Shown here piece after piece: positions 1-64,000 of a DNA stretch of 64,000 nucleotides. The position numbers and the translations under genes were made by a program. Source of the DNA: an uncultured bacterium (lineage in GTDB: Bacteria; Spirochaetota; UBA4802; JAGODF01); NCBI GenBank assembly GCA_937921485.1, contig CAKZSV010000012.1, positions 75,688-139,687 of the forward strand. Reading direction: 5' to 3'. Below the pieces are notes generated by a model, which worked only from the letters and a program-made list of their open reading frames with translations, was not told the origin of the DNA and did no database searches. Within the stretch, counting starts at the first letter, position 1, and each line of letters begins with the position of its first letter.

Positions 1-1
1 G

Positions 2-700
2 TGCGATATTGTCACGACTGATGATGTTCAATTTGCAGCCCGATGCCTTCGAGCAATTTTTTTTAGCGAAAAGCAGCCAACAAGGGGCGCCATTCATCTT
101 ATGAGCGATGCATCGCCTTTTTTGCGCCTGCTCGGAAAAGTGGCGCGCCGGTTTAACTATGGCGTAAAGATTGCAAACTCAACGGATGAATTAATTCGTC
201 TTTCAGAAAAAGAAACACCGGCACTTTTTCTCGTCGATATGGACACGATCGGCTTCGACAGCATTGAATTTGCCAAAAAATCTTCAGCTTCATCCTCAAT
301 AAAAAAAGCGCCGCTCATCCTCTACAAGGACACACGCAATGGCCTTTTTGTGCACGATTTTAATCCGGCAATGCAGCGCCTCGCGAAAGTGATACTCTCA
401 AAGGAAGAGCTTTTAAATCTTCTCCTCACGCTTTTTTTTCTTTCGGGGATTGCATCTCCTGCACATGTATTCACTGCATTTCTGCAGAGAGCCGATCTTT
501 CAGGCGCACAAAGCTTCAGAGAAATCTTTTATGCCGGCGGTCCGGATTTGTGCTACACGGGGAATTGTTTTTCTCATGAATGCTTTGGCGCACTGGCGAA
601 AGCGGGTGAGAACATCATCAATCTCATCGAGCGAATTGAACCGCTTCGCTGGCTTGTTTCGCCTCTGGAAAAACGCCCTACCTGCGCAGGGGGTGTCTGA
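2..700 (+). CDS. Hypothetical protein, 5'-truncated by the window edge, with a degenerate receiver (CheY-like) segment
   Basis: The frame of ORF 101..700 is open back to position 2. The segment 'VKIANSTDELIRLSEKETPALFLVDMDTIG...KAPLILY' resembles a receiver fold. Confidence 0.5.
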   Translation, partial: CDIVTTDDVQFAARCLRAIFFSEKQPTRGAIHLMSDASPFLRLLGKVARRFNYGVKIANSTDELIRLSEKETPALFLVDMDTIGFDSIEFAKKSSASSSIKKAPLILYKDTRNGLFVHDFNPAMQRLAKVILSKEELLNLLLTLFFLSGIASPAHVFTAFLQRADLSGAQSFREIFYAGGPDLCYTGNCFSHECFGALAKAGENIINLIERIEPLRWLVSPLEKRPTCAGGV

Positions 701-1298
701 GCTTCGAGGGAAGATCGGCGATGATTGAAAGCGAAAGCTCCCGACGTTTTTTTTCTTCGATGTCGGCGGGTGCGCAGGGGCGGACATCCCGATGACAATT
801 TTTGCAGAGCCGTTCCCGCGCCTTAATTCCCTCAACGCTTAGGATGGGATACATGCCAAGCGAAATGGCTTTTTTATAGGCATTTTCCCGGTCGATGAAC
901 GACGCATGATTGCTGAATTCGAAATAATCTCCTCCCGGGCCGTGGCATGCCTCACAGCCCACACCCTCGCTTTTCACCGCATCACTTTTCCCTGCGCCGG
1001 TGGTGTGGCATTTGAGGCAGCGGAGATCTGCATGCGGGACGTCAACACCGGCTTTCTGGGCAATTTCTTTTGCCTTGCCGCTTTTTAAGCGCATAAACGC
1101 GTTTGCATGACTCGATGCTGTCCAGATGCGATACTGATTGCCGATCGAGTCCATCCCATGGCACTTTTTGCAGACATCCACCCCCACATAGTCGGCGGCC
1201 CGGCGGCGGGAAAGCGCGAAATCGTCAAGCAACACGCACAACGCAATCACGCAAATACCAAAGGCCAGCACATATGTGCCTGTCTGATTCATCCGCAT
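678..1298 (-). CDS. Tetraheme c-type cytochrome (cytochrome c554-like family), N-terminal signal/anchor
   Basis: Four CxxCH motifs (CKKCH, CLKCH, CEACH, CKNCH), plus 'YVGVDVC', 'W..S.HA.AF' and 'GVGCEACHGPG' typical of c554-like proteins. Confidence 0.85.
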   Translation of the reverse strand: MRMNQTGTYVLAFGICVIALCVLLDDFALSRRRAADYVGVDVCKKCHGMDSIGNQYRIWTASSHANAFMRLKSGKAKEIAQKAGVDVPHADLRCLKCHTTGAGKSDAVKSEGVGCEACHGPGGDYFEFSNHASFIDRENAYKKAISLGMYPILSVEGIKARERLCKNCHRDVRPCAPADIEEKKRRELSLSIIADLPSKLRHPLRR

Positions 1299-1426
1299 GC
1301 ATCCAGAGTAGTGAGAGGAAATTATTCGTGCAAGTACTTTTACCGGCGGGATGGTTTTTTTGCGGTAAGGGAAAAAGAAAGCGCCCAGGAGAGCGCTTTC
1401 TTATCGATCCAATCAGCAAAATATGC

Positions 1427-2647
1427 TTAGATGAAAATCTGCGCCTGGATGGTAACCACGCGCTGATTGGGATACTCATCAAGATCGGTACCGCTTACAA
1501 CTTCTCCGAACGGCATCTGGTATTCAAGCTTGATGTTGGCATTGTGGCCGTTGATGAAATAGTTCAGGCCGAAGGTGAGATAGCTCACCGTCACATCGTC
1601 GTTACCAGCAGCTTCCTGGTATTTCCAGGACGCGAATTTAATGACAGGCTGCCATGTGCTGTTCAGGAGAAGGCCTGCCTGCGCAAAATAGCCGTATTCT
1701 TTTTCAGGCATGGTAAGACCGGGTATACCAAAAAGCGATAATGTTGTTCCCGGTCTATTCTTCACGTTCACGTATCCGGCCTGGAATGCCACCACCATAT
1801 CGGGAGAAACAGGATAATCGACGATCAGATCTACTGTCCAGGCAAGATAATCTTCCTGATTGCCGTCAACAATACGAGCATCCTTCATGTAATCGACACC
1901 CGCGCCGAAGGAAAGAATGGTTTTTTTGCCAAGATAATTGCCGCTGTAGAAGAAGCCTTCTTCGGCGTCTTTGAGGTTAATCTGCACGCGGCCGGTGACT
2001 CGAGGAAGACCGTTGTTGTTGATGTTGTCGCTGTCATCAGCTAGAGTTCCTGCACTTCTTTCGATTCCATCAAACAATCCAATGCGGTAATCGATCATCT
2101 TGTTGGCAAGAAGGCCGCGGAATTCCACGCCATAATCGCGCCATATCGTTGCTTCGGGTATATTAACCGCAGTGATGTTGTAGTTTACGCCAAGAAGCGA
2201 TGCCGCGGACTGCCGGTTATGGTGCATGAACGGAAGGAGAATCATGCCTGCGGCAATTTGCAGTTCATCAGCAACTTTGTAGTTGATGTACGCATCCTGT
2301 AAAAATGCAAAATGTCGTTCGCTCTGTGCTATGTTGCTAATGTCGACATTGTTTACAATATCCGTATCCACAAAGAACGTCACGTTGGGCGCAACCTGGC
2401 CGTTGAAAATCATGCGCATGCGCTTGGGTGCAAAATTGCTCGACCAGACCGCATCGCTGTCGGTTTCAACTTTGGTGTCCCATGTATACGTATTCGTATA
2501 CTGCATCTGAAACAACAGATGAAGGTCGATCCACCTGTCGGGACCATACGTGAGTTTTGCCACTCCCGCATCCTGTGCCTGGGCTGCCATCGGCATGCCG
2601 GCAAGTGCAGCTGCGAAGAGCGCTAAAAAGACAACTGCTTTCTTCAT
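1427..2647 (-). CDS. Outer-membrane porin (OprO/OprP phosphate-selective porin-like)
   Basis: Signal peptide MKKAVVFLALFAAALAG...AQA (start moved to the ATG at 2647), alternating beta-strand pattern, 'DAYINY', 'RDYGVE' and a C-terminal aromatic (QIFI). Confidence 0.75.
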   Translation of the reverse strand: MKKAVVFLALFAAALAGMPMAAQAQDAGVAKLTYGPDRWIDLHLLFQMQYTNTYTWDTKVETDSDAVWSSNFAPKRMRMIFNGQVAPNVTFFVDTDIVNNVDISNIAQSERHFAFLQDAYINYKVADELQIAAGMILLPFMHHNRQSAASLLGVNYNITAVNIPEATIWRDYGVEFRGLLANKMIDYRIGLFDGIERSAGTLADDSDNINNNGLPRVTGRVQINLKDAEEGFFYSGNYLGKKTILSFGAGVDYMKDARIVDGNQEDYLAWTVDLIVDYPVSPDMVVAFQAGYVNVKNRPGTTLSLFGIPGLTMPEKEYGYFAQAGLLLNSTWQPVIKFASWKYQEAAGNDDVTVSYLTFGLNYFINGHNANIKLEYQMPFGEVVSGTDLDEYPNQRVVTIQAQIFI

Positions 2648-2703
2648 GCTAAGCCTCCTGATTATATTTTTGCCAGAAATCGGCAATTACAAAAACGAGG
2701 ACA

Positions 2704-2732
2704 ATTATAATTTTATGTATATTTTCTGGCAA
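2704..2732 (-). promoter_or_regulatory. Sigma70-type promoter of the porin-cytochrome genes
   Basis: The minus strand reads TTGCCA-N17-TATAAT about 55 nt upstream of the porin ATG. Confidence 0.7.
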
Positions 2733-2733
2733 G

Positions 2734-2757
2734 AAAAAAAGGCCGCAGTGCGGCCTT
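2734..2757 (-). terminator. Intrinsic terminator
   Basis: Minus strand AAGGCCGC-act-GCGGCCTT followed by a T-tract, downstream of the small ORF at 2824..2997. Confidence 0.7.
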
Positions 2758-2823
2758 AACGTCAGAAGGCTTTTATGAAGAAGTATCCGGCGACATGTGC
2801 CCGCCGGTACGGTGCCATGCGTA

Positions 2824-2997
2824 TCAGTACAGAGCAGTAAGAAGTCTTCTTTCGAGTAAAACAAGTTTTATTAGCATTTTATAGATGATACGGTCAATGG
2901 AGCCCATGATTTTCTTTTCCGGCATGAATATCACAAAAAGCGCTTCGTTGATATTGCGCACAATCTGATATCCGGCTTCGCACATGCATTGGTGCAT
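2824..2997 (-). CDS. Small hypothetical protein (57 aa, below the ORF-track cutoff)
   Basis: AGGAG-N6-ATG, then MHQCMCEAGYQIVRNINEALFVIFMPEKKIMGSIDRIIYKMLIKLVLLERRLLTALY*, followed by a terminator. Confidence 0.5.
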   Translation of the reverse strand: MHQCMCEAGYQIVRNINEALFVIFMPEKKIMGSIDRIIYKMLIKLVLLERRLLTALY

Positions 2998-3175
2998 AAA
3001 AAACTCCTGAACTATTTATTTTATTCAATAATCAAATACGGTCTGGAAGTAAAAACATTATAAAAACGATATGAATTAAATATTAAAATTAGATTCTGCG
3101 CTGCCGCGATTTATTCTTTACAACGGCGGCGCGGGGACGGGATAATGGTGCCATCTTATGTCATGAGGTATTTGT

Positions 3176-4474
3176 ATGTTTATACAACGCTTGCGCGATC
3201 TCACTTCAAAGGAACTCGACGCGTTTTTCAATCGTTTTGGAGATGATTTTAGTGCAGTTCTTCTCAATACCGTCATTCCCATCGTGAACGACGTGCGAGA
3301 GAATGGCGATGCGGCGGTGAAGAAATATACGAAAAAATTCGATAGCGTCGATCTCCCATCTCTCATTGTATCTGACAGCGAATTTGAAGCTGCGGCGAGG
3401 TGCATTGACAGAGCCGTTTTTGATGCATTTTTAGAAGCAAAGAAAAATATTGAAGAATTTCATTCCCGCCAGCTTAAAAACATTCTCTCCTACACCAGAA
3501 GCGACGGAACTATGCTCGGCGTGTATCATCACCCCATTGAACGTGCGGCGGTCTATGTTCCCGGCGGTAAAGCAGCATATCCATCAACGGTGCTCATGGG
3601 TACGCTACCCGCAAAGATAGCCGGCGTGAAGGATATTTCCATCATCACCCCTCCCACCAAGGAGGGAGGCGTTCATCCGATGGTGCTTGCACTCTGCCGC
3701 GAACTCGGCGTCAGCCGTGTGGTGAAATCGGGCGGAGCGCAGGGAATCGCCGCCGCGGGATTCGGCACAGAAACAGTTGCGAAGGCAGACATCATAGTCG
3801 GTCCCGGCAATATCTATGTAACAGCGGCGAAGACCTATCTTTTCAGTTTGGGTGTGGTACAGATCGATTCGCCGGCCGGCCCGAGCGAAGTGCTTATCAT
3901 CGCCGATGAAAGCGCGAATCCCCGCTGGGTGGCATGGGATCTGCTCTCGCAGGCAGAGCATGAGGAGATGGCACTTTCGGTACTTGTAACCACTTCTGAG
4001 AAGCTGGCAAGTGAGGTGGCGTCGTATATACGCGAGGATCTGGAAAGCGGGCGGGGACGCAGCGAAATAAAGAAAAAATCCATAGAGCGCGGCTGTTCAA
4101 TTCTCATAGCGGATTCAATTGATGAAGCGATTGATTTTTCAAACCGGTATGGACCGGAGCACATGGAGATGATGGTTGAAAACGCAAGGGAATTCCTTCC
4201 CCGCATAAAAAACGTAGGATCGCTCTTTCTGGGACAGTATGCTCCCGTCGCGGTGGGAGATTATTTCTCCGGCACGAATCATATCCTTCCGACAGGAGGA
4301 ACCGCGCGCTTCACCTCTGGAGTTTCAGTGGATACCTTTCTGCGGCGGACTACCTTTCAAGAGCTTTCTTATGAGGCGCTCGCGAAAGCGCGGACATCGG
4401 TGGTCCTTATGTCGAAATCGGAGGGTTTCGGCGATAAACACGGCGGGTCGGTTGAAGTGAGGTTTGAAAAATAA
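3176..4474 (+). CDS. hisD: Histidinol dehydrogenase
   Basis: Motifs 'YVPGGKAAYPSTVLM', 'GPGNIYV', 'AGPSE', 'DLLSQAEH', 'PEH' and 'GDYFSGTNHILPTGG'. Confidence 0.97.
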   Translation: MFIQRLRDLTSKELDAFFNRFGDDFSAVLLNTVIPIVNDVRENGDAAVKKYTKKFDSVDLPSLIVSDSEFEAAARCIDRAVFDAFLEAKKNIEEFHSRQLKNILSYTRSDGTMLGVYHHPIERAAVYVPGGKAAYPSTVLMGTLPAKIAGVKDISIITPPTKEGGVHPMVLALCRELGVSRVVKSGGAQGIAAAGFGTETVAKADIIVGPGNIYVTAAKTYLFSLGVVQIDSPAGPSEVLIIADESANPRWVAWDLLSQAEHEEMALSVLVTTSEKLASEVASYIREDLESGRGRSEIKKKSIERGCSILIADSIDEAIDFSNRYGPEHMEMMVENAREFLPRIKNVGSLFLGQYAPVAVGDYFSGTNHILPTGGTARFTSGVSVDTFLRRTTFQELSYEALAKARTSVVLMSKSEGFGDKHGGSVEVRFEK

Positions 4475-5128
4475 TCACCACTCCACGATTTTCCATCCGC
4501 GCTTTTTCGCCAGCCTGCGAAGCTTCCGATCGGGCGTGACGCAGACGGGGTTTCCCACGCGTTCCATGATATGCATATCGGCAAGGGCATCGCCGTAGTA
4601 CCAGGCTTTTTCCATGTCAAAGTTATGTCGTATGCAATATTCCATTGCCTTTTTGAGCTTCACGGGTCCGTAGCAGTAATCGCCGTCTAAATTTCCCGTG
4701 AAAATGCCGTCCCGCACTTCAAGCTTTGTGGTGATGATATCATCCATGCCGAGATACTCCCTCACCGGTTGGCAGCCATAATTGGTAGACGCGGAGAGGA
4801 TTACCGTGCGCGCGCCGTTTTCGCGGTGGCGGCGGATTTCTTCAAATGCGGATATCCTGATGTGCGGTTTCACCATTTTATCAAACCAGAGAATCGTATG
4901 TTCCAGCGTCTCGCGTTCAGGCAGCCCCCGGTATTTCATCACCCATTTTTTTATCACCTCTTCTGTGGCGAAAAAACCAAAGCGATGGAGAATCGAAAGG
5001 AAAATTCCCTTCGTTAGGTCAAGTTTGCCAATCATTCCTTCGTCGTGAAGATACCTGATGTAGAGGCGCGCACTGCTGGTATCGAGTATTGTGTGGTCTA
5101 AATCGAAAAACGCTACATAGCGGTGCAT
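4475..5128 (-). CDS. HAD-superfamily subfamily IB hydrolase (SerB/PSPase-like)
   Basis: 'FFDLDHTI' DxD motif, 'LSAS' and 'YYGDALADM'. Confidence 0.9.
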   Translation of the reverse strand: MHRYVAFFDLDHTILDTSSARLYIRYLHDEGMIGKLDLTKGIFLSILHRFGFFATEEVIKKWVMKYRGLPERETLEHTILWFDKMVKPHIRISAFEEIRRHRENGARTVILSASTNYGCQPVREYLGMDDIITTKLEVRDGIFTGNLDGDYCYGPVKLKKAMEYCIRHNFDMEKAWYYGDALADMHIMERVGNPVCVTPDRKLRRLAKKRGWKIVEW

Positions 5129-5266
5129 GCAAGCTTCCTTAAACTTGTGTTGTATCCTGAAAACATCACCCGATTATGCTTTTTTCTGATTGACAATCTG
5201 ATGCTCTGAGCTATTGATAGAGAAATGCGAATAAAAATCAACAATTGTTTTAAAGAAATTTAACCA

Positions 5267-5887
5267 ATGAACATGCGTGTGATGATGAAAACAATTGCGC
5301 TTGCGGCCATCATAATCCTGCCATTTTGCCAGACATACTCCCCGCGCGAGCAGGAGGTTCTGGATTTTTCGAAGGGCAATACGACCGGCTACGAGAAATA
5401 TCTGGTCGAGATCGGCCAGTACACCACCGGCGGAAAAGTGTACCACGAAAAATATTATGCGCATCTTTTAGGCATTGCGAGGATGGCATCGGAAAAATAC
5501 AAACTGTCGTTGATTAAAAACAGCATCGGTTTTTATCACGATAAAAAATCGAAGGATGTGACGAAGCTCTATCTCGGCGTGGACTTCATCGTGCCCTCGA
5601 AAGAGGATTATCCCTACGGTGCGATGGTGGAACATCTCTTGAAGAAACATCTTTCGGATTTTCTGTTCATCACGCAGTCATGCCAGAGCATATTCGATGA
5701 GCCGGATATTGCCGGATCGGTTATTGGGATGCGGTGGAATGATGGAGCAAAAGGGAATATGTTCAATTTCTGGATAGAAAAAAAAGACGCAGAGCTTTTC
5801 GAAAAAAACCGCATTACGCTTGCAGAACTCATCGAGCGGAACACCATCACCAACGCGTCGGGGCAGATTATACGGCTGAGGAAGTGA
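5267..5887 (+). CDS. Hypothetical lipoprotein
   Basis: Hydrophobic N-terminus ending 'ILPFC', a spirochaete-like lipobox; protein-like composition. Confidence 0.65.
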   Translation: MNMRVMMKTIALAAIIILPFCQTYSPREQEVLDFSKGNTTGYEKYLVEIGQYTTGGKVYHEKYYAHLLGIARMASEKYKLSLIKNSIGFYHDKKSKDVTKLYLGVDFIVPSKEDYPYGAMVEHLLKKHLSDFLFITQSCQSIFDEPDIAGSVIGMRWNDGAKGNMFNFWIEKKDAELFEKNRITLAELIERNTITNASGQIIRLRK

Positions 5888-5899
5888 AGAAAACTGGTA

Positions 5900-6851
5900 T
5901 TAATCTCCTTTTTTTCGAGTTTTGAATCTCGAGATGAGTGCATTTAATTTTTCGGCACTGGCAGATAACTCTTCTGAAGAAGCGGCGATTTCTTCAGAAC
6001 CTGTGGCCGTTTCTCGTGTAAAAAGCACGACTTTTTCCATTAACGTTTTTATATGTTCACTATTGGTTTTTTGAAATCCTGCAATTTCAATAATATTGCC
6101 GGAGTTCTTATTAAGTGAGTTCATTACATCGCTGATGTGTATGTTTTGATCTCTCTGGATATCCGCCAGCTCTGCAATGGCTTCTATCATGGCATCATTA
6201 CCTGTAATTATATTTCTAATATTTTCATTTACTGTTCGTATGCTATCAACGAGCGAATTGCCGTTTTGCACATTGCTTTCAATTTCAAGAGAAAGCGCGT
6301 GGATTTCCTTCACCTGATTTGACGTGCTGTCGGCCAGCTTACCAATCTCCTCTGCGACGACTGCAAAACCTCTTCCCGCTTCGCCCGCGCGCGCAGCTTC
6401 TATTGAAGCGTTCAGCGAAAGCAGGTTAATTTGATCGGATATGTCATTGATCATGGAGACGATGTCTTTGATTCGATTCGATGACTGCACGATTGCCGCC
6501 TTTTGTATCCGATTCTGAAGCAAAAATCTTTTCCAGGTATTCCCTGCTGAATTTATCTTTGTCCTCCGGTTTGACCCATAAAGCAATACATTCTTCAAGG
6601 GATAGTTTTTTATAATTAAAACTTATGAAATCATCTGCTTTTAGATTATTCGATGCAATGTTCTCAGCTATAATACCCTGAATTTGTTTCGATGCTACTT
6701 TTGCGAAATCCGCAGCTTTCTGTTTGGATTCTTCAATGAGATAATTTCTCAACAAAATAAAGGCAAGTCCGCTCATTATGACGAAAACGCAGATAACGAC
6801 GATTAGAACCCGGAAAGATGTTTTCTGAGCAATTTTGGTTGATGTAAACAT
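5900..6851 (-). pseudogene. Methyl-accepting chemotaxis protein with a large internal deletion and frameshift
   Basis: The N-terminal TM and periplasmic start (6851..~6520) is joined out of frame to the MCP signalling hairpin ([36 protein letters not shown], to 5900). The second TM and HAMP are missing. Confidence 0.75.
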
Positions 6852-7034
6852 TGCACTGCCTCAAAAATTAGAATATCCTAACATTTTGGTAGTATGAAAA
6901 TGTAATTTTACTATACATAGATTAAAATGCAATATTTTTTTGTCATTATAAAAGAATTGACAATATGCAGTTCGGATAATTTTACTACAGGAGAAATTAT
7001 GTTGTCAGTTTCAGCGATTTAAAATGTCAGAATT

Positions 7035-7253
7035 TTGGAGATTGTTGTAATGAGAGCAAAAGAGTTGATGGCATGCAGCTTTATAGTCTTTTTTCTTTTT
7101 TTTTGTTCCCGCTTACCCAATGATACCATTGTTTCTGAATATACAGAAAAAGTGAACAGGGACGTTCATTTCAGTGGAAGCAAAATTGCGCTGGTGAAAT
7201 TTTTTTCAATGTTCGATAAGCCCGATCGCTTTCCTGTTGTGGTACCTGAGTGA
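7035..7253 (+). pseudogene. Probable truncated lipoprotein stub
   Basis: Lipobox-like 'FFLFFC' followed by only about 45 residues before a stop. Confidence 0.35.
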
Positions 7254-7262
7254 TGCATCGTC

Positions 7263-7793
7263 TCACTCAAAACGAAATCCCTTCGCGATTTCCTTAAACA
7301 TCGGCGCGTAGCGTTCGAATTTATCTTCCGCGGCGGAAAAGGTGATGAGATAGCCTTTCTTCTGCCTGACCGTCAGATACTGCAATACCTTGATCTTCAG
7401 CGGCCCCATTTTATGCGAGATTATGTCGAAGCGGAAGTCCGTTCCGTCGATGCGCTCAATGCCGTTTCCATGCTGCGCGAAATCAGCTGCGAATTGTTTG
7501 AAAAGCGGAATGCCCTTCTGATAGTATTCATCCGAAGTCATGTTCGTCGGGAGTTCCTCAACGAGCACATTGAAATTTTCCCTGAAGCTGTCTTCCGGCC
7601 CTTCGGCGGAGCTTACGGCAATGAGGTCGGTGTTCATTTTTCTTTCTTCAATATCCCAGCCTGACGGCACCTGTATGGAAAAGCCCTTTTCGCGATTGTA
7701 GTAGCGCCCCTCTTCTCTCTTTTTGCAGGAAATCATAAATATTCCGGAAAAAATGACAGATGCGGCAACAGCTCTTTTAATAGTATTTTTCAT
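7263..7793 (-). CDS. PsbP/DcrB (Mog1p-like) family lipoprotein
   Basis: Lipobox 'MISC', 'FSIQVPSGW' and a C-terminal 'YLITFSAAEDKFERYAPMFKEIAKGFRF'. Confidence 0.7.
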   Translation of the reverse strand: MKNTIKRAVAASVIFSGIFMISCKKREEGRYYNREKGFSIQVPSGWDIEERKMNTDLIAVSSAEGPEDSFRENFNVLVEELPTNMTSDEYYQKGIPLFKQFAADFAQHGNGIERIDGTDFRFDIISHKMGPLKIKVLQYLTVRQKKGYLITFSAAEDKFERYAPMFKEIAKGFRFE

Positions 7794-7804
7794 TATGTAA
7801 CCTC

Positions 7805-8956
7805 TTAAAATTCAATATTGAGAAACGCGATGTCATCGTTTGGGGGTTGTCCGCCGGTGAAAAGGCGAATTTCTGCAAGGAGGCTATCGCAAAATGCCGA
7901 TCCTTTCACATCGGCATTGTTCAAAAGGTAGCGCGCAAGCCTCTTTTCGCCGAATTCTTCGCGTTTGGCGTTCTTAATTTCCGTGATGCCGTCGGTGTAG
8001 AGGAAGAGCCTGTCGCCCTCCTGCACATTGAGGGATTTTTCCTCGTATTCGGTATCATCCTTGATGCCGACAAAAAGGCCGTCCGTGTCCAGCGCTAAAA
8101 TTTTCCCCGAAGCGCGGCGAAAATACAGCGGGCGTGCGTGCCCCGCGTTTGTGAATCGGATGCACCGGTGTTCGGAATCGTAAATGAGATAAAACGCGGT
8201 GATGTACTGGTTGTCTAAGATAAGCTTTCGGATTTCGTTATTAATGCGCGAGAGCAGGACATGCGGCGAATCAATCTGCGAGGCGTAGAGGCCGAACATC
8301 ATCTTCGACATGGTCATCACCATCGCAGCCGGAATGCCGTGTCCAGTGACATCGGCGATGAGAATTCCCGTATCATCGCCGAGCTTGTAGCAATCGAAAA
8401 AATCTCCGCCGATGTCTTCAATCGGCAGATAGCGCCCGGAAATTTTCGGGTATTGAATGTGATCAAAATCGCGGGGGATGATGAATTGCTGGACTTTCTG
8501 TGCGATTGAAAGTTCTTTTTGAATCATCCGGTTTTTTTCGTATAGTTCATCATGGGTCTTTTTGAGTCGGATGAGGGAATTCACGCGGGCAAGCAGCTCG
8601 TTTTCGTTCAGCGGCTTGATGAGGTAGTCGTCCGCTCCGATGTTGAGCCCTTTTATCTTGGTATTCAGGTCTTCCGAACCGGTCATCAGAATCACGGGCG
8701 TGAAATCGTCTTTCAGCCTATTTTTAAACTGTTCGATAAATCCGAACCCATCGAGGTTCGGCATGATGATGTCAACGAGCACCAGGTCGAATTTGTGGTT
8801 CTTTAAAATTTCAAGGCCTTCAATGCCGTCGGATGCTTCATGTACCTCCATATTTTCATGGGTGAGCGTCTTTTTGACAATCGCGCGGTTCAGCTTGCTG
8901 TCGTCGATGACGAGCACTTTTGGATTTTCGTATCGTTTTTCCCGTGAAGATGGCAT
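7805..8956 (-). CDS. Response regulator receiver + PP2C/SpoIIE (RsbU-like) phosphatase
   Basis: Receiver motifs 'VLVIDD', 'DIIMP' and 'GADDYLIKP'; SpoIIE motifs 'IGGDFFD', 'ADVTGHG', 'YTDGITE' and 'DDI'. Confidence 0.92.
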   Translation of the reverse strand: MPSSREKRYENPKVLVIDDSKLNRAIVKKTLTHENMEVHEASDGIEGLEILKNHKFDLVLVDIIMPNLDGFGFIEQFKNRLKDDFTPVILMTGSEDLNTKIKGLNIGADDYLIKPLNENELLARVNSLIRLKKTHDELYEKNRMIQKELSIAQKVQQFIIPRDFDHIQYPKISGRYLPIEDIGGDFFDCYKLGDDTGILIADVTGHGIPAAMVMTMSKMMFGLYASQIDSPHVLLSRINNEIRKLILDNQYITAFYLIYDSEHRCIRFTNAGHARPLYFRRASGKILALDTDGLFVGIKDDTEYEEKSLNVQEGDRLFLYTDGITEIKNAKREEFGEKRLARYLLNNADVKGSAFCDSLLAEIRLFTGGQPPNDDIAFLNIEF

Positions 8957-9048
8957 TCAATTTGTCCGTGTACGGCGATATCGAGCGCAAAATATCGAGC
9001 GCAAAATTAACATTTACTCGGAAAAAATGCAAGAAAATAATATTCTGC

Positions 9049-10044
9049 CTATGCCGGAATGAATTCTTTTGGCCTGATTTCTGCTAGTGTAATCGCATGC
9101 GCCGGGCATACGCTGGCGCAGAGGCCGCACCCGATGCAACGGTCGGGATTGACCAAATAAGCGCCTTCAGGTCCCTCGGCTACGGCATCCATGGGGCAGA
9201 TATCTGCGCATTCTCCACAAGAAGTGCAGGAATCTGCGGATACTTCTGCAAGGTATCTGCTCGGGGCTAAAACTCCCTTCGTTTTGGAGTCGGACGCGAA
9301 GCGCAGCATCTCGCAGCAGCATGAACAGCAGTTGCATATCGCGTTTCCCATCACGGAGCGATTTTCCGTCATGTGGACTAGCCCATGTTCTTCCGCTTCT
9401 TGCAATATGCGAAGCGCTTCCTCGGCATCGATTTTTCTGCCGGTTCCTCTTTTGATGGTGTATTCGGCTCCTTTATTCAATTGAAGGCAATTTTCAAGGG
9501 GGTTATCGCATTTTTGCGTCGACAGCCTGCACACGCAGCGGGTGACTGCGAGCGTTGAAGCCGAGCGGATCATTGCTTCCGCATCTTCAAATGTTAGCAC
9601 CGTGCTTTTCGAAGCAATCGTTTTGTTGATGGGCACGACCCGCATGAAAGAGGGAAAGTTTACGCGGGTGACGAGCTCAAGCAGGGTGGGGTATTCCTGC
9701 TCCATAAACTGCACCCATAAATGTGCTAACTCGGATGGCGCTTCCTTCCAGAGAAGAGTGGCATCATGAAACTGGATGATATGCCTCGGCGGACGGTAAA
9801 CCGTTTCTCCGCCCTTCTGTCCTTCAAAAACCACTCCCCGGTGGAAGAGTTCTTTTAAGATGGGCTCAAGGATGTCGGGCGATTTACCGGTTTTTAATGC
9901 AATATCACTGATTGTTCCTGGAAGTTTGTTGACGATTTCTGCTTCTTCTTCCGAGCAGACAGTTTTCCAGATTTGATGGAGGATAACTGAATTTTCCATG
10001 AGCAGTTTTTTTGAAAGCTCGCGGTATGCGGGATTTTCCACCAT
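9049..10044 (-). CDS. 4Fe-4S dicluster protein with an N-terminal HTH-like region and an extra Cys-rich cluster
   Basis: Start moved to the ATG at 10044 (GGAGG RBS). Motifs 'CVCR...C...C', 'CNCCSCCC', CxxCxxCxxxCP and CIGCGLCASVCP. Confidence 0.8.
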   Translation of the reverse strand: MVENPAYRELSKKLLMENSVILHQIWKTVCSEEEAEIVNKLPGTISDIALKTGKSPDILEPILKELFHRGVVFEGQKGGETVYRPPRHIIQFHDATLLWKEAPSELAHLWVQFMEQEYPTLLELVTRVNFPSFMRVVPINKTIASKSTVLTFEDAEAMIRSASTLAVTRCVCRLSTQKCDNPLENCLQLNKGAEYTIKRGTGRKIDAEEALRILQEAEEHGLVHMTENRSVMGNAICNCCSCCCEMLRFASDSKTKGVLAPSRYLAEVSADSCTSCGECADICPMDAVAEGPEGAYLVNPDRCIGCGLCASVCPAHAITLAEIRPKEFIPA

Positions 10045-10222
10045 AATAACCCTCCATGTGTATACTATGAAATACGCGTACGACAAACGTATTATTTGCG
10101 ATGATAAAAGTCTATCAGAAAACAATGTATTGTCGCCGGGCTTCTTGAAAAAAAAGCAACATAGAGCAAAAAAAATTTTATTTTTTGGGCTTCCTCTGCG
10201 TATTAATGAGAGGAGGCATGCA

Positions 10223-10900
10223 ATGAAAGAATCAATAAAAGCGCTTGGGCAGTATCTCCCCGTGCAGAAATGCCTGAGCGGGGGAAATATTCGTGAATTG
10301 TCGGATCAGGAGCTATTGTCCGTGTTGCTTGGAACGGGAACAAAAGAGACCGACGTCATAGATCTTTCCGGGGAGCTAATCAGGAAATTCGGCGGTCTGC
10401 AGGGGCTGTGCCGCTCGGGACTTCGGGAAATTGCATCCAGCCGCGGAATCGGGATGGTGAAATCCGCGCGCATACTTGCAGCGTTTGAACTCGGCAGGAG
10501 AGCGCTTTCCCCCGGTCCGGTGCTTGAGCGGGCCGATTCTCCCGCCATGGTCTGGAAATATCTGCTTCCGGAGTTTATCGGGCTTGCGCGGGAGGAATTC
10601 AGGGTGCTGGTTCTGAATAATAAAAATCACGTGCTGAAAAAATGCGTGGTGTCAGTAGGTACAATATCAGAGGCGCTGGTGCATCCGAGGGAGGTATTCA
10701 GAGAAGCGATACGGGAAGCAGGAGCCTCAATCATCATAGCGCACAATCACCCATCGGGAGTGCTCACTCCTTCCCCGGAAGATGTGCAAACCACCAGGCG
10801 CATCAGGGAGGCAGGTGAAATCATCGGCATTGCACTGCTCGATCATGTTATTATGAGCGATACCGGTTATCTGAGCATGCGCGAGGAGGGTTTGCTGTGA
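10223..10900 (+). CDS. radC: RadC/UPF0758 JAB-domain protein
   Basis: AGGAGG RBS before the ATG at 10223; 'LSDQELL', 'VHPREVF', 'HNHPSG' and 'LLDHVI'. Confidence 0.92.
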   Translation: MKESIKALGQYLPVQKCLSGGNIRELSDQELLSVLLGTGTKETDVIDLSGELIRKFGGLQGLCRSGLREIASSRGIGMVKSARILAAFELGRRALSPGPVLERADSPAMVWKYLLPEFIGLAREEFRVLVLNNKNHVLKKCVVSVGTISEALVHPREVFREAIREAGASIIIAHNHPSGVLTPSPEDVQTTRRIREAGEIIGIALLDHVIMSDTGYLSMREEGLL

Positions 10901-10910
10901 TGAATGGCTT

Positions 10911-10944
10911 TGAAAAAAGAAACGGCGCGCTTTTACGCGCGCCG
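10911..10944 (-). terminator. Intrinsic terminator between convergent radC and SPOR genes
   Basis: 8-bp stem CGGCGCGC/GCGCGCCG, followed on the minus strand by TTTCTTTTTT. Confidence 0.65.
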
Positions 10945-10959
10945 AAGCAGGAGGTCGTA

Positions 10960-11814
10960 TTATTCACTGGTAATGTAACTGTGTTCGTAACGGTGCATTT
11001 CCTTTAATTCTTCGAGGATTTTAACGGCTTCTTTTCGATTGGAAATGGGGCCAATTTTTACCCGGAAAAAGTTTTTCCCGTTCAGCCTGGTGTTTTCTAT
11101 GAAAGGATCATACCTGTGCTCTTTAAGCCTGTTTACTTCCTGGAGCGCTTTTGCTCTGCTCGAATAGGCCGCCACCTGAACGGAAAAGCCTTCTCTCAAG
11201 GCGTCATCGTGCTGTGCTGTCTTGGAAGCGACTTCAACAGTTCTGTGCTGTTTCTTCTTTGATTCCCGGCTGCCGTTCTCACTGTTTTTCTTCCCGTGCG
11301 TGATGGCATTTGAAGATTTGCTTCGTTTTTCCGATGTGGACGTTTTGGATGGGGGAATGATTTCGTTGACGCTGTCCTGCGTGAGAAGGTCGCGTCCCTC
11401 TTTGTCGGATTTCTGTGCGACGGCCTTTCCTCCGGGCGCGGTATTGTCTTTCGGCGGTGCGGGTGTCACTGTACTGGAAGCCTTCTGATCGGTAGCTGCC
11501 GGCGTTGCGGTATGATCTAAGGTTTGTTTATCCATTGTTTCCTGCTCGGCGGTCCGTTCCGGTGCGTGCAACCCGGCGGAATCATGTGCCGGTTCATCAG
11601 GAAGCGGGGCAAAAAGCGCTTCGTTGCCGGCTGCAACGTGCCGTTCGGTCCTCTCCTCGCCGGAAAAATTCATTCCAATCAGAAAAGCAATTATAAGAAT
11701 TCCTACCAGCGCGCACGCGATGATGATGATTCTCGGCGTGTCAAGATGCAGCAAATACACGCTTTTTTCTCTGGTGCGGTTTGTGTGCATATCGTCGAAA
11801 TGTTCCATTGCCAT
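10960..11814 (-). CDS. SPOR-domain cell-division protein (FtsN/DedD-like)
   Basis: Single TM, low-complexity linker and C-terminal 'FSVQVAAY...A...L...FRVKIGP'; start probably at 11814. Confidence 0.85.
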   Translation of the reverse strand: MAMEHFDDMHTNRTREKSVYLLHLDTPRIIIIACALVGILIIAFLIGMNFSGEERTERHVAAGNEALFAPLPDEPAHDSAGLHAPERTAEQETMDKQTLDHTATPAATDQKASSTVTPAPPKDNTAPGGKAVAQKSDKEGRDLLTQDSVNEIIPPSKTSTSEKRSKSSNAITHGKKNSENGSRESKKKQHRTVEVASKTAQHDDALREGFSVQVAAYSSRAKALQEVNRLKEHRYDPFIENTRLNGKNFFRVKIGPISNRKEAVKILEELKEMHRYEHSYITSE

Positions 11815-11969
11815 GACCCGTCCTGTGAATGTAGTAATGTGCCCAACGCATTCCCTCTGCAGATGAATTATGAAAGCGCCCTCATGCTTACGCAGTAACG
11901 CATAATACGACTTCCATCCATCCTTCAGGGAAAACACAAGTATCTATATTTGTATTCGGCGTTTTTTGC

Positions 11970-13508
11970 TTAGCAATTGAGATAATTTTGTTTTTTGAAA
12001 AAATATAGTGCGTTGGCGATTGAAGCTTTTCCCGAAGGGAAGGAGGCTTCGGTGATTCTGGCAATAACCTCATTGCTCAGCAGGCGCTTGATGGCGCTAA
12101 AAGGTGCATGGGCGGCAATCGGCTCGGCGGTTGCCAGCAGAGATTCCATCATTTTTTTCTTTTGAGTGAATTCTGTCCTGCAATCGCGCATGAAATCTTC
12201 AAAGGCGCATACCGGGGCTTGTGAAAGAGGCAGACCGGGAGGTGCTATCGTATAAATTGTGTTTTTGGTTTCTTTGCGAAGCAAATCGTCTATCGCATCC
12301 CGATAGGCTACAAACGATTTTCTTGTATAGACACCGCTGTGTCTTAGTGCACCGCTTGCATGCATAATGTAGTTAAAGTTTCTGCTATCTATAGAGAAGA
12401 AACGGTCATTGGAATATAATCCCCAGCGTTTCTGATAGGCGCTGCCGCGGGGATAGGTTTCATAATGTAGAAATGCAGAATCGAACCCCAGAAGCCCGAT
12501 TCTGGAAAAACCCATTTTGAATGCCGCCATAAGCGCATCGCCCGCAACACTTCCCGTAGCGGAATGAAACGAACCGATGTCGAAGTCCACTGCTTCCTGG
12601 ACAAATTGCGATACTGGATGCGTGTTGAGTGAAAGAAAGCCACGCCCCATAGTGAACGCACAGGGATGTGAGGTCAGCGTAATCAGCGCAATGGAGGTGC
12701 CGCTTCCCTGCGCGAGATGCTCAAAGACGTAGGGCTGAGGGTCGATAGATACAAAAAAGTCAGGGATGATGCCATATGCAGAAAGCACGGGGAGCGCTGA
12801 ATCAACCGCGATGATGAAACAACCGGGATAATCCTTGATTTTTTCAAGATTGCTGGACAATGACGGTCCTGCGGCAATGACGAGAGCCGTCTTCCCTTCA
12901 CATGTGTTATATAGATGTGAAAAGTTACAATGCGTGTCGAAACTCCCGAGATTGATGACGGCATTTTTGAAGAATCTGCGTGATAATTTACTCTGAGTGA
13001 TGAGATTTCCCGCACTTCGGTTGATGATTTTTTCTGCGGCAGCTTTCACTGCCCGATAATAATCCGGAAAGGCGCGCAGCGATGCCGGATGCTCGAGCAC
13101 CTGAATGCCTTTTGATGATTCCAGATTGATGAGGTGTGAAAGTTTTTCTTCTGTTTCTGAGGGAGAAAGCCCTGAGAGGAATGCAATATTGGAATGCGTC
13201 AAAAGAAATGCGGTAAGCGGGTTTTTGGCGATTTCTGCATCAAGACCTTCGAGATATTCCACAATAACGATACGCCGATACTTGTGGACGAGCGGGCCAA
13301 GGCCGCTTAGATGATATCCGAGTCCTCCTCCAAGAATGATGAGGGTATCATACCTGTCAGGGTTGAATTGATTTTTGAAAATGGTTCCTTCTTCTGATGG
13401 CCGATAGGTGCTGTGAATGGGGATGCTTCTTGCGGCATCGTGCACGATGAGCGTGAAAGAACCGTCTTTCGCCTTTTCAATGGTGTATGTGATGCCGTTT
13501 CTGACCAT
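11970..13508 (-). CDS. Motility-associated factor (Maf/DUF115) flagellin glycosyltransferase-like protein
   Basis: 'IHSTYRP', 'GLGYHL', 'IAAGPSLSSNL', 'IIAVDSAL', 'PDFFVSIDP' and 'GLLGFD'. Confidence 0.8.
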   Translation of the reverse strand: MVRNGITYTIEKAKDGSFTLIVHDAARSIPIHSTYRPSEEGTIFKNQFNPDRYDTLIILGGGLGYHLSGLGPLVHKYRRIVIVEYLEGLDAEIAKNPLTAFLLTHSNIAFLSGLSPSETEEKLSHLINLESSKGIQVLEHPASLRAFPDYYRAVKAAAEKIINRSAGNLITQSKLSRRFFKNAVINLGSFDTHCNFSHLYNTCEGKTALVIAAGPSLSSNLEKIKDYPGCFIIAVDSALPVLSAYGIIPDFFVSIDPQPYVFEHLAQGSGTSIALITLTSHPCAFTMGRGFLSLNTHPVSQFVQEAVDFDIGSFHSATGSVAGDALMAAFKMGFSRIGLLGFDSAFLHYETYPRGSAYQKRWGLYSNDRFFSIDSRNFNYIMHASGALRHSGVYTRKSFVAYRDAIDDLLRKETKNTIYTIAPPGLPLSQAPVCAFEDFMRDCRTEFTQKKKMMESLLATAEPIAAHAPFSAIKRLLSNEVIARITEASFPSGKASIANALYFFKKQNYLNC

Positions 13509-13653
13509 GGGTAGCCGCCGGGAATATCTGTAGTTATTATCGAACCCCGTGAAGATATGCTTCAGGAATATTATCGTTTTCGCGAAGAATTTTGATTGAA
13601 TTGTGTATGCGGTGATACCACAATGTGTATGTAGCTATTATAAAGGAAATTGG

Positions 13654-15429
13654 ATGATGAAACACGGGAAATACATTTCTTTAATGGTTTTAATTATAGT
13701 TCTGAGCATTGTGACAATTAGTTCAGGCACTGATTATTATGTCCAGTACAGGCAAAGAATTAGCCCGCTTTCTCTACAAGATAAAATTGCGTTTCTTTCT
13801 TCTGAATTAGCCTCCTGGAAAGCGGGCGAGGACATAAAGAAGAAACTTTACCTCCACGTGCTTCGCGGCGACGCGCATCTTGCAGCGCGCGCGTTTGTGC
13901 AGGCCGCAGAGGACTACACCGCAGCGCTTGCCATCGACCCTTTGTATCATTACGCGTTAAATAACCGCGGCATTGCCGCAAAAAATATTGGAAAACAGGA
14001 AGCGGCTCTGAACGATTACAATGCCGCGCTGAAAATTCGTCCGGATTTCCACATTGCCCGTTACAACAGGGGGATTGTGTATTATGGGATGGGGCGGTAT
14101 GAACATGCAATTGATGATTTCAATGCCGTGATTGCCGCCATGCCAGGATTTGCGGCGGCATACAACAATCGGGGGGTAGTTTATCACGCAAAAGGACAGC
14201 TGGAAAAGGCACTTGCCGATTACGACAGAGCAATTGAGCTCGACCCCAATTTGAGCGGGGCATATATCAACCGGGGCATCATACATAAAGCGCGGCGCAA
14301 AGAAGAAGCATCTCTTAAAGAATTCACAAAAGCGGTGAAGATGAATCCGGAGGATGATAAAGCATATCTCGCTCGTTCGATTATCCTTCGCGAAAAAAAA
14401 GAATATCCGCAGGCACTTCAGGATGTGAATAAAGCCATCGAGATAAATCCCGACAATCCGGCAGCCTATGTCCAGCGCGCTGAAACGCATGCGGCGATGG
14501 GACAAAAGGAGGCAGCGCTTGGAGATTATACAAAGGCATTGAAACTTGATTCAAAAAATGAAAATGCCTATATCAAACGAGGCTATCTGTACCGCGAAAA
14601 AAAGCAGTACGATAAGGCTCTTGCTGATTTCAGCAAAGCCATCGAAATCAATCCCTTTTGTTCGCTCGGGTATTATGGCAAGGCGGAAGTTGAAAAGAGT
14701 ATCGGAAAATATGAGAGCGCGGTGCGAGATTACAGTGACTTGATTTCCTGTAATCCCGACGAATCCGAACCGTACTTCATGCGCGGCAATCTCCATGCGG
14801 AAATGGGTCATTCCGAAAAGGCGATGCGCGATTATACAATGGCAATTGCAAAAAAGCCAGATTTTGCCGACGCGTACTGCAATCGCGGTATTTTGCATGC
14901 GAAAAAGAGGAATTTTCAAAAAGCGCTGAGTGACTATACCAAAGCGATTCAGGCAAACCCGCGCCACGTATCGTCCTTGAACAACAGGGGGGTTGTGTAT
15001 ATGGAGCTTGGAGACTACGGTGCGGCAATCCGGGATTTCTCGCTCGCCATTCAGGTTGATCCCGGATACCATATTGCGTTTTTTAATAGAGGAAATGCAC
15101 AAAAAAAGAAAGGCGCATTGGAAAGCGCGGTTGCTGATTTTACAAGATGTATTGAGCTCTCGCCAGGCTACGTGCCAGCGTACAATAACCGAGGAATCGC
15201 CCACTATCTGCTCGGCCAGAATGATCGAGCTCTGGAAGACTACAATACAGCAGTCAAGATTGATGAAAAGTTTGCCCCTGCGTACAATAACCGCGGGGTC
15301 ATTTTCGCCAGACTGGGAAAATATCGTGATGCGATACGCGACTATAACAGAGCGCTAGCTTTAAAAAAGAATTTTCCCGAAGCGAAGCAAAACCGCGCAA
15401 ATGTGATTAGCAAGCTTAAGCTTAAATAA
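13654..15429 (+). CDS. Secreted or membrane-anchored tetratricopeptide-repeat protein
   Basis: Signal peptide followed by roughly 15 tandem 34-aa repeats of the type 'AYNNRG..Y...G....A..DY..AI.L.P'. Confidence 0.93.
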   Translation: MMKHGKYISLMVLIIVLSIVTISSGTDYYVQYRQRISPLSLQDKIAFLSSELASWKAGEDIKKKLYLHVLRGDAHLAARAFVQAAEDYTAALAIDPLYHYALNNRGIAAKNIGKQEAALNDYNAALKIRPDFHIARYNRGIVYYGMGRYEHAIDDFNAVIAAMPGFAAAYNNRGVVYHAKGQLEKALADYDRAIELDPNLSGAYINRGIIHKARRKEEASLKEFTKAVKMNPEDDKAYLARSIILREKKEYPQALQDVNKAIEINPDNPAAYVQRAETHAAMGQKEAALGDYTKALKLDSKNENAYIKRGYLYREKKQYDKALADFSKAIEINPFCSLGYYGKAEVEKSIGKYESAVRDYSDLISCNPDESEPYFMRGNLHAEMGHSEKAMRDYTMAIAKKPDFADAYCNRGILHAKKRNFQKALSDYTKAIQANPRHVSSLNNRGVVYMELGDYGAAIRDFSLAIQVDPGYHIAFFNRGNAQKKKGALESAVADFTRCIELSPGYVPAYNNRGIAHYLLGQNDRALEDYNTAVKIDEKFAPAYNNRGVIFARLGKYRDAIRDYNRALALKKNFPEAKQNRANVISKLKLK

Positions 15430-15439
15430 GAGGAAAGCC

Positions 15440-15649
15440 ATGCCCGTCTATGAATTTCATTGCTGTAAGTGCGATGCCGTTTTCAGCGAACTTCGTTCCG
15501 TCGGGGATTTTCGCCCGGGAATATGCCCATCGTGTGGTTCGGATGAAAGCGAGAAAATATTTTCAGTCTTTTTCGGGGGAAAAGGGAACGTAAAAAAATG
15601 TTCCTCATGTTCGGGCAAATCCTCAGGAGGCTGTGCCGCCTGCCATTAA
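15440..15649 (+). CDS. FmdB-family zinc-ribbon protein
   Basis: 'MPVYEFHCCKC...CPSCGS' and a C-terminal Cys-rich tail. Confidence 0.88.
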   Translation: MPVYEFHCCKCDAVFSELRSVGDFRPGICPSCGSDESEKIFSVFFGGKGNVKKCSSCSGKSSGGCAACH

Positions 15650-15656
15650 AAATTTT

Positions 15657-16763
15657 TCAATTTGGCGTTACCGTAAAATCGCGATAACGATGATTCAAGA
15701 CTAAAAGCATTATTGACGCAGCAATGAGGATTACCGCGCCGGCTGGAACAATGTAATGAATCTTCCCCGTGAGGCAGATTGCAAAAAAAGCCAGCGAAAA
15801 AAATTCTTTTTTTGTGTAATATTTTAATTTATGTATAAAAGATACAAGCCCGTCAGTGTCTGGAAGCCTCTGCAAAAACTCCTTATCGTAAGTCACCAGC
15901 GAACCCGAAGTTGTATGTTTTCTGAGAAAAGAAATCATTGCGGCAAGCATGATGAAAAGCCCGGCAAAAAGCAGGGCAATGGCAGCCAGAGGCAGGTATA
16001 CGGTGGTGCTGTTCAGAAAAAAAAGATATGAGGAGGCGGTGAGAAATAGTATTAGCGTGCCGTTGTCGCTGATGGTGTCGAGCCAGCCGCCAAGCTTTGA
16101 AACTTTTAAGGTGAGCTTCGCCACTTCGCCGTCAACTCCATCAAAAACCGACGCGAGCTGAAAGCATAGCCCCCCGATGACAATACTGGCGTAGGTGTTG
16201 AGTGAGAGGAAAACAGCGCTCGAAAATCCCACAATCATATTTAACACCGTGAGCACATTCGGATGAATGCGCGTTCTGGAAAGCGCCCTGCTTATGGGAA
16301 GCGAAATGGCCTTGTTGATGTTGCGCGCAATGAACCCCGGCGTGTTGTTTCGGATTGTCTGAATTAAAATCTCTTCAGCCCGCAGTGCGTCTGAAGTAGA
16401 AGCAATATCGAAAATATCGGTGCCGTATGCAATCAGCCAGGCGTTCTTCTTCCGGGTGAAATAGGCGTCCGCCTGCGAGAGGTGATGTGCCTGCAGGAAA
16501 CAATTGGCAGAAAGATAAATTGCCTGTGTTGTTTCTGGCGGGGGAATAAGTGCTTCTTTCACCGCAAGAGAAATGCGCTTGAGGTGTTTCTTAATATTGT
16601 TTCTGTAGAATTCGATTTCCGGTTCTTTAAGGTGCAGATATATCATCTTAATGCCGGCACGATGCAATAATATGATATTGCGTTCGAGTGCATAGAGCCC
16701 GCAGATTTTAATATCCAGACTGCCTTTTTCCGGAGAGTGCAGTACTGCGATGTCGGGAAGCAT
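15657..16763 (-). CDS. CDP-alcohol phosphatidyltransferase with a degenerate N-terminal nucleotidyltransferase-like domain
   Basis: Signature 'DGVDGEVAK...SKLGGWLDTISD', 'HPNVLT' and several TMs. The N-terminus 'KICGLYALERNI' resembles an NTP-transferase remnant. Confidence 0.85.
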   Translation of the reverse strand: MLPDIAVLHSPEKGSLDIKICGLYALERNIILLHRAGIKMIYLHLKEPEIEFYRNNIKKHLKRISLAVKEALIPPPETTQAIYLSANCFLQAHHLSQADAYFTRKKNAWLIAYGTDIFDIASTSDALRAEEILIQTIRNNTPGFIARNINKAISLPISRALSRTRIHPNVLTVLNMIVGFSSAVFLSLNTYASIVIGGLCFQLASVFDGVDGEVAKLTLKVSKLGGWLDTISDNGTLILFLTASSYLFFLNSTTVYLPLAAIALLFAGLFIMLAAMISFLRKHTTSGSLVTYDKEFLQRLPDTDGLVSFIHKLKYYTKKEFFSLAFFAICLTGKIHYIVPAGAVILIAASIMLLVLNHRYRDFTVTPN

Positions 16764-16925
16764 AGAATACCTTCTCTAACCGAAGCTTGGGTACATCAAA
16801 CCTTAGGGTCAAGGATAATAAAATATCGAAAATGTTCAAGATAAATTTATTACAGGAATATGAACGTAAGTGCAAATAGTTCTTGAAAGTTAACCTGCCC
16901 GATGTAAGTATATAGCTTTTACAGT

Positions 16926-17189
16926 ATGGAATGCCGAATCGACATAACCGTCACGCCGAAATCATCTAAAAGCGCGATAGTCTGCGATGAGAACGCCGTC
17001 AAAGTGTATCTGCATTCACCACCTTCGGACGGCAAAGCAAATGAGGAATGCATCGAACTATTCGCAAAGCGTTTGAAAATCCCAAAATCTTTGATTGCGA
17101 TTGATAAAGGGCTGAAAGGCAGAAAGAAAACATTGCGTGTACAGGGACTTTCCCGAGAAGAAGCGATGAAGAGGTTGATTGAAAAATGA
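16926..17189 (+). CDS. DUF167/UPF0235 (YggU-like) protein
   Basis: 'VTPKS', 'PPSDGKANEE' and 'GLKGRKK'. Confidence 0.88.
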   Translation: MECRIDITVTPKSSKSAIVCDENAVKVYLHSPPSDGKANEECIELFAKRLKIPKSLIAIDKGLKGRKKTLRVQGLSREEAMKRLIEK

Positions 17190-17524
17190 ATAGTACGCGT
17201 ATAATTGCCATGATGATGGTGCTTTGCTTTTTTGGCTGTGCCGGTACATTTACCGCGAAAGAACGCTTCGAAGGCGTGAAAGACGGGGTGGTGAGAATTT
17301 ATATACGATGTAGCAACGACTCCGGCTATGATGAGAGCGATAGAGAGCTGAATAAAGAAATACTAAAGCGCGGCGAAGAAAGGCTGAAATTGCTCGCGGC
17401 TCAGGGTATTATTGAAAAAAAATTTGCTGAAAAAGCCGCTGCTTCGCCTATTCACATCCGCTGCTTCGATGAATATTGCGAAGGATTTATCGATTATAAA
17501 ATTAGAATCGAGGAGAAAAAATGA
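17186..17524 (+). CDS. Hypothetical lipoprotein
   Basis: Lipobox 'FFGC'; 4-nt overlaps with both neighbours. Confidence 0.65.
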   Translation: MNSTRIIAMMMVLCFFGCAGTFTAKERFEGVKDGVVRIYIRCSNDSGYDESDRELNKEILKRGEERLKLLAAQGIIEKKFAEKAAASPIHIRCFDEYCEGFIDYKIRIEEKK

Positions 17525-18789
17525 AACTCCTTTCTAAGATTGCCATACGAATCAAACGCGGCTATCTCCCTCATTTCATCAATGAATTATGCAAATCGGG
17601 CTGTGCGCTCAAATCGCTCGAGTCGCTCGAGATTCTGCCCGAAGGGGAGAGATTCAGCGCGGAAGTGCTCTATGATGCTGCGGAGCAATTCAGAACGGTG
17701 ATACAGAAATTCAAAAGGCATCCGGAAAATTTTTCCGTTGAATCGGTGGCGAATCTCCTTGAAAATTTTCTTCACGGTGGGATGCTTGATGTACTGGGGA
17801 AGGGTAAATTTGAAACGAAAGCGGATTATGAAATGATGGTGCAGGGCGGAGCCGGCATGATTATCGATAAAATCCGCTCGGGGGAAAACGTTGAGGATTT
17901 TTCCGGGATGTTTTTCAATGTGGCTATGATTAACTGCATGCGCGTGAAGTCCGAGAAGCCCGATATCAACAAATTCATCTTTCACACCAGCGCCGAGAGA
18001 GATTCCGTCGTGCTGAAAAAATGTACGGGCTGCAATGGCTTTCCCCTTCTCGTGCGTGCTGACCATCCAGAAGATATAATTAAAGTTTTGAAAAGCATTG
18101 AAGAGAGCTTCACCCTCATACGAATGATGGAAATTGAAGGCGTTGCCGATGCATCGCTGGTTTCCTACATCAATTCAGAGATTGAACGGCCGCTGCTCTT
18201 TCGGGACTACGATGAGTTGCCGCTATTGATGATGTACGCGGTCATGAAAATTTCGCAGAAAAAAAGAATCGCGTATGATGACTGCAATGCCGGTATGATA
18301 GGCCTTGATTTGCCCGCGATTCGCCTGACGCGCCTTTTAAAGTCGCTTGGATTTGCGCGGGTTTTAGGCTGCGACAATAATGAAAAATCCATGATGAACG
18401 TAGAAAAGGAGGGAGCGCTTGCCACAACGCAGGAGAATATTTTCAGCAACAGCGATGTCATTTTCCTTTTTAAAAATCATTTCACTGTGGCAGACCTTTC
18501 GAAAGTCCGCCCCGGCCAGGTAATCGTCTCGCTGCTCGATGATGAGGAAGTAGATAGAGAAATTATTGCGAACAGGGGAGTGAAAGATTACATACCGGCA
18601 GAGTATCTGGACCTTTCAATCGTCTTTCCGGGCATGGTTGCCGGCATGAAAAAAGGGTCTATTCATCATCTAGAAGATCAACACCTGATTCAAGCAGCAA
18701 AGGCGATGGCAGAGATGAAAATCGATTCGCTTTTTCCCGACATCTTCGGCGATGTGCATGCGGTAATCGAAAAATCACTCATGGAATGA
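17521..18789 (+). CDS. Malic-enzyme-fold protein with an N-terminal ACT-like domain; catalytic motifs degenerate
   Basis: Colinear with ACT-MaeA type enzymes, but the YTPGV, EGKA, LEDI, HDDQHG and GAGAAG motifs are replaced. Confidence 0.6.
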   Translation: MKLLSKIAIRIKRGYLPHFINELCKSGCALKSLESLEILPEGERFSAEVLYDAAEQFRTVIQKFKRHPENFSVESVANLLENFLHGGMLDVLGKGKFETKADYEMMVQGGAGMIIDKIRSGENVEDFSGMFFNVAMINCMRVKSEKPDINKFIFHTSAERDSVVLKKCTGCNGFPLLVRADHPEDIIKVLKSIEESFTLIRMMEIEGVADASLVSYINSEIERPLLFRDYDELPLLMMYAVMKISQKKRIAYDDCNAGMIGLDLPAIRLTRLLKSLGFARVLGCDNNEKSMMNVEKEGALATTQENIFSNSDVIFLFKNHFTVADLSKVRPGQVIVSLLDDEEVDREIIANRGVKDYIPAEYLDLSIVFPGMVAGMKKGSIHHLEDQHLIQAAKAMAEMKIDSLFPDIFGDVHAVIEKSLME

Positions 18790-18850
18790 ATCCATCTTGC
18801 TTTTTCGCGCAATGCAGGGTGAATACGTGAGCGAAAAGACCGGCGGAAAA

Positions 18851-19777
18851 TTAGACGTACACCAGTTCGACGGGTATCCCCATTTCAACAATCATGTTTC
18901 CATCGCAGTCGAAGAGTTCGCCGTCCATGGTATATCTGAATGGAGCATCAGCTTCGATTGAAAGCTTCGATATGAGGCCATTGAAATTGTATTGCCCTTT
19001 CATGGGGAGGCCTTTTTTTATTCTGAAAAACTGCTTCACGCCTTCGATGGGTTTTTCGCCGGTGATGATTATGTGGAAGGTGCCTTCCTTTTCATTGGCG
19101 CGCGGAAGAGGGGAAAACCCCATGCCAATGTGCTCGACGGTGCCCGCTAAAATCGCCATAATTTCTCTGAAAGGTAGTTCTTTCCCGTCGGCAACAACGC
19201 GGGCATTCACGCGCTTAAAGAGGGATGAGCCTTTTTTGTCGGTGAGACCTTCGTAAATAGCGCGGGCAATGACTTTGAGGTTTTTTATCGTGCCTTTTTC
19301 GCCTTCATATACCGCGTCTAAAAAATTTGTTGTAAGCCCAAGGCCGAAGAGAAAACAGTAACGATTACCGATTTTCATGGTATCGCGCCGGTGTGTTTCA
19401 AAATCCTTCCCCGATTCGAGCGCAGCGACCATCCTGCGTAGAATATCGGGTCCCTTGCCCTTGAGATTGATGGTGCGGGCGATGTTGTCCATTGTTCCGC
19501 CTTTGAGAATCAAAAGCGGGGGCGGGGCGGAAGGCGCGTACATGTTTATCATGTGAGAGACAATATGATGGATGGTGCCATCGCCTCCGCAGGTGGCAAT
19601 GCACGAGATGCCGTTTTTTTTAAAATCAAGAAGTATCCGGTCGAGCTCATCGAGGGAAGTGCTCAATCGGACATCCACGTATTCCCCGCCGATCTGCCGC
19701 AGGAGGTCGGGAATATCTTTTTTGCTTTTTTTTACGCTGCGCGCATGGGGATTTACAATAATGCCAATTGTGTGCAC
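18851..19777 (-). CDS. Diacylglycerol/lipid kinase family protein (DAGK-cat)
   Basis: 'IIVNP', 'CGGDGTIH', 'GGTMDNIA' and 'MDGEL'. Confidence 0.9.
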   Translation of the reverse strand: MHTIGIIVNPHARSVKKSKKDIPDLLRQIGGEYVDVRLSTSLDELDRILLDFKKNGISCIATCGGDGTIHHIVSHMINMYAPSAPPPLLILKGGTMDNIARTINLKGKGPDILRRMVAALESGKDFETHRRDTMKIGNRYCFLFGLGLTTNFLDAVYEGEKGTIKNLKVIARAIYEGLTDKKGSSLFKRVNARVVADGKELPFREIMAILAGTVEHIGMGFSPLPRANEKEGTFHIIITGEKPIEGVKQFFRIKKGLPMKGQYNFNGLISKLSIEADAPFRYTMDGELFDCDGNMIVEMGIPVELVYV

Positions 19778-19931
19778 GGTAACCTCATTGTTATTAAATA
19801 TGTATTGTGAGATAATGTGAGAGTTTTCACATTCGTTGCGCTGTCAATTATAATTTACAAAACATGTGCTTGACGGGCATAAAGGAATTGTGAAAATGTG
19901 AATAATGATGATATGATTTTGGAATAAAACG

Positions 19932-20369
19932 ATGAAAAAAATATGGAACACGGCAAAGATATGTCTGCTTATTCTTATTACAGTGGCACCCGTATTCGGA
20001 ATTAATTTCAACGAAGTAATCGGCACATGGCGGCTTTATTATAGAGGCAATTTCGGCTATGAGTTTTCTTTCAATAAAAGCTATCGCGCAGTCTGCGTGG
20101 TGCGATTTAAGGAAACGAGCATTTATTTCCGCGGCGTGTATACGATTGATGAGCGCAAGAACCTGCGCATAAATATCAGCGAAATTAAGAATGAGGAGCC
20201 GGGATCATCGGGCAAATACAACCCTGTGTCTTCATCATACTTCATTTTCGACGCGAAGCGATACCAGCAATCCGGAAAGGACTGCCTGGAGCTTCGGCCA
20301 ATCGATATCGTTATAAACGGGAACACTTCAGAGGGTTATTTTGAGCCTATTATGAAGCTGGTAAAATAA
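19932..20369 (+). CDS. Hypothetical exported protein
   Basis: Signal peptide and beta-rich composition. Confidence 0.6.
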   Translation: MKKIWNTAKICLLILITVAPVFGINFNEVIGTWRLYYRGNFGYEFSFNKSYRAVCVVRFKETSIYFRGVYTIDERKNLRINISEIKNEEPGSSGKYNPVSSSYFIFDAKRYQQSGKDCLELRPIDIVINGNTSEGYFEPIMKLVK

Positions 20370-20383
20370 CAACCTGCGGCGAT

Positions 20384-21145
20384 ATGAAAACCGAATCATT
20401 TTTTTTCATAAACGAAAGCGGGTTTCGATTGGCGGGGAGACTGTTTGTGCCCGACAGCCCAAATGAAAGTTGCGTGATTTTTTGCCACGGCCTTTTTTCC
20501 ACGAAGGACGGCTATAAAATTACCAGGCTTACCGAAGGGATTGTCCGTGCAGGGTTTGCGCTGTTCACTTTTGATTTTTCATGCGCGGGCGATTCCGACG
20601 GCAACATCGAAGATCTTTCAATTTTTCAGGAAATACGCGATCTTGAAAGCGCTGTTTCGTTTTGCAGAAACAGGGGGTTTGAAGAGATTCATCTTTTCGG
20701 TTCGAGCATGGGAGCCCTTGTCTGCCTTTTGTATGCGCAACACCATGCTGACGGCATCGCATCAATTTCGCTAATCGCGCCGCCGTTGGATTTGCGCGGC
20801 CTGTACAAAAAGGCGGCAGGCATCAGCAATCTTGCAACATTACCGGATGATGGAAAAACGCAACTTGACGGGGTAGTGCTGAGAAATTCTTTTTTTAAGG
20901 AGGCGCTTGCGATTTTCCCTGAGGAAGCGGCGCGATCAATCACCATGCCGGTCCTCATCATCCATGGAGAGAAGGATGAAGTAGTTGACGTAGAAAATGC
21001 GTTTCGGCTCATGAGGTTGCTTGCAGTAAACCGGAAACTTGTGGTAATTGGCGATGGCGATCACAATCTCACCCGGCCGAAAGATATTGAAATAATTGCC
21101 TGCGAAATAGTGCACAACTTTCATACAACCAGCAGGAGGACATAA
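20384..21145 (+). CDS. Alpha/beta-hydrolase
   Basis: 'CHGLF', nucleophile 'GSSMG', 'IHGEKD' and 'GDH'. Confidence 0.9.
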   Translation: MKTESFFFINESGFRLAGRLFVPDSPNESCVIFCHGLFSTKDGYKITRLTEGIVRAGFALFTFDFSCAGDSDGNIEDLSIFQEIRDLESAVSFCRNRGFEEIHLFGSSMGALVCLLYAQHHADGIASISLIAPPLDLRGLYKKAAGISNLATLPDDGKTQLDGVVLRNSFFKEALAIFPEEAARSITMPVLIIHGEKDEVVDVENAFRLMRLLAVNRKLVVIGDGDHNLTRPKDIEIIACEIVHNFHTTSRRT

Positions 21146-21310
21146 GGCATTTTTCAGATTAATATTTTTCTTTATTTTATTAATTGTACTCTGTTTTTAT
21201 AATAATGAAATTGTGGAAATAATAAAAATGTGATATATTAATGTCGCCTCGCTCACTGCAATGAAAATATAATGCAAAAAGCGTTGCAGAAATCGAAGAA
21301 GGAGGTTTTT

Positions 21311-22156
21311 ATGTGGGACTATACCGATAAAGTGAAAATATTATACACCAAACCGAAAAACGTCGGTGTCATTGAAGACGCGAATGCGGTAGGAGAGGTT
21401 GGAAGCATCGTATGCGGCGACGCGCTCACGCTGTATCTGAAAATCGAAGATGGCATCATCAAGGACGCGAAGTTCCAGACGTTCGGCTGCGGAAGCGCCA
21501 TCGCATCATCTTCCGCGCTCACTGAAATGATCATCGGAAAAACAGTGGAGGAAGCGGAGAAGATAACCAACCGCGATATCGTTGAATACCTTGGTGGTCT
21601 TCCCGAACAGAAGATGCACTGCTCGGTAATGGGACGGGAAGCGCTCGATAAGGCGCTGGCAAACTGGCGCGGAGAGGAGATTGAGGAAGAAGCCCATGAA
21701 GGAGAAATCGTATGCCAGTGCTTCGGTGTGACCGACGCGCTTATTCGGAAAGTGATTCGAGAAAACAACCTGAAATCAGTTGAGGATATTACCAATTATA
21801 CGAAAGCGGGCGGGGCGTGTGGTTCCTGCATCCACAAGCTCGAAGACATTCTTCAGGAAGAACTGAAACTCCAGCAGAGCTGTGCGGACAACCCCGAGAC
21901 CGGAGAAAAGAAAAAGCCATTGACCAATATACGCAGGATGCAATTGGTGAACGAGACTATCGTGGATGTAATTCGCCCGATCTTGCAGAAGGATGGGGGC
22001 GATATTGAGCTTTTAGATGTTGACGGAAAAAAAGTGTATGTGGCGCTTCGTGGAACCTGTTCTCAATGTGTGGCGTCTATGGTGACATTGAAAAATCTGG
22101 TTGAAGCCAAGCTGAGGGAATTTGTGGAAGATGATATTGAAGTAATAGAAAAATGA
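21311..22156 (+). CDS. nifU: Fe-S cluster assembly scaffold NifU (three-domain)
   Basis: 'CGDAL', 'FGCGSAIASSS', 'KMHCS', a central BFD-like 'CQCF...GGACGSC' and a C-terminal 'DGGD...GTCSQC'; start at MWDY. Confidence 0.95.
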   Translation: MWDYTDKVKILYTKPKNVGVIEDANAVGEVGSIVCGDALTLYLKIEDGIIKDAKFQTFGCGSAIASSSALTEMIIGKTVEEAEKITNRDIVEYLGGLPEQKMHCSVMGREALDKALANWRGEEIEEEAHEGEIVCQCFGVTDALIRKVIRENNLKSVEDITNYTKAGGACGSCIHKLEDILQEELKLQQSCADNPETGEKKKPLTNIRRMQLVNETIVDVIRPILQKDGGDIELLDVDGKKVYVALRGTCSQCVASMVTLKNLVEAKLREFVEDDIEVIEK

Positions 22157-22164
22157 GGAATGCA

Positions 22165-23358
22165 ATGAATAAGAAAACAGTGTATCTTGATAATAATGCG
22201 ACGACGATGGTTGCGCCTGAAGTGGTTGAAGCGATGCTTCCTTTCTATACGGAGCGCTACGGCAATCCATCGAGCATGCACGATTTCGGCGGAAGGGTTG
22301 AAAAAGATATTGAATGGGCTCGACACGAGGTGGCACAGCTTCTGGGAGCCGAACACGATTATGAAATTGTGTTTACTTCATGCGGCACCGAGGGCGATAA
22401 CTTTGCGATTTCGGGCGTGCTTTCATATTTTCCCAATAAGCGTCATATCATCACGACACGCGTTGAGCATCCGGCCGTGCTCAATCTCTGTAAACAGTAT
22501 GAGCGGGAGGGATATCGGGTTACCTACATACCTGTTGATAGGCAGGGAAATCTCGATCTGGATATGCTGTTTGATTCGGTTTCAGAGGATACGGCAATCG
22601 TGTCCGTGATGCATGCCAATAACGAAACCGGGGTGATTCATCCTGTGGAAAAAATCGGCGCGTTTTTGCGCGAGCGCGGCGTTCTGTTTCATATAGACGG
22701 TGTGCAGGCAGCGGGGAAAATACCCATCAACGTGGCAAATATTCCGTGTGATCTCTATACCATTTCCGGGCATAAATTTCACGCTCCGAAAGGAGTCGGC
22801 GCGCTGTACATCCGCAGGGGAACACGGATACGGCCGATTTTATACGGAGGTCATCAGGAACGCGGAAGGCGGCCGGGAACCGAAAATGTCGCAGGAATTG
22901 TCGGTATGGGGAAGGCCGCAGAGCTTGCGCGAAAATTTCTCCCGGAAGAAGAGCGAGTGAAAAAATTGCGTGACAAACTTGAGAATGAAATTTTAGCGCG
23001 TTTTCCAAATGTGTCCCTCAACGGCGCGAAAGAACAGAGGGTTCCGAATACCACAAATGTCGGATTCGAATACATTGAAGGTGAGGCGATTTTGCTCTAT
23101 CTCAACGAAATGGGGATTGCCGCTTCATCGGGATCGGCATGTTCATCCGGCTCGCTTGAGCCATCGCACGTGCTGCGCGCAATGGGGGTACCGTTTACCA
23201 GCGCGCATGGTTCCATCCGCTTCAGCCTTTCGAGATATAACACCGAAGAAGAGATCGATTACACATTGAAAGTCCTTCCGGAAGTGGTGGACAGGCTTCT
23301 GGAGATATCGCCCTACTGGGATAACGAACGCAAATGCGGCAGAGAGATAAAGGTGTGA
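22165..23358 (+). CDS. nifS: Cysteine desulfurase NifS
   Basis: 'YLDNNATT', 'YGNPSS', 'SGHKFHAPKG' and 'SSGSACSSGSLEPSHVL'. Confidence 0.95.
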   Translation: MNKKTVYLDNNATTMVAPEVVEAMLPFYTERYGNPSSMHDFGGRVEKDIEWARHEVAQLLGAEHDYEIVFTSCGTEGDNFAISGVLSYFPNKRHIITTRVEHPAVLNLCKQYEREGYRVTYIPVDRQGNLDLDMLFDSVSEDTAIVSVMHANNETGVIHPVEKIGAFLRERGVLFHIDGVQAAGKIPINVANIPCDLYTISGHKFHAPKGVGALYIRRGTRIRPILYGGHQERGRRPGTENVAGIVGMGKAAELARKFLPEEERVKKLRDKLENEILARFPNVSLNGAKEQRVPNTTNVGFEYIEGEAILLYLNEMGIAASSGSACSSGSLEPSHVLRAMGVPFTSAHGSIRFSLSRYNTEEEIDYTLKVLPEVVDRLLEISPYWDNERKCGREIKV

Positions 23359-23361
23359 TGT

Positions 23362-23733
23362 TCAATCCACCAGCGGACGCGTGCGTATAATTTTAAAATA
23401 CACCAGAAACAATTTCTTACCGGGTGCATCGTTGTCTGATGCTCCATGCCTTCTCAGTTTTGCAATCAGCTCCAAATTTTCCTCTTCCCGGATTTTTTCA
23501 AGATACAGACGAATGCCGTCCCGTTTCGAGCCGCTTTCGATGAACAGGTATGCGGCTTTCGGATTTTCCTGGAGATTTTTATGGCTGAGTTTGTCGTTCA
23601 TGATGAACGCGATGCTGCCGTCTTCGAAGAAGTGCGGCCGGGAATACATTGCCGCATTGACATTGCCTGCCGCATCCGAAGTTGAAAGGATTCCTGTGCC
23701 TGTTGTGGTGGTGAAGTAGTCTTTCAGGTTCAT
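23362..23733 (-). CDS. Pyridoxamine 5'-phosphate oxidase-like FMN-binding protein
   Basis: 'GILST...GNVN', 'SHKNLQENPKAAYLF' and 'GIRLYL'; start moved to the ATG at 23733. Confidence 0.85.
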   Translation of the reverse strand: MNLKDYFTTTTGTGILSTSDAAGNVNAAMYSRPHFFEDGSIAFIMNDKLSHKNLQENPKAAYLFIESGSKRDGIRLYLEKIREEENLELIAKLRRHGASDNDAPGKKLFLVYFKIIRTRPLVD

Positions 23734-23854
23734 TGCATATTCCTTTGGTTTTATTTTCTTGGATAAATATAGCACATGCGGTGGGTATGAAAATTTTTTC
23801 TTGATATATAATGCTAATAGTTTTATTTTCATGATAGTATTTCCATGAGGGGGG

Positions 23855-24475
23855 ATGATGACATCTGATCGATTGCATACAATAATGAATGGCATTGCAG
23901 CACTTCTAAATGGCGGCATCTCAGTATATTTTATTTATAAAATCGCACGCCATATGATGAAGCCGGCAGAAGCATACGAGTACACTAAAATGCTGTTGTT
24001 TGCAGGACTCGGTACAATTCCGATTGTTTTTTTCACGATGATGTTTGCCGGAAAAAATGAATTCTTCAATGCGTTTGGTCTTCCATCCGATATGTCTGCG
24101 CGTCAATTAAAGTATGATGAAACAATTCATCCGCGTGACGCTTTAAGAAAGATTATTGAAAACCATGTACGGCTGACGCTGGGTGAAAGGCAAGGTTCCA
24201 TGCTGCTGTTTGATGTTGGTCTGGGAAATCTTTCGAAAAATAATAAAAGGAAGATCATAAACCTCAGGGATGAATACGATGAGATATGTCGTGTGGTTCT
24301 TAAAAGAGGAATATAAAAAGGTGTTTTTAGAAAAATTGATGTGAAACTTGTTGTTTTCAGCATTGCTTCGATAATCGCCCGTTCCCGCATTTGGTTTTCT
24401 CCGAGGGGCAAATATTCGGTGAATGAATATATACAATTTATATATGATTTAATCATTAAAGGTATTAATAAATAA
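23855..24475 (+). pseudogene. Chimeric pseudogene: membrane-protein N-terminus fused to a TetR (KstR2-like) C-terminal domain with an internal TAA
   Basis: Reading through the TAA at 24314-24316 gives 'RGI*KGVFRKIDVKLVVFSIASIIARSRIWFSPRGKYSVNEYIQFIYDLIIKGINK*', a TetR C-terminal pattern. No HTH is present. Confidence 0.65.
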
Positions 24476-24545
24476 TAAAACGAGGCGCGCCATGAAAACA
24501 CCGCAGGCGCAGCGAATCATGATTTCCAGGCTTGTGGAGATGATA

Positions 24546-24914
24546 TTATTTCCTTTTGCGAAGATATTCAGCTAAGACATTATGGAAGAATTTTTTGTTT
24601 TTAATCCTGTAAATATAATAATCAGAATCTATGGCTAAAATATCCGTTATGCCGGTTATTTCTGCAATAACGATCAGTGAGCAATCTGCCAGATCTATGG
24701 GAATATCGGAATATTTTTTTGAGAGATTGCCATTGGAACTTCCATATCTGCCGAATAAATCAGCGCCAATGCTGTATGGTTTGCTTTTCGATTGATATTC
24801 CTCAAAATATAATAAAAGTGCCCGCTTAACTATTTCAGATTTTGATAGCTTTTCGGATTTCGCTATTGATTCGAGTTTTTCTTCGAATTCTCGATTGAGA
24901 CGGAATGATAACTT
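24546..24914 (-). pseudogene. Relic VapBC module: RHH antitoxin fused in frame to the C-terminal part of a PIN toxin; start codon appears as AAG
   Basis: AGGGGG-N5-AAG, then LSFRLNREFEEKLESIAKSEKLSKSEIVKRAL...GNLSKKY|SDIPIDLADCSLIVIAEITGITDILAIDSDYYIYRIKNKK...*. Not in the ORF track. Confidence 0.75.
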
Positions 24915-25049
24915 AAATTCCCCCTATATGCAATACCAATTGTAATACATAAAGATAAATTAGTCAACATTTTTGTTGGTATAAAAAATGCCTAATAATA
25001 CAATTAGGAATTTGCAGGGTAATGCTACAATGAAAAAATCTTTAAATGG

Positions 25050-25886
25050 TTATCGTATCACTTCGTTGATAAGTTTGCCGAGCGTCTGATCGTGCGCATG
25101 TACCGTTTTCTGGTTCGCTTCGTAACTGCGCTGAACTTCAATCATATCGACCATTTCGCGCACCACATTGACATTGGATTTTTCAAGAAAACCCTGGCGT
25201 ACGGAAAACTGCGTCGCGGGCATCGCAGGACCTGATTCCGGGGTTTCGCGGTACATCGAATCGCCTTCTTTTTTAATCTCACGGATGTTTTCGAAATCGA
25301 CAATGCGAAGCCGGTCAACCACCACGGGATTTTCCCACGCGTTTCCGGTCATGCTCACCACATCGCGAGGCTCGAGAGAGATAGCGTTGTTTACCAGAAT
25401 CTCGCCGCGCTCGTTGATCATAAAATTGTTGTGCTGAAGACGGATGATGCCGTTTTCTCCGAGCACGGGATTGCCATTGTGCGTCACAAGTATGCCGTCC
25501 TGATTGACGGTAAACGCGCCGTTGCGGGTATATCGTTCGCCGCGCTCGGTGAGTACCACGAAAAATCCGCGGCCTTCAAGCGCCAGATCAAGTGGATTTT
25601 CCGTTCTTTGCATTGCGCCCTGATCGAAAAGCGTATAGACTTCATTGACTTCCACGCCGGTGCCGATTTTACCCACGATGGGCATGGTATCGTATGATCC
25701 TGCGGGAGTGATTCCCAGCCCGTCGTCGCTGATACGGCGAATAAGCATATCGGGAAAAGCTTTGAAAATCGCAATATCGCGCTTGTAGCCGGTCTGATCG
25801 GCATTGGCAAGATTGTTGGCAATGGCATCCAGCCGTGCTTCCTGTGCGATCATGCCGTTGGCGCCGGTGTATATTCCTCTAAGCAT
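25050..25886 (-). CDS. flgF: Flagellar basal-body rod protein (FlgF/FlgG family)
   Basis: '[13 protein letters not shown]', '[10 protein letters not shown]', 'YTRNGAF' and '[21 protein letters not shown]'. Confidence 0.85.
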
Positions 25887-27154
25887 CAGTATCCTCCACC
25901 TTTCTCCCTTTTAATATCGGCACCAAGCATCGATAACTTTTCCGATAATTTTTCATATCCTCGGTCAGAGTGATAAATTCTCCGGATTTCGCTGATACCC
26001 TTCGCGGCAAGCGCGGCAAGCACCAGCGACGCACCGGCTCGAAGATCAGACATCATGACGGGAGCGGCGGAAAGCTTCTTGCCGCCGTGCACGATTGCCA
26101 TATTGCCCTCGGTTTCGATGTGTGCGCCCATGCGCCGGAGCTCGCCCACATGCGTGAAACGGTTTTCAAAAATTGTTTCATTGACCACGCTGATTCCCGG
26201 CAAAGTGGTCATCAGCGCCATCATCGGCGCCTGTAAGTCGGTGGGGAATCCGGGATAGGGAAGCGTTTTTACATATACTCCCCGAAGCTTTTTTCCAGCC
26301 GAAACGCGAACCCAGTCATTTCCCTGTTTTATAATAAATCCAATTTCGGAAAGTGCGTTGCATAAAGCCGAGACATGTTCTGGAACAGCATGGGTAATGG
26401 TGACCTCTCCACGTGTAATGGCGCCTGCAAGAAGATACGTGCCAGCTTCGATGCGGTCGGGCATGATGGTATGGGTAACTGGTTTAAGTTTTTTGACACC
26501 ATGAATAACAATACGCTCGCTTCCCGCTCCTTCAATCTGTGCACCCATTTTAATGAGGAAATTGGCAAGATCGACCACATCGGGTTCCATGGCGCAATTT
26601 TCAAGAATGGTTTCTCCTTCAGCCATCACGGCGGCCATCATGATGTTGATGGTGGCACCAACGGAAACTTTTCGCATGATGAAGCGCGTACCTTTCAGTT
26701 TTTTCGCCTTTGCGATAACGTATCCCCGCTCAACGCCGATTTCCGCGCCGAGCGATTCGAATCCTGAAAGATGAATATCGATGGGGCGTTCTCCGATAGC
26801 GCACCCGCCGGGAAGCGATACATCCGCAAAACCAAGCCGCGCGAGCATGGGCCCCATTACATACACGGACGCGCGCATGGTTTTTACCAGATCGTAGGGG
26901 ATCTCTGCCTTTTTGATTTTATTAATTTTTATTTTTAAAATATTTTTTTCAGTGTTGAATTCCGTTTCCGCTCCCAGGCATTCTATAACTTTTATGATTG
27001 TCAATATGTCCTTTAAATTCGGCACATTGTGCAGCTCTGTTTCCCCATCGGCAAGGAGGCTTGCCACAATGATGGGTAGAGCGGCGTTTTTCGCGCCGGA
27101 AATTTCCACTTCGCCTTTGAGCTTTTTCCCGCCAATGATTTTGTAGTAATCCAT
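25886..27154 (-). CDS. murA: UDP-N-acetylglucosamine 1-carboxyvinyltransferase
   Basis: 'SGAKNAALP', 'MRAS', '[11 protein letters not shown]', 'PDRIEAGTY', 'PGFPTDLQA' and 'DLRAGA'; start at MDYY (27154). Confidence 0.97.
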
Positions 27155-27264
27155 TGATAATATCCTGTAATAAGAGTGATGATGGCACACCATGTGCGCT
27201 CGTATTCCGGGAAATAACATTCCCCGGAAATGTCAATGTAAAAAGAATATAAGCTGGGAATTGT

Positions 27265-27311
27265 GAAAGGGCTCTGACCCTACTGAAGAAAAGGTGCAAT
27301 GGCTCTGACCC
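27265..27311 (+). repeat. Two REP-like motifs GG(G)CTCTGACCC downstream of the RAYT gene
   Basis: GAAAGGGCTCTGACCC at 27265-27280 and GGCTCTGACCC at 27301-27311. Confidence 0.8.
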
Positions 27312-27569
27312 TTCTTTCTGACCAATGAGGGAAACTCAATACACCTGGTATCACTATTGGAAAAATTGAAAAAGATGGTTGAACTAAATTTCTTAGAAAG
27401 AATTCGATTTGAGGATAAAATGGCTAACAGGTGAAGGCAATTTTTAAGGCGTATTCGGATCTGTACGCTTTTGGAATGAATTGATAATTACGAGGAATTG
27501 TAGTGAAAACCTCGTACAATTGATAAATAGCAGGTATAACGATATGAATTAGGAATGAATTTTTTAATG

Positions 27570-28166
27570 TTATATCCAATCGATAATGGAATATCGTTTT
27601 CGATATAGTTCCTCGTAATGAAGAAATCGTTTCAATCGCTCCTTAAAAGTTTCACCTAAGTTTAAGAAAAAATCGTGATAATCTATTGGCACTTCTATAT
27701 TCGGATTTCCCTCGACATAGGCTCTGATACTGCTATATGAATAGTTTAAAGGATTTGAGCATAATCTTTTTCGAACTGGATTAAACGCAAGATACCACAA
27801 AAGCCAAAGTAAATAATGACACGCATCTTTCGCAAATTGAACAATGCTGTCTTTGTACCTCCCGTTCCAGAATGGCCCCGTTCGTTTCACAATTTTGTTA
27901 TAAAGCTCCGCGAATCGAGATTTGATATACTGCACAATTCTTGAGATGGATGTTCCACCTGGCAGAGTGTGAATAATAAGGTGAATGTGGTTGGGCATGA
28001 TGCAGTACGCAATAAGCTTAAAGTGATATTTTTGTTTGCTTCTGCGCAAAATTTCAAGAAAACACTCTTTGAAATAATCTTCTCCAATCATGTCGCGCCA
28101 TTCGATGCATTGAGAAACGATATGATAAGTTAGGTCGGGTTGTTGAATTCGATTTGGGCGTGGCAT
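27570..28166 (-). mobile_element. HUH/Y1 transposase-like protein, REP-associated tyrosine transposase (RAYT/TnpA-REP) type
   Basis: 'MPRPNR', 'YHIV', 'AYCIMPNHIHL' (HUH), 'TGPFWNGRY', 'NPVR' and 'YSSIRAY'; AT-rich and flanked by short repeats. Confidence 0.88.
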
Positions 28167-28241
28167 GTTATTCCTCCAAATAAGATTTCTTTTCCCTCAC
28201 CTATTAATACGCAAAATTTCGTAAAAAAATAAATTTTTTTT

Positions 28242-28351
28242 GGGGGTCAGAGCTTTTTTTGTAGTTTTTTTCTATGTCGAGTATGTGGGGTCAAAGCCAT
28301 AGCTTATAAAATACTGTTAGTCGAAAGGGCGAAAGGGCTTTGACCCCACAT
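28242..28351. repeat. Three REP-like motifs upstream of the RAYT gene, including a 16-bp inverted pair
   Basis: GGGGGTCAGAGC at 28242-28253. ATGTGGGGTCAAAGCC (28283-28298) pairs perfectly with GGCTTTGACCCCACAT (28336-28351), with a 37-nt loop. Confidence 0.85.
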
Positions 28352-28497
28352 TGCTTGAAAATCCTCCTGTTTAGCTATATATTCTTTTTATGATGGAAAT
28401 TAATCCCGATGAAGATACGATAAACACTGAGAAAACTCAATGAACAGGAGAATTAAATAGAATTTGACGATGTGGTGAATCCAGGTGTATTGGAGGC

Positions 28498-30273
28498 GTG
28501 GTGAAAGAATGGACCGGCAGGGTATTTATTGAGACAGCAGGGGAGCTTGGAAATATCCTGATGTCAAGCGATGACCGCGAGACGGTACGTCGCCGCGTGC
28601 TGGATTATGTGAACAAACTCCACTTCGATACTTTCTCAGGTAATGTACGGGACCTCCATGTTCTCGACCTAATAATTGTTCGGGACTGTGCGCGGGCATG
28701 GCGCAGCATTCTTAATCCGCGCAGCGAGAAAATTTCGGGATTTAGTGTTCTTGATGCGCTCATGAGGGCATCAAGAGGCATGGACGATAGGGCTCTGACC
28801 CCTTCATTCTGGGCAGATATCATTCATCTCACCTGGGGCATACAGGGGAGAGTGCGCTTGCATACCGAACAGATGGTGAAATACATTGATGCCGGAGACT
28901 TTCACGGAAGGGAGGCTGCAAAGCTACGGTCACATGAGCTCGATAGTATTGAAATGTATATGGATAAACTGATGTCGCGATATGAAAGCGGCCTTAGCGA
29001 GGAAGCAGTGGTTCGTCGAACAATGAGAAGGAAGGCGATACTGAAGACTCTTAAAGGAACATCTCGGGATTGGAAAAACTGGAAATGGCATATCAGGCAT
29101 ATTGCGAAAAATTCTGATGCACTCTCGAGGATGGTAAATCTCACAGATGAAGAGAAATCCTTGATAGATACGGCTGTCTCCTCATCTATTCCCTTCGGTG
29201 TGACACCGTACTACGCGTCACTTTTCGATGATGATCCGAGCGCGGGACGCGATCGGTCTATCCGTGCCCAGGTAATTCCGCCGAAAACCTACATCGATGC
29301 GTTTCACGAAAAAACTTCGGACTACATGCTTGAGGCCGATACCTCGCCGATAGACCTGATAACCAGAAGGTACGTTGAAGTCCTCATCCTGAAACCATTC
29401 AACACATGCCCGCAAATTTGCGTGTACTGTCAGCGCAACTGGGAAATCAAAAGTGCTATGGCACCTGGAGCAATGGCATCAGCGGAGAACCTGAACCGAG
29501 CCATCGAGTGGATACGAAACAACGCATCCATCAAGGAGGTGCTCGTTACCGGAGGTGATCCTCTGGTCATGACGGATCCGGTATTGAAAAAAATTCTGGA
29601 CCGCCTGGCTGATATCCCTCATGTAGAGCGCATTCGCATAGGCACACGAACTCCTGTTACTCTGCCAATGCGGTTTACGCCAGAACTCATCAGACTCATT
29701 TCATCATACAATGTTCCGAAACGACGGGAAATGTGCGTGATGACTCACATTCAGCACCCATACGAAGTAACCCCGGAATTATCTGCTGCTACCAATGCGC
29801 TGCGCCGCCATGGTATTCGAGTGTATAACCAGCTCGTATATACCTTTTATATATCTCGACGCTTTGCGGCTGCTGCACTGCGAAGGCTTATCAGGCTCTG
29901 CGGTGTCGATCCGTACTATACCTTTTATCCAAAGGGTAAGGAAGAGACTGCCGATTATCGTGTCCCTGTTGCTCGTCTGGTTCAGGAACAAAAGGAGGAG
30001 TCAAGGCTTCTTCCGGGACTTTGCAGAACCGATGAGGCAGTATTCAACCTCCCCGGGCTTGGAAAGAACTACCTCAACGCCTGGCAGCATCGGGATCTTA
30101 TTTCGATACGTTCCGATGGATCTCGAATCTATGAGTTCCACCCATGGGAAAAGAAAATCGGTCCCCAACAGACGTATATTGGGGAAGACGTGCCAATCCT
30201 CGATTACCTGAGGCGTCTGGAATCGATTGGAGAAAATCCCGCTGATTATGAGAGTATCTGGTATTATTTTTAA
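28498..30273 (+). CDS. KamA-family radical SAM protein (lysine 2,3-aminomutase-like, long form)
   Basis: 'WKNWKWH', 'PFGVTPYY', 'ITRRY', CxxxCxxC 'CPQICVYCQR', 'TGGDPL', 'RIGTRTP' and a PLP-lysine-like 'PGLGK'. Confidence 0.88.
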   Translation: MVKEWTGRVFIETAGELGNILMSSDDRETVRRRVLDYVNKLHFDTFSGNVRDLHVLDLIIVRDCARAWRSILNPRSEKISGFSVLDALMRASRGMDDRALTPSFWADIIHLTWGIQGRVRLHTEQMVKYIDAGDFHGREAAKLRSHELDSIEMYMDKLMSRYESGLSEEAVVRRTMRRKAILKTLKGTSRDWKNWKWHIRHIAKNSDALSRMVNLTDEEKSLIDTAVSSSIPFGVTPYYASLFDDDPSAGRDRSIRAQVIPPKTYIDAFHEKTSDYMLEADTSPIDLITRRYVEVLILKPFNTCPQICVYCQRNWEIKSAMAPGAMASAENLNRAIEWIRNNASIKEVLVTGGDPLVMTDPVLKKILDRLADIPHVERIRIGTRTPVTLPMRFTPELIRLISSYNVPKRREMCVMTHIQHPYEVTPELSAATNALRRHGIRVYNQLVYTFYISRRFAAAALRRLIRLCGVDPYYTFYPKGKEETADYRVPVARLVQEQKEESRLLPGLCRTDEAVFNLPGLGKNYLNAWQHRDLISIRSDGSRIYEFHPWEKKIGPQQTYIGEDVPILDYLRRLESIGENPADYESIWYYF

Positions 30274-30321
30274 GCTTGATGCATTATAGGTGTGATAAAC
30301 GATTCTTTAGTCCAACCTTTA

Positions 30322-31125
30322 TTATTTCAACGCGTTGACAATAAGGCTGATGCCATAGGCGGCAGTTCCCAGCACCACCATGGTTGCCCCGGGAGGTGTG
30401 TCCATAAAAAATGAAAGCACCAGCCCTCCGCACATCGTGCAAAGGGTGAAAATAATACCCCATGCGATAACCCCGCGGAAGTTTTTTGTGAGCACAAGCC
30501 CGAAGCTTGCGGGAAGCACCACCAGCGCTGAGACTAAAATGATGCCCACAATCTTCATGCTGATGACAATAATTGCCGCAAGAAAGGCAAAAAGCGCTGT
30601 GTCGAGGTATTCGGTGCGCACACCGCTTGACATGGCCACTTCCACATCAAAGGTCATAAAAAGAATCCGGTGTATAAACAGTGCAATGAACGGCAGAAAA
30701 AAAAGAAGGACCGCTCCTGTAATCAGTAAATCACAAGAGGTGACGGCTAAGATGTTTCCAAATAGATATCCCTGCAAATCGAAGGTGTAGGCCTTTTTTA
30801 GTTTGATTAAAAGCGCGCCGAGGGCCATCGAAAACGCGAAGAAGATGCCGATGCCTGCATCGGGCGTGAGCTTCCCCAGGCGTGTGAGCTTTGTAATGGC
30901 AATTGCCGAAATCACACAGAAAATAAGTGCCGTCCAGAACGGATTAACGCCGAAAAAGACGCCGAGTGCCACGCCTCCAAAGGCGGTGTGTGCTATTCCT
31001 GCGCCTAAGAATGCCATTTTGCGCGTAACCACGAAAAACGAAAGAATGCCAAAAAGCGCGCCAAGAAGGATGCTTGCGAAAAACGCATTTCTGAAAAAAT
31101 CCATTGCGAAAAGTTCACTCATCAC
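30322..31125 (-). CDS. Metal (Zn/Mn) ABC transporter permease
   Basis: 'IAHTAFGG', 'YLFGNIL', 'TFD' and 'VGIILVSALVVLPA'. Confidence 0.92.
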   Translation of the reverse strand: MMSELFAMDFFRNAFFASILLGALFGILSFFVVTRKMAFLGAGIAHTAFGGVALGVFFGVNPFWTALIFCVISAIAITKLTRLGKLTPDAGIGIFFAFSMALGALLIKLKKAYTFDLQGYLFGNILAVTSCDLLITGAVLLFFLPFIALFIHRILFMTFDVEVAMSSGVRTEYLDTALFAFLAAIIVISMKIVGIILVSALVVLPASFGLVLTKNFRGVIAWGIIFTLCTMCGGLVLSFFMDTPPGATMVVLGTAAYGISLIVNALK

Positions 31126-31895
31126 TCACCCCGGCAGGTGGGACAGTTTGTATCGTGGCGGACCACGTGGATGTTGCGGCCGAACACTTTTGCAATCATC
31201 TCATCCGGCGCGCATTCGGAGGGTTTTCCGTGGAAATGGATTTTTCTATTGATGCAGGCAAGCCTGTCCACAATTTCCGACACCGCGCCGATGTCGTGTG
31301 ATACCATGATAATTGTAAGATTGGCTTCATCGCGCAGCTGCCGGAGGAGTTCATAAAACGAATCCTGCGAAACCACGTCCAATCCTGTTGCAGGTTCGTC
31401 CAGAATGAGTATTTTGGGCTCAAGCGCCAGCGCGCGTGCAATCAGAACCCGTTGTTTCTGTCCGCCTGAAAGGCTACCGAAAGAGCGGTGCGCAAGTTCG
31501 CTCATGCCAACGCGCGCGAGGGATGTTTCGATTATGCTGCGGTCTTTGCGAGAGAGTTTTTCAACAATTCTGCACTGTGCATAGCGCGACATGGCAACCA
31601 CATCGAAAGCGTGCACGGGAAAAACGCTGTCGTAATTCGATTGCTGTGAGAGATAGCCGAAACTGCCTTTACGGCGTGCCTTTTCCGGCTCCATGCCGAA
31701 CACCGCGATGGTGCCCGCAAACGGCTCTTTCAAACCCATGATGGTCTTTAAAAGCGTGCTTTTGCCGCTGCCGTTCGGTCCCACAATAGAAACTATTTCC
31801 CGCTCTTCTACCGTGAGATTGATATCTTCCAGAACCACATCGAACTCATAGCGCACGGAAACATTATTCAGTTCTATCGCATGCATAATAGTCAT
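31122..31895 (-). CDS. Metal ABC transporter ATP-binding protein
   Basis: 'GPNGSGKS', 'LSGGQKQR', 'LDEP' and 'VSHD'. Confidence 0.93.
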   Translation of the reverse strand: MTIMHAIELNNVSVRYEFDVVLEDINLTVEEREIVSIVGPNGSGKSTLLKTIMGLKEPFAGTIAVFGMEPEKARRKGSFGYLSQQSNYDSVFPVHAFDVVAMSRYAQCRIVEKLSRKDRSIIETSLARVGMSELAHRSFGSLSGGQKQRVLIARALALEPKILILDEPATGLDVVSQDSFYELLRQLRDEANLTIIMVSHDIGAVSEIVDRLACINRKIHFHGKPSECAPDEMIAKVFGRNIHVVRHDTNCPTCRGE

Positions 31896-32749
31896 TCGGA
31901 AAGTGCCTTCGCAAGTGTCTGCGCATTGTACTCCATAAGTGAAAGATATTGTGCACGCGCATTATCGTTGGGATTGCCGATGCCGTCAAGACGAACGGCT
32001 TTACCGGCGATTTCCCGCACAAAGGCGTCAGCGGTTGTATTGTGGGCGTAATAATCGATAATAACAACTTTAATGTTTTCTTTCAGCGCGCGTTTTTTTA
32101 CATCGGCGATTCCCTTAATGGACGGCGAATCGCCGTGGCCGGATTCGATGGTGCCGGCAATGATAAGCCCGTAATCATTCGCGAAATAATCCCATGCGGG
32201 ATGCCATTGAAATAATTTTTTTTGTTTTATGCCAGTAAACATGGTGCTGATGCGCCTGTCCAGGATATCGAGCTTCTTTTGATAGGCATCGCAGTTTTTG
32301 GCAAATTGACCGGAATGTTCGGGATATGATGATGATAAAAAGTCGCGGATTGCAGCGGCAATGAGCTTTGCGTTTTTCACGGAAAGCCAGAGGTGGGGAT
32401 TATCGCCTTTGATGATATCGCTCAAAAAGAATTTTTTTCCCGCGGGAGATAGCATCTTCGAAACCCAGCCGTCGAATTCGGGATGCACGCCGATAAAAAT
32501 CGATGACCTTTGCAGCAATTTTGCCGTGGAAGGGTCGGCTTCAAATGTGTGTGGATTTGCGTTGGGCGGAACCGCGCTGATTACTGTCATGGCATTGCCC
32601 GCAATATTTTGTGCAATGTCAGCAATCGGGGCGATGGAGGTGGCGATGGTGGGAACATGTGCCGAAGGCTCCTTGCTGCACAGAGCACCTGTCGCAATTA
32701 TAAAAAGGCCTATCATTGAAAACATATATGGTCTTATCGAAATCTGCAT
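31892..32749 (-). CDS. Metal ABC transporter substrate-binding protein (ZnuA/TroA cluster A-I)
   Basis: 'NPHTFE', 'NPHLWLS' and 'HPAWDYF'; lipobox-like 'ALC'. Confidence 0.92.
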   Translation of the reverse strand: MQISIRPYMFSMIGLFIIATGALCSKEPSAHVPTIATSIAPIADIAQNIAGNAMTVISAVPPNANPHTFEADPSTAKLLQRSSIFIGVHPEFDGWVSKMLSPAGKKFFLSDIIKGDNPHLWLSVKNAKLIAAAIRDFLSSSYPEHSGQFAKNCDAYQKKLDILDRRISTMFTGIKQKKLFQWHPAWDYFANDYGLIIAGTIESGHGDSPSIKGIADVKKRALKENIKVVIIDYYAHNTTADAFVREIAGKAVRLDGIGNPNDNARAQYLSLMEYNAQTLAKALSE

Positions 32750-32795
32750 CGTACCTGCACCTCAACGCCCGGATGGAATGAAGCGCATTGTATGC

Positions 32796-32850
32796 GAAGG
32801 GGTCAGAGCCCTGTCAAGCCAGAATTTTTCCAGATAGGGGTCAGAGCCTC
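32796..32850 (-). repeat. Two tandem copies of the RAYT-associated motif in the divergent promoter region
   Basis: GAAGGGGTCAGAGCCCTGTC at 32796-32815 and GGGGTCAGAGCCTC at 32837-32850. Confidence 0.8.
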
Positions 32851-32899
32851 TGATATAAAATTCTTGACTGAATACCCGTATTTTCGAAACAATCGTAAT

Positions 32900-33292
32900 A
32901 TGTCGTATTTTCCTGTGCATAATATAACCTTTCGAACGGTGCGCAGCGTTTTTAGTGCAGCTCTGGCGCTGGTCATCATCACCGGCAATGCGATTCTTCA
33001 TCTGTCGCATAACCACCTGGCGTCATCCTGCCATGGCGTGTGTTCGTACGAGCATACATCGCATAAGGCGGGATTTGCGTCAGCGACAGCGAAAACGCAT
33101 GTAGAAGCGGGCAATTGCGTTTCCTGCTTCATCGTCAATCATCGCTTTACATCGACAGCGCAGTCATCTCCCCTTATTGCTGTTTCTGCCTTTTCTGCGC
33201 CATACGCCTTGCGGGCGGTGCACAAGCACTATTCTTCACTTATTCATAATCCTTCCCTTCGCGCGCCTCCTTTCTCTTCCTTTTATTTGTAA
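32900..33292 (+). CDS. Small His/Cys-rich exported protein, DUF2946-like
   Basis: Hydrophobic segment, 'HLSHNH', 'CVSC' and a terminal 'RAPP' motif; start moved to the ATG at 32900. Confidence 0.6.
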   Translation: MSYFPVHNITFRTVRSVFSAALALVIITGNAILHLSHNHLASSCHGVCSYEHTSHKAGFASATAKTHVEAGNCVSCFIVNHRFTSTAQSSPLIAVSAFSAPYALRAVHKHYSSLIHNPSLRAPPFSSFYL

Positions 33293-33368
33293 TATTGACA
33301 TAACATGTGCTGTACTGCGTGCCAGATGATGGCATGCATCATCTTACAATATAAAGGAGAGGGATGCT

Positions 33369-33917
33369 ATGTTAGTTCGAATTATTTTGATTTATATGCT
33401 CATGGTCGCACTCATTTTTGCCGGTTGCTCGAAAGACGAAGAGAGCACCGAATGCACCACCACCTCGTTTACGTTTGATGGAGCAATTCATCCGCTCTGC
33501 GGCATCGATGCCGTGGGCAATCACGTGCAGATAAAAAATCTCAATCTGAATAGCGGCAGTTTCTATATCTACGCGCGGACCAATCCCGATGGAAGCGGGG
33601 GAGGAGAATTTGCATTTGCTTCTGGTAATGTTACCGCAACATATCGGGGAGGTAATGCAGGTTCTGCCACTAACTCTGCTGATATTTCTAAACCTCATTT
33701 CCTCATCGGCTTTCATCAGGAAAATCCCGCGGTGCATGTGGTGGTGAAACAGGCGGATTCTGTCGATGCGCTTGAAGACGCAGCCGCATTGCTCAACATT
33801 GATTCGAATAGATGGGCAAACACTGGAGCACCTGCCAGCGAATCCTTTTACTATAAAGGAAACGGCAAAGTCACCGTGGAAAGCGTGAAGATATTCCACG
33901 AAGAGCACCATCACTGA
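33369..33917 (+). CDS. Lipoprotein with a C-terminal His cluster (EEHHH)
   Basis: Lipobox 'FAGC' with a strong RBS; first gene of the metal-uptake operon. Confidence 0.7.
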   Translation: MLVRIILIYMLMVALIFAGCSKDEESTECTTTSFTFDGAIHPLCGIDAVGNHVQIKNLNLNSGSFYIYARTNPDGSGGGEFAFASGNVTATYRGGNAGSATNSADISKPHFLIGFHQENPAVHVVVKQADSVDALEDAAALLNIDSNRWANTGAPASESFYYKGNGKVTVESVKIFHEEHHH

Positions 33918-33934
33918 AAACAAGGAGTCCCAAT

Positions 33935-35119
33935 ATGAAACTCCAGAAACTGTTATGGTGTACAATCGCTACAGTGCTTATTATCGCAGGGGGAGCGCTG
34001 CTCCCCCTTTTTGCCCAGGAAAACCTTGATGCCGAAGTAGATAAACTCCTTGGGGGAAAAAGCGCAGTTGAGGAACGCAGTGCAGAAAAATCCGCAGGAT
34101 TTTTAGACCGCACGTCGATGCCGAACATCTTTGTTGCGGCCGATATGGTGGGGGGAAAAGACCTCACCGCGCAAAGAAACTCCCCGGAGGCTCTGACCCC
34201 CAATGGCGTTAAGGTGCGCAGCGCTGAAGTGGGCCTTTTCGGCGGCATCGACCACCTTGCGCTTGGCACGGTAAATCTGGCCGTGCACGAAGAGGAAGGA
34301 AAATATTTCGTAGAACTGCACGAAGCCTATTTCGAGTTCAACACGCTTCCCTGGAATCTCTATGCGAAGCTCGGCCGCTTTTTTTTAGACGTGGGGCGGC
34401 TCAATTCCATTCATCAGCACGACTGGCATTTTACCACCACGCCGCTGGTACATGCCATGCTCTTCGATGTGGAAGGAGTCTTTGATCAGGGCGGAGAGGT
34501 GTCTCTTCTTATGCCATGGCAATGGTATCAGGAACTGAAGGTTGGTTTTTTCAATGGCCGAAGCTGGGGGCATACGCACGGGGAGGGAGCCGTCAAACCC
34601 GGCCCGCTTGTCACGGCGCGCCTTAAGCATTTTATCCCGATTTATGGCGAGCTTGGCACGCAATTCGGGTTTACGTATATTCGCTATCTTGTCGATGAAG
34701 AGGGCAGGGAAATCGATCACACCGGGGGTGCGGATCTCACGTTCAAATGGCAGCGGGGGCGTTACCGGAGCTTTATTTTTTCAACCGAATACTGGTATCG
34801 CTATGAAGTGCGTCCGGATGCCGTGCAGGACAATACAAAGCACGGCTTCTATTCGTATGTGCAGTACCAGTTTCATCAATACTGGCTTGCGGGATTCCGG
34901 TACGATTACTACGCTGAACTCGATGTGAGGTCATCATCCGGAAGCAGCATCGACCGCCAGAGTTTTGCGCAATTGCTGTGGGTAACGCTGCGTCCATCAG
35001 AATTTTCGTATTTTCGCATAACAGGTGAGCGGAGTGATGTGTTCGGCACGGAATTAAACTATGCGGTGTATGTGCAGGCCGATTTTATTTTAGGGTATCA
35101 TCCCGCGCATCGCTATTAA
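33935..35119 (+). CDS. Outer-membrane beta-barrel of metal-uptake loci ('zinc-regulated OM receptor'-like)
   Basis: Signal peptide, 'ELHEAY', 'LGRF...GRLNSIHQHDW', 'HTHGE' and a terminal 'LGYHPAHRY'. Confidence 0.72.
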   Translation: MKLQKLLWCTIATVLIIAGGALLPLFAQENLDAEVDKLLGGKSAVEERSAEKSAGFLDRTSMPNIFVAADMVGGKDLTAQRNSPEALTPNGVKVRSAEVGLFGGIDHLALGTVNLAVHEEEGKYFVELHEAYFEFNTLPWNLYAKLGRFFLDVGRLNSIHQHDWHFTTTPLVHAMLFDVEGVFDQGGEVSLLMPWQWYQELKVGFFNGRSWGHTHGEGAVKPGPLVTARLKHFIPIYGELGTQFGFTYIRYLVDEEGREIDHTGGADLTFKWQRGRYRSFIFSTEYWYRYEVRPDAVQDNTKHGFYSYVQYQFHQYWLAGFRYDYYAELDVRSSSGSSIDRQSFAQLLWVTLRPSEFSYFRITGERSDVFGTELNYAVYVQADFILGYHPAHRY

Positions 35120-35137
35120 ACTGGGGAGGGATACATA

Positions 35138-36046
35138 ATGAAACGATTATTCGCTATTGCTGTTATTGGTATGTGCGCTGTCGCGAATGGTGCGTTCGCA
35201 CAGCTTAGAGTAGTCACCACTTCAACCGATCTTGCGAGCATCGCGAAGGAGGTAGGAGGCAATCGCGTGGCTGTTGAAAGTCTCACAACCGGAAATACCG
35301 ATCTTCACTACGCGCAGGCGCGGCCCGATTATATCGTAAAGCTCAATAAAGCCGATCTCTTTGTGAGCATTGGTCTTGAGCTTGAAGCAGGATGGGTGCC
35401 GCTTTTATTGAACCAGTCCCGCAATCCGAAAATTCATCGCGGTGCACCGGGATATTGTGTGGCGTATGCCGGCATTGATCTGGCGGAAAAGCCAACTGGC
35501 GAAATTACGCGGCAGATGGGCGATATTCATCCCTATGGCAATCCGCATTACTGGCCGGACCCGATAAACGGGATTGTGATTGCCCGAAACATAAAAGAAT
35601 CGATGATAAAAATCGATCCTGCGGGGAAGGATGAGTACGAAAAAAATTTTCATTCATTCAAAGATGCGGCAGTGAAAAAGACGAAAGAGCTCATGGCGCT
35701 TATGTCACCGCACAAGGGCAAGGAAGTGGTAGTGTATCATACCGAATTCGTCTATGTGCTTCGCCGCTTCGGCCTTTCGCAGGGTATGATGATTGAAGAG
35801 CTTCCCGGGGTTGCGCCTTCGCCCGCGCACGCGAAAAAAGTGATTGAGTATATCCGTGCAAGAAAAGTACCGCTTGTGCTGGTATCTCCATGGTCGAATG
35901 TATCGTATGCAGGGAAAATCGCGAAAGAAGGCGGCGCGAAACTTCTGGTGCTGCCTATTCAAACAGGCTCGGTGCCGGAGGCGAAAACCTACTTGGATAT
36001 GATTGATACATCGGTGCGCATGCTTCATAAAGGGCTTACACAATGA
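35138..36046 (+). CDS. Metal ABC transporter substrate-binding protein
   Basis: 'DLHY...P', 'DIHPYGNPHYWPDP', 'YH' and 'EELPG..PSP'. Confidence 0.9.
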   Translation: MKRLFAIAVIGMCAVANGAFAQLRVVTTSTDLASIAKEVGGNRVAVESLTTGNTDLHYAQARPDYIVKLNKADLFVSIGLELEAGWVPLLLNQSRNPKIHRGAPGYCVAYAGIDLAEKPTGEITRQMGDIHPYGNPHYWPDPINGIVIARNIKESMIKIDPAGKDEYEKNFHSFKDAAVKKTKELMALMSPHKGKEVVVYHTEFVYVLRRFGLSQGMMIEELPGVAPSPAHAKKVIEYIRARKVPLVLVSPWSNVSYAGKIAKEGGAKLLVLPIQTGSVPEAKTYLDMIDTSVRMLHKGLTQ

Positions 36047-36693
36047 AACGAATAATTCTGCGTGAGGCTTCGCTCGGATACGGGAAAAAGGCGGTGCTAT
36101 CGCACGTGGATATCGACATTTGCGAAGGTGAAATCTACCTCATTAAAGGCGCAAATGGCAGCGGGAAAACGACGCTTGGTCTTGGCCTTCTGGGGATTTT
36201 GCCATTGCAGAAGGGAACAAGAAGTTCGTCTTTTGTGCGCCCGGCATACGTTCCTCAATCGAGCCGCTTTGATACGCAATATCCCATTACGCTATCAGAG
36301 CTGGTATCCATGGGGATGCAGGATTACGCGAAAATCAGCTTTTTTTCCCGAAGTGCTAAACGCCGCAATATTGTGCAAAAAACGCGCGATGCGTTAGATC
36401 GGGTGGGACTTTCCGAAATGGAGAAGATGCTTTTTCATCAGGTGAGCGGCGGCGAATTTCAGCGAGCTCTTATCGCCCGCGCCCTTATTTCCGAGCCGGA
36501 CATTGTGCTGCTCGACGAACCTTTCGCGAATATCGATAAAACAGGGAAGCGCGATATCAAGGAACTGTTGCTTAAAGAAAGCTCGCGGTTGCATTGCACG
36601 CTCATCATCATCGACCATCACGAGAACGTTGATTTCTGTACCAACTGCCTTGAGGTTGAAAACAATACGGTGGCGGCAAATGGAACTGCATGA
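36043..36693 (+). CDS. Metal ABC transporter ATP-binding protein
   Basis: 'GANGSGKT', 'YVPQ', 'SGGEFQR' and 'LDEP'. Confidence 0.9.
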   Translation: MKRIILREASLGYGKKAVLSHVDIDICEGEIYLIKGANGSGKTTLGLGLLGILPLQKGTRSSSFVRPAYVPQSSRFDTQYPITLSELVSMGMQDYAKISFFSRSAKRRNIVQKTRDALDRVGLSEMEKMLFHQVSGGEFQRALIARALISEPDIVLLDEPFANIDKTGKRDIKELLLKESSRLHCTLIIIDHHENVDFCTNCLEVENNTVAANGTA

Positions 36694-37582
36694 AAAAATC
36701 GTATATTATGCGGCACAGTACGGCGCGCAGCTTGCAATGAGCATTCCCTATTTTGCCGTGGTATCTTTCGCGGGATTATTCCTTGTGCTGCGCCGCGCAA
36801 GCCTCTTTGGGCTGGTGCTTTCAGCGTCATCGCAGCTTGCCTTTGTTCTGGGCATGGCGCTTCACCTGGTAAGCCACGAGAGCACCAACGCGCTTGTCCT
36901 CATGCAGAACCCTGAAAACGTGGTAGCGGATTTGCTGCACATGGATGTGTATCTTTTCCCATTGCTTGCCTGCGTGATGCTGCCCCTGGTGATATTCATG
37001 AGCAGGGGGATTATCAACACAGAAAGCGTGCTGGCCATTCTCTTTGTATCTCTCATGGGTCTGATTCCGCTGGCAAATAAGCTCACCGGCGGGTCGGACC
37101 TTTTGCTGCTCAAGGCATATTTCACGGAAATTCTCTATACGCCCGGGCGCGTATTTTCGCACTATCTTGTGCATCTTTGTCTGATGGCGTTTACACTTTC
37201 AGTTTTTTTCAGGAAATTTCTCATTACAGGCTTTGACCCCATTCAGGCGCGGCTTTCTGGCCTTCGCGTGGAAGCGCTTAATATGCTCTTTTATTTCTGT
37301 GCGGGTTTTACCATCGCGCTGTGCGTTCGGGTGCTCGGTATCCTGGTAACGATGATGGCCCTTATCGCACCAGGGGTGATAGCGCTTGCAAGCTTTCAGA
37401 AAATGCGAAGCGTCATCGCTGCGACGATTGCGTTGTCTGTGCTCTTTGCAATTACGGGTTTCGGCATTTCGTTCGCGTTCGATACACTGCCGGCAGAGCC
37501 GACAATTATTGTGATATTCGGTATTGCGTCGCTTCTGGTGTGGGGTGGGAAAAAGCTTTTTGCGGCGATTAACAGGGGATGA
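36680..37582 (+). CDS. Metal ABC transporter permease
   Basis: Multi-TM protein with 'TGFDP..A' and 'LGILV'; start moved to the ATG at 36680. Confidence 0.85.
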   Translation: MELHEKIVYYAAQYGAQLAMSIPYFAVVSFAGLFLVLRRASLFGLVLSASSQLAFVLGMALHLVSHESTNALVLMQNPENVVADLLHMDVYLFPLLACVMLPLVIFMSRGIINTESVLAILFVSLMGLIPLANKLTGGSDLLLLKAYFTEILYTPGRVFSHYLVHLCLMAFTLSVFFRKFLITGFDPIQARLSGLRVEALNMLFYFCAGFTIALCVRVLGILVTMMALIAPGVIALASFQKMRSVIAATIALSVLFAITGFGISFAFDTLPAEPTIIVIFGIASLLVWGGKKLFAAINRG

Positions 37583-37615
37583 TGACTTCCCCTGTTGTGC
37601 GCGGCGAACGCGGTG

Positions 37616-38548
37616 TCATGGTATTTTTGAAAAAAAGTGCCCGCCGGCTGGATTATAAATAATGCGAAGCGCGCGCGGCATGATGCCGATATCAAACTTT
37701 TTACTCGAATACAGTTCACCATCGAGGTGCGCGAAGGTTTCATCAAGAAATTCAATCGATAACTTATTGGTGCGGAAAAATCGTACCCTGGAGTCGTTGA
37801 GGTGGGTTTGCCTGATGACATGCACGAATTCGCGTATGCGCCCGAAAAATGGCAGCTCATGAATCATGCATACGTCGAGAAAACCGTCATCGGCCATAGC
37901 ATCGGGTGTGAGATAAAACCCGCCGGCGAGGCGACGACCGTTGGCGATGGTATTGAGAAATGATTTCACTTCGCGGGTTTCTTTTCCCACAGTAAGGCGC
38001 ATCGTCTTTTCGCGATACGTCAGCAGCGTTTTCACAATATGCCATACATACTTCGTTTTATCGCCGCCCTTTACTCGTTCATGCAGCTTGCTGTTATAAT
38101 TTTCCCATGCCACCTGCGCGTCAAAGCCAAGCCCCATGCCGTTAATGAAATGGCGGTCGTTGCAATAGCCCACGTCCATTTGTGCGATATGGCATTCAAA
38201 AAAAGTATCCCACTCGTGTGAACTGAGCGTTTCCGAAAAGCCGGTGATGCCGATGAAGTCGTTTCCCGTACCGGCGGGTACCGCGCCGAAAATCGCGCCT
38301 CGTTTGCCCACCAGCCCGTGCACCGCTTCGCTGAAGGTTCCATCGCCGCCCACCGCAGCAATGGGATTATAGCCCGATACGAAAAGATTTTGTGCAAGCT
38401 CGGTTGCATGCCCTTTTTTTTCAGTAAAGACAATTTCAGGAGAAATTCCTTTTGAGCGTGCGATGTTGGTGATGATATCCTTGTAACGACGAGCTTTGCC
38501 ATTGCCTGCTATCGGGTTGATGATAAACGCCCAGCGGTGGTGTTTCAT
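37616..38548 (-). CDS. Diacylglycerol/lipid kinase family protein (YegS-like)
   Basis: 'IINPIAG', 'VGGDGT', 'PAGTGNDF', 'GFDA' and 'DGE'. Confidence 0.92.
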   Translation of the reverse strand: MKHHRWAFIINPIAGNGKARRYKDIITNIARSKGISPEIVFTEKKGHATELAQNLFVSGYNPIAAVGGDGTFSEAVHGLVGKRGAIFGAVPAGTGNDFIGITGFSETLSSHEWDTFFECHIAQMDVGYCNDRHFINGMGLGFDAQVAWENYNSKLHERVKGGDKTKYVWHIVKTLLTYREKTMRLTVGKETREVKSFLNTIANGRRLAGGFYLTPDAMADDGFLDVCMIHELPFFGRIREFVHVIRQTHLNDSRVRFFRTNKLSIEFLDETFAHLDGELYSSKKFDIGIMPRALRIIYNPAGGHFFSKIP

Positions 38549-38556
38549 TAGTTTCC

Positions 38557-48096: not shown

Positions 48097-48300
48097 TTTT
48101 TTATCCCTCCATTATGGAGTACGACGATTATTGGCGGGACAGAAAATTTTTTTTAAAAAAATTACAATTTTTTATGTTTTTAGCGACATAAGGCTCGCAG
48201 ATTCGGCATTATGTCTCGTATATGGTGTAAGCGATGAATAGAATTAGCATGTGCATAATGAAGAATCGATGCTGTAAATTGAATATGCAATTATTGCAAA

Positions 48301-48654
48301 TCAGAGAAACACCGAATCGACCATTGTGCTGATGATTGATGCTTCTTCATTTGCAAATTCGTCCTGATAGTAGTGCTTCAATTCAGCAATTATACCGCTT
48401 CGCTCATTGGAAGTAGTATCAAGATTCCTGATGATTTCCTTCACAATTGGTTCATAGCTTTGTGCAATCTTTTGCGTGTGTGCAGTATACTCTGCTTGTT
48501 GCTTCATCGCATGGAAGTGTTCACGCGCAGATTCGGATATCTCGACGACATCTGTGCGTATGATACCTGCTGCGCGTGAGAGATGAGCGTTTTGGGACAT
48601 CTGATGATTTTTTGCAAAAATATTCTGGTAATTATGCGTCGTGTCAATCTTCAT
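48301..48654 (-). CDS. FlgM-like small protein
   Basis: 'MKI...D.VEISESAR' and 'RSGIIAELK'; GGAGG RBS; upstream GCCGATAT. Confidence 0.45.
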   Translation of the reverse strand: MKIDTTHNYQNIFAKNHQMSQNAHLSRAAGIIRTDVVEISESAREHFHAMKQQAEYTAHTQKIAQSYEPIVKEIIRNLDTTSNERSGIIAELKHYYQDEFANEEASIISTMVDSVFL

Positions 48655-48694
48655 TGCCGACCTCCTCTGAAAGTTTGCTGCGCTAACATTATGA

Positions 48695-48702
48695 ATATCG
48701 GC
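48695..48702 (-). promoter_or_regulatory. Sigma28-like -10 element (GCCGATAT)
   Basis: About 40 nt upstream of the FlgM-like ATG. A TAAA lies 11 nt upstream rather than the canonical 15. Confidence 0.4.
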
Positions 48703-48764
48703 AATATGCTATATTTATGATAAGTATTTTTTTGTATAGTAAATAAAATTCTCGCATCAGTCGC

Positions 48765-48925
48765 CTTCCCTGGTATGCACGGCAAGTAAAGGCATAGGTA
48801 TTCCTCCCGGATGGCTGCCGGTTGTTGAAATAGAAGATGTTTACTCGGTATTAACGAGCAAATTCAGCGGCTAATAGCGCCGGGTCGCCGGGTAATCCCC
48901 ACCAGATATGAAACACCGTCGCTTC
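48765..48925 (+). ncRNA. Candidate structured ncRNA (long irregular hairpin; 6S-like architecture possible)
   Basis: GC-rich island in an AT-rich intergenic region. Pairings: CTGGT/ACCAG, CCCGG/CCGGG, TGGC/GTCG, CCGG/CCGG, TTGTTGAA/TTCAGCGG and CTCG/CGAG. Several G-U pairs favour the + strand. Confidence 0.4.
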
Positions 48926-49063
48926 TTCTATACGTTTATCATAAATTGCACAGTTTTTGTAGGGATAAGAATCTAATTGCTCTGCATATGTATAGTATTT
49001 TTTCAAACAAAAATTGTGTTTTTATTTATGGGAACATCCTTAAAACAGTTTTTCAAAGTTCCC

Positions 49064-49990
49064 TTATTTTTTTGTAAAAAATTCCATAACATCTTTTACG
49101 GTTTTTTCAGGAATTTCTTCCATGGGGATGTGGCCAACGCCATCATAGACAATAAGCGTCGAGTGTGCGATATCGCGTTTGAACATGTGGCCATATTCAA
49201 GGGGAATCCATGTGTCTTCTTTTCCCCATAGAATGAGTGTAGGCGTGGCAATCTTCTTGATGCGCTCTGCATCTTCTGCAGAATCTCTGTGCGCATACAC
49301 GCGGTCGATGAACGCCTGGCGATTTCCTTCCCGCAGTGTCAGATGATAGTAGCGGTCAATGAGTTCATCGGTTATTTTCGCGTCATCACCGTATACTTCC
49401 CGGAGATTTTTCGTAATGAGAAATCGCGGCGTGATATATTTGCCCAGAAATCCAAAAAGCCGAATTTTCGTGAGGCGAAAAATGAACGGCATTGTGCGAA
49501 ACGGATATCCCGCTGCGTCAATGAGGACCAATTTTTCGACCTTTTTGGGATGTGCGAGCGCGTAGTTCCATGCGATAAGTCCACCGAGCGAATTTCCCGC
49601 AAGATGAAATTTTTCAATATTGAGCGCGCGAAGAAAGCCGTCGAGAAATTGCACATAAGCTTCCGGCGAATAATCGCGTTCGTTCGTGGGGCCGGTGAGC
49701 CCAAACGCGGGAATGTCCATGCGGATGACGCGATAGCGTTTTGTAAGCTCTTTTGTCCAGCTATCCCAGGTGTGCAGCGACGATGAAGTCCCGTGAATGA
49801 GCACCACGGGAAAGCCCCTGCCTTCATCGCGGTAGTGTACTGTGAGTCCATTGAGATTGAGAAACCGGGAAGGTGGCGGAGCGTATGTGGCTTTCAAAGT
49901 TTCAACGGGCATATCGAAGCGGACGAGCGATGCCATCACAATGATAAAGACGCTGATGATGATTGCAATGATAAGCGCTGTTTTTTTCAT
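49064..49990 (-). CDS. Alpha/beta-hydrolase, membrane-anchored
   Basis: 'LIHGTSSSLHTW', 'GNSLGG', 'LWGKED' and 'GHIPMEE'. Confidence 0.92.
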   Translation of the reverse strand: MKKTALIIAIIISVFIIVMASLVRFDMPVETLKATYAPPPSRFLNLNGLTVHYRDEGRGFPVVLIHGTSSSLHTWDSWTKELTKRYRVIRMDIPAFGLTGPTNERDYSPEAYVQFLDGFLRALNIEKFHLAGNSLGGLIAWNYALAHPKKVEKLVLIDAAGYPFRTMPFIFRLTKIRLFGFLGKYITPRFLITKNLREVYGDDAKITDELIDRYYHLTLREGNRQAFIDRVYAHRDSAEDAERIKKIATPTLILWGKEDTWIPLEYGHMFKRDIAHSTLIVYDGVGHIPMEEIPEKTVKDVMEFFTKK

Positions 49991-50109
49991 GGCGTACCTC
50001 AAAAAGTATTTGTTTACTTGCTTTTTGTTTTAAAACTAATACAGTGTGGTGTCAAGACCTATTTTCGGTACCATCGTTGATGTTATCATATTTGTGAGAA
50101 AAAGAAAGA

Positions 50110-50868
50110 TTAAATTGCAATTTCAAGCACAATCGGCGCGTGATCGGAGCCCATCACCTCGGGAAGAATGTAGGATTTTTGAAGTTTTGGACGTAGCGCA
50201 GGCGATATGATAAAATAATCGATGCGCCATCCCACGTTCTTTTCCCGTGCGCGCCCCATAAAGCTCCACCAGGTGTAGTGCCCGCCTTCTTTGGTGAATT
50301 CGCGAAAGGTGTCAATAAACCCGGCAGCGATGATATTGTCAAAGCCCGCACGCTCTTCGGGGGTAAATCCCGCATTGCCTGCATTGGATTTGGGATTGGC
50401 AAGATCGATTTCCTTGTGCGCAACATTGAAATCGCCGCAGGCAATCACCGGTTTTGTTTTTTCAAGCTTCTTTAAGTAGGCAAGAAAATCCCTGTCCCAC
50501 TCCTTCGTGCGGTAATCCAGCCGCTCAAGCTCTCGCTGTGCGTTGGGAACATAGACATTCACCAGAAATGCCTTTTCCAGCTCAATAGTAATAACTCTAC
50601 CCTCGGCATCGTGCTTTTTTATCCCGATTCCTTTTGTGTGGGAACGCGGTGGTTTTTTTGAAAACACTGCCGTACCGGCATAGCCTTTTTTTGTGGCGCT
50701 ATCCCAGAGCCTGTGAGGATACTCGGGCAGGTCAATTTGAACCTGTTCGGGAGTTGCTTTCGTTTCCTGCAGGCATATTATGTCGGGATTGTATTTGTGA
50801 ATAAAATCAATAAAACCTTTTTTCAAAATTGAACGAATGCCGTTGACATTCCAGCATATTATTTTCAC
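50110..50868 (-). CDS. xth: Exodeoxyribonuclease III (AP endonuclease)
   Basis: 'WNVNGIR', 'LQETK', 'GDFNVAH', 'YTWWS', 'GWRIDY' and 'SDHAP'. Confidence 0.95.
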   Translation of the reverse strand: MKIICWNVNGIRSILKKGFIDFIHKYNPDIICLQETKATPEQVQIDLPEYPHRLWDSATKKGYAGTAVFSKKPPRSHTKGIGIKKHDAEGRVITIELEKAFLVNVYVPNAQRELERLDYRTKEWDRDFLAYLKKLEKTKPVIACGDFNVAHKEIDLANPKSNAGNAGFTPEERAGFDNIIAAGFIDTFREFTKEGGHYTWWSFMGRAREKNVGWRIDYFIISPALRPKLQKSYILPEVMGSDHAPIVLEIAI

Positions 50869-50876
50869 GGGATACC

Positions 50877-51401
50877 TCAGTATTTTGCGTTGGCGTATTC
50901 AACCCATCCGCCGGCTTCCACAAGCGCGCGATCGAATGCGGTAAGCTCGAAGGGTATATTCTCGACATTGCGACCGCTTGAGATTATGATGGCATGATGA
51001 GCCAGATCCACTTCGATTTCCGCATCACCGGTATTATATTTTTCAAAAAGATGGTTAATGATTTTTTCAGGAAGCTCAATTGCCATCATCCCGCAGTTAA
51101 ACATGTTCTGACGGAAGATGCGCGCAAAGCTCGGCGCGATGACTGCGTTGATGCCATTGACCTCTAAAGCCCAGGGAGCGTGTTCACGAGATGAGCCGCA
51201 GCCGAAGTTGGCGCGCGTCACGATAATGGATTTGCCCGCAATATCGGTTTTTGGGTTGAATCCTTCCAGTTTTAAATCTTCAAGCAGATATGGCTTCAGC
51301 GCTTCTTTGCTTAGTTCCGTGAGATATTTTGCCGGAATGATTTCGTCGGTGTTGATATCGCTTCGATCTAAGAAAAGCACTTTGCCTTTGAAATTTTTCA
51401 T
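50877..51401 (-). CDS. leuD: 3-isopropylmalate dehydratase small subunit
   Basis: 'DINTDEIIPA', 'NFGCGSSREHAP' and 'SFARIFRQN'. Confidence 0.88.
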   Translation of the reverse strand: MKNFKGKVLFLDRSDINTDEIIPAKYLTELSKEALKPYLLEDLKLEGFNPKTDIAGKSIIVTRANFGCGSSREHAPWALEVNGINAVIAPSFARIFRQNMFNCGMMAIELPEKIINHLFEKYNTGDAEIEVDLAHHAIIISSGRNVENIPFELTAFDRALVEAGGWVEYANAKY

Positions 51402-51405
51402 TTGA

Positions 51406-52692
51406 TCATCCCTTAAAAAGCTCTGAATTCGTTACATATCCCGCAATGGCGCTTGCCGCAGCTGTGGCAGGGCTTACCAGGTGCACCATGCCGCCTTTTC
51501 CCATGCGTCCATTAAAATTGCGGTTGGTCGTTGCCGCACAAACCTCGCCTGGCGCAAGCACCCCATTTGACATGCCAAGGCATGCTCCGCAGGTGGGGTT
51601 GGTGACGCAAAAACCCGCGTCCATGAAAATCTGTATAATGCCTTCTTCAAGCGCTTTTTTATACACCTCAGGGGTTGCGGGAGAAACAATCCCGCGCACG
51701 CTGTCGCTGATGCGCTTCCCTTTGAGCACCTGCGCGGCAATGCGGAGGTCTTCGATGCGGCCGTTGGTACAGGAGCCGATGTACACCTGATCGATTTTCG
51801 TGCCTTCCATCTCGCGCACCGGCTTAATCTGGTCGGGTTTATAGCCGAAAGTGGCAAGGGGCTCAAGAGCGCTCACGTCGTGTTCAATGACTTCATCAAA
51901 ATGTGCATCTGGATCGGAGCGCCATCGGGCATAATTTTTACATGCTTCATCCTTTGAAGCAAATTCGTTTTTGATGAATGGCCACAGGTATTCCACGGTG
52001 GTCATATCGGGGGCGATGACGCCTGAGGTGGCCCCCGCTTCAACAGCCATGTTCGAAAGCGTCATGCGCGATTCCATCGACATCTGTTCGATGAGTTCAC
52101 CGGAAAATTCAATCACCCTGTCGGTGGCACCGTTTACTCCAATTTGCCCGATGACTGATAAAATGACATCTTTCGCAAAGACGCCCGGCTTTAAGTTGCC
52201 TTTAATTATGATGTGCATCGACTTTGGTTCTTTGAAAGCGCACACGCCTTTTAAAATTCCCACCTCCAAATCGGTGGTTCCCACTCCTGCTGCAAACGCG
52301 CCGAATGCGCCATGCGTGCAGGTATGCGAATCGCCCATGATGATGACGTAGCCAGGGCGCACAAAACCCTTTTCGGGAAAGATCGCATGGCAGACGCCGT
52401 TTCTGCCAATGTCGAAGAAGTCTTTGATATTGTGGCGGCGCGCCCACTCGCGCAGGATTTTCCCCTGCTCGGCTGTTTTGCTGTCCTTTGCCGGCGTGAC
52501 GTGATCGATGACTGCCTTGATCTTCGAAGAATCGAACACGCGGTCCATTCCCCGTGCCACAAGGTCGTTTATGGCAACCGGGGTGGTGATTTCGTGGCAG
52601 AACACCATGTCCAGCTTCAGGACATAGATGCCTTTATCGGGTGTGTCGATGAGATGGCTTTCGAATATTTTCTCAACAAGTGTTTTTCCCAT
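51406..52692 (-). CDS. leuC: 3-isopropylmalate dehydratase large subunit (short, homoaconitase-like type)
   Basis: 'HEIT', 'IDH', 'GDSHTCT', 'IGSCTNGR', 'PTCGAC' and 'TTNRNFNGRMG'. Confidence 0.88.
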   Translation of the reverse strand: MGKTLVEKIFESHLIDTPDKGIYVLKLDMVFCHEITTPVAINDLVARGMDRVFDSSKIKAVIDHVTPAKDSKTAEQGKILREWARRHNIKDFFDIGRNGVCHAIFPEKGFVRPGYVIIMGDSHTCTHGAFGAFAAGVGTTDLEVGILKGVCAFKEPKSMHIIIKGNLKPGVFAKDVILSVIGQIGVNGATDRVIEFSGELIEQMSMESRMTLSNMAVEAGATSGVIAPDMTTVEYLWPFIKNEFASKDEACKNYARWRSDPDAHFDEVIEHDVSALEPLATFGYKPDQIKPVREMEGTKIDQVYIGSCTNGRIEDLRIAAQVLKGKRISDSVRGIVSPATPEVYKKALEEGIIQIFMDAGFCVTNPTCGACLGMSNGVLAPGEVCAATTNRNFNGRMGKGGMVHLVSPATAAASAIAGYVTNSELFKG

Positions 52693-52799
52693 TATATACT
52701 CCTTTACGTATTAAAAAAAATTTACGGCGGTGGATACTCCAAATCGCTCAAAAAATTTTTCAAGCTGTATTGCGAATCACATGGGGTGTGTCGGCAATA

Positions 52800-52939
52800 A
52801 AATATACGCTGTCGCCAGAATTAGAAATGAACAATTGCAGTCCTTTTTTTCGCAGTTTATGTAAAAATCTTTTATTTGAGATGCTTGTTTATGATCATTA
52901 TTAAAAAAATCGTACCAAAATATTTGTATCAAGGCCGAT
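52800..52939 (-). pseudogene. Relic PIN-domain (VapC) N-terminus with a +1 frameshift in a T7 tract
   Basis: 'IGLDTNILVRFF', then after the shift 'NNDHKQASQIKDFYINCEKKDCNCSF'. Confidence 0.55.
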
Positions 52940-53014
52940 CGAAAGTAAGGAATTATGTTCAAAAATCAAGTATTTTTTATACAAAGCCTTTACATGGTTG
53001 AATTGAAAGTTCAT

Positions 53015-53131
53015 CTATCCGCACACGCGGTTTTTCCCTGCTTTCTTTGCCGCATAGAGCATTTTGTCGGCCTGGGCGATGAGCGTGCGCGGATTTCCTC
53101 TCGTGGAAGGAATCGCGGTTGCGACGCCTGC
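53015..53131 (-). pseudogene. Relic GGDEF-domain C-terminus
   Basis: 'AGVATAIPSTRGNPRTLIAQADKMLYAAKKAGKNRVCG*' begins 1 nt after the aconitase stop. Confidence 0.72.
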
Positions 53132-53132
53132 A

Positions 53133-55064
53133 TCAGAACCTCTTTTTTGTATAATTCAAAAGCCCGCCTTCAAGCAGAATTTCCCTCTGGCGCGCAGTTG
53201 CAAATAGAGTGAATAAGATTTTTTTACCGCCTATGATGGCTTCGATGTGTTCGCCATTTCGGGCAACCTGATTCCGCGCATTGGCTATCTCGAATGCATC
53301 GCCCTGTTGAATGTGATTGTAGTCATCGGGATTCATGAAGACCAGCGGCAGGATTCCGAAATTCACCAGATTCGCCGAATGGATGCGCTCGAAGGATTTT
53401 GCCATCACCGCGCGCACGCCCAGATACATGGGACAGATTGCCGCATGCTCTCTGCTTGATCCCTGTCCGTAGCTTTCACCTGCGACGATGGCAGTGAACA
53501 CGCCCATTTTTTTGTTTTCAAGCGCGCGCGATGAAAATGTTTCATCAACGCTTTCAAAGACATAACGCGCATACGCGGGAATATTCGAGCGGTATTTCAG
53601 CCGTGAACCTGCGGGCATGATGTGGTCGGTGGTGATTTTATCCCCGACTTTGAGGCCGACGATTCCCTTAAGATTCTCTGCCATCGGCTCGGTGTAGGGC
53701 GGCTCGCCGATGTTGGGGCCGCGAACGATTTCTGTCTTTTCAAATTGCGGGGGAAGTATCATTGAGTCGTCGATGAGAAATGTCGCCGGTTGAGGAATGC
53801 GTGGATATTCATCTGCGGGATAATCAAGCGGGTTGACCAGCTTCCCTTCAAGCACAGAAAGCGCTGCTGTTTCCGGGCTTACCAGATATATGCCGGCATC
53901 TCTGGTACCGCTCCTGCCTTCGAAATTTCTGTTGTTGGTGCGAAGTGATACTCCCTTGCTTTTCGGCGCAAATCCTGAGCCGATGCAGAATCCGCAGGCC
54001 GATTCTAAGACGCGTGCTCCCGCGGCAATCAAATCGGCAAGTGCGCCATTTTCCGCAATCATTTCGAAGACCTGCCGCGAACCCGGCGCAATGCCAAGGC
54101 TGACCGAAGGGGCAATCTTTTTGCCTTTGAGAATTGCCGCTACGGTCATAAGATCGCGGTAGGATGAATTGGTGCAGCTTCCAATCGCCACCTGGTCGAT
54201 CAGTATTCCTTTTAGCTCTGATACCTTTTTCACATTATCGGGCGAGTGGGGAAGAGCAGCCATGGGAACCACCGATGAGAGGTCAATTTCGATTGTCCGC
54301 GCGTACCCGGGGGATGCATCAGGCAGAATTTCTTTCCATACTTGTTCGCGACCCTGTGCTTTTAAAAATGCACGCGTCACCTCATCGCTCGGAAAAATTG
54401 AGGTGGTCACCCCGAGTTCGGCGCCCATATTGGTGATGGTGGCGCGCTCCGGCACTGAAAGCGTTTGTACGCCATCGCCTGCATATTCAATTGCGGTGCC
54501 GACATTTCCTTTTGTGGTGAGAATTGATAGCACCGTAAGAATGACATCCTTGGCCGATACCCATGGCCGCAGTGCGCCGCGAAGAAGTACGCGCACCACT
54601 TTCGGACAGGTGAGGTAGAACGGCCCGCCGCCCATTGCCACTGCCACATCGAGGCCGCCTGCGCCGATGGCAATCATGCCCATACCCCCCGCGGTGGGGG
54701 TGTGGCTGTCGGAACCGAGGAGCGTGGCGCCAGGCCGCGCAAATCGTTCAAGGTGCACCTGATGGCAGATGCCGTTTCCCGCTTTTGAGTGGTATATGCC
54801 GTAGCGGCTGTTGACTGTCTGCAAATAGATATGGTCGTCGGCGTTTTCAAATCCCATCTGGAGGGTGTTGTGGTCCACGTACGAAACCGAAAGTTCCGTG
54901 CGCACGCGCGGTATGCCGAGCGCTTCGAATTGTAAATACGCCATGGTCCCGGTTGCATCCTGCGTGAGCGTCTGGTCGATGCGAATGCCGATTTCTTTTC
55001 CGGGAGTGAGTTCTCCTTCAAGGAGGTGGTCTTTGAGAATTTTATAAATGACTGTTCCTTTCAT
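53133..55064 (-). CDS. Aconitate hydratase (short ~640-aa putative type)
   Basis: 'TQDATGT', 'DHN', 'GSDSHT', 'IGSCTNSS', 'CGFCIG', 'ITTDHI' and 'QGSSREHAA'. Confidence 0.9.
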   Translation of the reverse strand: MKGTVIYKILKDHLLEGELTPGKEIGIRIDQTLTQDATGTMAYLQFEALGIPRVRTELSVSYVDHNTLQMGFENADDHIYLQTVNSRYGIYHSKAGNGICHQVHLERFARPGATLLGSDSHTPTAGGMGMIAIGAGGLDVAVAMGGGPFYLTCPKVVRVLLRGALRPWVSAKDVILTVLSILTTKGNVGTAIEYAGDGVQTLSVPERATITNMGAELGVTTSIFPSDEVTRAFLKAQGREQVWKEILPDASPGYARTIEIDLSSVVPMAALPHSPDNVKKVSELKGILIDQVAIGSCTNSSYRDLMTVAAILKGKKIAPSVSLGIAPGSRQVFEMIAENGALADLIAAGARVLESACGFCIGSGFAPKSKGVSLRTNNRNFEGRSGTRDAGIYLVSPETAALSVLEGKLVNPLDYPADEYPRIPQPATFLIDDSMILPPQFEKTEIVRGPNIGEPPYTEPMAENLKGIVGLKVGDKITTDHIMPAGSRLKYRSNIPAYARYVFESVDETFSSRALENKKMGVFTAIVAGESYGQGSSREHAAICPMYLGVRAVMAKSFERIHSANLVNFGILPLVFMNPDDYNHIQQGDAFEIANARNQVARNGEHIEAIIGGKKILFTLFATARQREILLEGGLLNYTKKRF

Positions 55065-55285
55065 CCACTGCTCCATTGCATTAATGTTTGAGGAACAGCT
55101 ACAATGGCAATGTGAAAAGTGATGTCAATCACAAATTAGCGATATGGCAGTGTCGCTTCGATGAGAGTTTTTATCGGGTAATGGCCAGCCGGTGAGCGAC
55201 ATAACACGATGCAATGCGAAAAAGCATTATGATAAACGAACGCAAGATTAATGCATTTTTTGAATTTGACAATTACTAAGTTTCC

Positions 55286-58200
55286 GTGGTTTCTAAAAAT
55301 ATCATGTCCACTAGTAAACAAATAATACCTGGCGGCGCGTTTTTGTTCATCAGTGCATTGATAACGCTTATTGAATTATCCGGCCAGGAGGAAGGATTTC
55401 ATCGAAGCCTCATTGACTTCATTGAAATACATGCGCAAAAAGCCGAAACGCGCGTTGAAGGTAAGGAAAGCGATGTACTGCAAGATGAGGATTCTCACGC
55501 CATCCGCTATCAAAAAGGCGATTGGGTCAAGTATGTGGTCTCAAAGCAGTATGTGCCGCGCGGCGAAGTCGAAGAGAAGCTCGTCAGTATTGATGCGGGC
55601 GATGATTCGAACATCGTTTCCTATGGCTCATTGAAGATGAATTTGATATATGGAAAGTCGCATTTCACCAGCGGTAAATACAAGCGCTTCGATGAAGACA
55701 AACCTGTATCGAAAATCATTCAGTCCGGGTTTTATCCCGAACGTGAGCTTCAGCTCCACATTGAAGGTTCGGTGGGCAAACGCCTGAAGCTGTATGTCGA
55801 CCATGACAGCAATAAGGCGGATAACCGATATGTGATGAAATACACCGCCGAGGAAGATGATGAAGCGATACGGGAAATTAACGCCGGCGAGGTTGACATC
55901 AAGATGAATAACTCCAGGTGTGTCGTCTTCGACGATACTTCCCGCAAGGGCCTCGGGATTGATATGACTTTGAAGAAAAACCGCTTGCGCGTAAAGGCGT
56001 TCGGCACCGTGAGCAAGGGCGAGGCAGTGGTGGAACGTTTCCGGGGCAACTCCTCGGGAAAGACTGTGGAGCTTCGGGAATATCAGTACGTGCGCGGAAA
56101 ATATTATCAGATTGAACCTTTCAAGCGATATGATAATCTTTCAACGAAACCTGCGGGTGCATCATCATACAATCTCATCACCTTCACCTCGCAGCCGCCT
56201 GACCCGAAGAATTACGCGCCGTACGCGGTACATGTCGATGCCGCGTCTTTTGAACTGTACATGGATGACCAGAATCCGCATAATAATTATAACGCAATGA
56301 CGCTTTCTGTTGACGGCGGCAGGTATGTCCGCCTTTCAAGAGGCACGGACTACACGATCAATTATGCGACGGGGCTCATAACTTTTACAAATCCCGTTTC
56401 TGAAAACGCTCGCATCTTTGCAGTGTACACGCTAAATGGTGGAAGCACTCTTTCCTCCGATCCCGCTTCGAGATTGGACGTGTTCCCAGGAAAAATTTTT
56501 GTGTTTATCAAATACGGCTCATCCATTGACGAGGACACGAATAAAAATTTTGTCCTGGATGCCGGCGAAGACCGAAACGGCGACGGCGTGCTCAATGTGG
56601 ATGTGTACGAGGTTCGTTCGGTGTATTCCCTTGGCGATCGAAATATTCAGGACGACAATTTCAGAATTGATTTTCTCCTTGAACAGAGCCAGCTTTCGAG
56701 GGCTGAGATTGAAAAAGCAGGCCGCTATGCGCTCAACCCGTCCGGGGGAATTGTCGCCTTTCATCTTCGCGAGCCTTTCAGGCCTCTTCTCGGCAGCGAC
56801 GCGTCAAAAGTGTATCGCGAAAACCAGGGTTCTTCAGCAGTCCAGCAGTCCCGATACCGCCTTCGCATGAATTACTTCCGGGAGGCGCGAAGCTTTCAAC
56901 TTTCAAATACAAACATTATACCAGGAAGCGTGCGCGTGCGCGTGAATGGACGCGAAATTCCTCAGTCCCTTTATTCGGTGGATCATACGTCCGGATTTTT
57001 TGAGTTTATCAATCCCGCCAACCCGCTCATCGGTCCGGAAACGGACATCGAAATTCGGTATGAGTATTTGCCCGCAGGAGGCGATGTGCAATCATTCCTT
57101 GCGGGAGTGCGAGCAGATTACGATCTCGGGAGAAATATCGACATTGGCGGCACCGTGATATTTTCCCGCGGAGCGGGGGGAGGCAGCATCCCGAAGGTGG
57201 GAAGCGAACCAGAACAGCTTTTAGTGTTTGAGGGAGACGCGAAGCTGTATCTCAGCCAGAAAAAGCTCGAAGATTTCATCAATTCCCTTCCCGGAGGTAA
57301 TATAAAATCCGTGCCGTTTGAAGTGACGGCATACGCGGAGTATGCGAAAAGCTATAAAAATGTAAATACGTTCGGCAAGGCGCTCATCGATGACATGGAA
57401 GGGGGGGATGAGGTGATCGGAATTTCGCTTTCCGAACGCGACTGGATTCTCTCATCGCCGCCTTCCGCGCTTGTGTCCGACAGCTTCCCCGCGCTTACTC
57501 AGGCAAACCGCGGTGTGCTTCGCTACCTGTACTACCGAAGCCCTGACAGCTCGGAAACGCTCAGAACGCCGGCGTTTGCGCCCTATACAATCGACTATTC
57601 AGTAAAGCCCGGGCCGTATAATGTTGCCGCGGGGCATCTTGCATCGAATGTCATGGAGGAAAGCCATCAGAAATCCCTTGTGCTCGATTTTGATTTTACA
57701 GGCGGCAAACGCCATGCTTCTGTGGTGACACGAAGGCTTTCAAGTCAGGCGGTGGATTTTTCTTCGCTGCAGTATCTTGAAATATGGTATCGGTCAACCG
57801 GCGGAAGCGGAACCGCGCATATCTATTTCGATATCGGCACCATCAGTGAGGATTCCGACGGAGACGGCGTGCTCGATACCGAGGATGTGAACAACAATGG
57901 ATTTCTCGATTCCGATCCATCGGCAGATATCTTCGAAGATATCGGCTATATCTTTAATCCCGCCGGCGGCACTGCCACCAAAGTCGGCTCAGGTCCGCAG
58001 CTTTCACATTTCACCCGAGGGGACGGCACGCTCACCAGCGAAGATCTCAACGGCAATGGCACGCTTGAAACAGTCGAGAGAATCATCAGGCTTCCCGGGG
58101 ATATTACCACGCCCTACAGCTCTGCTGCCCCGCTGAGTGTCGATATGGCCGATACGACGTGGCGCAGAGCGCGGATTTATATCAACAGAAGTTCGGCTGC

Positions 58201-64000: not shown

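What the first reader, a model, noticed from the sequence alone, without database searches (positions are those of the whole stretch)
27265..28351. RAYT/Y1 transposase framed by paired inverted and direct REP-like motifs
Seen: two GGCTCTGACCC motifs on the left, two inverted GGGGTCA(G/A)AGC motifs on the right, and a fifth copy that forms a 16-bp-stem hairpin (28283-28351). It also makes a 16-nt direct repeat with 27265-27280 (1 mismatch). Smaller hairpins lie 3' of the gene (TACGAGG/CCTCGTA at 27489-27516). Known: HUH/Y1 TnpA-REP enzymes cut ssDNA at hairpin REPs, and the classical REPs are short palindromes with GTAG/GGAG feet. Inference: this motif is not itself palindromic and has a GGGG end, so it may define a different substrate class, with the layout of a mobilisable unit.
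Basis: partly seen in the sequence, partly recalled or inferred. Interest (0 to 1): 0.75.

Follow-up and report, generated by a model that had tools for sequence, protein, structure and literature searches.

The report
RAYT-like gene framed by GGGG-repeats (TIRtron)
A small single-strand-DNA nuclease gene of the RAYT/IS200 superfamily in an uncultured spirochaete is bracketed by inverted copies of a short non-palindromic DNA word; this layout was described in 2013 as a "TIRtron", so it is a clear new example of a known but little-studied kind.

Summary
The ORF at 27570-28166(-) is an intact class-2 Y1/HUH protein (HUH 60-62, Y125-x3-NP; best fold match E. coli TnpA-REP, 4ER8). It is framed by the word A(G/T)GCTCTGACCCC (= GGGGTCAGAGC): two copies 3' of the gene, three 5', two of which form a 16-bp hairpin.

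But this class is already published: Di Nocera 2013 described TIRYT/TIRtrons, RAYT-like genes flanked by inverted repeats with consensus GGGGWSAS, and GGGGTCAG fits it.

- **Tree:** the spirochaete clade is sister to subclass-2.1-like proteins whose genes carry GGGGACAG or GGGGTCAGAG repeats.
- **Paralogues:** the genome has 5+1 old paralogues (dN/dS 0.06-0.17), each with its own repeat set.
- **Matched variant:** the divergent paralogue's subclade uses CTCTGACACC instead.
- **Amplification:** the two words occur 60 and 34 times, against 0-5 for one-mismatch neighbours.
- **Mobility:** one paralogue's locus is empty in two same-genus genomes.

Verdict: a new lineage of a known, biochemically untested kind. 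How the word is recognised and cut is inferred, not shown.

The parts
27265..27281 (+). Outer repeat copy 3' of the gene (GAAAGGGCTCTGACCCT). On the gene's sense strand it reads GGGTCAGAGCCC, about 293 nt after the stop.
27296..27312 (+). Inner repeat copy 3' of the gene (CAATGGCTCTGACCCTT).
27313..27569 (-). Unique 3' spacer between the stop codon and the repeats. It includes the weak hairpin at 27489-27516. Spacers are not alignable between paralogues. In the one orthologous pair measured (the C6 paralogue and its G001 counterpart) the spacer is about 92% identical.
27570..28166 (-). RAYT-like class-2 Y1/HUH gene of TIRYT type, 198 aa. HUH is N59-H60-I61-H62. The catalytic Tyr is Y125, within Y125-L-A-F-N129-P130.
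28167..28242 (-). Leader and promoter region. It has an RBS GGAGG (28173-28177), a conserved CGTATTAATAGGTGAGGG block containing a -10-like TATTAAT (28203-28209), and an A/T-run palindrome. The layout is conserved among paralogues.
   Evidence: The consensus promoter scan did not call it.
28243..28253 (-). Gene-proximal repeat copy (AGCTCTGACCCCC in an A-tract), 87 nt before the start codon. A copy at -85 to -135 is usual across the clade: 24 of the 28 motif-bearing loci that include upstream sequence have one.
28283..28351 (.). Inverted pair of repeat copies forming a perfect 16-bp hairpin with a 37-nt loop (REPIN-like doublet).
28791..28801 (+). In-frame copy inside the KamA-like radical-SAM gene (codons R-A-L-T-P). 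It arose by substitution in a conserved coding context, not by insertion.
32800..32848 (-). Solo direct doublet of the motif (32800-32810 and 32838-32848) in an intergenic region.
34189..34199 (+). Solo copy of the motif.
37229..37239 (+). Solo copy of the motif (T variant).
41976..41986 (-). Solo copy of the motif (T variant).

Best explanation
This is a TIRtron. A RAYT-like (TIRYT-type) class-2 Y1/HUH single-strand DNA nuclease gene, with its own conserved leader, is bracketed by iterated and inversely oriented copies of a 12-13-nt non-palindromic word. The word is A(G/T)GCTCTGACCCC, which reads GGGGTCAGAGC on the other strand and belongs to the published GGGGWSAS type.

**Shown here**
- The enzyme has the complete HUH + Y-x3-NP catalytic signature and a TnpA-REP-like fold.
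- The word is specifically linked to this protein clade.
- The word variant changes together with the protein subclade.
- Both variants are amplified in the genome.
- The whole unit is present or absent between same-genus genomes.
- The genes are kept under strong purifying selection.

**Inferred by analogy with E. coli TnpA-REP and IS608 TnpA**
- The protein reads the word on one strand of transiently single-stranded DNA.
- It cuts next to or within the word using Y125 (5'-phosphotyrosine) and the HUH-bound metal.
- It rejoins ends between two copies.
- Inverted copies such as 28283-28351, or the two sides of the unit, can pair as hairpins that bring two sites together.

Over evolutionary time this would account for the unit's insertion into intergenic sites and for the solo copies and clusters. 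In this genome the copies are old and vertically inherited, not freshly transposing.
For: **Protein**
- Pfam and NCBIfam matches.
- H60, H62 and N129 are invariant across 42 homologues. W100, Y125 and P130 are kept in at least 90% of them.
- The AlphaFold2 model has pLDDT 93.7. Its best PDB fold match is 4ER8, TnpA-REP, at E 2e-8 and TM 0.70.

**Motif linkage**
- Positions around the paralogues and orthologues.
- 16 of 16 Spirochaetota loci against 3 of 64 loci from other phyla.

**Known class**
- GGGGWSAS TIRs of TIRYT (PMC3733652; PMC6006769).
- The sister clade carries GGGGACAG TIRs, including a 2+2 layout in a Planctomycetia contig.
- A P. aeruginosa plasmid gene with the subclass-2.1 signature NHVH/WE/YIELNP is flanked by GGGGACAGATTTATTT. 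A Skermanella plasmid gene has GGGGTCAG three times upstream, two of them reading GGGGTCAGAG.

**Matched variants**
- The C68-type subclade uses CTYTGACACC in 16 of 26 sites. All other subclades use GACCC[CT].
- Genome counts are 60 and 34, against 0-5 for nine one-mismatch neighbours.

**Mobility and inheritance**
- The C42 locus is filled in G000 and G001 and empty in G002 and G003.
- Copies within G022 share 73-94% nt identity, 88-94% within its closest subgroup. Their homology ends at the stop codon, where six of the ten copies carry the motif.
- The C6 locus is colinear with G001 at 89%.
- dN/dS is 0.06-0.17.
Against: - There is no biochemical evidence for any TIRYT. Binding, strand choice and cleavage position are inferred.
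- The repeat orientation relative to the gene is not constant across lineages. The GGGG end faces inward here and in Lachnospiraceae. It faces outward in the L005-7 clade and in the Pseudomonas and Skermanella plasmids. A single fixed end architecture is therefore not established.
- The subclass-2.1 C-terminal HTH domain is not detected, and the motif signatures differ (NHIH / WN / YLAFNP). The clade is a sister of 2.1, not a member of it.
- The intergenic DNA at the empty site is too diverged to place the unit's borders at the nucleotide level. Gain cannot be strictly told from loss.
- All the genomes are fragmented MAGs.
Confidence: 0.75

Rival explanations
1. The unit is a currently active, autonomous insertion sequence (TIR-RAYT-TIR) that is still transposing in this genome.
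For: - Presence/absence polymorphism at the C42 locus.
- 19-26 matches, many cut at contig ends, in G022 and G027, and at least 10 copies in Uz-U4-13.
- Copies within G022's closest subgroup share 88-94% nt identity, with a sharp right border.
Against: - The five copies in this genome are only 70-81% identical at the nucleotide level. dS is 0.8 to saturation, and there are no near-identical pairs.
- Four of them have 93-97% identical partners in G001. One of these, the C6 locus, is colinear over the whole 2.6 kb, and the C42 locus is colinear as far as G001's contig reaches.
- dN/dS of 0.06-0.17 over long times fits retained function rather than IS turnover.
Confidence: 0.15
2. The genes are domesticated. 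The repeats are mainly binding or regulatory sites, for example autoregulation at the copy near -87 or nucleoid and replication-linked functions, and DNA movement is incidental.
For: - A copy usually sits just upstream of the conserved leader, at -85 to -135.
- Vertical inheritance and purifying selection.
- Low genomic copy number (60 and 34) compared with classical REPs.
- Bertels 2017 argues that RAYTs in general are domesticated (PMC5581495).
Against: - The catalytic residues are fully conserved.
- Units are gained or lost as blocks and are amplified in other genomes.
- Solo clusters are dispersed in the genome.
Confidence: 0.3
3. The motif is unrelated to the enzyme. It would be a host transcription-factor site, a terminator or a chance word that happens to lie near the gene.
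For: Single copies have no structure, and some copies lie inside genes.
Against: - Ten copies against 0.06 expected in the window.
- The motif flanks all six paralogues and orthologues across the order.
- The motif variant tracks the protein subclade.
- The same GGGGWSAS core flanks relatives in other phyla.
Confidence: 0.03

Closest known systems
TIRYT / TIRtron (Di Nocera, De Gregorio & Rocco 2013, BMC Genomics 14:522, PMC3733652)
   Same: - A RAYT-like Y1/HUH gene flanked by terminal inverted repeats that are not REP palindromes.
- The repeats carry GGGGWSAS; here it is GGGGTCAG.
- Repeat families of moderate size occur as singles, dimers or groups elsewhere in the genome.
   Different: - The host is Spirochaetota, which the TIRYT passages read in that paper do not mention.
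- There are 2-4 iterated copies per side.
- There are five plus one paralogues in one genome, with two matched motif variants.
- A unique spacer of 250-330 nt lies between the stop codon and the 3' repeats in this genus.
TnpA-Y1 subclass 2.1 (Quentin et al. 2018, PMC6006769), equal to RAYT Group 1 of Bertels et al. 2017
   Same: - Class-2 signature Y-x3-NP and NHxH.
- No canonical REP.
- TIRs of the GGGG[AT][CG]A[CG] type.
- In the tree, the spirochaete clade is the sister of proteins with 2.1-like signatures (YIHLNP, FQ).
   Different: - No Bac_DnaA_C, HTH_23 or HTH_28-like C-terminal domain was detected.
- The protein is 198 aa, against a median of 238.
- The signatures are NHIH / FWN / YLAFNP, not NHVH / W[EQ] / YIELNP.
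E. coli TnpA-REP (RayT/YafM; PDB 4ER8) with its REPtron and REPINs
   Same: - Best structural match.
- The gene is bracketed by its matched repeats in inverted orientation.
- Inverted doublets form hairpins, as at 28283-28351.
   Different: - Only about 20% identity, with no sequence-level PDB hit.
- The repeats have no GT[AG]G foot and no palindrome of their own.
- There are tens rather than hundreds of copies.
- The gene is multi-copy.
IS200/IS605 TnpA (IS608, ISDra2)
   Same: The HUH/Y1 fold and chemistry. In some related genomes the family is also multi-copy.
   Different: - The Y motif is Y-x3-NP, not Y-x3-Q.
- The ends are inverted short words, not subterminal hairpins on one strand.
- There is no tnpB.
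- The copies are not near-identical.

Membership tests
Y1/HUH TnpA-Y1 superfamily, class 2 (RAYT/TnpA-REP-like) | HUH motif | tested here: met
   N59-H60-I61-H62. H60 and H62 are invariant in 42 homologues.
Y1/HUH TnpA-Y1 superfamily, class 2 (RAYT/TnpA-REP-like) | Catalytic Tyr within Y-x-x-x-N-P (class 1 and class 3 have a Q-type Y motif instead) | tested here: met
   Y125-L-A-F-N129-P130. N129 is invariant; Y125 and P130 are kept in at least 90% of homologues. The definition is from PMC6006769.
Y1/HUH TnpA-Y1 superfamily, class 2 (RAYT/TnpA-REP-like) | TnpA-REP-like fold | tested here: met
   The model has pLDDT 93.7. 4ER8 ranks first (E 2.2e-8, TM 0.70 on the target), ahead of ISDra2 and IS608.
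Y1/HUH TnpA-Y1 superfamily, class 2 (RAYT/TnpA-REP-like) | Cleavage and rejoining of single-stranded DNA at the matched repeat | not testable with these tools
   This needs purified protein and oligonucleotides.
Canonical REPtron (RAYT + REP/REPIN) | Flanking repeats are imperfect palindromes with a 5' GT[AG]G foot | tested here: not met
   The word is AKGCTCTGACCCC. There is no GTAG, no excess complementarity in the flanks, and no fold for single copies.
Canonical REPtron (RAYT + REP/REPIN) | A single-copy gene with a population of hundreds of REPs | tested here: not met
   There are six Y1 genes. The two word variants have 60 and 34 copies.
TIRYT / TIRtron | A RAYT-like gene flanked by inverted repeats that are not REPs | tested here: met
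   The four own-genome paralogues seen with both flanks, and most orthologues, carry inversely oriented copies on both sides. The fifth close paralogue is cut at a contig end.
TIRYT / TIRtron | The repeats carry the GGGGWSAS motif | tested here: met
   GGGGTCAG(AGCC). The consensus is from PMC3733652. The same core flanks relatives in other phyla.
TnpA-Y1 subclass 2.1 | C-terminal HTH-like domain (Bac_DnaA_C, HTH_23 or HTH_28) | tested here: not met
   No such Pfam hit in any of 42 members at E up to 1. The model's C-terminus is short helices followed by one long helix at 174-197.
TnpA-Y1 subclass 2.1 | Signatures NHVH or NH[YF]H; W[EQ] or FQ; YIELNP or Y[IV]HLNP | tested here: not met
   The window protein has NHIH / FWN / YLAFNP, and some clade members have NHFH. 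The sister clade has the 2.1-like signatures. The tree places the spirochaete clade as a sister, not inside.
IS200/IS605 | Y-x3-Q motif, subterminal hairpins on one strand, near-identical copies, often tnpB | tested here: not met
   The Y motif is Y-x3-NP. The ends are inverted short words. The copies share 70-81% nt identity. No neighbouring long ORF lies inside the unit. NCBIfam transpos_IS200 scores 39.6, below its cut-off of 55.

The most novel reading that the evidence does not exclude
TIRYT-type Y1/HUH enzymes may recognise a linear 12-13-nt word (GGGGTCAGAGC) through iterated sites, rather than a DNA hairpin with a guide tetranucleotide. That would be a hairpin-independent recognition mode within the IS200/RAYT superfamily. 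Specificity would be set by one or two bases (CCCC against CACC) and would co-evolve with the protein. The word would also act as a recombination hot-spot that can break genes: in the sister species, homology with this window's KamA-like gene starts exactly at the in-frame copy.
Probability: 0.3. Interest if true: 0.6.

Novelty: new member of a known kind. Interest (0 to 1): 0.4.

Why it matters
TIRYT/TIRtrons were named in 2013. The held literature mentions them only once more, in 2018, and no enzyme of this type has been tested biochemically.

This spirochaete family offers a clean natural experiment. Two matched enzyme-and-word pairs (GACCCC and GACACC) coexist in one genome. The word core is conserved across phyla. 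One locus is both filled and empty within a genus. That makes recognition specificity and cleavage directly testable with a few oligonucleotides and two small proteins.

It also explains a class of short dispersed repeats in Leptospira-like MAGs that coincide with contig ends (assembly breaks).

Tried and rejected
- **Motif as a mini-hairpin (GGGG-CTCTGA-CCCC).** Own-genome copies suggested this. Across 271 unique copies the flanks pair no more often than shuffled flanks, and the left side is often AT/AG rather than GG.
- **Tandem arrays as CRISPR.** The 65-67-bp tandem arrays that carry the motif are repeat arrays with no unique spacers.
- **3' spacer as a conserved RNA or cargo.** There is no Rfam hit. 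Spacers share only the motif copies between paralogues. All are unique in the genome except for a MITE in the C25 copy.
- **The '125-bp inversion'.** The segment in the C25 spacer that looked inverted against G001 turned out to be a copy of the roughly 121-bp MITE family.
- **Empty sites at other loci.** The window's own locus and the C6 and C25 loci were unresolved, because synteny breaks or contigs end there.
- **Sequence-level PDB search.** It gave only weak IS200 hits. The fold search was needed.
- **Quentin 2018 supplements.** Table S1 does not list this motif, and neither supplementary file mentions spirochaetes.

Full report
**1. What is there**

The window is C12:75688-139687 of a 3.15-Mb, 84-contig MAG with 47% GC. 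Its same-genus relative is deposited as an uncultured 'Leptospira sp.' / Spirochaetota MAG.

ORF 27570-28166(-) encodes 198 aa. It matches Pfam Y1_Tnp at 1.8e-15. It scores 81.2 bits against NCBIfam REP_Tyr_transpos (cut-off 80) and 39.6 bits against transpos_IS200 (cut-off 55).

- GGCTYTGACCC occurs 10 times in the window, against 0.06 expected.
- 28283-28298 and 28336-28351 form a perfect 16-bp stem, at -18 kcal/mol and z = -5.7.
- Single copies and the direct doublet at 27260-27320 do not fold better than shuffles.
- The TACGAGG/CCTCGTA hairpin is weak.

**2. The gene is one of a family, each member with its own repeat set**

tblastn and a Pfam scan of the whole genome find exactly six Y1 genes. 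Five share 74-88% aa identity: C12, C80, C42, C6 and C25. The sixth, C68, is at 43%.

The four close paralogues seen with both flanks carry:
- 2-4 copies of GGCTCTGACCC(C) on the sense strand, 85-200 nt before the start codon;
- two inverted copies, 240-380 nt after the stop.

The fifth, C80, is cut at a contig end and shows only its two 3' copies.

The C68 gene is framed by a variant, GTGCTCTGACACC. Between the proximal copy and the start codon lie an A/T-run palindrome, a conserved CGTATTAATAGGTGAGGG block and a GGAGG RBS.

**3. Nature of the word**

Across 271 unique copies from this genome and related loci, the consensus is A-(G/T)-G-CTCTGA-CCCC-(T/A). The CCCC side is nearly fixed, but the left side is not GGGG. 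Complementarity of the flanks equals that of shuffled flanks. The word is therefore not a palindrome, and the mini-hairpin I first suspected was rejected.

**4. Linkage to orthologues**

- The family occurs in 31 of 41 related genomes, often in several copies: 19 matches in G022 and 26 in G027, many of them cut at contig ends.
- The 10-mer is present in 38 of 47 loci.
- It is in 16 of 16 Spirochaetota loci from GTDB genomes, against 3 of 64 loci encoding 27-42% identical relatives in other phyla.
- A copy at -85 to -135 is usual: 24 of the 28 motif-bearing loci that include upstream sequence have one.
- The rest of the layout varies: two copies before the gene and two inverted copies after it in this genus; arrays upstream plus one inverted copy right after the stop in G022; and the opposite polarity in the L005-7 clade, with a perfect inverted doublet upstream.

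**5. Specificity controls**
- The C68-type protein subclade (four genomes in two families) uses CTYTGACACC in 16 of 26 nearby sites. All other subclades use GACCC[CT].
- Genome-wide, CTCTGACCCC occurs 60 times and CTCTGACACC 34 times. Nine one-mismatch neighbours occur 0-5 times each.
- Of 83 hits to GCTYTGACCC, 22 flank the genes and 18 sit in 65-67-bp tandem arrays. The rest are solo copies or small direct clusters. The split between genes and intergenic DNA rests on crude ORF calls.

**6. The protein**
- In a 42-sequence alignment H60, H62, R103 and N129 are invariant. W100, Y125 and P130 are kept in at least 90% of members. This gives HUH plus Y-x3-NP, the class-2 signature of Quentin et al. 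2018.
- The AlphaFold2 model has pLDDT 93.7.
- Foldseek ranks E. coli TnpA-REP bound to a REP hairpin (4ER8) first, at E 2e-8 and TM 0.70. ISDra2, IS608 and IS200 follow. A sequence-only PDB search found only weak IS200 hits.
- No HTH-type Pfam domain appears in any member.

**7. What is known**

Di Nocera et al. 2013 described RAYT-like genes flanked not by REPs but by terminal inverted repeats. They named them TIRYT/TIRtrons, and many share the motif GGGGWSAS. Some have moderately abundant dispersed repeat families arranged as singles, dimers or groups. Our word read on the other strand, GGGGTCAG-AGCC, fits that consensus.

Quentin et al. 2018 place 20 of those 26 examples in subclass 2.1 (Bertels Group 1). 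This subclass has NHVH / W[EQ] / YIELNP signatures and an HTH-like C-terminus, and they quote GGGG[AT][CG]A[CG]. Only these two held papers mention TIRYT, and no biochemical work on a TIRYT turned up.

Tests made here:
- **Tree.** In an 88-sequence ML tree the spirochaete clade (support 100/97) is sister (99/93) to a clade of Lachnospiraceae, Planctomycetota, Omnitrophota and Bacillota proteins. E. coli RayT and the Ignavibacteria/Bacteroidota group lie on the other side.
- **Sister-clade signatures.** That sister clade has 2.1-like signatures (YIHLNP, FQ). Its genes carry GGGGACAG-type inverted repeats, including a 2+2 layout in a Planctomycetia contig.
- **Plasmid examples.** A P. aeruginosa plasmid gene with the exact 2.1 signature (NHVH, WE, YIELNP) is flanked by GGGGACAGATTTATTT. 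A Skermanella plasmid gene has GGGGTCAG three times upstream, two of them reading GGGGTCAGAG.

The element is therefore of the TIRYT kind. The protein clade is a sister lineage of 2.1, with its own signature (NHIH / FWN / YLAFNP) and no detected HTH.

**8. Mobile or domesticated?**
- Within this genome the copies share 70-81% nt identity, and dS is 0.8 to saturation.
- Four copies have 93-97% identical partners in the same-genus genome G001.
- The C6 locus is colinear with G001 over 2.6 kb at 89%. The ORF there (96%) is better conserved than the flanking genes (89-92%).
- dN/dS is 0.06-0.17 in every comparison.

These copies are old, functional and vertically inherited.

Yet the C42 unit sits between two divergent genes that are adjacent in G002 and G003, with only 190-240 nt between them and no gene or motif. 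That is an empty site. In G022 the copies within the closest subgroup share 88-94% nt identity. Their homology ends at the stop codon, where six of the ten copies carry the motif.

The family has clearly moved as a unit in the past and is more IS-like in some genomes. Current activity here is unproven.

**9. Mechanism**

*Shown:* an intact catalytic signature and fold, matched word-and-protein pairs, amplification of both words, and block presence/absence.

*Inferred from TnpA-REP and IS608:* strand-specific recognition of the word on single-stranded DNA, cleavage by Y125 with the HUH metal site, and rejoining between copies. Inverted copies would pair to bring sites together.

Whether a hairpin is needed at all is open. 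The word itself is linear, it is iterated 2-4 times per side, and its polarity relative to the gene differs between lineages.

**10. Verdict**

This is a new, well-delimited lineage of a known but experimentally untouched kind, with good material for a first biochemical test.

Noticed in passing
window 28791-28801, and L128 (G001:C63) 1-60: The in-frame motif copy in the KamA-like radical-SAM gene encodes R-A-L-T-P. Other genera keep the same protein context (PALSPAFWADIIH) without the motif, so the copy arose by substitution. In same-genus G001, homology with the window begins exactly at TGACCCC of this copy, and codons 1-99 are missing there. The first 52 nt of that contig are identical to the first 52 nt of the RAYT contig G001:C72. 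This is either a rearrangement or an assembly branch with its breakpoint at the motif.
   Followed up: partly
genome contigs C13:71000-71600 and 73950-74609, C80:1300-1810 and 4040-4480, C24:29240-29610, C35, C75, C9 (outside the window): Tandem arrays of 65-67-bp units lie in intergenic DNA and at contig ends. One unit type folds as a hairpin (GGGTGCTCC-TTT-GGGGCACCC). Another carries GGGGTCAGAGCCCC at the same position and does not fold. They are not CRISPR arrays, because there are no unique spacers.
   Followed up: partly
L034 (G000:C25) 864-985, the 3' spacer of the C25 paralogue: This is a copy of a dispersed repeat of about 121 bp (MITE-like), with about 100 copies in this genome and at least 40 in G001. 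It lies in the opposite orientation in the orthologous spacer of G001:C11, which at first looked like a 125-bp inversion.
   Followed up: partly
genome contigs C30:9600-10006, C39:197-382 and 4818-5449, C26:50111-50249, C67 (outside the window): Clusters of the variant word CTCTGACACC, the one matched to the C68 paralogue, lie far from any Y1 gene. There are 34 copies in the genome, only about 5 of them near C68.
   Followed up: no
L033 924-1004 (leader of the C6 paralogue): The A/T-rich palindromic stretch between the proximal motif copy and the -10-like box has 40-80-nt matches (73-89% identity) at 20 or more other places in G001 and G002. It has almost none in this genome.
   Followed up: no
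L052 (DYKF01000419.1, 1047-bp contig labelled Caldithrix sp.): It encodes a 74% identical copy with the same motif. It nests inside the own-genus clade in the tree, so it is probably a mis-binned spirochaete contig rather than a transfer between phyla.
   Followed up: no
L156 (P. aeruginosa plasmid NZ_CP116719.1) and L157 (Skermanella mucosa plasmid pSM-2): These annotated 'transposase' genes of subclass-2.1 type are flanked by GGGGACAGATTTATTT (two copies upstream, one inverted downstream) and by three upstream GGGGTCAG copies, two of them reading GGGGTCAGAG. They are cultured-strain examples usable as comparators.
   Followed up: partly
window 27.2-42.0 kb: Six motif copies that do not flank the gene lie within about 13 kb of it, against roughly one per 73 kb genome-wide. 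This is local clustering around the unit.
   Followed up: partly

What the first reader, a model, noticed from the sequence alone, without database searches (positions are those of the whole stretch)
55286..61015. 1909-aa SprA-like protein in a probable spirochaete
Seen: motif order resembling SprA/Sov (N-terminal 'L.I.G.VG..L...VD.DS', 'I.EI.AG.V', 'G.DY.INY..G.I.F', several ED.NG.G.LD motifs, 'IDDMEG', a beta-rich C-terminus with a terminal F), plus CBM/CIA30-like inserts. Known: SprA is the very large barrel translocon of the type IX secretion system, characterised in Bacteroidota. Inference: a divergent giant translocon in another phylum.
Basis: partly seen in the sequence, partly recalled or inferred. 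Interest (0 to 1): 0.75.

Follow-up and report, generated by a model that had tools for sequence, protein, structure and literature searches.

The report
SprA-like giant barrel in a spirochaete

Summary
The SprA similarity is genuine homology, not generic repeats.

- **Sequence:** NCBIfam SprA/Sov scores E 7.5e-43 but stays under its cut-off. hhalign to SprA_N-bearing intermediates gives E 2.5e-74. A merged profile hits F. johnsoniae SprA (6H3I) at E 8e-80, collinear over about 1,260 positions.
- **Fold:** AlphaFold2 models of both halves find SprA chains as their only strong Foldseek hits (E 1e-37 to 1e-19; next best 1e-6). The C-terminal 700 residues form about 25 long strands. The strand count and barrel closure could not be verified.
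- **Distribution:** the gene is single-copy in 76 of 80 genomes of its uncultured order. Relatives occur in 133 of 401 Spirochaetota genomes, including cultured Thermospira. All named members are "hypothetical protein".
- **Missing partners:** GldK, GldL, GldM, canonical PorV and the PorU peptidase body are absent.
- **Possible partners:** elsewhere in the genome lie a conserved pair (a protein made only of a secretion-tag-like C-terminal domain, CTD, plus a PorV/PorQ-like barrel) and one conserved CTD-bearing 820-residue protein.

Best reading: a motor-less SprA-type export pore with very few cargoes. The function is inferred, not shown. No paper describing this was found.

The parts
55286..61015 (+). 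Whole ORF of the SprA-like giant outer-membrane protein (1909 codons from GTG; likely true start is the ATG at 55304, giving 1903 aa)
   Evidence: P0002 is 100% identical and 1903 aa long
55304..55390 (+). Probable Sec signal peptide (MSTSKQ-IIPGGAFLFISALITLI-ELSGQ). It has no lipobox Cys.
   Evidence: read from the translation; the cleavage site is inferred, not predicted by a tool
55583..56155 (+). N-terminal SprA-homologous block (residues ~100-290) with 8-9 predicted strands. These probably contribute to the barrel. Model confidence is low because the partner strands are missing from the fragment.
   Evidence: TIGR04189 stretch at window 55724-56155; hhalign from residue 139; profile alignment to SprA from residue 128; DSSP and pLDDT
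56330..57538 (+). Best conserved SprA core (residues ~350-750), including GTDYTINY..GLITF. It also holds the strongest TIGR04189 stretch, our residues 516-751 against model positions 575-811.
   Evidence: pLDDT 70-90
57386..57403 (+). IDDMEG motif, aligned with A(Y)IDDFDG/VDDFEG of the SprA family
57668..58405 (+). Jelly-roll domain 1 (residues ~795-1040) carrying an insert of acidic DxDxDG-type loops
   Evidence: DSSP; Foldseek local hits to CBM and CIA30 folds; TIGR04189 stretch at 57692-57880
57836..58075 (+). Putative Ca2+-binding loops (EDSDGDGVLDTEDVNNNGFLDSD ... GDGTLTSEDLNGNGTLE). Many of these columns are invariant across the family.
   Evidence: invariant columns. Calcium binding is inferred from motif type only.
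58511..58882 (+). Jelly-roll domain 2 (residues ~1076-1199)
   Evidence: DSSP; Foldseek local CBM hits
58907..61012 (+). C-terminal barrel region (residues ~1208-1909): about 25 strands, most of them 11-25 residues long, ending in ...YEVGLNFTLLF (a beta-signal-like end with terminal Phe)
   Evidence: AF2 model with mean pLDDT 85.6; Foldseek top four hits are SprA chains

Best explanation
The gene encodes a very divergent, shortened member of the SprA/Sov superfamily. It is a Sec-exported giant outer-membrane beta-barrel of roughly 36 strands. N-terminal strands (residues ~100-290 and ~590-655) and about 25 C-terminal strands (1208-1907) would form the wall. A conserved soluble core, two jelly-roll domains and acidic Ca-type loops would form the non-membrane cap.

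It most likely works as an outer-membrane protein-export pore for a very small, conserved set of proteins that end in a FlgD-Ig/T9SS-CTD-like domain. Candidates in this genome are a 126-aa CTD-only protein and an 820-aa fn3 protein. A PorV/PorQ-family barrel, encoded right after the CTD-only gene, would act as carrier or anchor.

It does this without the GldLM motor, the GldKN ring, the PorU sortase or canonical PorV. Release of cargo must therefore be passive or driven by something not yet identified.

Shown here: homology, fold similarity, conservation, and absence of the canonical partners. Inferred: closed barrel, pore function, identity of cargo and carrier.
For: Homology by sequence:
- TIGR04189 E 7.5e-43 in five collinear stretches.
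- hhalign of the family (A1) against SprA_N-bearing intermediates (A4): probability 100, E 2.5e-74, 1026 columns.
- A4 against SprA 6H3I: E 3e-95.
- Merged profile A5 against SprA 6H3I: E 8.2e-80, profile positions 93-1355 onto SprA 128-1743.

Fold:
- The C-terminal model (pLDDT 85.6) hits SprA chains 8GL6, 8GL8, 6H3J and 6H3I at E 3e-24 to 4e-19. The next best hit is 8e-6.
- The N-terminal model hits SprA at E 4e-37 to 2e-33. The next best hit is 8e-7.

Conservation:
- Present in 76 of 80 genomes of the order, one gene each (split across contigs in fragmented MAGs), and in 133 of 401 genomes of the phylum.
- Mean column identity is 52-58%.

Candidate partners:
- The CTD-only gene lies immediately upstream of the PorV/Q-like barrel in 18 of 20 loci inspected.
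- The barrel is found in 76 of 80 genomes of the order.
- Outside the order, PorV/Q-family hits fall in SprA-like-positive genomes in 18 of 33 cases, against a background of 57 of 321 (Fisher p 3e-7, not corrected for phylogeny).
- A custom CTD HMM finds a C-terminal CTD on an 820-aa protein. Orthologues of that protein recur in most relatives.
Against: - Nothing here shows transport.
- The protein is under the curated SprA cut-off and has no Pfam SprA_N hit.
- The C-terminal barrel (after residue ~1380) has no sequence-level match to SprA. Its profile reaches only 677 clusters among 1.84 billion representatives.
- TM-scores to SprA are low (0.35-0.40), because the half-barrels were modelled open. 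Strand number, closure and lateral opening are unverified.
- The SprA-like gene is not linked to the PorV/Q-like pair. Its neighbours are aconitase and guaB here, and an M23 peptidase in 24 other loci.
- The CTD and PorV/Q assignments are all below curated cut-offs in this genome.
- FlgD-Ig-type domains are not by themselves secretion signals.
- Canonical T9SS needs PMF-driven energy, and no motor was found.
- Thermospira has the giant protein, but no PorV/Q-like hit was found there at the thresholds used.
Confidence: 0.55

Rival explanations
1. This is an SprA-fold giant barrel that has another job and does not export CTD-tagged proteins. Examples are a glycan- or calcium-binding surface scaffold, an uptake or export channel for a polymer, or an envelope-biogenesis factor. 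Its resemblance to SprA would reflect common ancestry only.
For: - No T9SS motor, ring, sortase or true PorV.
- Two jelly-roll (CBM-like) domains and conserved acidic loops.
- Housekeeping-like core distribution, with only one to three CTD-like proteins in the genome.
- In 24 of 32 loci the gene follows an M23 peptidoglycan peptidase gene on the same strand.
- There is no genomic linkage to the CTD/PorV-Q pair.
- An earlier scan note (e1-2073470) reads CTD plus PorQ-like barrel pairs in spirochaetes as a self-standing tether.
Against: - The jelly rolls and acidic loops are inside the region collinear with SprA itself, so they are not a new functional module.
- No polysaccharide-export or uptake genes are linked.
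- PorV/Q-family barrels and CTD-like proteins co-occur with the giant protein across the phylum.
Confidence: 0.3
2. This is an ordinary, complete T9SS. Its other parts were missed because the genome is an 85%-complete MAG or because they have diverged beyond HMM reach.
For: - G000 is 84.7% complete.
- Some relatives (G016, G022) carry several type A CTD hits over the cut-off.
- There are many FGE-sulfatase-domain paralogues that match the C-terminal half of GldK.
Against: - GldL and GldM are absent from 30 of 31 genomes each, 24 of which are at least 90% complete. The single GldM hit is a chemotaxis receptor.
- No GldK hit reaches the cut-off, and the same domain also matches in Bacillus and Caulobacter controls.
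- PorU matches cover only its CTD.
- PorV proper gives only weak hits and none in G000.
Confidence: 0.07
3. The resemblance is an artefact of generic beta-rich repeats or acidic loops, and the protein is unrelated to SprA.
For: - Single-sequence and family-profile searches of the PDB found nothing.
- Pfam shows only a sub-threshold DUF2460 hit.
Against: - Collinear profile alignments over 1000-1260 positions at E 1e-74 to 1e-80.
- Both independently modelled halves pick SprA as the only strong structural match, with a gap of 13-30 orders of magnitude to the next hit.
Confidence: 0.02

Closest known systems
SprA (Flavobacterium johnsoniae; PDB 6H3I, 6H3J, 8GL6, 8GL8) / Sov (Porphyromonas gingivalis), the T9SS outer-membrane translocon; NCBIfam TIGR04189, Pfam PF14349
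   Same: - Collinear sequence homology over our residues ~100-1380 against SprA 128-1743.
- Both halves of the predicted fold match SprA chains best.
- Giant single-chain outer-membrane beta protein with a signal peptide and an aromatic C-terminus.
- Shared IDDxEG, GxDYxINxxxGxIxF and acidic DxDxDG-type loop motifs.
   Different: - About 500 residues shorter (1903 against 2403).
- Below the curated cut-off (146 against 200 bits), with no SprA_N Pfam hit.
- The last ~530 residues have no sequence-level match.
- It occurs in Spirochaetota. PorV proper, the PorU peptidase, GldK, GldL and GldM were sought and not found. GldN, Plug, PPI, SkpA and SprE were not searched for.
- Only one to three CTD-like proteins in the genome, instead of tens to hundreds.
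SprA_N-bearing giant proteins of Elusimicrobiota and other non-FCB MAGs (P0109-P0115)
   Same: Intermediate relatives: hhalign probability 100, E 2.5e-74 to our family. They are similar in length (1700-2100 aa).
   Different: They keep a recognisable Pfam SprA_N domain and hit SprA directly (P0115 against 6H3I, E 1e-20). Our family does not.
PorV/PorQ family of 14-strand FadL-like barrels and the PorQ-PorZ / PorV-PorU attachment pairs of P. gingivalis. These are for the partner genes on contig C76, not for the giant protein.
   Same: - The 336-aa barrel carries the family's N-terminal signature (..YIAMG.A..VV.DD.FAIYWNPAGL), with NF052325 at 7e-12 and NF033709 at 3e-6.
- It is encoded right after a protein whose only domain resembles the CTDs of PorU and PorZ.
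   Different: - All scores are below the curated cut-offs.
- The CTD protein has no passenger domain at all.
- No sortase is present.

Membership tests
SprA/Sov equivalog (NCBIfam TIGR04189) | Whole-protein score at or above the curated cut-off of 200 bits | tested here: not met
   146.1 bits, E 7.5e-43. Five stretches cover only model positions ~129-958 of 2319.
SprA/Sov (Pfam PF14349 SprA_N) | SprA_N domain hit over the gathering threshold | tested here: not met
   No hit at E <= 1. The distant relative P0109 does hit.
SprA superfamily (homology) | Collinear, statistically significant alignment to experimentally characterised SprA | tested here: met
   A5 profile against 6H3I_A: E 8.2e-80, positions 93-1355 onto 128-1743. 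Bridged hhalign E 2.5e-74 and E 3e-95.
SprA superfamily (fold) | Predicted structure most similar to solved SprA | tested here: met
   Foldseek top hits are SprA chains for both halves (E 3e-24 and 4e-37). The next hits are 1e-5 to 1e-6. TM-scores are only 0.35-0.40, because open half-barrels were modelled.
SprA superfamily (fold) | Single-chain closed transmembrane barrel of 36 strands with an extracellular cap and a lateral opening | tested here: inconclusive
   DSSP shows about 25 strands (most 11-25 residues) at 1208-1907, plus about 12-13 low-confidence strands in the N-terminal half. The full length exceeds the 1200-aa limit and no coordinates are available.
Type IX secretion system (system membership) | GldL/PorL-GldM/PorM motor | tested here: not met
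   TIGR03513 and TIGR03517: no real hit in G000 or in 30 relatives. The one GldM hit is an MCP.
Type IX secretion system (system membership) | GldK/PorK (and GldN/PorN) ring | tested here: not met
   TIGR03525: only FGE-sulfatase-domain paralogues, none over the cut-off, and control genomes match too. GldN was not searched.
Type IX secretion system (system membership) | PorV carrier (NF033710) docking on the translocon | tested here: not met
   No hit in G000, and only weak sub-threshold hits in relatives. A PorV/PorQ-family-like barrel exists on C76, but it scores under the cut-offs.
Type IX secretion system (system membership) | PorU sortase (C25-type peptidase body) | tested here: not met
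   NF033707 matches only its C-terminal CTD positions ~960-1094. One relative, G026, has a partial match to the peptidase body.
Type IX secretion system (system membership) | Cargo proteins with type A/B C-terminal domains | tested here: inconclusive
   TIGR04183: no hit at E <= 1e-3 in G000, but hits over the cut-off in 14 of 31 genomes. A custom HMM finds three CTD-like proteins in G000. Pfam sees FlgD_ig, Por_Secre_tail or CHU_C weakly.
Type IX secretion system (system membership) | Plug, PPI, SkpA and SprE/PorW translocon partners | not tested

The most novel reading that the evidence does not exclude
SprA-type giant barrels are not a Bacteroidota/FCB invention tied to the GldKLMN machine. 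They would be an older, self-sufficient outer-membrane export device.

In this spirochaete order it would survive as a minimal, core three-part system: an SprA-like pore, a PorV/Q-like barrel and a CTD-only adaptor. The system would place just one or two conserved surface proteins. It would need either no external energy or a so far unrecognised motor.
Probability: 0.35. Interest if true: 0.85.

Novelty: new variant of a known kind. Interest (0 to 1): 0.65.

Why it matters
The literature treats type IX secretion, and SprA/Sov in particular, as confined to Bacteroidota or at most the FCB group (PMC4793230, PMC10994853, PMC12398890). Five full-text searches found no paper that mentions an SprA relative in spirochaetes.

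A conserved, single-copy SprA homologue in about a third of sampled Spirochaetota, without the PMF motor, poses a sharp question. How does an SprA-type pore release cargo without GldLM?

It also offers a natural minimal system for separating what the barrel does from what the motor does. One cultured carrier, Thermospira aquatica, could make this testable. Finally, it would give a function to a large set of 1,800-2,300-residue "hypothetical proteins".

Tried and rejected
- **Direct PDB searches:** phmmer of the protein and hmmsearch of the family profile against PDB sequences found nothing. This first looked like evidence against SprA homology. Bridging through SprA_N-bearing intermediates resolved it.
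- **Phage-tail hits:** Pfam DUF2460, TIGR02217 (phage distal tail protein) and a tail-tube hit at residues 348-580 are all far below their cut-offs. They lie inside the SprA-collinear core, so I treated them as beta-sandwich noise.
- **Weak PorV hits in relatives:** the NF033710 hits are ~400-446-aa paralogous barrels. The Bacteroides thetaiotaomicron control also matches weakly, below the cut-off, so this is not evidence of PorV.
- **GldK hits:** these are FGE-sulfatase-domain paralogues.
- **The single GldM hit (G016):** it is a methyl-accepting chemotaxis protein.
- **Operon at window 44199-48096 (an earlier scan note read it as CTD cargo plus a PorV-like barrel):** Pfam, NCBIfam and my CTD HMM give no CTD or PorV hit, only a weak HhH hit. 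It is kept next to the giant gene only within the genus.
- **Strand amphipathicity from the alignment:** uninformative, because the strands are much longer than the membrane is thick.
- **Model coordinates:** these are not exposed to the Python box, so barrel geometry could not be measured.
Full report
**1. Observation**

The window holds one uninterrupted ORF at 55286..61015 (+), 1909 codons from a GTG. The identical database protein P0002 is 1903 aa long, which corresponds to the ATG at 55304. From that start the N-terminus reads as a Sec signal peptide without a lipobox. The C-terminus is ...YEVGLNFTLLF. The neighbours are housekeeping genes: an aconitase-family gene lies divergently upstream, and guaB (IMPDH) lies downstream.

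**2. Is it related to SprA?**

Single-sequence tools are nearly blind here.
- Pfam shows no SprA_N hit, only a sub-threshold DUF2460 hit.
- phmmer against PDB sequences finds nothing.
- A 28-member family profile also finds no PDB hit.

Profile methods do find the relationship.
- The NCBIfam SprA/Sov model TIGR04189 matches at E 7.5e-43 (146 bits; cut-off 200). The match is in five collinear stretches covering model positions ~129-958.
- The most distant homologues from the 5.8-billion-protein search (P0109-P0115) carry Pfam SprA_N. One of them, P0115, hits F. johnsoniae SprA directly (6H3I, E 1e-20).
- hhalign of my family alignment against an alignment of these intermediates gives probability 100 and E 2.5e-74 over 1026 columns. 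Our residues 139-1252 align with their 197-1410.
- The intermediates' profile hits SprA 6H3I/6H3J at E 3e-95.
- A merged profile with our protein as first row hits SprA at E 8.2e-80. The match is a single stretch, profile positions 93-1355 onto SprA residues 128-1743.

The quoted motifs fall on the equivalent SprA-family motifs in these alignments. The similarity is therefore long-range and collinear, and it is not a matter of generic repeats.

**3. Fold**

The structure tool takes at most 1200 residues, so I modelled two overlapping parts. Each used a 33-sequence alignment built from loci of relatives.
- **Residues 710-1909:** mean pLDDT 85.6. The model contains two jelly-roll domains (~795-1040, with an insert of acidic loops, and ~1076-1199). 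About 25 strands, most of them 11-25 residues long, then run from 1208 to 1907.
- **Foldseek for this part:** the top four PDB hits are SprA chains (8GL6_A at 3.3e-24, then 8GL8_A, 6H3J_A and 6H3I_A). The next hit is a TonB-dependent transporter at 7.9e-6.
- **Residues 36-1200:** mean pLDDT 68.8. The low-confidence segments (47-244 and 597-696) are strand-rich. They plausibly need the missing C-terminal strands as partners.
- **Foldseek for this part:** the top three hits are again SprA (3.7e-37, 9.7e-37, 2.0e-33). The next hit is at 8.4e-7.
- **Local hits:** These domains lie inside the SprA-collinear region, so they are inherited parts and not new inserts.

Adding about 25 C-terminal strands to about 12-13 N-terminal strands gives a number compatible with SprA's 36 (PMC10994853). 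This is a DSSP count on two open fragments.

**4. Who has it**

- All named relatives are 'hypothetical protein' from Spirochaetota, Spirochaetes or Leptospirales MAGs.
- In a 401-genome sample of the phylum, 133 genomes have a match.
- Within the window's own uncultured order, 76 of 80 genomes have it, one gene each (split across contigs in fragmented MAGs). These copies are 36-94% identical to ours, and those that are not cut by a contig end are ~1860-1970 aa.
- The other matches are 1,750-2,300-aa proteins in many other families, about 30% identical over residues ~320-1290.
- One such clade is Thermospira (Brevinematales), which includes the cultured T. aquatica.
- Some of these distant proteins still hit TIGR04189 (L056 at 3.6e-51, L059 at 5.7e-21). 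Others do not.
- A profile of the C-terminal 1200 residues finds only 677 clusters (E <= 1e-3) among 1.84 billion representatives. About 40 of these match over the whole barrel. The C-terminal barrel sequence is therefore specific to this clade.

**5. Is there a T9SS around it?**

I searched G000 plus 30 relatives, 24 of which are at least 90% complete.
- **GldM:** none. The single hit is a chemotaxis receptor.
- **GldL:** none.
- **GldK:** only FGE-sulfatase-domain paralogues under the cut-off, and these also match in control genomes.
- **PorV (NF033710):** none in G000, and only weak hits in relatives.
- **PorU:** only its CTD positions match.

The canonical machine is therefore absent.

**6. 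What T9SS-like parts do exist**

- **A conserved gene pair.** TIGR04183 picked up small ~120-145-aa ORFs in many relatives. In G000 the orthologue is on contig C76 at 9946..10326. It is a signal peptide followed by a single CTD/FlgD-Ig-like domain, with consensus AYPVPFNP...IFDINGD...WNGRN..G..V.PG.YIIK...K.IRILV. The next gene, C76 10323..11333, is a 336-aa barrel carrying the PorV/PorQ N-terminal signature (NF052325 'PorV2' at 7e-12, NF033709 at 3e-6; both under the cut-offs).
- **Conservation of the pair.** It sits between dxs-tlyA and folP-cdaA, and it was found in 18 of 20 loci inspected. The barrel is present in 76 of 80 genomes of the order, and in the nearest outgroup families.
- **Co-occurrence outside the order.** PorV/Q-family hits fall in SprA-like-positive genomes in 18 of 33 cases, against a background of 57 of 321 (Fisher p 3.5e-7). 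This is not corrected for shared ancestry.
- **Other CTD-like proteins in G000.** An HMM built from the CTD-only proteins finds only two more:
  - an 820-aa fn3 protein with the domain at its extreme C-terminus (contig C7; orthologues of ~790-880 aa in most relatives);
  - an 878-aa protein with a barrel, FlgD-Ig repeats and an OmpA domain (contig C21).

**7. Gene neighbourhood**

The aconitase - giant gene - guaB order holds only within the family. In 24 of 32 loci, all from other families of the order, an M23 peptidase gene lies directly upstream on the same strand. No T9SS-like gene is linked. The operon at window 44199-48096, which an earlier scan note read as cargo plus a PorV-like barrel, gets no CTD or PorV support from Pfam, NCBIfam or my HMM.

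**8. Interpretation**

Homology and fold place the protein firmly in the SprA superfamily (confidence about 0.9). It fails the curated equivalog test, and all tested partner requirements fail too. I therefore do not file it as SprA/Sov or as part of a T9SS.

The most likely mechanism is a motor-less SprA-type export pore. It would serve a very small, conserved set of CTD-tagged proteins, together with the PorV/Q-like barrel (confidence about 0.55). The main rival is the same fold doing another envelope job (about 0.3). A complete but undetected T9SS (about 0.07) and an artefact (about 0.02) are unlikely.

**9. Novelty**

Five full-text searches found no report of SprA relatives in spirochaetes. 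Papers state that the system is confined to Bacteroidota/FCB (PMC4793230, PMC10994853, PMC12398890). The only spirochaete mention is a PorV/PorQ-family annotation in Brachyspira (bioRxiv 10.1101/2025.01.03.631275).

Earlier agents of this scan reached similar conclusions on related proteins in other genomes. I treated those notes as leads and re-tested the claims here. This report adds:
- the phylum-wide census;
- the conserved unlinked CTD-only/PorV-Q-like pair;
- the conserved 820-aa candidate cargo;
- the negative searches for the motor, the GldK ring protein and the sortase.

Noticed in passing
Same genome, contig C76 9946..11333 (outside the window): A 126-aa protein made only of a signal peptide and a T9SS-CTD/FlgD-Ig-like domain. 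A 336-aa PorV/PorQ-family-like barrel follows it immediately. The pair lies between dxs-tlyA and folP-cdaA. It was found in 18 of 20 related loci, and the barrel is in 76 of 80 genomes of the order.
   Followed up: yes
Same genome, contig C7 ~1733..4195 (+) and contig C21 ~16513..19146 (+): Two further conserved proteins carry the same CTD-like domain. One is an 820-aa fn3 protein with the domain at its extreme C-terminus, a candidate cargo. The other is an 878-aa fusion of an N-terminal NPA-motif barrel, FlgD-Ig repeats and an OmpA domain.
   Followed up: partly
L007 8858..9856 and 23 other loci of relatives (L031-L053): Outside the window's own family, the SprA-like gene is preceded on the same strand by an M23 peptidase gene (PF01551, 7.6e-32). 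In the window's family, an aconitase gene takes that place.
   Followed up: partly
window 44199..48096 (-): Three overlapping genes: a 340-aa exported protein whose start resembles a lamin-tail domain, a 441-aa barrel-like protein with a weak HhH hit (PF12836, 1.1e-4), and a 522-aa barrel-like protein. None of the HMM libraries or my CTD HMM supports a CTD or PorV assignment.
   Followed up: partly
Whole genome G000 (e.g. C73 49045-49521, C7 192134-192628, C7 148947-149447, C10 15019-15522): About ten paralogues carry an FGE-sulfatase (SUMF1-type) domain that matches the C-terminal half of GldK. Relatives have up to 27 such matches.
   Followed up: no
window 50877..55076 (-): Two aconitase-family systems lie side by side. 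One is a fused 647-aa protein. The other is a split large/small subunit pair (428 + 174 aa), about 33% identical to the fused one.
   Followed up: no
P0023, P0057, P0067 and other family members: The precomputed Pfam column lists PF27067.1 for some members of this family. The Pfam copy available here gives no hit for P0023, so I could not find out what that model is.
   Followed up: partly
G016 and G022 (same order, another family): These genomes carry several proteins of about 680-980 aa with type A CTD hits well over the TIGR04183 cut-off (E ~1e-12). Some are on short contigs, so they may be real extra cargo or contamination.
   Followed up: no
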